Assembly: GCF_000025505.1 (NCBI RefSeq)
Contig: NC_013849.1
Coordinates: 900,001 to 932,000 of the forward strand
Direction: 5' to 3'
Length of the DNA stretch: 32,000 nt
Source: Ferroglobus placidus DSM 10642
GTDB lineage: Archaea; Halobacteriota; Archaeoglobi; Archaeoglobales; Archaeoglobaceae
The stretch's first letter is position 1. Each line of letters begins with the position of its first letter. This document shows positions 1 through 32,000 of the stretch, in pieces. The notes under the pieces are model-generated. The model was not told the DNA's origin and ran no database searches. It was given only the letters and a program-made list of their open reading frames with translations. Made by a program: the position numbers and the translations under genes.

Positions 1-13
1 AAAAATTTAATTT

Positions 14-772
14 TTATCTTCCTTTCCACTCCGGCTTTCTCTTTTCCAGAAAAGCTTTCAAACCTTCCACGGCATCTTCGCTTTTCACGAGCTGGGACAA
101 GTAAACGTCGTTGATCACGTCGAACAACGATAGGTACTCTTTCTCCGTGGAGAATAGCAGAGCTTTCTTCGTAAGTCTTAAAGCTACGCTGCTTTTTTCA
201 AGGAGGGAGTTCACGAAATCGTTTACGCTTTCCTCAAAATTTTCGTCCTCGAAAACTTTGTTTACAAGTCCGATCTCAAAGGCTCTTTCGGCAGTGATCG
301 CTTCTCCGGTAAGGATTAGCTCGTAAGCATTTTTCCAACCGATCATTCTCGGCAAAAGGGCTATAGCTACCGGAGGGTAGTGAGCGAGAGTTATTTCCGG
401 GACGCCGAGCTTAGCGTTTTTCGAAGCCAAAACGAAATCGCAAGCTATCGCGAGCTCGAACCCTCCTCCGAGGGCAAATCCCTTCACAGCTGCTACCGTT
501 ATCGCCTTACACCTCAGAACTTTGTCTATCAGCTGAGTAAACCACCTGATCATCTCTGGAGCTTTGTCGGGGAAATGCTCCTTTATCTCAGCTCCCGCAC
601 TAAAGCTCTTCCCTTCTCCAGAAAAAACGATCACGTCAACTCCTTCAACTTCATCGATGGCACTGATAATTTCTTTCATAGTCTCCATGTCGAGAACGTT
701 CACTGGAGGATTCGCTATCTTTATTCTAGCAACCCTCTCATCTTTTTCCACCTTTATTTTTTTGTATTCCAT
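14..772 (-). CDS. Enoyl-CoA hydratase/isomerase (crotonase-fold) family protein
   Basis: 252-aa ORF. Crotonase hallmarks: 'FSGEGKSFSAGAEIKEH' (oxyanion-loop region), 'GFALGGGFELAIACDF', and C-terminal 'AVEGLKAFLEKRKPEW'. The GA-x3-EH variant resembles my recollection of ring dienoyl-CoA hydratases; this is unverified. Confidence 0.85.
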   Translation of the reverse strand: MEYKKIKVEKDERVARIKIANPPVNVLDMETMKEIISAIDEVEGVDVIVFSGEGKSFSAGAEIKEHFPDKAPEMIRWFTQLIDKVLRCKAITVAAVKGFALGGGFELAIACDFVLASKNAKLGVPEITLAHYPPVAIALLPRMIGWKNAYELILTGEAITAERAFEIGLVNKVFEDENFEESVNDFVNSLLEKSSVALRLTKKALLFSTEKEYLSLFDVINDVYLSQLVKSEDAVEGLKAFLEKRKPEWKGR

Positions 773-826
773 AACCCAAGTAAGGTTTTACATACTTAAG
801 TTTTACCAAAAAGAAAGTTTACAATG

Positions 827-1966
827 TCAAGTTTTTCTAACAGTTACGCTACCAACTAACGCAAAGGTGCCGGCTAAGATTAGAGGTATTCTGAAGCTTC
901 CCGTAACGTCTGCGAGAAATCCTGCCACGCTCGGACCTATCATCTGACCGACTCCGAAGAAGAGCGTGACGAAGCCTATAGCTGCTGAAGCCGAGCTTTT
1001 TCCAGCAAGATCACCGCAGTAGGCTTGGACTAAAGGAGGAATAGCGAGCATCGACGCTCCAGCCAATATCGTTGCTAAAACAGCCATGGGTAAATTAGTC
1101 GAGAGACCGAAGAGAATGAAAGCCACACCCATAATCGTGTAGACGGAAAAAAGTGCTCTCTTCCTTCCTATAGCATCTGAAATTTTCCCCCAGAGAATCG
1201 CGCTAATTATCGACAAAATCCCGACGAGGGACCACATACCGCTTGCTATCTCGTACTCAACCCCTATTTTGATGAGGTGAGACGTGTAGAATGTCACGAA
1301 AACTATGTAGGACAGACCGAAGAAAACGTAGGAAAAGCCGAGGGTTAGAAGGCTCCTCGATCTGTATACATCTCCCACCTCTATCTTAGTTTCCGGAACG
1401 AATTCCGCCGGAGTTTCTTTGAGTTTCAAGGAAAGAACCGTGACGAACAAGCTTATTAAAGCGAGAAAAACCCATCCAGCCCTCCAGTCGTAGGAGAGAA
1501 TAACTAAAGGCAAAGTTATTCCGGCGAAGATTATTCCTACGCTCGAACCAGCGTTTATCACCCCGAGGGCAAAGCCCCTCCTCTCTATTTCGAACCATTT
1601 CGCCGCCAAGCCGACGAGACCAACGTTAACTCCAGCAGAGCCGACTCCGGTGAGAAACCTGTAGATGCTTGCGTCGAAGAATCCGGTGGAGAAGGAGGTT
1701 AAGAATAACGTTACTGTGACTAAGAAAAGAGTCGACACAACGACAATCTTCGATCCGAGCCTCGAAGCGAGATAACCTACGAAAGGAGAAAAGAGAACGT
1801 ATCCGAGGAAGTTAGCCGAAGCGATCGCTCCCATTTCCGTGTAGCTAAGATTTAAACCTTCCTTCATCGGCTCGAGGATGACCGTGTAAGCAAACCTAGC
1901 CAAACCTAACCCTACGAAAATTCCGAGTAATCCTACGATAAGGGTGTAAACTTCCTCCCTCTTCAT
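827..1966 (-). CDS. MFS (major facilitator superfamily) transporter
   Basis: 379-aa ORF, hydrophobic throughout with about 12 helix-length segments. MFS motif-A-like loop 'GYLASRLGSKIVV'. Confidence 0.8.
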   Translation of the reverse strand: MKREEVYTLIVGLLGIFVGLGLARFAYTVILEPMKEGLNLSYTEMGAIASANFLGYVLFSPFVGYLASRLGSKIVVVSTLFLVTVTLFLTSFSTGFFDASIYRFLTGVGSAGVNVGLVGLAAKWFEIERRGFALGVINAGSSVGIIFAGITLPLVILSYDWRAGWVFLALISLFVTVLSLKLKETPAEFVPETKIEVGDVYRSRSLLTLGFSYVFFGLSYIVFVTFYTSHLIKIGVEYEIASGMWSLVGILSIISAILWGKISDAIGRKRALFSVYTIMGVAFILFGLSTNLPMAVLATILAGASMLAIPPLVQAYCGDLAGKSSASAAIGFVTLFFGVGQMIGPSVAGFLADVTGSFRIPLILAGTFALVGSVTVRKT

Positions 1967-1986
1967 AACTAAAATAAAATGATTTA

Positions 1987-3858
1987 TTATGTCTTTTTAA
2001 CCTTTATCGCTTTCTCCGGACAAACCTGTACGCAGAATCCGCAACCAGCGCAAAGAGCTTCGTCGATCCACACCTTCTCTCCGTCGTAAATTATGGCTGG
2101 GCAGGTGAAGTCCGAAACGCATCTTAAACAGAGAGTGCAAGCTTCGGTAACTTCGAAGGGTCTTATCTTAACACCCTTCCTCTTCCTTTCCCTCGTCCAG
2201 AGTATTGCACAGGGCTGCCTTGCTACGATAACAGCCACGCCATCATGCTCCAAAGCTCTTCTGAGGGTTTCCTGCATCTTTTTAAGGTTCATCGGGTTCA
2301 CCACTTCTACGAACTCAACTCCGACACCCTTCGCAACGTCCTCTATCAAAATCCTCTTCTTCTCAACCCCGCAGATTCTTTCACTCACCCCCGGATGAGG
2401 TTGATGACCGGTCATAGCCGTTGTGAGGTTATCGAGAACGACGTAAACGAACTTTGCTCCGTTGTAAACGGCATTTGCCAAAGCCGGAATCGTTGCGTGG
2501 AAGAATGTCGAATCTCCAGCAGTCACGACTATCTTGTTATTTATAACTCTGTAGAGTCCGTTGGGCACTCCGACGCTCGCTCCCATGCAGATGGTGATGT
2601 CAACTGTTTGGAAAGGCTTGTTAACTCCGAGGGTGTAACAGCCTATATCGCTCGGCAAACACTCGTTTCCGGCAACTTTCTTTATAGCGTAAAACGTCGC
2701 TGCATGAGGACATCCCGGACACAGCACCGGAGGTCGAGGAGGAGCTAGGCTCATAGTTTTCTGAAGAACTTCCATTTTCTCCTGAACGTTAACGGTTGGC
2801 GAAATTCCGAGCATCTTGGCTATTCCTTCCTCAACCACTCCGACGCTGTATTCGTAGTTCATCGGGAAGTAGCCGTTCTCCTTACCGTAAACTTCAACTC
2901 CGTAATCCTTAGCTATAGCTTTCACGTGAAGCTCCACGAAAGGATCAAGCTCTTCAACTACCGCAACTTTGTCGAGGTTGCTTACGAAATCCTCTATCAG
3001 TTTTGCTGGCAGCGGATGTGTTGTGGACAACTTCAGCAGAGGTATATCTTTTCCAAGCCTTTTTATCGCTTCTTTAGCGTAAACGTAGCTTAATCCCGAA
3101 GCGATAACTCCAGCTTTTCCGTCCCCTCCCTCCACCCAGTTGAACTCCTTTGCTTTGGAGAAGTACTCCTCAAGCTTTCTCAGCCTTTCAATCACCTTCG
3201 GCTTCAGCTTTCTCGCAACTGCCGGAACAACCACATCGGTCTCTGGATGCTTCTCCCAATCAACCTTCTCAAGCTTTTTCTCCGGAATTTCTCCGAGCTC
3301 AACAACTCCGCTTCCGTGGTTCAACCTCGTTACAGTTCTGAAAAGAACTGGAGCGTTAAACTTCTCGGAAACTTCGAAAGCCAGCTTCACGTAATCTTTT
3401 GCTTCCTGAACCGTAGAAGGCTCTATAACCGGCACCTTCGCAGCCTTCCCGTACCATCTGTTATCCTGCTCGTTCTGACTTGAGTGCATGAAAGGATCAT
3501 CTGCTGTAACGCAAACGAAGCCACCCCTCGCACCCACGTAGGAAAAAGAAAATAAAGCGTCAGCTGCAACATTTACACCGACATGCTTCATCCCACACAT
3601 GCCCCTCTTACCAGCAAGGCTCGCGCCAACGGCAACTTCGAAAGCGACCTTCTCATTGACAGACCACTCCATGTAGTACTCCATTCGATCTTTGAGATAA
3701 TCGCAAGCCTGCTGCAAGGTCACACCGATTTCAGAGGAAGGCGTTCCCGGATAAGCGGCGTAAACGTCTATTCCAGCCTCCAAAGCTCCCCTGGCGATAG
3801 CTTCATTACCAAGGAGAAACACTTTTTCTCCAGCCTCCTTGAGGACATCGCGAAGCAT
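1987..3858 (-). CDS. iorA: Indolepyruvate:ferredoxin oxidoreductase, alpha subunit (TPP-binding plus 2x[4Fe-4S] ferredoxin domain)
   Basis: 623-aa ORF. N-terminus 'LLGNEAIARGALEAGIDVYAAYPGTPSSEI' is typical of IorA/2-oxoacid oxidoreductases. 'GDSTFFH' is TPP-motif-like. The C-terminus carries two Cys clusters, 'CTLCLRCVSDFTCP' and 'CAGCGFCVQVCP'. Confidence 0.9.
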   Translation of the reverse strand: MLRDVLKEAGEKVFLLGNEAIARGALEAGIDVYAAYPGTPSSEIGVTLQQACDYLKDRMEYYMEWSVNEKVAFEVAVGASLAGKRGMCGMKHVGVNVAADALFSFSYVGARGGFVCVTADDPFMHSSQNEQDNRWYGKAAKVPVIEPSTVQEAKDYVKLAFEVSEKFNAPVLFRTVTRLNHGSGVVELGEIPEKKLEKVDWEKHPETDVVVPAVARKLKPKVIERLRKLEEYFSKAKEFNWVEGGDGKAGVIASGLSYVYAKEAIKRLGKDIPLLKLSTTHPLPAKLIEDFVSNLDKVAVVEELDPFVELHVKAIAKDYGVEVYGKENGYFPMNYEYSVGVVEEGIAKMLGISPTVNVQEKMEVLQKTMSLAPPRPPVLCPGCPHAATFYAIKKVAGNECLPSDIGCYTLGVNKPFQTVDITICMGASVGVPNGLYRVINNKIVVTAGDSTFFHATIPALANAVYNGAKFVYVVLDNLTTAMTGHQPHPGVSERICGVEKKRILIEDVAKGVGVEFVEVVNPMNLKKMQETLRRALEHDGVAVIVARQPCAILWTRERKRKGVKIRPFEVTEACTLCLRCVSDFTCPAIIYDGEKVWIDEALCAGCGFCVQVCPEKAIKVKKT

Positions 3859-3968
3859 GTTACAATGTTAGGTTAATCGTTTATATATTTTTCCTATTGT
3901 AAACAATCGCTTATAAGCGATGTTTCTTTAGTAAAATTCATATAGTTAAAAGTGTAAATCTTGGAAAG
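3859..3968. promoter_or_regulatory. Divergent iorA/iorB promoter region: two back-to-back TATA boxes flanking a perfect 16-bp palindrome
   Basis: TATA 'TTTATATA' at 3880-3887 lies 22-29 nt from the iorA start (3858). TATA-like 'TATAGTTA' at 3941-3948 lies 21-28 nt from the iorB start (3969). Palindrome ATCGCTTATAAGCGAT spans 3906-3921. Its midpoint 3913.5 equals the midpoint between the two start codons. Confidence 0.6.
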
Positions 3969-4556
3969 ATGAAGCTGGACATACTGCTTGTAGGTGTTGG
4001 AGGACAGGGAATTCTCACGACATCCAACATACTTGCGAGGGCAGCTTTAAAAGCTGGCGTAAACGTTGTGACTGCCGAAACCCACGGAATGGCTCAGAGA
4101 GGGGGAAGCGTTGAAGTCCACGTAAGACTCGGAGATGTATATGCTCCGCTAATTCCGGTAGGAGGTGCAGATTACGCGATCTCCCTTGAGCCGGTGGAAA
4201 TCTTAAGGTACACCCAATACTTGAACGAGAACACAACGGTAATTCTAAACGACAGACCCATCGTTCCCCCTTCAGTCTCAGCTGGATTAGGCAAGTATCC
4301 AGAAATAAGCGAAATCCTCGAAACTTTAAGAGGAATAACGAAGAACGTCAAACTCGTCAGTGCTTCAAAAATTGCTGAGGAAGTTGCCGGAACCATCCAA
4401 GCGACGAACGTTGTTGTTGTAGGAATGCTGGCTAAACTTGCGGATTTACCATTCGACTACGAAGTTCTCGAAGAAGTAGTCAAAGAATTCTTCCCGGAAA
4501 AGCTCGTTGAACCGAACTTAAAAGCTCTTAAAGCCGGTTACAACTACTGGGGGTGA
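3969..4556 (+). CDS. iorB: Indolepyruvate:ferredoxin oxidoreductase, beta subunit
   Basis: 195-aa ORF. 'LLVGVGGQGILTTSNILARAA...TAETHGMAQRGGSV' is the typical gamma/IorB-type oxidoreductase domain signature. Confidence 0.88.
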   Translation: MKLDILLVGVGGQGILTTSNILARAALKAGVNVVTAETHGMAQRGGSVEVHVRLGDVYAPLIPVGGADYAISLEPVEILRYTQYLNENTTVILNDRPIVPPSVSAGLGKYPEISEILETLRGITKNVKLVSASKIAEEVAGTIQATNVVVVGMLAKLADLPFDYEVLEEVVKEFFPEKLVEPNLKALKAGYNYWG

Positions 4557-6538
4557 TTTTTTTGGAGGTTAAGAATATAGCTGTTTTGGGAGCCGGAGCG
4601 ATGGGGCATGCAATAGCCGAGCTTGCGGCGGTTTCCGGATTTAACGTGAAAATTAGGGACATAAAAGAAGAAATTTTGAAGAATGCGATGGAGAGAATAA
4701 AGCAAAGCCTCGAAAAAGATTTCAAGAAGGGAAGGCTAAAAGAAGATCCTCAAGCTGTTTTAAGCAGAATTACCGCCACTTTAGATCTGAAAGAGGCTGT
4801 GGAAGATGCCGACATGATAATCGAAGCCATTCCAGAAATAATGGACCTCAAAAAGCAGGTTTTTGCTGAATGCGAAGAGTACTGCAGAGAAGATACGATA
4901 ATAGCGACCAACACCTCCTCTCTAAGCATTACGGAGCTTTCCAAAGCTCTGAAAAAGCCGGAAAGGTTCATAGGTTTGCACTTCTTCAACCCGCCGAAGG
5001 TGATGAGGCTCGTCGAGATAGTCTGGGGAGAGAAAACGAGTGAAGAGACGGTGAAGATTACCGAGGAAGTTGCAAGAAAAATGAACAGAGTGATAATTCA
5101 CGTTAGAAAGGACGTTCCCGGCTTTGTCGTGAACAGAATTTTCGTTACGATGGCTAACGAGGCTGCGTGGGCTTTAGAAAAGGGAGAGGGAAGCGTGGAG
5201 GAAATAGATTCGGCTGTAAAGTACCGAATGGGCTTGCCAATGGGCTTATTTGAGTTGCACGATCTTCTCGGAGGAGGTTGCATAGACGTAAGCTACCACG
5301 TTCTCGAATACTTCAGGCAAACGCTCGGAGAAAGCTATCGCCCGGCTCCTCCTTTCGAGAGGTTGTTTAAAGCCGGACATTTGGGGAAGAAGAGCGGAAA
5401 AGGTTTCTACGACTGGAGTGAAGGAAAGAGTAACGAAGTTCCGCTTAGAGCCGGAGCGAATTTCGACCTCCTCAGGCTTATAGCTCCTGCCGTTAACGAG
5501 GCTGCTTGGCTGATCGAAAAAGAGGTTGCTACCGCGGAAGAGATAGACCTCGGAGTTATTCACGGATTGAACTATCCGAGGGGATTGCTTAGAATGGCTG
5601 ACGACATAGGAATTGATAAGATCGTCGAAAAGCTCGAAAAACTCTACGAGGAGTACGGAGAGGAGAGGTACAAGGTGAATCCGGTTTTGCAGAAGATGGT
5701 AGAGGAAAACAAGCTGGGAAGAAAGACCGGAGAGGGGTTCTACAAGTACGGCAGGGGGCTTTACGAGTTCGTAAAAGTTGAGAAGCCAAAGGAGAACGTA
5801 GCAGTTATTAAGCTCAACAGACCGCAAAGGGCTAACGCTTTAAACGAAACTTTCCTTAAAGAGCTCGAAGACGCTTTGGAATGGCTTGAGGAAGACGAAA
5901 ACGTAAGATGCATAGTCATCACTGGAGAAGGCAGAAACTTCTGTGCCGGAGCTGATATAGCGGTGTTTGCAGAAGGAAAAGTCGAGAGAATGTTCGAGTT
6001 CAGTCAGCTGGGGCAAAAGGTTTTCAACAAGATAGAAAAGCTGTCCAAGCCGGTAATAGCTGCCGTAAACGGAGCTGCCATGGGTGGAGGATTCGAGCTG
6101 GCTTTAGCCTGCGATCTCAGAGTTGTGAGCAGCAGAGCTATTTTAGCTTTGCCAGAGTTAAACCTCGGAATATTCCCCGGCTGGGGAGGAACGCAGAGGT
6201 TGGCTTTGGCGGTAGGAGTATCCAAGGCTAAGCAGCTGATATTCATGAGAGAAAACATCGACGCTAAAACGGCTTACGATCTCGGAATTGCCAATTACAT
6301 TGCCGAAGAGAACGAGTTCTGGGACAAGGTGATGGAGGTTGCTGAAAAAATTGCGGAAGGACCTCCTTTAGCTTACAAGTTTACCAAGAGAGTCATGTTC
6401 CACGGAATAAAGCCCGAGCTCGAAGCTTCCCTCTTCATGGAGTCGGCTGCTGGAGGAGACATAGTTCTTTCCGACGATGTGGCTGAGGGAATTCAGGCTT
6501 TCTCTTACAGAAGGAAGCCGAACTTTAAGGGGAGATGA
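4553..6538 (+). CDS. Fused 3-hydroxyacyl-CoA dehydrogenase (N-terminal) / enoyl-CoA hydratase (C-terminal)
   Basis: 661-aa ORF. N-terminal Rossmann motif 'IAVLGAGAMGHAIA'. HACD core 'TNTSSLSITELS...GLHFFNPP'. C-terminal crotonase 'FCAGADI' and 'NGAAMGGGFELALACD'. The GTG start overlaps the iorB stop (GTGA). An alternative TTG at 4562 follows SD-like GGGGTGA. Confidence 0.9.
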   Translation: MIFLEVKNIAVLGAGAMGHAIAELAAVSGFNVKIRDIKEEILKNAMERIKQSLEKDFKKGRLKEDPQAVLSRITATLDLKEAVEDADMIIEAIPEIMDLKKQVFAECEEYCREDTIIATNTSSLSITELSKALKKPERFIGLHFFNPPKVMRLVEIVWGEKTSEETVKITEEVARKMNRVIIHVRKDVPGFVVNRIFVTMANEAAWALEKGEGSVEEIDSAVKYRMGLPMGLFELHDLLGGGCIDVSYHVLEYFRQTLGESYRPAPPFERLFKAGHLGKKSGKGFYDWSEGKSNEVPLRAGANFDLLRLIAPAVNEAAWLIEKEVATAEEIDLGVIHGLNYPRGLLRMADDIGIDKIVEKLEKLYEEYGEERYKVNPVLQKMVEENKLGRKTGEGFYKYGRGLYEFVKVEKPKENVAVIKLNRPQRANALNETFLKELEDALEWLEEDENVRCIVITGEGRNFCAGADIAVFAEGKVERMFEFSQLGQKVFNKIEKLSKPVIAAVNGAAMGGGFELALACDLRVVSSRAILALPELNLGIFPGWGGTQRLALAVGVSKAKQLIFMRENIDAKTAYDLGIANYIAEENEFWDKVMEVAEKIAEGPPLAYKFTKRVMFHGIKPELEASLFMESAAGGDIVLSDDVAEGIQAFSYRRKPNFKGR

Positions 6539-7737
6539 GTATGAGGAACGTTGCGATAGTCGGAGTGGGAATAACGAGGTTTGGCGTTAGAGAGGCGAGC
6601 TGGAAAGACCTCGTTCTCGAAGCTGGTAAGTCGCTTTTCGATGATGTGCCGAATTTAGATAAGAAGGACATAGATTCGCTTTTCGTAGGAGCAGCTCAGC
6701 CAGAGAGGTGGATTTATCAGACTCACGTTGCTCCGCTCGTAGCTGAGCTACTTGGAATAGAGGTGAAGAGGGTTATAGCGAGAACCGAATCGGCATGCGC
6801 AAGCGGGCAGCTTGCGATAAGGTATGCTTGGCTTTCCATAGCCACCGGACTGAGCGACGTGGCTTTGGTCGTTGGAGTAGAGAAGATGAATTCGAAGTTC
6901 CTGAATATCAGCCAGTCGAGCATGATAAACGTAGGAAACAGGGAATTCGACGGGGCGAACGGTTTTACGGCTCCTCCCTTCTTTGCGATGGTCGCCCAGA
7001 GGCACATGCATTTGTACGGCACGACTGAGGAGCAGATGGCGATGGTTAGAGTTAAGAATCAGGAGTACGGCTCTCAGAATCCCTACGCTCAGTTCCAGAA
7101 GAAGGTGACTGTAGAGCAGGTTTTGAATTCGAGGATGGTCGCTCCGCCCCTAAAGCTCTTTGATTGCTCAGCCATAACAGACGGAGCCGTTGCCTTGCTT
7201 TTAACGAGCGAGGAGAGAGCGAGAGAGTTCACAGACACTCCGGTATGGATCCTCGGAGGAGTGCAGCACGTTGATGCCGCTCACACGACCAACCAGATGG
7301 GTGAACTGGCTGACTGGGTAGCTCTGAGAAAAGCCGCTAAGGACCTCTACGACATGCTGAAAATTACTCCGGACGACATCGACATTGCTGAAGTCCACGA
7401 CTGCTTTACGATAAGCGAGATAATCGAATACGAAGAGCTTGGTTTCTGCAAGAAAGGGGAGGGAGGGAAGTTCATAGAAGAGGGAGAAAGCTACATAGGA
7501 GGAAAAGTTGCCGTAAACCCCGGAGGAGGATTGTTAGCCAACGGACATCCGCTCGGAGCCACAGGAACGAGGCAGGCTTGGGAGATAGTCATGCAGTTCA
7601 GAGGAGAGGTGCCGAAGGGGAGATACGTGGACGGAGCTGAGTTAGCTATTGCCCACAACCTGAGCGGAATGGCGCAGCTCCACCACATCATGGCTTACAG
7701 CGTCAACAAGCCGAGGGATATTAAGTTCGGGAGGTAA
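6535..7737 (+). CDS. Thiolase (acetyl-CoA acetyltransferase / SCP-x-type archaeal thiolase)
   Basis: 400-aa ORF. 'VAIVGVGITRFG', active-site region 'ESACASGQLAI', C-terminal 'NPGGGLLANGHPLGATG'. The ATG overlaps the upstream stop (ATGA). A second ATG at 6541 has better SD spacing (GGGGAG). Confidence 0.9.
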   Translation: MSMRNVAIVGVGITRFGVREASWKDLVLEAGKSLFDDVPNLDKKDIDSLFVGAAQPERWIYQTHVAPLVAELLGIEVKRVIARTESACASGQLAIRYAWLSIATGLSDVALVVGVEKMNSKFLNISQSSMINVGNREFDGANGFTAPPFFAMVAQRHMHLYGTTEEQMAMVRVKNQEYGSQNPYAQFQKKVTVEQVLNSRMVAPPLKLFDCSAITDGAVALLLTSEERAREFTDTPVWILGGVQHVDAAHTTNQMGELADWVALRKAAKDLYDMLKITPDDIDIAEVHDCFTISEIIEYEELGFCKKGEGGKFIEEGESYIGGKVAVNPGGGLLANGHPLGATGTRQAWEIVMQFRGEVPKGRYVDGAELAIAHNLSGMAQLHHIMAYSVNKPRDIKFGR

Positions 7738-7741
7738 AAAA

Positions 7742-8239
7742 ATGAAGAAGCCGAAGAGAAAGCTAACTCTGCCGGAAAAAATCGACTTGCCTCCCCTCTT
7801 AGATTTATGGGAGCAGCAAGACCCGAGCGGACCTGACGCCACTGGAATTTACGACTTCTACAGGAACTTAGCTGAAGGAGAGCTCACCACAACTAAGTGC
7901 AAAAGCTGCGGAAAGCTGATGTTCCCTCCACAAATAATATGTCCGAACTGCTACAGCGACGAGCTGGAGTGGGTTAGAATTCCCGAGGAAGGAGAGCTCT
8001 ACGCCTTCACAGAGTTAAGACTCGGAGCTCCGATAATCGTGGAGAATTACACACCCTTCGTCATAGCTATAGCGAGGTTCGGAAACTATCCAGAAAACGG
8101 AGTTCAGATAAGTGGAATGATGTTCGACGTGAAGTACGAGGACTTGAAAATAGGAGATAAAGTCAGGTGGGAGATTCTTGAGATAGAAGGACCGGGAGAG
8201 AAGAAGAGGTACTGGTACTACTTCGAGAAAGTCGAGTAG
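7742..8239 (+). CDS. DUF35-type OB-fold/zinc-ribbon protein (thiolase-associated)
   Basis: 165-aa ORF. Zinc ribbon 'CKSCGKLMFPPQIICPNC' followed by an OB-fold-like region. It sits directly downstream of the thiolase, as in archaeal thiolase/DUF35 pairs. SD GGGAGGT lies about 8 nt upstream. Confidence 0.8.
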   Translation: MKKPKRKLTLPEKIDLPPLLDLWEQQDPSGPDATGIYDFYRNLAEGELTTTKCKSCGKLMFPPQIICPNCYSDELEWVRIPEEGELYAFTELRLGAPIIVENYTPFVIAIARFGNYPENGVQISGMMFDVKYEDLKIGDKVRWEILEIEGPGEKKRYWYYFEKVE

Positions 8240-8240
8240 A

Positions 8241-8262
8241 TTTTTATTAAACCTCTATTTTT
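8241..8262 (+). terminator. Oligo-T tracts after the iorB-hbd-thiolase-DUF35 unit
   Basis: T5 runs at 8241-8245 and 8258-8262 immediately follow the stop at 8237-8239. Archaeal termination typically occurs at oligo-T. Confidence 0.45.
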
Positions 8263-8276
8263 GGCTACGTCGTGAA

Positions 8277-8690
8277 CTATTCCTTTTCAGGAAGTACGTA
8301 AGAAACTTTACTCTTTTTCAATCCTTTTTTCAATAGCTCTTCATAAGCCTTCTTGACGACCTCAAATTTCTTCGACTCGAAAAGAATTATTCCCTCAGAC
8401 AGTGCGTCGAGAATAGTCGGACTCCCCTTCTTCAGCATTTCCAAAGCTTCGTTAAGTGTGTAGGGGTGTGGCTCAAGGTTAATGCCCAAATCCAGTATTT
8501 CCAGCAACCTACCTATTCTGTCCAAGTACCTTTCGGTGAAGTCGGCAATGATTAGAAGGTCGTAATCGCTCCAAGGTTTATAATCACCTCTCGCTCTCGA
8601 ACCGAAAAGAATTACGGCGTGAACATCGTAGTGTTCTCTCAATTTTTTCACAGCTACTTTTAACTTATCTAGAGATTGTTTTTCTTGCAA
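8277..8690 (-). CDS. Minimal nucleotidyltransferase (MNT) domain protein, partner of the HEPN gene upstream
   Basis: 137-aa ORF. NTase signature 'ILFGSRARGDYKPWSDYDLLII' (G-S...D-x-D). Overlaps the upstream HEPN ORF. Confidence 0.85.
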   Translation of the reverse strand: MQEKQSLDKLKVAVKKLREHYDVHAVILFGSRARGDYKPWSDYDLLIIADFTERYLDRIGRLLEILDLGINLEPHPYTLNEALEMLKKGSPTILDALSEGIILFESKKFEVVKKAYEELLKKGLKKSKVSYVLPEKE

Positions 8691-9060
8691 AATTTACCAC
8701 CTCTTCGGCGGATCTTATCGCTCTTTTAGAAGTCTCCTCATCGTAAGCTTCGTGGGGGGTTCCAGAAGGGTGAGCATCTGGATACCGAGAGGGGATGTAA
8801 TGTCTATCCAACTCTCTCGCATGAACCATGAGTTCTTCGATTTTTTCTCCTTTTTTTTCAAAAAATCTTTCCAGCAATTCTCTGATACTATGCCCCCACG
8901 GAGCTTCATTTATGTGGAATAGCAAAGCTTTAACCGCTTTCTCAGCCGCTTGATGAGCATAGAAAGCCGAAGCGTTATATCTCTTTTTTTCATGCAGTAT
9001 CTTAGCTGTCTCCAAATCCCAAAGAGCCTCTTCCAACCACCTTTCAGCTTCTTTCCTCAT
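8665..9060 (-). CDS. HEPN domain protein
   Basis: 131-aa ORF. 'YNASAFYAHQAAEKAVKALL' and 'LDRHYIPSRYPD' fit the HEPN helical-bundle pattern. Gene pair with the MNT. Confidence 0.82.
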   Translation of the reverse strand: MRKEAERWLEEALWDLETAKILHEKKRYNASAFYAHQAAEKAVKALLFHINEAPWGHSIRELLERFFEKKGEKIEELMVHARELDRHYIPSRYPDAHPSGTPHEAYDEETSKRAIRSAEEVVNFARKTISR

Positions 9061-9069
9061 TTAACTTTC

Positions 9070-9091
9070 ATTTAACCACAGTTAAATATAA
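9070..9091 (-). promoter_or_regulatory. TATA box of the HEPN-MNT unit overlapped by an inverted repeat (candidate operator)
   Basis: On the minus strand, 'TTATATTT' (fwd 9084-9091) lies about 24-31 nt upstream of the ATG at 9060. Inverted repeat ATTTAAC-caca-GTTAAAT spans 9070-9087. Confidence 0.45.
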
Positions 9092-9127
9092 CGTTTTGCT
9101 TAAAAAATACGACAAAAAAGGGGAAAA

Positions 9128-10060
9128 TTACTCGAGCTTAGCTCCGCAGTTCAGGCAGAACTTCGAGAAGTCTGGCAAAAATTCTGCTCCGCACTTCTCG
9201 CACTTCTTCATTAAAGGTCCGTAAGGATACCTCGGGTCCATTCCCTTTCCTATCCTGTCTCTTATCTCTCTCATCCTCGCCTTCCTCTTCTGCTTGAACG
9301 CCCACAGCCCTTCGCTCGGCTCGACTCCGCCTATGTTTAAAGAGAACCAGGCTTTACCGTGCTCCCAAGTAAGTCTCCAGACAAGGTCTCTCCACCAGTT
9401 CAAATGGACTTTGAAGTACCAAAGGCTCGAAGGAGACAGGTCGAGCATTCTGTCTATCATCTCCTTAACCTTCTCATCAAGCTTTTCCTGAGGAACCACG
9501 GCGTTAACGATCCCCCATTCGTAAGCAGTCTTCGCATCGATCTCGCTGCTCATCATGACTATTTCGGCAGCCCTCTTCAAGCCTATGTGTAACGGCAGCC
9601 ACTGAGATAACCCGCCGATGGAGGTCATTCCAACTCTTGGCCCGGGAGATATGAACCTCGCGTTTTCGCTTGCCACGGCTAAATCGCAGGCGCAAACGAA
9701 CTCGAAGCCTCCTCCTGCTGTGACTCCGTTCACCCTCGCTATAACCGGCTTTCCGCAGTGCATTATCATGTCGAAAACTCTTCCGTAGATTTCTCCCCAC
9801 TTCCAGAAGTCAGAAGGTTTCTTAGTGTACTCCTCAGCGTATTCGTGCACGTTACCTCCAGTACAGAAGGCTTTGTCGCCAACGCCGGTAAGAACTATGA
9901 ACTGTATGTCGTCGTTCCACATCGCTTTTTCTATAGCATCGACCATCTCCCTAAGGGTCGTCAACGTGTAAGAATTGTACTCGTGGGGACGATTTATTGC
10001 TATCAGAGCTGTATGCGTGTACCAGTTTTCGTCGTAAATAATCTCTTTGTAGTCCGCCAT
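9128..10060 (-). CDS. MenB/BadI-like crotonase-fold protein with C-terminal zinc ribbon
   Basis: 310-aa ORF. 'LTGVGDKAFCTGGN', 'NGVTAGGGFEFVCACDL' and 'SPGPRVGMTSIGG' resemble the DHNA-CoA synthase / 2-ketocyclohexanecarboxyl-CoA hydrolase branch. The last ~30 aa, 'CEKCGAEFLPDFSKFCLNCGAKL', form a CxxC...CxxC ribbon. Confidence 0.75.
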   Translation of the reverse strand: MADYKEIIYDENWYTHTALIAINRPHEYNSYTLTTLREMVDAIEKAMWNDDIQFIVLTGVGDKAFCTGGNVHEYAEEYTKKPSDFWKWGEIYGRVFDMIMHCGKPVIARVNGVTAGGGFEFVCACDLAVASENARFISPGPRVGMTSIGGLSQWLPLHIGLKRAAEIVMMSSEIDAKTAYEWGIVNAVVPQEKLDEKVKEMIDRMLDLSPSSLWYFKVHLNWWRDLVWRLTWEHGKAWFSLNIGGVEPSEGLWAFKQKRKARMREIRDRIGKGMDPRYPYGPLMKKCEKCGAEFLPDFSKFCLNCGAKLE

Positions 10061-10110
10061 GGTAAAATGTTGTAGAGGGAAAATATAAAGTTTACGAATT
10101 AAAGCCGAAA

Positions 10111-10902
10111 TTAATTGTTATCTTTACTTTGTAAAGACTTCTGGAGGGCTAACAATGCCGCTCCGTAGGCACCGATTATTTGAGGGTTTTCTGGGACAGA
10201 AATGCTGACTTTAAGCTCTTCCTCCAGAGCTTTTACCACTCCTTTATTTTTAGCAACTCCTCCTGTCATCACAACTCTCTCCCTAATTCCCACCTGCTTT
10301 ACAATTCCAGCCACCCTTTTAGCTATAGCTCTGCAGACTCCGGCAACGACGTCGTAAACGTCCTTTCCTTCAGCGAGCAAAGAAATTACTTCGCTTTCCG
10401 CAAAAACCGTGCAGACGCTCGTAATTTCGACCTTATTTTTAGCTTTGAAATACGCTTCCGAAAGTTCCTCGAGCGTTAAGCCGAGAGTTGACGCCATAAC
10501 TTCAAGGAATTTTCCAGTTCCAGCAGCGCACTTATCGTTCATAGCGAAGTTGATAACTCTCCCGTTTTCATCCAAAGCTATAGCTTTGGAATCCTGTCCT
10601 CCTACATCTATGACCGTTCTGCAATCGGGAAAAATTTTCTTAACTCCCGTCGCATGGCAGGTTATCTCGGTAACTTTTTCATCCGCAAAGTCCTCAGCAG
10701 CAAGATTTCTTCCGTATCCTGTGGCTACTACGTACTCAACTTTCCCATCAACTTTTTTCAGTGCTTCCTCGAGAGCGAGTCTACCAACTTCTTTAACTTT
10801 TGCTCCAGTTTTAATTATGCTGTAGGAAAGTATCTCCCCCTTTTCATTTATTACGCAAGCCTTTGTCGTGTTGGAGCCAATATCCACTCCAGCGAACATC
10901 AT
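10111..10902 (-). CDS. BcrAD/BadFG/HgdC-type ATPase (activator of a 2-hydroxyacyl-CoA dehydratase / BCR-like enzyme)
   Basis: 263-aa ORF. ASKHA-fold start 'FAGVDIGSNTTK', 'DVGGQDSK', and cluster-bridging Cys motif 'DKCAAGTGKFLE'. The start overlaps the upstream stop (ATGA). Confidence 0.88.
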   Translation of the reverse strand: MMFAGVDIGSNTTKACVINEKGEILSYSIIKTGAKVKEVGRLALEEALKKVDGKVEYVVATGYGRNLAAEDFADEKVTEITCHATGVKKIFPDCRTVIDVGGQDSKAIALDENGRVINFAMNDKCAAGTGKFLEVMASTLGLTLEELSEAYFKAKNKVEITSVCTVFAESEVISLLAEGKDVYDVVAGVCRAIAKRVAGIVKQVGIRERVVMTGGVAKNKGVVKALEEELKVSISVPENPQIIGAYGAALLALQKSLQSKDNN

Positions 10903-12119
10903 AACAGAGCCTCTATAAAAGCGTCTATTTTCGTTTTTGCCCTCTCAATTGGCATCATCCTCGGATCGCACTGGGGTGCTTCGAGTATCAGGCTTGGAAC
11001 ACCCAGATCTTCCTTCAGTCTTTCGGCGAGGGGGTAAATTATAGCAGAAGTTATTCTGCAGCCCGTGTTTTCGAGGAGCAAAGCTCCGTCTATATCAGCC
11101 TTTTTAGCGGTTTTTATGACGCTGTCCAAAAAAGAGTAGTCGCAGTTGGTGAAGTGGAAACTTCTCTTAGCCATGCTTCTGAAGGGGTCTTTCGCTTCAA
11201 CTCTATGTACTGAAGCGTTGACGTAGAGATTGACCGGAAAATTCGCTCCCTTACTTTCGCAGTACTGGTAGAGTTCGAGGGTGTGCCAAGGCATTATACC
11301 GAAGGTAAGAAATCTAAGCTTTTCCTCCGAAACTCCTTCTCCCTTCTTAACCCTCTCCTTTATTTTTTCGTAAGCCTTCTCGCAGAATTCTAAAGCGTAA
11401 TCGCTGCCGAGGACGAAGAAGGCTATGAAAACCAAATCCCCTATCTCCCTCTGACTTCCGGGAGTTGGCTTGGACATCATAAGTTTTAAAATTTCTATGA
11501 GTAGCTCGGAAGTTTTCTCGGAAATCCTGAACACTTCCTTCATCCTTTCCTCGTCAAAATCTCCGGCAATTTTTTCCATGAACTCGACGAGCTTCTTCAA
11601 CCTCGAAATGACATATTCCAAATAGAATTCGTCCACCCATTCAGCGTCTTTTGTCAGCTCGTCCACGTTCCTAAGAGAATCTTTAGTCCAGTAGGGGTAG
11701 TTCACGAAAAACCTCGGCACTTTGTAGTATCTGGCAAAAACTTCAGCCATTTCAGTATGAGCGACGCACAAAGCTCTCGTCCCAACTATGAAGTCGGGCT
11801 TTGGCATCAAAGGCTTTGTCGCCTTCTCTGGAGAGATTATCGATCCTATCGTCGTTTTAAAGTAATCGCAGAGGAAGTGGGAGTATCCGGAGGATATTGC
11901 CTCGTCTATTAAAGCCATTGAAGAGCCTCTTGCCGCACAGTAAGCCGAATACTGCTCGGGGAAGGCTGAAACAACATCGAAAACGTAAATTAGCTCAGAT
12001 GGATGGAAGGAGAAAAACCATCCCACCGGTCTGCCTTTTTTCAGCAACTCCTCCTGCCTCGCGAGATGCTTTTTGAACAAACTCCTGTAAAGCTCTTTAT
12101 AACCGAGAGGGTTCCACAT
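10899..12119 (-). CDS. 2-hydroxyacyl-CoA dehydratase / benzoyl-CoA reductase family subunit (HGD-D type)
   Basis: ORF 10899..12155 in the track. I prefer the ATG at 12119 ('MWNPLGYKELY'), which lies 5 nt after the upstream TGA and is preceded by GGAAGGTGA. Size, position next to the activator and several conserved-looking Cys ('FLCDYFK', 'NTGCRITS') fit the family. The assignment is by context plus weak motif recall. Confidence 0.7.
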   Translation of the reverse strand: MWNPLGYKELYRSLFKKHLARQEELLKKGRPVGWFFSFHPSELIYVFDVVSAFPEQYSAYCAARGSSMALIDEAISSGYSHFLCDYFKTTIGSIISPEKATKPLMPKPDFIVGTRALCVAHTEMAEVFARYYKVPRFFVNYPYWTKDSLRNVDELTKDAEWVDEFYLEYVISRLKKLVEFMEKIAGDFDEERMKEVFRISEKTSELLIEILKLMMSKPTPGSQREIGDLVFIAFFVLGSDYALEFCEKAYEKIKERVKKGEGVSEEKLRFLTFGIMPWHTLELYQYCESKGANFPVNLYVNASVHRVEAKDPFRSMAKRSFHFTNCDYSFLDSVIKTAKKADIDGALLLENTGCRITSAIIYPLAERLKEDLGVPSLILEAPQCDPRMMPIERAKTKIDAFIEALL

Positions 12120-12123
12120 TTTT

Positions 12124-13212
12124 TCACCTTCCGAAAGATTCGATAAAAGCTTCAACCCTCGTTTTGTACTGCTCGATGCTAATCGGATACTCGTAATCCA
12201 AAACCAACACCGGAACGTTAAGCTCCCTCACTATCCAGCTGCACTGATGCCCGCAGATTTCGCAACCCCTCTCCTTCATAAGTATCACCGCTTCAGCTTT
12301 GCTCTTCTCGATCCTTTTACTTATGAACTCAATTCTCTCATCGATCGGGGACGCCTTAGAAGACATTGTGCACGAGCAGATCGAGAAGTACCTTTTCGCA
12401 ACGCTTTCTATTGAGCCGTCGTCAACCATGCCAGAGTAGTAAGCTGCAGAAGTGCAGAAATCGTCGGAAACTATCGCCAAACCCCAGTCCTCGAGATTCC
12501 TAAGAAAGTTCACGTCGGCAAAGTCGGTTCCGGAAACGTGAACTCTGATTTTGTAATCTTCTCTTCCTTCCCTCCGCTCAGCCTCTCTGTAAAAATCCCT
12601 CGCTATCTGCAAAAAATCCTCCTTAAGCATTTGCTGGGAAATTAGCATTAGAGAGAGAAACTCGCTTCCGCTAACCTTCGGGTTCTCCTTGCTCCTCAAG
12701 CTGTCTATCCTCGAGCAAAGGATTCTGTACTCGTTGTAAATCTCAACGGAATCTCTTAGCTTCTTCTTATCAATATCGGTTTTCAAAAAATTGGAAAGCT
12801 TTAAAGAAAACCTCTCCAGCTCCTCTTTAAAGAAGTGGAAAGAATCCTCATCTTTCACGAAGGGAAATTGGATGAGGTAAGAAAATTCGGGTTTGACGTA
12901 AAAGGTGTAGGAGGAGAAGAGGTGAATTTTCGTGTCGTCGGTTGTTGAGGAAACAATGCCATCTACTTTAAAGCCCCTCAAACCGTCCTCCATAACCCCT
13001 CGCGAATAGCTGCACATCCAGCTGGGGAATTTCGCATATACCTCTTTGAACTCGTTAACTCCGAAGAGCCTTACCGGAACCGCTCCGAGAGAATGGATGA
13101 TCTCTTCAGGCACCGTGTTACACATCGTCCCGATTATTTTCTTCCCTCTTCTCCTGTACTCTTCGATCTTTTTCCTTTCGATAAAAAACTCCTGAAAAAT
13201 TTTTGGTATCAT
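12124..13212 (-). CDS. 2-hydroxyacyl-CoA dehydratase / benzoyl-CoA reductase family subunit (HGD-D type)
   Basis: ORF 12124..13224 in the track. I prefer the ATG at 13212 ('MIPKIFQEF'), which is preceded by GGAGGT and lies 1 nt after the ligase stop. N-terminal 'KKIIGTMCNTVPEEIIHSLGAVPVRLFG' is the typical family start. 'ERGCEICGHQ' lies near the C-terminus. Confidence 0.75.
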   Translation of the reverse strand: MIPKIFQEFFIERKKIEEYRRRGKKIIGTMCNTVPEEIIHSLGAVPVRLFGVNEFKEVYAKFPSWMCSYSRGVMEDGLRGFKVDGIVSSTTDDTKIHLFSSYTFYVKPEFSYLIQFPFVKDEDSFHFFKEELERFSLKLSNFLKTDIDKKKLRDSVEIYNEYRILCSRIDSLRSKENPKVSGSEFLSLMLISQQMLKEDFLQIARDFYREAERREGREDYKIRVHVSGTDFADVNFLRNLEDWGLAIVSDDFCTSAAYYSGMVDDGSIESVAKRYFSICSCTMSSKASPIDERIEFISKRIEKSKAEAVILMKERGCEICGHQCSWIVRELNVPVLVLDYEYPISIEQYKTRVEAFIESFGR

Positions 13213-13213
13213 T

Positions 13214-14872
13214 TTAACCTCCACGCTTCTTTCTCTCCTCTTCTCTAAGAACCCTCCTGAGAATCTTTCCTACTGCACTCTTGGGCAGCTCATCCCTGAA
13301 TTCGACGATTCTCGGAATCTTGTAAGCAGCCAAGTGCTTCCTCGCAAACTCGATGATTTCCTCTTCAGTAACTTTGCCCTTGTACTCGGGCTTGAGAACT
13401 ATGAAGGCTTTGGGCACCTCTCCTCTGTACTCGTCGGGAACTCCTATCACGGCGCATTCTAAAACTGCTGGATGCCTGTACAAGACTTCCTCAACCTCAG
13501 AAGGATAGACGTTGTATCCGCTTACTATGATCATGTCTTTCTTCCTGTCGACTATGTAAATGTAGCCGTCCTCATCCATGTATCCGATGTCGCCAGTGTA
13601 GAGCCACCCATCCCTTATCGCTTCCTTCGTCCTCTCCGGATCGTTCCAGTACTCCCTTATTATTTTCTTGCTCCTGAGAACTATCTCTCCTACGTTCTCC
13701 TCCCCCGGAGGTAGATCTTTTCCAGTTTCTGGATCGACTATTTTGATCTCCACGCTCGGCACGGGCATTCCAGCGCTTCCAACCTTTATAACTCCGTGAA
13801 CCGGGTTGCTCGTACCAATTATCGCAGCCTCAGTCAATCCCCACTGCTCGATGACAGTTGCGTCTGGCATTAACTCCTTCACCTTCCTCAAAAGCTCAAT
13901 AGGCACCGGAGCTGAGCCGACGCTGATAACTCTAACGGAAGAAAGATCTCTTCTCTTCACTTCAGGATGATTCACTATAGCTACAAGATGCGTCGGGACG
14001 CAGTGTATCTGAGTGATTCTGTACCTCTCCACAGCTCTCAAAAATTCTCCGGCTTCGAAGTAGGGGAAGAGAACCACCGTTCCGGCATTGTAGAAAACGT
14101 TCATGTTGCTCGTCCATATTCCGTTTCCGTGGAACATCGGCATCAAACCAGAGAAAACATCCTTGCCCTTTCTCGCATCGAGCACTATCGAGAATATCTT
14201 CGCATCTATCATCAAATTTCTGTGGGTGTAAACAGCCCCCTTCGGTCTTCCAGTCGTACCGCCGGTGTACGTTAATGAAGCAACATCCTCAAGGGAGACG
14301 TCGAATTTCGCCGGTTTGGGATTCTTCTTTAAAAGTTCGGTGAAGAAAATCACTCTTTCGTCGCTTTTCAGCTCCTCCTCGTTCTTGTAAGGCAGAAACC
14401 TCCTCGAAGTTGGAGGGAGGTAATCCTTTAAGCTCGTAACTATGATGTGTTCCAGCGGAGTTTTGTCGAAGACAGCCTTCACCCTATCGTAGAGGATGTC
14501 GAGGGTTACGATAGCCTTAGCTCCGGAGTGGTTGAGCTGATACTCAAGCTCCCTTTCGGTGTACATAACGTTCGTATGAACAGCTATCATCCCGTTGCTC
14601 AAAGCAGCAAAGTAGCCGATGTTGAACTGCGGACAGTTCGGCATGAAAAACGAAATTCTGTCTCCTTTTTCCAGGTAATCCGAGAAAGCGTTTGCAACTC
14701 TTAAAACCTGATCGAAGAACTCTCTGTAAGTTAGAGTGTGCCCGTAGTAAATTATCGCATCCTTGTCAGCGTACTCTTTTGCTACTTCAGCCAGCATTTC
14801 CGGTGGAGTTTTATCAGGCTCTTCGATATCCTCGGGCCATCCGATGTACTTGTACCACTTCTTCCAAATCAT
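13214..14872 (-). CDS. AMP-forming acyl-CoA ligase (adenylate-forming superfamily)
   Basis: ORF 13214..14881 in the track. The ATG at 14872 is preceded by AAGGTGG. AMP-binding motif 'LTYTGGTTGRPKGAVYTH', 'GYGLTE'-like 'QWGLTEA', 'TGDIGYMDEDGYIYIVDRKKD', and C-terminal 'PKSAVGKILRR'. Confidence 0.9.
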   Translation of the reverse strand: MIWKKWYKYIGWPEDIEEPDKTPPEMLAEVAKEYADKDAIIYYGHTLTYREFFDQVLRVANAFSDYLEKGDRISFFMPNCPQFNIGYFAALSNGMIAVHTNVMYTERELEYQLNHSGAKAIVTLDILYDRVKAVFDKTPLEHIIVTSLKDYLPPTSRRFLPYKNEEELKSDERVIFFTELLKKNPKPAKFDVSLEDVASLTYTGGTTGRPKGAVYTHRNLMIDAKIFSIVLDARKGKDVFSGLMPMFHGNGIWTSNMNVFYNAGTVVLFPYFEAGEFLRAVERYRITQIHCVPTHLVAIVNHPEVKRRDLSSVRVISVGSAPVPIELLRKVKELMPDATVIEQWGLTEAAIIGTSNPVHGVIKVGSAGMPVPSVEIKIVDPETGKDLPPGEENVGEIVLRSKKIIREYWNDPERTKEAIRDGWLYTGDIGYMDEDGYIYIVDRKKDMIIVSGYNVYPSEVEEVLYRHPAVLECAVIGVPDEYRGEVPKAFIVLKPEYKGKVTEEEIIEFARKHLAAYKIPRIVEFRDELPKSAVGKILRRVLREEERKKRGG

Positions 14873-14962
14873 CCGAACCACCTTTTACACTTTTAAACAA
14901 TTACCGGTTATTTTCTAAAACTTGTAAAGGAAATTAATAAGTTTTACGCAACTTTGTAAAAG

Positions 14963-15937
14963 TCAGCTGCGAAGAGAGCTTCTAATTTTGTGCCACAGAC
15001 CTTCCGGAGAGAGCAATGCAACCGCTATCAGAATTGCGTAAAGAACGATTTCGTCGTTTACAAAAGCTCCCTGAGGGATCATCGTTTTCAGGAAGAGGTT
15101 CTTCAATAAGTAGACGATGATTCCGCCTATTAAAGGTCCGTAGAGCGTTCCAAGCCCGCCAAGAACTGCCGACAAAATAATCATTAACATGAGAGGTATG
15201 TCGTACAAATCCGGACCGACTGTAATTCTGTAAAGAACTATAGTCGCTCCGGCTACTCCGGCAAAGAAAGAACTTATCGTAAAGGCGAGAACTTTGTACT
15301 TCACGACGTCAATTCCCAAAGCTTCGGCCAGTTCCTCGTCATCTCTCACCGCCATGAATCTGTAACCCAAATCGCTCTTAACGATGTAACGCATGGCTAA
15401 AAAGCACAGTAAAAAGACTGCAAAGGCTACGTAATACCTAACCACCGGCGATTGGGACAAAGCTCTCTCCAAACCTATGGAAAATCCCTCTTCCCCACCG
15501 AAAACGTCGGAGAAAACGTAAACTGTTTGGATGAAAACGAGGGGGAGTATTGCGGTGACCAAAGCGAAATAGTATCCTTTAAGCCTCAAAGTTACGAAGC
15601 CTATAGCAGCTCCGAAGAGGGCTGCTACGATTCCACCTATTAAAATCGACAGAAACTGATTCTGAGGAGGCATAGAAGCTAAAGCTGAAGAAAAGCTTTC
15701 GAATCTTGAAGGGACTTGGAGTAAAGCTGCCGTATACGCTCCGAGCCCAACGAAGACCGTATGACCGAGGTTAACTTGTCCGGTGTATCCGACTATTATA
15801 TCCCAGCTCAGTACGAGGATAAGAAATAGAAAGAGCATTCCGAAGAGGAAGAGGTAACCTTCGGGGGTGTAGAAAGGTAGCGTTAACGCAACTATCAATC
15901 CGATTAAGCCTATCAAGTAATTCTTCAAACCCCTCAT
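14963..15937 (-). CDS. livM: Branched-chain-amino-acid-type ABC transporter permease (LivM family)
   Basis: 324-aa polytopic ORF. 'GYTGQVNLGHTVFVGLGAY' is typical of LivM. The start overlaps the livH stop. Confidence 0.85.
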   Translation of the reverse strand: MRGLKNYLIGLIGLIVALTLPFYTPEGYLFLFGMLFLFLILVLSWDIIVGYTGQVNLGHTVFVGLGAYTAALLQVPSRFESFSSALASMPPQNQFLSILIGGIVAALFGAAIGFVTLRLKGYYFALVTAILPLVFIQTVYVFSDVFGGEEGFSIGLERALSQSPVVRYYVAFAVFLLCFLAMRYIVKSDLGYRFMAVRDDEELAEALGIDVVKYKVLAFTISSFFAGVAGATIVLYRITVGPDLYDIPLMLMIILSAVLGGLGTLYGPLIGGIIVYLLKNLFLKTMIPQGAFVNDEIVLYAILIAVALLSPEGLWHKIRSSLRS

Positions 15938-16791
15938 TCTTCCACCCCGAAGAGTCCCGTAGGTTTGAATATCAGCACGGCTATTATCAAAAGCATAACA
16001 ACGAATTCAGCCCACCTCGCTCCGAGAAAAACGATCGTTGTTGCCAAAACGTAGCCGACGATAAAAGAAGCCACTATGCTACCTTTCACGCTACCGAGTC
16101 CTCCCAAAATGACTATTGCGAAAGCGAAAATCAGAGACTTTATTGCTGCAAAAGGATTAGCTGAGAATATCTGAGCGTAAAATATTCCAGCGAAGCCGGC
16201 TAAGATTGCCGAGACGAACATAGTAACCGTGAAAATTCTTTCCACGTTTATGCCGATCAGCATTGCTCCCTCGTAATTCTGGGAAGCTGCGCTTATCATT
16301 TTACCGGTTCTCGTTTTGTTTATGAATATTTCGAGAATTACGAGAATTGCAATCGAGAAAACGAAAGCCAAAATTCTTTTATAGGTAACCGGAACGTCGT
16401 AAATTCTCACAACACCTCCCACAAAGCTCGGCAAGCTCACACCGTGTTCGCCGTAGGTGAGCAGAATTATCTGCTCGAAAAGTAAAGCCAAAGCGAGCGT
16501 TACTATTATGACCATAACTTCGTGCTCCCTTATCGGAGCGAGCAAAAACCTGTAGATTGCGACAGCCAAAGCTCCGATTAGAAGAACGCCGAGAATGACA
16601 GAGAGATAAAGGTTTAATCCGCTTTTGTAAAACGTTATCGCAAAATAAGCTGCTAAAACGAAGAAAGTGCCGTGGGCGAAGTTTAAAATTCTCGAAACGC
16701 CGAAAATGAGCGTGAAACCCGAGGAAACTAAAGCCCACATTCCACTTATAACCGCACCGTATATAAGTATCCTGACAATGTCTTCAATCAT
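15934..16791 (-). CDS. livH: Branched-chain-amino-acid-type ABC transporter permease (LivH family)
   Basis: 285-aa polytopic ORF. 'LIFGVSRILNFAHGTFFVLAAY' is typical of LivH. Confidence 0.85.
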   Translation of the reverse strand: MIEDIVRILIYGAVISGMWALVSSGFTLIFGVSRILNFAHGTFFVLAAYFAITFYKSGLNLYLSVILGVLLIGALAVAIYRFLLAPIREHEVMVIIVTLALALLFEQIILLTYGEHGVSLPSFVGGVVRIYDVPVTYKRILAFVFSIAILVILEIFINKTRTGKMISAASQNYEGAMLIGINVERIFTVTMFVSAILAGFAGIFYAQIFSANPFAAIKSLIFAFAIVILGGLGSVKGSIVASFIVGYVLATTIVFLGARWAEFVVMLLIIAVLIFKPTGLFGVEE

Positions 16792-16852
16792 ACTTAATCA
16801 CGACATTACAAAAAATAAAAAATTTTCGGAAATATTTTACAAAGTTAAATCT

Positions 16853-18178
16853 TCACTCAAGCCAAGGCGGCAATTTCAAGTCGCAGGTTGCGACGGTCTC
16901 TGGGTAAAGAATGCACTGCTTACCATCCTGCCACTGGCTGACCCAGTTCCTCACGTACTCGTCTCCCCAGACTAACGCGTGGTTCTTGTGGAAGGCAACG
17001 TTCCTCGTAAGCTTAGCCGGATTTCCTGGCTTGAACTGTTCGAGGTACTTCACCACAACGTCGGGATCAAACGGATTCTCTTCTCCGGCTTTGTAAGCCG
17101 CTTCCACAGCCATCTTGTATATGTAAACCGCATCGTAAGCTCCGTAGGCTTGATGAGATTCGGGATAGTGCCCGTACTTCTCCTTGTAAGCTTCTATAAA
17201 GTGCTTAGCCATTTCTGTTGGCGGAGCAGTAACCAAAACTCCACCGTCAGCGAGGAATATGTAGTACTCGGCAGCTCCTCCCGTCTTCTCGTAGAACTGG
17301 TAGTCTATAGCAGCTAAATCGTGTCCGGCTAAGAGGAACTTCGGCTGTAACTCAGCCCACTGCTTCACCAAGACGTCGCCGGTTCCGGCTATAGCAAGTA
17401 TTGGCATAACGAGATCGGCTCCTTTATCTTCAGCGTCGATCAGAAGCTGCTCGTATTCGGTGTAACCTCTCCCGACTTTCGCATCTCCCACGATCTCAAT
17501 GCCTCTCTCCTCGAGGAGAGGAGTAAGATCCTTCATAACGGCGTCCGTCCAGACGTGCTCGTCTCTTATTATGTACACCTTGTTAACCTCGTAACCCTTG
17601 CTTCTCAGATAATCGATCATTCCGGCTAAGTCCCAGGCAAAAGTAGTTCCGTTGTTCTGGCTGATCCTGAACCAGTACTTGTACTTCTCGTAGTTCTCAG
17701 CAACCTTAGCCGGATGAGCCGGAGAGGATGCGTCAGCCAAGAATACTGTCTTCGTCTCAGCCATAACTTCCATCATTGTGTTCATAACTCCGCTGCTGAA
17801 TCCTCCCAGAATCATGTCAGCTTTCTCCACCTCAGCCAACCTTCTGAATTCAGAAGCTGCCGTATCCGGATTAAGCTTCGTATCACCTACGACGATCCTT
17901 ATCGGCAATCCGAGAATTCCTCCTTTAGCGTTTATCTCCTCAGCTGCTAACCTTGCAGCTTTCTCCTCAGCCTGTCCCTCTGGCAGAGCCATCGGACCGA
18001 TGACCCCTATCACCACCTCTTTTTTACCTCCAAACTTCGGAGTTGGCGTTGGAGTTGCTGCGGGAGTTTCCTTCTTCTCCGGTGTTGGCGTTGGCGTAGG
18101 AGTTGCTTTCTCAGCTGGCTGTGCGCAGCCGAAGAGCAAAGCAGCTACAACCAGCAGCAAAACTACTTTTCGCATCAT
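16853..18178 (-). CDS. livK: Liv/Bra-type periplasmic-binding-fold substrate-binding lipoprotein
   Basis: 441-aa ORF. Signal peptide with lipobox-like 'LLFGC', a Thr/Pro linker 'TPTPTPTPEKKETPAATPTPTP', then 'VVIGVIGPMALPEGQ...AAEEINAKGGILG', typical of type-I PBPs. Confidence 0.85.
   Translation of the reverse strand: MMRKVVLLLVVAALLFGCAQPAEKATPTPTPTPEKKETPAATPTPTPKFGGKKEVVIGVIGPMALPEGQAEEKAARLAAEEINAKGGILGLPIRIVVGDTKLNPDTAASEFRRLAEVEKADMILGGFSSGVMNTMMEVMAETKTVFLADASSPAHPAKVAENYEKYKYWFRISQNNGTTFAWDLAGMIDYLRSKGYEVNKVYIIRDEHVWTDAVMKDLTPLLEERGIEIVGDAKVGRGYTEYEQLLIDAEDKGADLVMPILAIAGTGDVLVKQWAELQPKFLLAGHDLAAIDYQFYEKTGGAAEYYIFLADGGVLVTAPPTEMAKHFIEAYKEKYGHYPESHQAYGAYDAVYIYKMAVEAAYKAGEENPFDPDVVVKYLEQFKPGNPAKLTRNVAFHKNHALVWGDEYVRNWVSQWQDGKQCILYPETVATCDLKLPPWLE
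18038..18103 (-). repeat. (ACN-CCN)n Thr/Pro linker-coding microrepeat in livK
   Basis: On the plus strand it reads as GGNGTN-type repeats ('ggagttggcgttggagttgctgcgggagtt...ggtgttggcgttggcgtaggagtt'). It encodes TPTPTPTP...TPTPTP. Confidence 0.8.
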
Positions 18179-18205
18179 CAGTAATAAAAAATCGTGGAAA
18201 TACTT

Positions 18206-18213
18206 AAATATTT
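18206..18213. promoter_or_regulatory. Palindromic TATA element AAATATTT shared by divergent livK and livG
   Basis: The centre at 18209.5 is 26.5 nt from the livG ATG (18236) and 31.5 nt from the livK ATG (18178). It is the only TATA-like element in the 57-bp gap. Confidence 0.5.
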
Positions 18214-18235
18214 CGAAGGTATTAAGCTTTGTTTG

Positions 18236-18943
18236 ATGAAGGTTATACTTGAAGTTGAAAATGTAAAGAAAAAGTTCGGTGAACTTGTAGCTTTGGAAAA
18301 TATTTCCTTCAGTGTATATGACAAAGAATGCCTCGGTATTATAGGACCGAACGGAGCTGGAAAGACTACGCTTTTCAACATAATTTCAGGACACTTAAAG
18401 CCGACTGCTGGAGAAGTTTACTTCAACGGAGAGAGAATTACCGGAATGCGTCCGAGTAAGATAGCGAAGAGGGGTCTGGTTAGGACGTTTCAAATTCTGA
18501 AGGTCTTTCAGAATTTAACCGTAGAGGAGAACTTCAGGGCTGCCGGGATAGAGCGGAAAGATGCGGAGAGAATAATGAAAGAGCTAAACCTCCACGAAAG
18601 GAGAAACGTTCTCGCAAAAAATCTTTCTCAGGGAGAGATGAGGAAGCTCAACATAGCCTTAGCTTTGGCGAAAAATCCGAAGGTTCTCTTGCTGGACGAG
18701 CCTTTTTCAGGGTTGAGTCCAGCAGAATGCCAGGAGCTGCATTCGGTCATAGACCACCTGAAAGAAAGAGGAGTAACGCTCGTTATAATCGAGCACAAGC
18801 TAAAGGAGCTGTTTAACCACGCTGAAAGGGTGATAGTCCTCAACTACGGATACATTCTTTGCGAAGGAACTCCAGAAGAGATCGTGCAGGATGTTAGAGT
18901 TATAGAAGCATACCTGGGTGTGGGGAATGTTGCTGGAAGTTAA
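18236..18943 (+). CDS. livG: ABC transporter ATP-binding protein (LivG family)
   Basis: The track ORF starts at GTG 18194. I prefer the ATG at 18236 ('MKVILEVENVKKKFG'), because the TATA at 18206-18213 would otherwise lie inside the gene. Walker A 'GPNGAGKTT', signature 'LSQGEMRKL', Walker B 'LLLDEP'. Confidence 0.88.
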   Translation: MKVILEVENVKKKFGELVALENISFSVYDKECLGIIGPNGAGKTTLFNIISGHLKPTAGEVYFNGERITGMRPSKIAKRGLVRTFQILKVFQNLTVEENFRAAGIERKDAERIMKELNLHERRNVLAKNLSQGEMRKLNIALALAKNPKVLLLDEPFSGLSPAECQELHSVIDHLKERGVTLVIIEHKLKELFNHAERVIVLNYGYILCEGTPEEIVQDVRVIEAYLGVGNVAGS

Positions 18944-19610
18944 GGATTTGAAAGCTTACTACGGAAAAGCGCAGATTCTTCACGGGATAAATTTGGGAAT
19001 TGAAGAGGGGGAGTTTTTCGCTTTACTCGGACCGAACGGAGCTGGAAAGACTACGCTGATAAATTCGATCTGCGGTCTCGTCAAAACAGAGGGGAAGATA
19101 ATCTTCAATGGAAAGGACATCTCGAAGTTAAAACCCTACGAGAGAGTAAAGCTCGGAATAGGAGTTTGTCCGGAAGGGAGAAAGCTATTTCCAGAAATGA
19201 GCGTTGAGGACAATTTGCTCTTAGCCTGCGAAGACGGATGCGAAGACAGACTGGAATTCGTTTACTCCCTCTTTCCAAGAATAAAAGAGTTAAGAAAGAA
19301 CAAAGTGAAGAATATGAGCGGAGGAGAACAGCAAATGGTAGCGATAGGCAGAGCTTTAATGACGAATCCCAAGCTTCTGCTTTTAGATGAGCCGTCTATG
19401 GGGTTGGCTCCGATAGTTTTACTGAACATAAGAGACGCTTTAATGAGGATAAAGGAGGAAACGAACATCTCGATTCTCATAGTTGAGCAGAACGTTCACC
19501 TTGCTTTGGAGCTTGCCGACAGAGTGGCGTTATTAATAAAAGGGGAAATAGTTAAAGAGGGGAGTGTTGAAGAAATGAAAGACATAGAAAAGCATTACTT
19601 CGAGGTGTGA
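18927..19610 (+). CDS. livF: ABC transporter ATP-binding protein (LivF family)
   Basis: The track ORF starts at GTG 18918. The ATG at 18927 ('MLLEVKDLKAYYG') is preceded by GGGTGTGGGG. Walker A 'GPNGAGKTT', signature 'MSGGEQQMV', Walker B 'LLLDEPS'. Overlaps the end of livG. Confidence 0.88.
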   Translation: MLLEVKDLKAYYGKAQILHGINLGIEEGEFFALLGPNGAGKTTLINSICGLVKTEGKIIFNGKDISKLKPYERVKLGIGVCPEGRKLFPEMSVEDNLLLACEDGCEDRLEFVYSLFPRIKELRKNKVKNMSGGEQQMVAIGRALMTNPKLLLLDEPSMGLAPIVLLNIRDALMRIKEETNISILIVEQNVHLALELADRVALLIKGEIVKEGSVEEMKDIEKHYFEV

Positions 19611-19612
19611 GC

Positions 19613-20023
19613 ATGCCGGTTACGTTGAGAGTGAGGGACATAATGAATAAGGACGTTACGAAGGTTTTCGAAGATGAAAGCGTTCACGAAGCAACAAAGA
19701 AGATGGTCGAGAAGGGAGTGAAGTGCGCGGTTGTAGTGAACAACAAAGGGGAGCCTGTAGGAGTTATCACCGAAGGAACCGTCACGAGAAAAGTTCTTTT
19801 AGCCTGTAAAGATCCGAGGGAAGTGAAAGTAAAGGACATAATGTCGAAGCCGATAATAACGATAAAGGCGGATGCGACGCTAAAAGAGGCTTCCGAAGCT
19901 TTCTTAAAGTACGATGTGAAGCAGCTTTACGTAGAGGAGGACGGAAAGATCGTGGGATTTCTTACTGAGCACAGAATACTTAAAGCCATAAACGAAGTGA
20001 TATTGACTCTGCTTTCGATATAA
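19613..20023 (+). CDS. CBS-domain pair protein
   Basis: About 136 aa. Two CBS-like repeats ('VRDIMNKDVTKV...VVNNKGEPVGVITEGTV' and 'VKDIMSKPIITI...VEEDGKIVGFLTEHRILK'). The ATG at 19613 follows GAGGTG. The track start is GTG 19607. The gene is coupled to the livF stop (19608-19610). Confidence 0.8.
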   Translation: MPVTLRVRDIMNKDVTKVFEDESVHEATKKMVEKGVKCAVVVNNKGEPVGVITEGTVTRKVLLACKDPREVKVKDIMSKPIITIKADATLKEASEAFLKYDVKQLYVEEDGKIVGFLTEHRILKAINEVILTLLSI

Positions 20024-20030
20024 TTTAAAT
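20023..20030 (+). promoter_or_regulatory. TATA box for a leaderless HAD-like/PfkB unit
   Basis: 'ATTTAAAT' ends 21 nt upstream of the ATG at 20052. The same -29..-22 geometry is seen at other first genes in the window. Confidence 0.45.
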
Positions 20031-20051
20031 TCCCTTTGCGAATTTTCTCTC

Positions 20052-20999
20052 ATGAGGTTTTTTACCGACTGGGAAGGACCTTGGATACTCAACGACATAG
20101 CCTACGAGCTTTGTTTAGCCGTTTTCAACAACGGAGAGTTCTTCGAAAGGCTTAGCCAGTACGACGACTATTTAATGCTAACCGGCAGAAGCTCAGCCGG
20201 AAGCACGCTAAAGCTCATCGCTCCCTTTCTCGTTGCCGCCGAGCTCAAGAGAGATGAGATAGTAAAGATAAGCAGAGATTTAGCGAGATTCGTTCCTCAG
20301 GCAGAGGAGGCTATGAAATTTCTCTGCGAAAAGTACGAGGCTGTCGTAATTTCCACAAGCTACGAGGATTATTTAAAGGTGACTTCCGAAATGCTCGGAG
20401 TGAAAGGACATCTGCACGGAACTTCTTTCGATCCAGAGAAGTACGAAATCGACGAGAGATGGAAAAAATGGCTAATCGAAAAGGTTGACGAGATAGCTGC
20501 TCTTCCGGAAATAGATCCAAAAAATCCGGACGAAAGAACTGTAAGATACTTGGACGATCTCTTCAAAGAAATGGAAAGGAGTCCCTTCAAGAAAGTGCTC
20601 GAAGACGTGAAGGTCGTGGATGCGAAAGAAAAAAGGAGGATTATGGAAAGCTATGGAGAGAGAAAAGTTATCGCGATAGGCGACAGCATTTCGGATGTGG
20701 AGATGCTAAGAGCAGCGAGAAGGAAAGGATTAGCGGTATCGTTCAACGGAAACGGCTACGCTGTCAGAGAGGCGAATGTTATAATAGTAAGCGAAACTGC
20801 TCTTAGCGAAGCGATGATCGTGGACTTATTTTTAAGTAAAGGGTTTGAAGCTGTGAAAAATTACGAAAACTCCGAGCACGAGCTTCTCAACGAAGTTATG
20901 GGAAAGACGGAAATTTATTTTGAGGCGAGCGAAGACGTTATAGAGAAATCCGAAAAGATGAGGAAAAGGCTTAGGGGAAAGGTGGGTGAGCTCGGATGA
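20052..20999 (+). CDS. HAD-superfamily-like protein (possibly EhaR-like family)
   Basis: 315-aa ORF. N-terminal 'FFTDWEGPW' is HAD motif I with D-x-E instead of D-x-D. Late 'VIAIGDSISDVEMLRAA' resembles HAD motif IV (GDxxxD). The EhaR-like label is from memory only. Confidence 0.5.
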   Translation: MRFFTDWEGPWILNDIAYELCLAVFNNGEFFERLSQYDDYLMLTGRSSAGSTLKLIAPFLVAAELKRDEIVKISRDLARFVPQAEEAMKFLCEKYEAVVISTSYEDYLKVTSEMLGVKGHLHGTSFDPEKYEIDERWKKWLIEKVDEIAALPEIDPKNPDERTVRYLDDLFKEMERSPFKKVLEDVKVVDAKEKRRIMESYGERKVIAIGDSISDVEMLRAARRKGLAVSFNGNGYAVREANVIIVSETALSEAMIVDLFLSKGFEAVKNYENSEHELLNEVMGKTEIYFEASEDVIEKSEKMRKRLRGKVGELG

Positions 21000-21886
21000 T
21001 AGTTGGATTCGGAGCTTTGAACCTCGATAAGATCTATCTCGTCGACAAAATTCCGAGAGAGGACGAGGAAGGGTATGTGATAGACGTGGAGCTTCACCCG
21101 GGAGGGAGTGCGGCAAACACTATAGCCGGACTGGCGAGCTTTGGCGTAAAAACCGGATACGTAGGAAAGGTTGGCAGCGATGCCGAAGGAGAGATGCTCG
21201 TCGAAGATTTCAGAAAGAGGGGAGTGGACTTGTCGGGAATAGTTAAGAGTGAAGGGAGGAGCGGACAGGCGCTCATCTTCGTCGATAGGAATGGAAACAG
21301 AGCCATACTCGTCGATCCTGGCGTGAACGATACGATAAAGTTCGAGGAGGTAAACAAAGAATTGATAGAAAAAGCTGAAATCGTGCACATGACTTCGTTC
21401 ATTTGCAAGAACGGTACGGATTCCTTGGAAAGTCAGAAGAAAGTGGCGAAGGTTGCGAAAGCTGTCAGCTTCGATCCCGGCTTGCCTTACGTTGAAAGAG
21501 GTTTGGAAGAAATTAGGGAAATAGTGGAGAGAACGACAATCCTCCTTCCTAACAAGACGGAGATCGAGAAGCTCGTGGGAAAGGATTTCAGAGAAGCGGC
21601 TAAAGAAATGATCGAGGAGGGCGTAAAAGTTGTTGCTGTTAAGCTCGGAGAAAAGGGCTGCTACGTTACTGACGGAAAAGAAGAGCATTTCATCGAGGCT
21701 TTCAAAGCGAACGTCGTCGACACTACTGGAGCCGGCGACGCTTTCAACGCTGGCTTTCTGTACGGCTGGATGAAAGGGAAGAGCTTGGAGGCTTGCGGAA
21801 AGCTCGGAAATTACGTCGCTTCGAAGATAGTCGAAAGAGTCGGAGCTAGGAACTACGAAGGAATCGATCCAGAGAAGTTTGTTTGA
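20996..21886 (+). CDS. PfkB-family carbohydrate/nucleoside kinase (ribokinase fold)
   Basis: 296-aa ORF. 'GGSAANTIAGLA' and PfkB signature 'DTTGAGDAFNAGFLYG'. The start overlaps the upstream stop by 4 nt. Confidence 0.88.
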   Translation: MIVGFGALNLDKIYLVDKIPREDEEGYVIDVELHPGGSAANTIAGLASFGVKTGYVGKVGSDAEGEMLVEDFRKRGVDLSGIVKSEGRSGQALIFVDRNGNRAILVDPGVNDTIKFEEVNKELIEKAEIVHMTSFICKNGTDSLESQKKVAKVAKAVSFDPGLPYVERGLEEIREIVERTTILLPNKTEIEKLVGKDFREAAKEMIEEGVKVVAVKLGEKGCYVTDGKEEHFIEAFKANVVDTTGAGDAFNAGFLYGWMKGKSLEACGKLGNYVASKIVERVGARNYEGIDPEKFV

Positions 21887-22994
21887 AAATCAACTTTCTC
21901 CAATCCTTGTTCAAAGTCAGCTTTTCGGCGTAGCTCAAAGACTCGTGCAGAGTTTCGAATTTCAACGGCTTAGTTTTCATGGCTTTTCTAATCCCCTCCT
22001 CCACAACCCACACGCCAAGAGGGAACTTGTACTCCGGCGTTATTTCCCTTACAACTATAACACCGGCTTGCCTCCTCTTTTCCTTGAGGTATTCGAGAAC
22101 AGGCAACCTTGCCGCATAGTATCCGCCGGAAAGCTCGGAGTACTTCTTCTTTTTACCTCTGCTTTCGGAATCGACGCCTATCCAAGTTCTTTCGGGGCTC
22201 CAGAAGCTCTCCTCAATCCATACTTCGACGAGCTGGAAGTGATAGGAGGATGGGTAGAGAATTACGACAAACCTGTTCCCGAAGTGCTCGTAAAAGAAGA
22301 GCGAAACGTCGTTTATCTCGTCAAAATCCTTTATTTCCTCCTTTATCTTTTCCCCAAGAATGTCGTGAACAGCAGTTATGCTCCACCTCGTCGGAACGAG
22401 CTTTTTCTCAACTCCTAAAATTCCCGCCGAGAAAACTCTCTGAATGTAATGGGTCGGAAAACCCCTCTCGAAAAGTTTGTAGACGGCCTCATTAGCCTTA
22501 ACTTCATCGTACCACAGCTTCTCCACAACCCCCGGCAGTTTTGGATTCTCGGCAAGCTTCAAATTTTCTATTCTCGCCGAAACTCCGGCAGGATTTACTA
22601 TTTCGTCAAAAAGCGGCTTTTTAACCACTTTTTTCACATCCGCCTCAACGTCGAAGTATTTTTTAGCCGCAGCTATCTCCTGAATCTTTAAAACGTATTC
22701 GTCGAACCTCTTAACATCTACTCTCTTCACACCCCTCGCAACGTTCATCCTCATCCTCAAAACGTCCTCAACCCTTCCGCTCCAAGAAGACGGATTATCG
22801 TAAAGCTCCGGATTTCCGGAGAAAACGACGAGAGGACCAGCGAAAACTTTCGGATAGCCTATTCTTCCGATAAAAATTGATGGAGGTGTTGGATCCTCTA
22901 TTTTATTCTTTACCGGCAGATAAGCTACGTTTATCGACTCAAGAAGCTTGCACCTTCCGCATACTAAGTTGCCCTTGCACTTCGCACATATCAT
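21846..22994 (-). CDS. Nre-family (archaeal DUF650/DUF651-like) putative DNA-repair protein
   Basis: 382-aa ORF. N-terminal Cys cluster 'CAKCKGNLVCGRCKLL' followed by 'PPSIFIGRIGYPKV', as I recall for archaeal Nre proteins. Not verified by search. Confidence 0.55.
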   Translation of the reverse strand: MICAKCKGNLVCGRCKLLESINVAYLPVKNKIEDPTPPSIFIGRIGYPKVFAGPLVVFSGNPELYDNPSSWSGRVEDVLRMRMNVARGVKRVDVKRFDEYVLKIQEIAAAKKYFDVEADVKKVVKKPLFDEIVNPAGVSARIENLKLAENPKLPGVVEKLWYDEVKANEAVYKLFERGFPTHYIQRVFSAGILGVEKKLVPTRWSITAVHDILGEKIKEEIKDFDEINDVSLFFYEHFGNRFVVILYPSSYHFQLVEVWIEESFWSPERTWIGVDSESRGKKKKYSELSGGYYAARLPVLEYLKEKRRQAGVIVVREITPEYKFPLGVWVVEEGIRKAMKTKPLKFETLHESLSYAEKLTLNKDWRKLIFKQTSLDRFLRSS

Positions 22995-22995
22995 C

Positions 22996-24195
22996 TCAGA
23001 AAGTTCTTATCTCACCGTTGATTACCATTTCCGTCACTTTGGTTATCTCTGCCAGCCACTCCTCAGCTACGGTTTTAATTTTGCTTTCCATCTTCTCAAC
23101 GCTGTAGCCCCTCTCCGGAATAACCTGAATGCTGCAAACCTTGGGCTGGTCTATCGGCTTTCCTATTTGCGAAAGAATCCTCACGTGAACCTCCTTTATT
23201 CCCTCCACAGCCTCGTAGCAGTCCTTCGCTATTAAGTTCGCGAGGATGTTGTAGATCTTGCCGACGTGGTTTATCGGGTTTTTGCCGCTCGTCGCTTCCA
23301 TCGACATCGGTCTTCCCGGGGTTATAAGTCCGTTGCATCTGTTACCTCTGCCAACGCTTCCGTCATCACCGCTTTCTGCTGAAGTGCCTGTGACCGTCAA
23401 GTATACGACTCCTCTGTCAACGTCATCAGCCGTGTTGACGAAAATCTCCACCTTCCTTTCCGTGTACTCATTTGCGATGTCTTTTATGAAGTTCGAAAGC
23501 TCCTCCTTAACAGCCAGATATTCCTGAATGTTAGAAAGGTGCCTGTCAACAGTTGCCGCAGCTACCGTGAGCTTTATAGTATCCTTTTCCCTCAAAGCCA
23601 TAACCTTAACATCTTCTCCCATAGCCTTTTCCTTCTTCCTGAACTCCTCGTAAATTCTTCTCTCTACGTTGTAAACCAAGTTTTCAGTTTCAGAAAGAGG
23701 AGCGTAGCCGATTCCAAAACTCGTGTCGTTTGCAAGAGGAATCTTTCCCTTCTGCCTCTCGAAAACGTCTCTCAAATCTGTAGAACCTTCACCCAAGCGA
23801 ACGTCGAAGATTATGTCCGTTTCCGGATCGAGGTAGCGCATAGCTTCTCTAACGTAATTTTTAGCAGCTTTCAGAGCTATTCTGTCAGCCGGTATGTCTA
23901 TTCCGTCGAAGTACTTAGTGGCTCTTCCGACGAGGAGTATATATATCGGCTGTATAAGCTCCCCACCTCCAAAGCTCGGCTTAGCTTTCCCGGCTACGAT
24001 CTGCGTTTCGTCGGTGTTGTGATGAAGAACGGCTCCGACTTTCTTTATGTACTCCTTGCAAAGCGCCCTGCTCATAGCTTCGGCTATTCCGTCGGCGAGG
24101 CTATCTGGATGACCTATGCCTTTCCTCTCGACTATTTCTATCTTCTGCTCTTCGATAGGAGTGTGAACGAGCTCTTCTACAACGATGTTCCTCAT
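22996..24195 (-). CDS. metK: Archaeal-type S-adenosylmethionine synthetase (methionine adenosyltransferase)
   Basis: 399-aa ORF. '[17 protein letters not shown]', '[33 protein letters not shown]' and the ~400-aa length are characteristic of the archaeal MAT class. Confidence 0.93.
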
Positions 24196-24217
24196 GGAAC
24201 TTAGATTCGAGCGAAGT

Positions 24218-24225
24218 AATATAAG
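24218..24225 (-). promoter_or_regulatory. TATA box for leaderless metK
   Basis: Minus-strand 'CTTATATT' ends 22 nt upstream of the metK ATG (24195). Confidence 0.45.
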
Positions 24226-24253
24226 AATTGCCTCGAATTATGCTTAGTAATAG

Positions 24254-24598
24254 CTAAACTTTAACGAAATTCTTCACAAACCTCCGATACCACTCAAACT
24301 CCTTTTCGTTAGCCAAGTGAATTTCGAAGGGGGCGAAAACATCTATAGACTTAAGAATTTCGGCTCTTATTCTCCCCCTTTCGCTCTGCTTTTTCGGCAT
24401 GTTTTTGGAAACCACAAGAACGTCGATGTCGCTGGCCGGAGTGTGTTTACCCTCTACAACGGATCCGAAGACGTATACTTCAGCTTCCCCGAGAAGCTCT
24501 TTAGCTTTCTCCTTTATCAGCTTCGCGTAATAAATATAGTTTTCGAAGTACTTCCTCTCCTCCTTCGCTATCTCCCTCACGACGTCCATGAACTTCAT
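24254..24598 (-). CDS. Minimal nucleotidyltransferase (MNT), pair A
   Basis: 114 aa. 'VYVFGSVVEGKHTPASDIDVLVV' (GS...DxD). 4-nt overlap with the upstream HEPN gene. Confidence 0.85.
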   Translation of the reverse strand: MKFMDVVREIAKEERKYFENYIYYAKLIKEKAKELLGEAEVYVFGSVVEGKHTPASDIDVLVVSKNMPKKQSERGRIRAEILKSIDVFAPFEIHLANEKEFEWYRRFVKNFVKV

Positions 24599-24981
24599 AT
24601 CGCATCAACCAACTCTCTAATCTTTTTAGCCAGTTTAAGCATGTTTTCAACTTCCTCCTTTTCAAATTCAGTTGGGATGTACCTCGAGGTAATGTATGCG
24701 TTCTCCAAATTCGATATTCCGTCTATGTTTTCAACCATGAACTTTCTGACTTCCTCATACTTCCCAGCGGTTTTCCCTATTTCCTTCAAAAGCTTTTTTA
24801 TGGAATGGGTTTTTGGATAATCTCCGGCGAGAAGGAACAGCTTGTATTTTAGGTAAAGCTCGACAAACTGCTGAATGTTAAAAGCGGCAAGGTCGTAAAC
24901 GCCACTTTTGAGAAGCTCTTCTCCGTTTTTCAGAAACTTTTCAGCTCTCTCTTTTAAGATTTCTATTTCTTCAAGACTCAT
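24595..24981 (-). CDS. HEPN domain protein, pair A
   Basis: The track ORF is 24595..25056. I prefer the ATG at 24981 ('MSLEEIEILKERAEKF', ~128 aa). Upstream of it lies the same AAAACGTTAT promoter 10-mer found upstream of the 9060 HEPN gene. The longer form would overlap the preceding MNT by 40 nt. HEPN pattern 'YDLAAFNIQQFVELYLKYKL...KTHSIKKLL...AYITSRYIP'. Confidence 0.78.
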   Translation of the reverse strand: MSLEEIEILKERAEKFLKNGEELLKSGVYDLAAFNIQQFVELYLKYKLFLLAGDYPKTHSIKKLLKEIGKTAGKYEEVRKFMVENIDGISNLENAYITSRYIPTEFEKEEVENMLKLAKKIRELVDAI

Positions 24982-25016
24982 TAAATTTAGTTCTCGAAAA
25001 GAAAGATAACGTTTTC

Positions 25017-25322
25017 TCAAATCTTCTTCATTTTCTTGCAGAACCTCTTGTACCACTCAAAGCCCTTTTCATCGACGATGTGTATCTCGAAAGGGTGCTG
25101 ATAGCCGAATTCCCTGTAAACCTCCGATATTACGGCAGATCTCTTCTCAACGGGAACTTTCTTCGAATAAACGAGGACGTCAACATCCGATGACGGCAAG
25201 CTCTTTCCTTCGACATAAGAGCCAAACAGGTAGACTTCCACAGCACCGAGATGTTTTTCGGCTATTTCTTTAATTCTTTTAAGATATAAATCGAGATTTT
25301 CGATGTAATCTCTACGCCTCAT
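25017..25322 (-). CDS. Minimal nucleotidyltransferase (MNT), pair B
   Basis: 101 aa. 'VYLFGSYVEGKSLPSSDVDVLVY'. 4-nt overlap with the upstream truncated HEPN ORF. Confidence 0.85.
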   Translation of the reverse strand: MRRRDYIENLDLYLKRIKEIAEKHLGAVEVYLFGSYVEGKSLPSSDVDVLVYSKKVPVEKRSAVISEVYREFGYQHPFEIHIVDEKGFEWYKRFCKKMKKI

Positions 25323-25561
25323 AACCGAGCAGTTCCACTTTTATTGTACTCTTCTGAGAGATTGCCGAGGAGCTTTATCAAATCATGGGTTCTCGGAAAT
25401 TCTCCGATCAACTCAAGAAATTTCGCTTTGATATAAAGCTGTGCCGCCTGCTCAACGCAGAACATTGCAAGATCGTAACGCCCTTTTTCGAAGTTAAACT
25501 TCGCCATTTCTTCAAACCCCTTCGCTTTCTCGATAAATTTCTCAACTTCCTCTTTTTTCAC
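25319..25561 (-). CDS. Truncated HEPN domain protein, pair B (N-terminal half only)
   Basis: 80 aa with a GTG start. It aligns with the first ~80 residues of the pair-A HEPN ('YDLAMFCVEQAAQLYIKAKF...PRTHDLIKLL'). It stops before the '...Y-x3-RY-P' C-terminal helix region. Confidence 0.65.
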   Translation of the reverse strand: MKKEEVEKFIEKAKGFEEMAKFNFEKGRYDLAMFCVEQAAQLYIKAKFLELIGEFPRTHDLIKLLGNLSEEYNKSGTARL

Positions 25562-25603
25562 GCAAAATGTTCGACTAATGAGATTAAAAGCTTTTTAGCG
25601 AGC

Positions 25604-25894
25604 TCAAACGATTCTCACCATCTTTTCTTTTTTAAAGTGCGATGGAAACTTCTTCGCGACAATTATATGAGGAGACAAACCGAGGTTCAAAATTTCGTCG
25701 ATCTCTTCCTTCAAAATTGAGAAGACATCGACATCTTCTTTTGAAATCACAAGAAGGTCAAAATCCGATTCGAAGGGAATTGCGCAGCTTTCCACTATAG
25801 AACCAAAGATGTATACTTCAGCTTTATTTTTCAACTTTTTCCGTATTTTTTTAATTACGTTATCCACGTCCTTCAACCCGAGGGTTTTTATCAT
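25604..25894 (-). CDS. Minimal nucleotidyltransferase (MNT), pair C
   Basis: 96 aa. 'VYIFGSIVESCAIPFESDFDLLVIS'. 4-nt overlap with the upstream HEPN gene. Confidence 0.8.
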   Translation of the reverse strand: MIKTLGLKDVDNVIKKIRKKLKNKAEVYIFGSIVESCAIPFESDFDLLVISKEDVDVFSILKEEIDEILNLGLSPHIIVAKKFPSHFKKEKMVRIV

Positions 25895-26253
25895 CTTTCG
25901 ACAGCTCCGAGGAGTTTTTTATATATCTCTTCAACAAGAGCTAAATCCTCTTCTTTCAAAGCTGAGATCACACCATAATCGCCGTTTTCCCTCAGGCTCT
26001 GTATTCGAGATATGCTTTTAACGATTTCTTCATTTATCCCAAGCATTTCCCTATTTTGCCAGAGTTTCGCTACTAAACCAGAGTGTGTTTTCGGTAGATC
26101 CAAGCCATTTTTTATCAGAAGAGCGTAACACAGATGAAGTATCGCATAATAACCTCTGGAAATCGCATCTTCATACAAACCTTTATCTTTCAGAATTTTA
26201 AAAGCTTCAAAAGACTTCTTCGCTCTCTGTAAATGAAGTTCGAATTCTTCCAT
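25891..26253 (-). CDS. HEPN domain protein, pair C (different subfamily)
   Basis: 120 aa. 'ISRGYYAILHLCYALLIKNGLDLPKTHSGL' and 'SLRENGDYG' fit the classic HEPN pattern. The TATA-like 'CTATATCTAT' sits ~25-32 nt upstream of the ATG. Confidence 0.8.
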   Translation of the reverse strand: MEEFELHLQRAKKSFEAFKILKDKGLYEDAISRGYYAILHLCYALLIKNGLDLPKTHSGLVAKLWQNREMLGINEEIVKSISRIQSLRENGDYGVISALKEEDLALVEEIYKKLLGAVER

Positions 26254-26760
26254 TAAGATGAAAAACAGCTTTAGGAATAGATATAGCTTGCTGTCGGAAT
26301 AAAGATCTGCAAACTCAACACGGACAGCTCGAATTCCAATTCTAAGCTTTCAATAGCTTTTTTCAGCCAGCGTTTCTCGTTTTATGAGCTTTCATCAGAA
26401 TTGACTCGTTTCTTTCGACATCTACAGCTGAGAAAACGTAGGACTTCTTTTTGTTCGCTTTACGATTTCGTCCAGTGCAATCAGATTCTTCCGCTCTCGT
26501 TCTGCGTTTTTCCCTTCTCCAATAGACTAAGAGAGCCTCAACCAGTCCTTCAGCACTTTATTAAAAGTCGAAATTTATCTTATGCGAATAAAGCTTACAT
26601 GTCTAACCACAGCCGAAATTCCCGTAAGAAATTGAAATCTGTTCTATAAACCGTTCCTGCTGTATTGTAATCACCTAAGGCTCAAGCTGACTGGGCTGTA
26701 AGGGATCAATTACTGAATATTTTAGAAAAGCTTAAGTAAACAAAGATTGGATTTGTAAAC

Positions 26761-27060
26761 ATGAGTATAATCTCCGTTAGACCTACTCCAGACTTAGAGA
26801 GGAAGATTAAGAAACTCATGGAGTTTGAGAAAACTGATAAATCGTCAATAGTTAGGAAAGCTCTGGAGAGAGGACTTAACGAGGAACTGAAGAGGTTAGC
26901 CCTAAGTCTATACATTGAGAGGAAAGTATCCCTGGCGAAAGCGGCTGAAATTGCAGAAGTGTCAATAAGAGACATGATAAAACTGATCAGAGAGAAGGGA
27001 GTTTCACTTAACATAACTATCGAAGACCTAAGAAAGGATTTTGAGGAGGCTATGAAATGA
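26761..27060 (+). CDS. RHH/UPF0175-like antitoxin
   Basis: 99 aa. N-terminal ribbon-helix-helix-like 'ISVRPTPDLERKIKKL...SSIVRKALERGL'. C-terminal 'VSLAKAAEIAEVSIRDMIKLIREKGV' is typical of UPF0175. 4-nt overlap with the downstream PIN-like gene. Confidence 0.7.
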   Translation: MSIISVRPTPDLERKIKKLMEFEKTDKSSIVRKALERGLNEELKRLALSLYIERKVSLAKAAEIAEVSIRDMIKLIREKGVSLNITIEDLRKDFEEAMK

Positions 27061-27557
27061 TTTACGTCTTTAACTCAATGCCTCTAATTTATTTGAGCAA
27101 AGTGAGTTTAAGCTGGATATTCGAAGAACTTGAAGGAGAGAAATTAATTCCAGAAACAGTCTACTACGAAGTAGTCGTTAAAGGAAAGGAGAAAGGTGAC
27201 GTGGATACTTTCATAGTTGACGAGCTAATACAAAAAGGCGTTTTTAAAGTTATTAAAGTCGAACCGATTAATTGGCTGAGAAGGATTGAGGAATTACATA
27301 AGGGCGAAATGGAGGTCCTGTCGTTAGCAAAAGAGAGAGACGGGATTGCGCTAACCGACGATAGCATAGCAAGGGAGGTAGGGGAGGCTTTAGGCGTAAA
27401 GGTTCACGGAACACTCTACTTAATATTCTCACTGATGAAGAGAGGTAGGATCGATAAGAGAACGGTTGTAGAGAAAGTCAACGAAATGATTAAGAGAGGT
27501 TTTAGATTAAGTCCAGAAGTTTACTCAGAGTTCCTGAGACTAATGAACAGCATTTGA
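27057..27557 (+). CDS. PIN-like (DUF3368/COG2405-type) nucleic-acid-binding toxin candidate
   Basis: 166 aa. 'HKGEMEVLSLAKERDGIALTDD...ALGVKVHGTLYLIFSLMKRGRI...GFRLSPEVYSEFL' matches my recollection of the DUF3368 pattern, which partners with UPF0175. Confidence 0.65.
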   Translation: MIYVFNSMPLIYLSKVSLSWIFEELEGEKLIPETVYYEVVVKGKEKGDVDTFIVDELIQKGVFKVIKVEPINWLRRIEELHKGEMEVLSLAKERDGIALTDDSIAREVGEALGVKVHGTLYLIFSLMKRGRIDKRTVVEKVNEMIKRGFRLSPEVYSEFLRLMNSI

Positions 27558-27823
27558 ATTCCAAACGTCTCCTTTTAGTGAGAATCTTCTCCGATACACC
27601 TTGCAAAAGTTGGGAAACTAAACCTGCTGAAGGATATTGGCCGTTAAGGACGGCTGGATATCAGTGCAGAAGAAAAATCGAAGAAATCGTGAAATGCGAG
27701 GCTGAGATAATCCCAAGTATTATCACATCGAGTTTGGGAGTCAAATCCTCCAGAACCTTTAGAGTACTTTATTTAGCTGCCAAAAAGGGTCTGATTTCAA
27801 AAAAGAACTCTGAATTACATTAG
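27554..27823 (+). pseudogene. Probable remnant of a second DUF3368/PIN-like gene
   Basis: 89-aa ORF with only a TTG start. Its C-terminal part 'KCEAEIIPSIITSSLGVKSSRTFRVLYLAAKKGLISKK' parallels 'KGEMEVLSLAKER...LGVKVHGTLYLIFSLMKRGRIDKR' of the neighbour, with an internal gap. The N-terminal half has no resemblance. Confidence 0.3.
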
Positions 27824-27831
27824 CCAGCTCG

Positions 27832-27853
27832 AAATAAAAAGAAAAAGAAAAAA
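27832..27853 (-). terminator. Oligo-T terminator after the surface-protein gene
   Basis: The minus strand reads TTTTTTCTTTTTCTTTTTATTT, starting ~10 nt after the stop (27863-27865). Confidence 0.6.
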
Positions 27854-27862
27854 TTTGGGGGT

Positions 27863-30800
27863 TTACTGTCTTCTTCTAAGTGCGTAGGCAACCGCTGCAA
27901 GTCCCGCTATTGCCAGGAACGCTTCGAACCCTGGCACTCCCTTCTTCTCTTCCTTAGTTGGTGTTGGCGTGGGTGTTTCTTTTGCTGGTGTTGGAGTTGG
28001 TGTTGGCGTCTTCACGGGTGTCTTTTCTGGTGTTGGTGTCGGAGTCGGGGTTGGAGTTGCGGTCGGTGTTGAAACTGGTGTTGCAGTTGGTGTCGGGGTT
28101 GGTGTTGGCGTGGGTGTTAGCTCTTCGACGATCTTGACTTCGATTGGTCCAACAAGCACATCGTCGTGGAACTTGAGGTCTTTAGCGAACCCTTCAGCGG
28201 GATCAAGATCGTAGTACGTGTTAAGCAGTGTTGCATCGTTGTCTTTTATCGTTCCAAGAGTGTCCCTAACGTAAACCTTTGCAGTGCCTAATGGCAGTCC
28301 GTATGTCTCAAAGACCGCTTCTGCACTACCATCTTCACCGATTGTAACTTGTTGTCTGTACACTTTCATTGGAGTCTTCAAGATGACGTAGATGTTACCG
28401 TAGCCCTCTTCTCTGTTCGTCTTAATCACGACCTTGAGCGGATCTCCCTTCTTAACTTCGCTTGGAACATCAACGCTTATTTCTGGGTTAACCACTTCAA
28501 CTGGAATTGTAACGCTACCATCTTCAACTTTCTCGTCGTCGGCAGTGTCTACTGTTCCCTTGGTGTAGTAAAGCTGAAGCTTCAACGTGTACATTCCCGT
28601 CGCTAAAGTCTTTCCTGGCTCTGATACCAAGACCTTGTTGTCTTCATCATAATACGGCAATAGTTCGATTTCAACAACTCCGTTCTCGTCTGGGTTACCT
28701 TCATCGATCTCTTTCGTCTTTATACCCTGACCGCTGAGCTTCCAAGCCAGTCTTACGATGTCGCTGCTTGGCGTATCGATCTTCACCTTGAACGTAACCT
28801 TCTGTCCCTTGATCATCGTTATGCTCTCTGGAACTTCAGCGAATGCCACATCTGTAACTGTTATCGACAAGATCTTTTGAGCATCGCTAACGGGATCGAT
28901 CTTGTCAGTTGATGCTGGAGCAAACACGTATACTAAGTACGTTCCCGTTTCAGCATCACTCTTAACAGCCAGCTCTGTTTCAAATGTGTTGTCGTCGACA
29001 TCCACAGACTTGGTTGGATAGTCCTCGATCATGAACTCTTTGTTCTCGAATGGCAATGCCGCAACCCCTTCGAACACGTTACCAGACTCGGCGTAGATGT
29101 ATACTGTCTCTACAGTGGTCGTTCCGTTAAGTTTAACTTTTCCTCCTTTGGCAACGACGTTCTTGTCAACAGTAACATCCAAGCTCTGTCTAACAACTTT
29201 TATCTTCACGGAGTCTTCTACCGTGTACTTGGCTGCCTCATACTTCGCTTTAACCTTGTAAGTTGAGAGAGCAGCATCCGGCTTAACCCTGAATTTGCTT
29301 GTCTTGAAGTTACCGTCACTATCTACATAGGCAATTACCGTTGCCGGTGCGTCGGAGAATTCATCGAGACCTGTTATTACTATCTCTTCTCCAGCTGGCA
29401 GGCTTGTTGTACCTTTGATCTCGAACTCCTCTCCTCTCGCGAAGGACAGCGTGTCCATTTTAATCTCAAGCAACGGCTTCTCAGCTGTTATTGTTACTCT
29501 CTCATCTTTGCTCGTGTATCCGTTGCTAACCTCTGCCACGATCTTGTAAGTTCCGGTGTCCCAGTCGAGTTTAAATTCAACTTCTTTGGAGAAAGTTCCG
29601 TCTTCGTTGATGTCAACCTCTACGGAATCGACCATATTCTCGGGTGTGACGGTATCTTTGTAGATCTTTATCGTAACCTTGTTGTCGCCATTCTTGTCGA
29701 AGTCGCTTCCGGTTTCAGCGACGTTCGTTGAACCCGAGATCTTAACTTTCTGCCCGAGTCTAACTGTGTCCTTGTCAGCGGTAACGGAAATCGTGGCTCC
29801 GACAATGTAGAACGTTACACTGTTGTCAGCATCTCCGCTAACGACCTTCAGCTTGTAAGCACCGGTCTGTCCACCGTTGTCAAGGATTTCCTGAGTGTCT
29901 ATAACCAGCTTGTACTTGTGATCGCTAACAGTGAAGACTTGGTCGTAGTACTTGTTAAATGCCGTCCAGTCGTATGGACCGGTCAAGTAGTACCTACCCT
30001 GGTCGGCTCCGTAAATCCTTATTTCGAATACTGCTAAGTCTCCCTTCACAATCTCAGCCGATGGGTTCTTTCTGATAATCTCAATTACAGGCTTTCCAGC
30101 CTCTTTCGGTCTAACTTTAACTACGTAGTCTCCCTTCGGAAGGACTTCGGCTCCTTTCTTCACTTCAGTATAGCTTGCTGCATCGTTCAGATCAAAGTCG
30201 TTTGTAGCTCCTCCATAGCTTGCAGAAACTCTTATCGTGTAATCCGAAGGCTTGAGGTTTAAGCCGACGGTATCAAGCGAGAAGTCTTTGTATCCGGTTA
30301 TGCTTTCAGTATACACAACATCTCCCGTCTTGAGATCAACGATCTTTACTGTAGCTTTGTCTGGAACATCTACCGTGAATTCGAGTTTGTCGCCATAGTC
30401 GATAGCTAACACGAAGTTGTCGGTGTCAACATCGACTGATTTGAGGGTGACTTCAATCGTAGCCGGTTCGTCAGTTCTGTCGACGAAGGTTACTGTTGCG
30501 CCAGTGTACTCGTAAGTTATTTCTTCAGTAGGTGTCGGTGTTGGTTGGGTTCCAGCTAACTGAACCACGACACTAGATTCTCCACTGATATCACTCACAC
30601 TTTGTCCTAAAGGCTCATAAGTCCCGCTAAATGTATATGTACCCTCTGCTTGAGGGGCTTGTACTACGTACGTTATCGTAAAACCATCGGCGCTTATATC
30701 AGTGACAGTGAATACCAATGTATTTCCACTCTGTTGTAATGTTATGTTGTCCGCTCCATTATAAGTCCAATTGACGAATGTGAAACCAGAAGGAACTGCT

Positions 30801-30973
30801 TCATTTATCTGCATACCTACCGCAGAGACAGTAGACACCAATGTCACTGTCACAGTTCCATTTGGCTGAACAATGTCTGGGTCTATAGATCTAGTAACTG
30901 TCTGTGCACTTGCAGTCACTGCCATTAATAGAACCGCCAATACGACTAATCCTACTTTCCATACCTTACCCAT
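27863..30973 (-). CDS. Large secreted PGF-CTERM surface protein (S-layer-glycoprotein-like; multiple Ig-like beta-sandwich repeats)
   Basis: The track ORF runs to GTG 31000 (1045 aa). I prefer the ATG at 30973 ('MGKVWKVGLVVLAVLLMAVTASA|QT'), preceded by AGGAGGT. It has a signal peptide with A-S-A. The body is long, beta-rich and acidic, with recurring 'G(T/A)Y.(V/L).V' strands. A 54-aa Thr/Pro linker precedes the C-terminal 'PGFEAFLAIAGLAAVAYALRRRQ' (PGF motif, TM helix and basic tail). Confidence 0.85.
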   Translation of the reverse strand: MGKVWKVGLVVLAVLLMAVTASAQTVTRSIDPDIVQPNGTVTVTLVSTVSAVGMQINEAVPSGFTFVNWTYNGADNITLQQSGNTLVFTVTDISADGFTITYVVQAPQAEGTYTFSGTYEPLGQSVSDISGESSVVVQLAGTQPTPTPTEEITYEYTGATVTFVDRTDEPATIEVTLKSVDVDTDNFVLAIDYGDKLEFTVDVPDKATVKIVDLKTGDVVYTESITGYKDFSLDTVGLNLKPSDYTIRVSASYGGATNDFDLNDAASYTEVKKGAEVLPKGDYVVKVRPKEAGKPVIEIIRKNPSAEIVKGDLAVFEIRIYGADQGRYYLTGPYDWTAFNKYYDQVFTVSDHKYKLVIDTQEILDNGGQTGAYKLKVVSGDADNSVTFYIVGATISVTADKDTVRLGQKVKISGSTNVAETGSDFDKNGDNKVTIKIYKDTVTPENMVDSVEVDINEDGTFSKEVEFKLDWDTGTYKIVAEVSNGYTSKDERVTITAEKPLLEIKMDTLSFARGEEFEIKGTTSLPAGEEIVITGLDEFSDAPATVIAYVDSDGNFKTSKFRVKPDAALSTYKVKAKYEAAKYTVEDSVKIKVVRQSLDVTVDKNVVAKGGKVKLNGTTTVETVYIYAESGNVFEGVAALPFENKEFMIEDYPTKSVDVDDNTFETELAVKSDAETGTYLVYVFAPASTDKIDPVSDAQKILSITVTDVAFAEVPESITMIKGQKVTFKVKIDTPSSDIVRLAWKLSGQGIKTKEIDEGNPDENGVVEIELLPYYDEDNKVLVSEPGKTLATGMYTLKLQLYYTKGTVDTADDEKVEDGSVTIPVEVVNPEISVDVPSEVKKGDPLKVVIKTNREEGYGNIYVILKTPMKVYRQQVTIGEDGSAEAVFETYGLPLGTAKVYVRDTLGTIKDNDATLLNTYYDLDPAEGFAKDLKFHDDVLVGPIEVKIVEELTPTPTPTPTPTATPVSTPTATPTPTPTPTPEKTPVKTPTPTPTPAKETPTPTPTKEEKKGVPGFEAFLAIAGLAAVAYALRRRQ
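27956..28117 (-). repeat. Thr/Pro linker-coding hexanucleotide-type repeat
   Basis: The plus strand reads (GGTGTT/GGAGTT/GGCGTN)n over ~160 nt. It encodes TPTPTPTPTPTATPVSTPTATPTPTPTPTPEKTPVKTPTPTPTPAKETPTPTPT. Confidence 0.85.
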
Positions 30974-31017
30974 ACTTTCTCTACCTCCTTTTTCACGCAC
31001 CTTTTCCTATCACGTCC

Positions 31018-31029
31018 TTATATATAAAA
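31018..31029 (-). promoter_or_regulatory. Strong TATA box upstream of the surface-protein gene
   Basis: Minus-strand 'TTTTATATATAA'. The predicted TSS near 30997-31000 gives either a ~24-nt leader carrying the SD for ATG 30973, or a leaderless GTG at 31000. Confidence 0.55.
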
Positions 31030-31225
31030 CCTCCTCTTCTGATGGCGACGAGGGGGAGTTCGGCAATCTGCCAACTACCCCCGCCGCCACCAAGTATTTA
31101 TAAAAGCATAAGCATATTTAAAGTTTTTGTTCTTGTCTAAGAGTGAAAGGCAGAGCGTTAGAGTACAAAACTACGATTCTACGCTATAAGGGTTATTTTC
31201 TAATTTTTAAAATACTAACTAGTAT

Positions 31226-31240
31226 TATAAAAAATAGAAA
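31226..31240 (-). terminator. Oligo-T tract after the PKD-protein gene
   Basis: The minus strand reads 'CTATTTTTTATAA' within ~15 nt of the stop codon (31243-31245). Confidence 0.45.
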
Positions 31241-31242
31241 AT

Positions 31243-32000
31243 TTAATTTTGTAAATTAAAATACAAAAGCACAAGCTGGATTACATCTCCAAGTATTTCT
31301 TGCCTTACTGTTTGATCAGATGTAACAAAATAAGTAGATACAGCATTTATCACAGCATTAAGGACGTCTTGTCTTGTTGGGGAACTCGTTACCCAATCAA
31401 ATGCTAAGTTATATTTGCTGATTATTTGCTCTAAGGCATCATCAACACTATCTGGTATAGTTTCTCCTACAAAAACTTCTATAACTGTGTCCCCCCCGAT
31501 CGTCGTTGCAGAACCTCCCAATGTTTGATAAGTTCCAGAAAACACATACATTCCTTCAACAGAAGATGATTGAAGTATGTATGTTATCGTGAACCCATCT
31601 GCTGATGTTAAATCTGTCACCGTGAAAGTCAGTGTGTTTCCTGACTGCTGGAGATCTACATTGTCAGCTCCACTATAATTCCAGCTAATCAGTGTAAACC
31701 CAGAAGGAACATTCTCTACTATTTGCACTCCAATAGCTGAAACCGTAGACATTAGCGTTACTTGAAATGCCGAGTTTGGTTCGACCCAATCCGGGAGTAA
31801 CCTCATTACGCTTGCTCCCAAGGTTTGTGTGGATGTAGTAACAGTTAGCTGTTTTGAGGTTGTTGTTATAGAACCTTCGTTGTCAGTTACCGTTAAAGTT
31901 ACAACATATATTCCGGGTGCTGTGTAAGCATGAGTGACTACCATACCTGAAGCTGTTGAGCCATCTCCAAAGTCCCATTGATAATTTATTATATATCCAT
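31243..32000 (-). CDS. PKD-domain protein (5' end outside window) carrying a copy of the surface-protein N-terminal module
   Basis: The reading frame stays open upstream of the track Met at 31944. My translation of 31945-31998 gives 'GYIINYQWDFGDGSTASG', continuing into 'MVVTHAYTAPGIYVVTLTVTDNEGS'. That is a canonical PKD repeat (WDFGDG...Y...G.Y.V.L.V.D), so the gene is partial. Residues ~50-158 are homologous to the start of the 1045-aa protein. Confidence 0.8.
   Translation of the reverse strand, partial: GYIINYQWDFGDGSTASGMVVTHAYTAPGIYVVTLTVTDNEGSITTTSKQLTVTTSTQTLGASVMRLLPDWVEPNSAFQVTLMSTVSAIGVQIVENVPSGFTLISWNYSGADNVDLQQSGNTLTFTVTDLTSADGFTITYILQSSSVEGMYVFSGTYQTLGGSATTIGGDTVIEVFVGETIPDSVDDALEQIISKYNLAFDWVTSSPTRQDVLNAVINAVSTYFVTSDQTVRQEILGDVIQLVLLYFNLQN

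Follow-up and report, generated by a model that had tools for sequence, protein, structure and literature searches.

Ferp_1041-1043 of Ferroglobus placidus, a ligase-linked enzyme of the BCR/2-hydroxyacyl-CoA dehydratase family and possible aryl-lactyl-CoA dehydratase

Which reaction can be expected from an enzyme that combines two HGD-D-type subunits with a single ATPase activase, and whose genes directly follow that of an AMP-forming CoA ligase? The question is raised by five minus-strand genes, Ferp_1044 to Ferp_1040, in a window of 32,000 nt from the genome of Ferroglobus placidus DSM 10642, a hyperthermophilic archaeon, as an earlier note on this DNA had supposed. The five genes and the domains named in that note were all found by Pfam and NCBIfam searches:

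13214-14872, minus strand: AMP-forming acyl/aryl-CoA ligase Ferp_1044 (ADC65206); PF00501 and PF13193
12124-13212, minus strand: beta-type HGD-D subunit Ferp_1043; PF06050, 231 bits
10899-12119, minus strand: alpha-type (substrate-binding) HGD-D subunit Ferp_1042; PF06050, 201 bits
10111-10902, minus strand: single ASKHA-type ATPase activase Ferp_1041; PF01869, TIGR00241 268 bits (cut-off 125)
9128-10060, minus strand: crotonase with C-terminal CxxC...CxxC zinc ribbon, Ferp_1040; PF00378 and PF13240
10082-10089, minus strand: TATA-like box TTTATATT in the 50-nt spacer before the crotonase gene; sequence reading

The 1 nt between the ligase stop and the next ATG, the ATGA overlap of alpha stop and activase start and the 50-nt spacer upstream of the crotonase gene can all be read in the sequence as described before. 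Two details had to be corrected. The HGD-D genes are 4 nt apart (TGA-AAAA-ATG) and not 5 nt, and the former module end at 14881 stems from an ORF extended to a GTG; the GenBank protein, an exact match of 552 aa, starts at ATG 14872. The crotonase gene had been credited with a TATA box of its own. The TATA-like element TTTATATT is indeed present 22-29 nt upstream of its ATG; that it acts as a promoter, plausibly an archaeal TATA box for a leaderless mRNA, we infer.

The module had been taken for a free-standing one with a wholly unknown substrate. This view could not be kept, since the window corresponds to the aromatic-acid island already published for F. placidus; only Ferp_1041-1043 are truly without an assigned function, and readings exist for ligase and crotonase. 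The neighbours (Liv system, IorAB, FadB-like fusion, thiolase, MFS transporter, second crotonase), recovered by Pfam and NCBIfam, agree with the Liv-type, IOR and beta-oxidation genes claimed earlier:

14963-20023: Liv-type ABC uptake system, LivM, LivH, LivK (-), LivG, LivF (+), and a CBS-domain gene; Pfam
14-772: Dch-like crotonase; Pfam/NCBIfam
827-1966: MFS transporter; Pfam/NCBIfam
1987-3858: IorA; IOR_alpha equivalog cut-off passed, 778 vs 651
3969-4556: IorB; Pfam/NCBIfam
4553-6538: 3-hydroxyacyl-CoA dehydrogenase/crotonase fusion (FadB-like); Pfam/NCBIfam
6535-7737: thiolase; Pfam/NCBIfam
7742-8239: OB/Zn-finger partner; Pfam/NCBIfam

The window has no gene for a 2-hydroxy-acid dehydrogenase or racemase, and a PDB search gave no clue to the ligand of LivK. 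As to a second BcrA/D-like ATPase elsewhere in the genome, a canonical four-gene BCR, Ferp_1184-1187, lies outside the window; the module itself has the one ATPase gene, Ferp_1041, as counted before.

The Ferp_1044 protein is an exact match to ADC65206 and QCO91678; the order of accession numbers suggests that the latter is the codon-optimised Ferp_1044 that was deposited. It was published as a benzoate-CoA ligase and reported to be benzoate-induced (PMC6500515). The sole activity measured is very weak, 1.35 pmol/min/mg on benzoate, according to the authors four orders of magnitude below native ligases (PMC6500515). Among solved structures it comes nearest to feruloyl-CoA synthetase, A. fulgidus FadD-1 and 4-coumarate ligase (268-288 bits), whereas those of benzoate-CoA ligases score lower (162-176 bits). 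In agreement with the earlier note, no CoA-transferase is encoded and the AMP-forming ligase adjoins instead.

The same note had considered that ligase and crotonase could simply be MenE and MenB of menaquinone synthesis. MenB structures are the best PDB sequence matches of Ferp_1040 (129 bits), and o-succinylbenzoate ligase models of NCBIfam score Ferp_1044 moderately. However, both assignments were rejected at the level of these searches: the MenE model reaches 337 against a cut-off of 748, the MenB models 143-152 against cut-offs of 343-380, and the top NCBIfam model for Ferp_1040 is dearomat_oah, followed by MenB and BadI, all below cut-off, a ranking that bears out the ring-type (MenB/BadI/Oah-like) crotonase described before. 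Furthermore, the zinc ribbon of Ferp_1040 is kept in 110 of 111 full-length homologues, and we know of no MenB with such a ribbon. Its orthologues are followed by a Zn-ADH (top match dearomat_had) and a crotonase (top match dienoyl-CoA hydratase), and in Thermoplasmatota they also stand beside a four-gene BCR. With these Had-like, Dch-like and BCR neighbours, Ferp_1040 is a probable archaeal Oah/BadI-type ring-cleaving hydrolase of the benzoyl-CoA pathway, and there is next to no likelihood of a role of the pair in menaquinone synthesis.

An exhaustive search placed Ferp_1042 and Ferp_1043 in a clade of the BCR/2-hydroxyacyl-CoA dehydratase family that is isolated and confined to archaea; all NCBIfam equivalogs stay far below cut-off, and neither subunit belongs to a characterised clade. 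The predicted Fe-S ligands, whose mapping had been suggested, comprise a Cys triad in alpha and five of six cysteines plus Asp92 in beta. In the alpha subunit, C84, C118 and C354 align with BzdO Cys95/128/380, E55 with Glu65 and H121 with His131; triad, E55 and H121 do not vary among 24 family members, nor does C384, which is specific to the family. E55 also corresponds to Glu55 of HadB, and both proteins have a three-Cys [4Fe-4S] site. At position 355 Ferp_1042 has Arg, where HadB has Lys and BzdO Glu381. Alpha is of the HadB/BzdO type, with a single cluster site and a CoA-ester fold, and not a second double cubane. Judged by sequence and fold it seems slightly closer to HadB, its best PDB and fold match (NCBIfam 141 bits vs 94 for BzdO; Foldseek TM 0.87 vs 0.82-0.85), and nearly all of the 45 nearest representatives listed in the exhaustive search favour HadB over BzdO/MbdO; the phylogeny is essentially unresolved, with NJ patristic distances to HadB, BzdO and MbdO of 0.82, 0.80 and 0.78.

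The beta subunit has BzdN as top PDB sequence match and 8s02_B as top fold match (TM 0.91). C31, C67, C253, C281 and C317 align with BzdN Cys36/73/263/293/327, and Asp92 with Cys100; this position is Asp in all 22 family loci but two, which carry Glu. A double-cubane-type cluster site with Asp92 is therefore predicted. The best NCBIfam match is the double_cubane model, at 141 bits and thus far below the cut-off of 350. HadC lacks equivalents of BzdN Cys36 and Cys263 in the alignment, and Ferp_1043 has both of these distal-cubane cysteines, which in BzdN serve electron storage. The activase scores nearly equally with MbdQ (238 bits), HadI (233) and HgdC (219), and both cluster-bridging Cys motifs, NDKCAAGTG and SVCTVFAES, are conserved. 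Its gene is missing from 5 Archaeoglobus loci despite ample flanking sequence, which agrees with catalytic and not stoichiometric action of the ATPase.

Geoglobus and Archaeoglobus MAGs show the whole order Liv transporter-ligase-HgdB-HgdA-activase-crotonase again, and the shorter run ligase-HgdB-HgdA is seen in 14 of 26 related loci, so the arrangement is not due to chance. Directly upstream of HgdB or HgdA, an AMP-forming ligase is found in 16 of these 26 loci, from several phyla, neighbouring either the HgdBA pair or HgdA alone. LivM, LivH, LivK and the ATPases accompany ligase-HgdB-HgdA in 9-10 loci, the permease and binding-protein genes being those of Archaeoglobales, with LivK 74-85% identical. 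In two Hecatellales (Bathyarchaeia) MAGs (L012, L013) IorB, IorA, MFS transporter, activase, HgdB, HgdA and a crotonase are clustered as well; IorAB, MFS transporter, activase and HgdBA are thus grouped in two phyla, which connects the enzyme with aryl-2-oxo-acid metabolism. Enzymes of 2-hydroxy acids adjoin family members in three lineages: in these same loci the gene immediately before the ligase codes for a GlcD-like FAD dehydrogenase, a LarA-type racemase stands directly after HgdA in two others (L014, L036), and an FMN-dependent alpha-hydroxy-acid dehydrogenase 2 kb upstream in a further one (L037). Archaeoglobus MAGs have an operon of fixC-like gene, acyl-CoA dehydrogenase, etfB, etfA, Zn-ADH, ligase, HgdB and HgdA, an arrangement that parallels the clostridial had/fld operons except that a ligase stands for the transferase. 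In Methanoliparia the HgdBA pair follows a thiolase, a 3-hydroxybutyryl-CoA dehydrogenase and a typical short-chain crotonase, which match the needs of an enoyl-CoA product. Two of these MAGs (L018, L026) are those of Ca. Methanoliparia from which an operon with methylmalonyl-CoA mutase was described as 'BadDEG/2-hydroxyglutaryl-CoA dehydratase-like' (PMC6703427). They carry the same family, with alpha 53-54% identical and the C-C-D-C-C-C pattern in beta; their neighbours differ from those in the window (short-chain beta-oxidation, B12 mutase and MeaB, no Zn-ribbon crotonase, and no ligase in L017-L019).

Because relatives stand beside 2-hydroxy-acid enzymes (LarA, GlcD-like, FMN_dh) and beta-oxidation genes, we lean, tentatively and at somewhat less than even chances, to Ferp_1041-1043 being a 2-hydroxyacyl-CoA (aryl-lactyl-CoA) dehydratase that is fed by the ligase. 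Gene content, residue conservation and synteny are observed, whereas the cluster types, the substrate and the dehydration itself are deduced from them. The substrate would be the CoA thioester supplied by the presumably co-transcribed ligase. Judging from the conserved residues, ATP hydrolysis by the homodimeric ASKHA ATPase with its bridging [4Fe-4S] cluster would push a low-potential electron into the double-cubane-like, one-Asp cluster of beta and from there to the alpha [4Fe-4S] cluster, whose fourth iron would be free for the thioester carbonyl; a ketyl radical anion could form, and water would be lost by alpha-elimination, as in an (R)-2-hydroxyacyl-CoA dehydratase. In F. placidus the likeliest substrate may be an aryl-lactate, an aromatic 2-hydroxy acid entering via Liv or MFS uptake. 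The aryl-acrylyl-CoA product could be converted to benzoyl-CoA by the dehydrogenase/crotonase fusion and thiolase, and then pass to the BzdNOPQ-type reductase (Ferp_1184-1187), the Dch-like crotonase and the Zn-ribbon ring hydrolase. A comparable step is known from FldABC/FldI of Clostridium sporogenes, which turns aryl-lactyl-CoA into cinnamoyl-CoA and is linked to aromatic amino-acid and IOR metabolism; there the dehydratase has the CoA-transferase FldA bound to it, whereas here a ligase is found and the product would be oxidised, not reduced. The ligase may replace the clostridial transferase because a respiring archaeon oxidises the product fully and no acyl-CoA is left as CoA donor. HadBC/HadI of Clostridioides difficile (PDB 3O3M, 4EHT) resembles the set in having two HGD-D subunits and one homodimeric ASKHA activator gene. 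However, identity to HadB/HadC is only about 25-27%, equivalog scores are 141 (cut-off 750) and 95 (cut-off 700), HadC has Cys where beta has Asp, HadA is replaced by the AMP-forming ligase, and an ldhA-type gene is missing from the window.

Several findings count against a dehydratase: the window has no 2-hydroxy-acid dehydrogenase or racemase gene, and the distal-cubane cysteines of beta are BzdN-like and HadC-unlike. Moreover, LarA occurs in a single lineage, and this one has lost one of these cysteines and may thus not represent the enzyme of the window. The nearest beta outgroups, the closest of them a Bzd-like subunit, stand in BCR-like operons with two ATPases, a ligase next to the enzyme is a habit of BCRs and not of dehydratases, and in Ferroglobus and Geoglobus the enzyme holds the 'BCR position' between benzoate-induced ligase and ring hydrolase, behind the transporter. 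The beta cysteines, the outgroup and the gene order also favour the reading that we rank second and regard as rather unlikely, a three-subunit, BCR-like, ATP-dependent two-electron reductase of an aromatic acyl-CoA. Benzoyl-CoA or hydroxy-/amino-benzoyl-CoA made by the ligase would be dearomatised or reductively freed of a substituent; the homodimeric ATPase would load two electrons into the double-cubane-type cluster of beta, the alpha cluster would act with Glu55/His121 as proton donors, and the Dch-like crotonase and Zn-ribbon hydrolase would continue the pathway. BzdN as best match of beta in sequence and fold, the conservative Asp at the sixth BzdN [8Fe-9S] ligand, the Glu/His pair of BzdO, whose His is absent from HadB, and the benzoate induction and weak benzoate activity of the ligase agree with this. 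The earlier note had argued from the single ATPase against a class I reductase; the count stands, but the argument is weak, as DCCP/DCCP-R of Carboxydothermus (PDB 6ENO, 7YYL) has a homodimeric ATPase able to drive a reductase by feeding a double-cubane site (PMC7317905). DCCP differs in being a homodimer with a 7-Cys motif in each subunit, and its channel is so narrow that CoA esters do not fit (PMC7317905), whereas here only beta has the double-cubane pattern and alpha is of the CoA-ester type. BzdNOPQ of Aromatoleum (PDB 8S02; PMC11971306) also has ligase and ring-pathway crotonases nearby, but it uses the ATPase pair BzdP/BzdQ, BzdO has 447 aa vs 406 aa in alpha, and the Bzd equivalogs score 94-97 against cut-offs of 449-454. 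Against a reductase speaks furthermore that His121, present in only 29 of the 145 nearest relatives, is no BCR-specific residue, that several loci are without an activase gene, and that F. placidus already has the BCR Ferp_1184-1187, which in the work of Schmid in 2015 was reportedly functional when expressed. Ring-pathway genes are missing from the surroundings of those relatives that stand with LarA, GlcD-like and short-chain beta-oxidation genes, and Methanoliparia are without Dch-type genes according to Laso-Perez et al. (PMC6703427).

A reductive dehydroxylation or other ketyl-radical reaction on a 2-substituted acyl-CoA, for instance mandelyl-CoA to phenylacetyl-CoA, would reconcile the 2-hydroxy-acid neighbours with the electron-storing pattern of beta and the acid/base His, and in Hecatellales a PaaK-like phenylacetate-CoA ligase and IOR adjoin the set. 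The 2-hydroxyacyl-CoA would take up two electrons to give the acyl-CoA, the second coming from the double cubane without recycling. We consider this improbable: nothing in the sequence demands it, an enoyl-CoA product would account more simply for the neighbouring beta-oxidation and Acd/Etf genes, and we know of no precedent in the family. About equally improbable appears a mere adjacency, with ligase and crotonase serving benzoate catabolism and Ferp_1041-1043 an unrelated substrate, maybe a small molecule as for DCCP. The TATA-like box of the crotonase gene, its far wider distribution than that of the Hgd family and its absence from most Hgd loci would suit this, but the CoA-ester fold and HadB/BzdO-type cluster site of alpha, the recurrent ligase beside HgdBA or HgdA and the tight junctions from ligase to activase argue for a joint function.

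ORF listing and domain scans confirm, gene by gene, the module of five consecutive minus-strand genes described in the earlier note:

13214–14872, minus strand: AMP-forming ligase, Ferp_1044 (552 aa)
12124–13212, minus strand: beta-type HGD-D subunit (HgdB), Ferp_1043 (362 aa)
10899–12119, minus strand: alpha-type HGD-D subunit (HgdA), Ferp_1042 (406 aa)
10111–10902, minus strand: BcrAD/BadFG-type activase, Ferp_1041 (263 aa)
9128–10060, minus strand: crotonase with a C-terminal zinc ribbon, Ferp_1040 (310 aa)

In gene order, the junctions are 1 nt, 4 nt (not 5 nt, as given before for the gap between the HGD-D genes), an ATGA overlap and 50 nt. The module end formerly placed at 14881 corresponds to a GTG extension; the deposited ligase protein begins at 14872. 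Within the 50-nt spacer, 22–29 nt 5' of the crotonase ATG, lies TTTATATT, a putative TATA-like box. Upstream of the module a Liv-type ABC system and a CBS-domain gene are found; a PDB search gave no clue to the ligand of LivK. Downstream follow a HEPN/nucleotidyltransferase pair, an OB/Zn-finger protein with a thiolase, a 3-hydroxyacyl-CoA dehydrogenase/crotonase fusion and, farther away, IorB and IorA, an MFS transporter and a second crotonase. The toxin-antitoxin-like HEPN/minimal-nucleotidyltransferase pair (8277–9060, between the crotonase and the thiolase operon) also occurs in L001, a locus of an uncultured archaeon. The absence of a CoA-transferase and the single ATPase, both pointed out before, are borne out: a scan of 30 window ORFs detected no CoA-transferase domain, the operon having an AMP-forming ligase instead, and the one activase gene of the module is the only one in the window. 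tRNA and Rfam scans of the window gave no matches, and a tandem-repeat scan found no repeat inside the module.

Six window proteins are exact matches to ADC65202–65206 and ADC65216. The ligase sequence is also deposited as QCO91678, which we infer, from the run of accession numbers, to be the codon-optimised Ferp_1044 of the authors of PMC6500515. Counting genes from Ferp_1044 puts IorAB at Ferp_1033–1034, and the locus numbering holds because these two are the 2-oxoacid:ferredoxin oxidoreductase pair of that study. The pair is named 2-oxoglutarate:ferredoxin oxidoreductase there (PMC6500515); IorA (IorA and IorB together span 1987–4556) scores above the equivalog cut-off for indolepyruvate:ferredoxin oxidoreductase alpha (778 vs 651 bits). 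Ferp_1044 has been treated as a benzoate-induced benzoate-CoA ligase and Ferp_1184–1187 as the four-subunit benzoyl-CoA reductase (BCR) of F. placidus (PMC6500515 and work cited there). In heterologous extract the ligase had an activity of 1.35 pmol/min/mg, put by the authors at four orders of magnitude under native ligases (PMC6500515). In sequence it resembles feruloyl-CoA synthetase, A. fulgidus FadD-1 and 4-coumarate ligase more than the solved benzoate ligases. Ferp_1040–1043 are not mentioned in the literature searched, which did not extend to the primary transcriptome papers. The earlier interpretation, a module fitting neither the dehydratase nor the class I BCR pattern, was right in part; what it overlooked is that the genes lie in an island known for aromatic catabolism, that the ligase has already been assigned and the crotonase suits ring cleavage, and that the true BCR is a separate enzyme.

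Ferp_1041–1043 belong to the BCR/2-hydroxyacyl-CoA dehydratase (HAD) superfamily. PF06050 was matched twice and PF01869 as well, all far over cut-off, and the PDB structures matched by AlphaFold models (pLDDT 91) are all of this family (TM 0.82–0.91). The activase scores 268 with TIGR00241 (cut-off 125), keeps the cluster-bridging Cys motifs and is equally distant from MbdQ, HadI and HgdC. For the alpha subunit only 39 word-sharing relatives were found, with an identity gap from 48% to 28%, and when 1.8 billion representatives were searched exhaustively with HMMER, one of the same family (55%) came up and then none above 35%. In a scan of species-representative genomes the family is restricted to archaea; its hosts are Geoglobus and Archaeoglobus MAGs, Hecatellales and other Bathyarchaeia, Methanoliparum, Methanolliviera, Nezhaarchaeota, Methanomethylicota and Nitrososphaerota. 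The three genes stand for an archaeal clade of their own within the BCR/HAD family, so far uncharacterised, which combines features in an unusual way: alpha has the size of a dehydratase subunit, beta resembles that of a reductase and carries an Asp specific to the family, and there is a single ATPase. In L001, positions 1895–4947 are almost completely syntenic with 10111–13212 of the window. The radical-enzyme genes are 65% (HgdB), 79% (activase) and 83% (HgdA) identical, compared with 93–97% for the ligase, crotonase, thiolase and FadB-like genes that flank them; IorB, which the end of the contig truncates in part, shares 81%. These values suggest that the radical-enzyme genes, HgdB above all, either evolve much faster than their neighbours or were exchanged.

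Residues were mapped with the BzdNO ligands published in PMC11971306. The three-Cys site of alpha is kept (C84, C118, C354) and aligns with the ligands of HadB and BzdO, and Glu55 and His121 match the catalytic Glu65/His131 pair next to the aqua-[4Fe-4S] cluster of BzdO. These five residues and an extra C384 are invariant in 24 of 24 family members. Alpha is predicted to hold a three-Cys [4Fe-4S] cluster with an open iron site and a conserved Glu, as would be expected of a dehydratase. HadB has no His at the position of His121. As a reductase marker this residue had to be rejected: it is also present in 29 of the 145 nearest HAD-like relatives (20%) and therefore not diagnostic. The best fold match of alpha is HadB (TM 0.87), followed by BzdO and MbdO (0.82–0.85), and its HadB equivalog score is 141 against a cut-off of 750. 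A neighbour-joining tree of 145 representatives and three PDB sequences gave no resolution, with equal distances to HadB, BzdO and MbdO; the pairing of alpha with MbdO in this tree is probably long-branch attraction. Alpha leans slightly towards HadB.

In beta, C31, C67, C253, C281 and C317 correspond to Cys 36, 73, 263, 293 and 327 of BzdN, and Asp92 stands at the position of BzdN Cys100 throughout the family. The resulting C-C-D-C-C-C pattern is common to the beta subunits of Archaeoglobales, Hecatellales and Methanoliparia; those of Bathyarchaeia lack C253, and two distant members have lost C31, C253 and C281 and carry a Glu at position 92. BzdN and DCCP have six Cys at the double-cubane columns. 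HadC, whose single [4Fe-4S]/[4Fe-5S] cluster type has lost the distal cubane, shows P-C-C-A-C-C and differs from the window beta. Five of the six BzdN-type [8Fe-9S] cysteines are kept in beta, with Asp92 as a putative ligand at the remaining position. The best fold match is BzdN (TM 0.91), the next HadC (TM 0.89), with a HadC equivalog score of 95 against a cut-off of 700. The nearest outgroups of beta have all six Cys, and one of them lies in a Bzd-like operon with two ATPases. The closest is the first HGD-D subunit of L033 (Candidatus Jordarchaeum), where a BCR-like operon at 5677–11203 has three HGD-D and two ATPase genes, flanked by a URO-D-like gene, a NifH/CbiA-like ATPase and a CdhC-domain gene.

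Class I BCRs have four subunits with two different ATPases, whereas the module has one activase gene, and genuine four-gene BCR sets (L031, L033) differ from it; equivalog scores of the window subunits for BzdN/O and BcrB/C are 62–97 bits against cut-offs of 421–487. In the Had, Hgd, Fld and Lcd systems a CoA-transferase is encoded with the dehydratase, here an AMP-forming ligase. DCCP/YjiM is a homodimer with a 7-Cys motif in every subunit, in contrast to the heterodimer of the window, in which alpha has the three-Cys site only and beta is short of one ligand Cys; the double-cubane model score is 141 against a cut-off of 350. The history of the family has been told as a stepwise loss of the double cubane, from DCCP to BCR to dehydratase (PMC11971306); the archaeal clade sits between the BCR and dehydratase states of this series. 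Induced "BCR/Hgd-like" proteins have also been reported in ketone-degrading sulfate reducers.

The gene context differs between lineages:

Geoglobus and one Archaeoglobus MAG: CBS, Liv, ligase, HgdB, HgdA, activase, Zn-ribbon crotonase, in the order of the window
Five other Archaeoglobus MAGs: fixC-like gene, acyl-CoA dehydrogenase, etfB, etfA, Zn-ADH, ligase, HgdB, HgdA, Liv; no activase gene near HgdBA
Hecatellales, L012: IorB, IorA, MFS, activase, GlcD-like FAD 2-hydroxy-acid dehydrogenase, ligase, HgdB, HgdA, PaaK-like ligase, GNAT, crotonase; AOR nearby
Hecatellales, L013: the ligase-to-crotonase portion of the L012 order
Bathyarchaeia/Nitrososphaerota lineage: activase, HgdB, HgdA, LarA-type 2-hydroxy-acid racemase (5 nt 3' of HgdA, or overlapping it); AOR nearby
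L037: FMN-dependent alpha-hydroxy-acid dehydrogenase 2 kb upstream of the pair
Methanoliparia: thiolase, OB protein, SDR, 3-hydroxybutyryl-CoA dehydrogenase, short-chain crotonase, HgdB, HgdA, activase, B12 mutase, MeaB
L022 (Methanomethylicota), L023 (Nezhaarchaeales), L038 (metagenome contig): ligase, then alpha; no recognisable HgdB and no activase nearby

The Methanoliparia operon had been noticed by Laso-Perez et al., who left BCR versus dehydratase undecided (PMC6703427). Large and small subunits of a B12-dependent acyl-CoA mutase follow HgdBA and activase in five loci of Methanoliparia and a related MAG (L017–L020, L026), with the MeaB-type GTPase gene confirmed in L019; the mutase may mean that short acyl-CoAs, branched or 2-hydroxy-branched, are the substrates there. 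In seven GTDB loci of four lineages (L012–L016, L024, L025) and in L036, a gene for a tungsten-type aldehyde:ferredoxin oxidoreductase lies less than 8 kb from HgdBA; in L012 and L013 a 4Fe-4S protein follows it. Two Archaeoglobus MAGs (L010, L011; 16338–20598) have a glycyl-radical enzyme of the PFL2/glycerol-dehydratase type and its activase after the Liv genes that adjoin HgdBA, and in L010 a BadH-like short-chain dehydrogenase comes next. The ligase-alpha pair of L038 lies among purine-synthesis genes. The Zn-ADH of the Archaeoglobus MAGs was rejected as an orthologue of the ring-pathway dehydrogenase Had, having 28–29% identity to the Had-like genes of L029 and L031 and no dearomat_had among its matches; the crotonases of L012 and L019, considered as Dch, are ordinary short-chain ones.

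The best curated model for Ferp_1040 is the ring hydrolase Oah, followed by MenB and BadI, all far under cut-off; TIGR03200 (Oah) scores 159 against 464 and covers residues 17–193 only. Orthology of crotonase and ligase to MenB and MenE, by which the earlier note would have been refuted, fails on equivalog scores (143–152 vs 343–380 for MenB with Ferp_1040, 309–337 vs 556–748 for MenE with Ferp_1044). Ferp_1040 has more than 100 homologues (40–89% identity), spread across many archaeal phyla and a few bacteria, and 110 of 111 full-length ones keep the CxxC...CxxC ribbon. Next after the orthologue in Nitrososphaerota and Thermoplasmatota come a Zn-dependent dehydrogenase (top model 6-hydroxycyclohex-1-ene-1-carbonyl-CoA dehydrogenase) and then a crotonase (top model dienoyl-CoA hydratase). 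A PaaK-like ligase precedes this group in Nitrososphaerota, and in Thermoplasmatota it adjoins a four-gene BCR with two ATPases. Because of this Had-like/Dch-like/BCR synteny the Ferp_1040 orthologue fills the Oah slot of a dch-had-oah cluster, and Ferp_1040 is most probably the ring-cleaving hydrolase of an archaeal benzoyl-CoA pathway. The Zn-ribbon family (window 9128–10060; L029–L032) ranges over Nitrososphaerota, Thermoplasmatota, Bathyarchaeia, Caldarchaeales, MSBL1 and some bacteria. It looks like an unrecognised archaeal counterpart of BamA/Oah and is, with this wide distribution, a candidate for the Oah missing in archaea.

With regard to the reaction, the generic mechanism is well supported by the conserved residues: a homodimeric activase would drive an electron, at the expense of ATP, to the beta cluster, which would hand it on to the alpha cluster binding the thioester. 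To dehydration of a 2-hydroxyacyl-CoA we would give somewhat less than an even chance. It is favoured by three different kinds of 2-hydroxy-acid enzyme next to family members (LarA, GlcD-like and FMN_dh genes), by ordinary crotonase, dehydrogenase and thiolase neighbours, by the activase sometimes missing from the locus, by the slight leaning of alpha to HadB and by the Acd/Etf arrangement of relatives, which resembles the clostridial had/fld operons. A ligase instead of a transferase would then be logical, since complete oxidation of the product leaves nothing to donate CoA. IOR is linked with HgdBA in two phyla and F. placidus reportedly uses aromatic amino acids and cinnamate, which together point to aryl-lactates; their dehydration product could pass through beta-oxidation by Ferp_1035–1037 to benzoyl-CoA.

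A BCR-like reductase comes second, as somewhat less likely. It would suit the distal-cubane cysteines kept in beta (this cubane is an electron store in BzdN), the Bzd-like nearest outgroup, the Glu/His pair in alpha, the ligase habitually adjacent to BCRs and the position of the Ferroglobus/Geoglobus enzyme exactly between a benzoate-induced ligase and a ring hydrolase. However, a BzdNOPQ-type enzyme, said to be functional when expressed, is encoded elsewhere in the F. placidus genome, and most relatives are without ring-pathway genes. Some other ketyl chemistry is improbable, and there is a similarly slight chance that the Hgd-like set is merely adjacent to its neighbours. Unlikely, too, is a further reading in which Ferp_1041–1043 and their relatives would form a third BCR/HAD architecture, with a HadB-sized catalytic subunit, a BzdN-like subunit with an Asp-ligated double cubane and a homodimeric ATPase, for the ATP-stoichiometric two-electron reduction of a ligase-made acyl-CoA, leading to ring dearomatisation or to reductive loss of a hydroxyl or amino group. 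If true, this third architecture would bridge reductases and dehydratases as a living intermediate and give archaea a second, simpler way into "enzymatic Birch" chemistry.

The BCR/HAD family performs some of the most demanding radical chemistry of anaerobes and few members have been studied; this clade is present in a cultivable, well-studied hyperthermophile, within a regulon already covered by microarray data. Solving its reaction would tell whether double cubane and two-electron reduction go together, could reveal a pathway from aromatic 2-hydroxy acids to benzoyl-CoA, and would explain the function of the "BadDEG/Hgd-like" genes of Methanoliparia, Bathyarchaeia and Archaeoglobi MAGs, now cited both for and against aromatic degradation.

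Elsewhere in the window, a second HEPN locus (24254–25322) forms a nucleotidyltransferase-HEPN-nucleotidyltransferase triplet. At 27863–31000 a 1045-aa surface protein with an MG2-like domain and a PGF-CTERM anchor is encoded, and a degenerate 6/12/24/48-nt tandem repeat (28027–28118) directly precedes this anchor.
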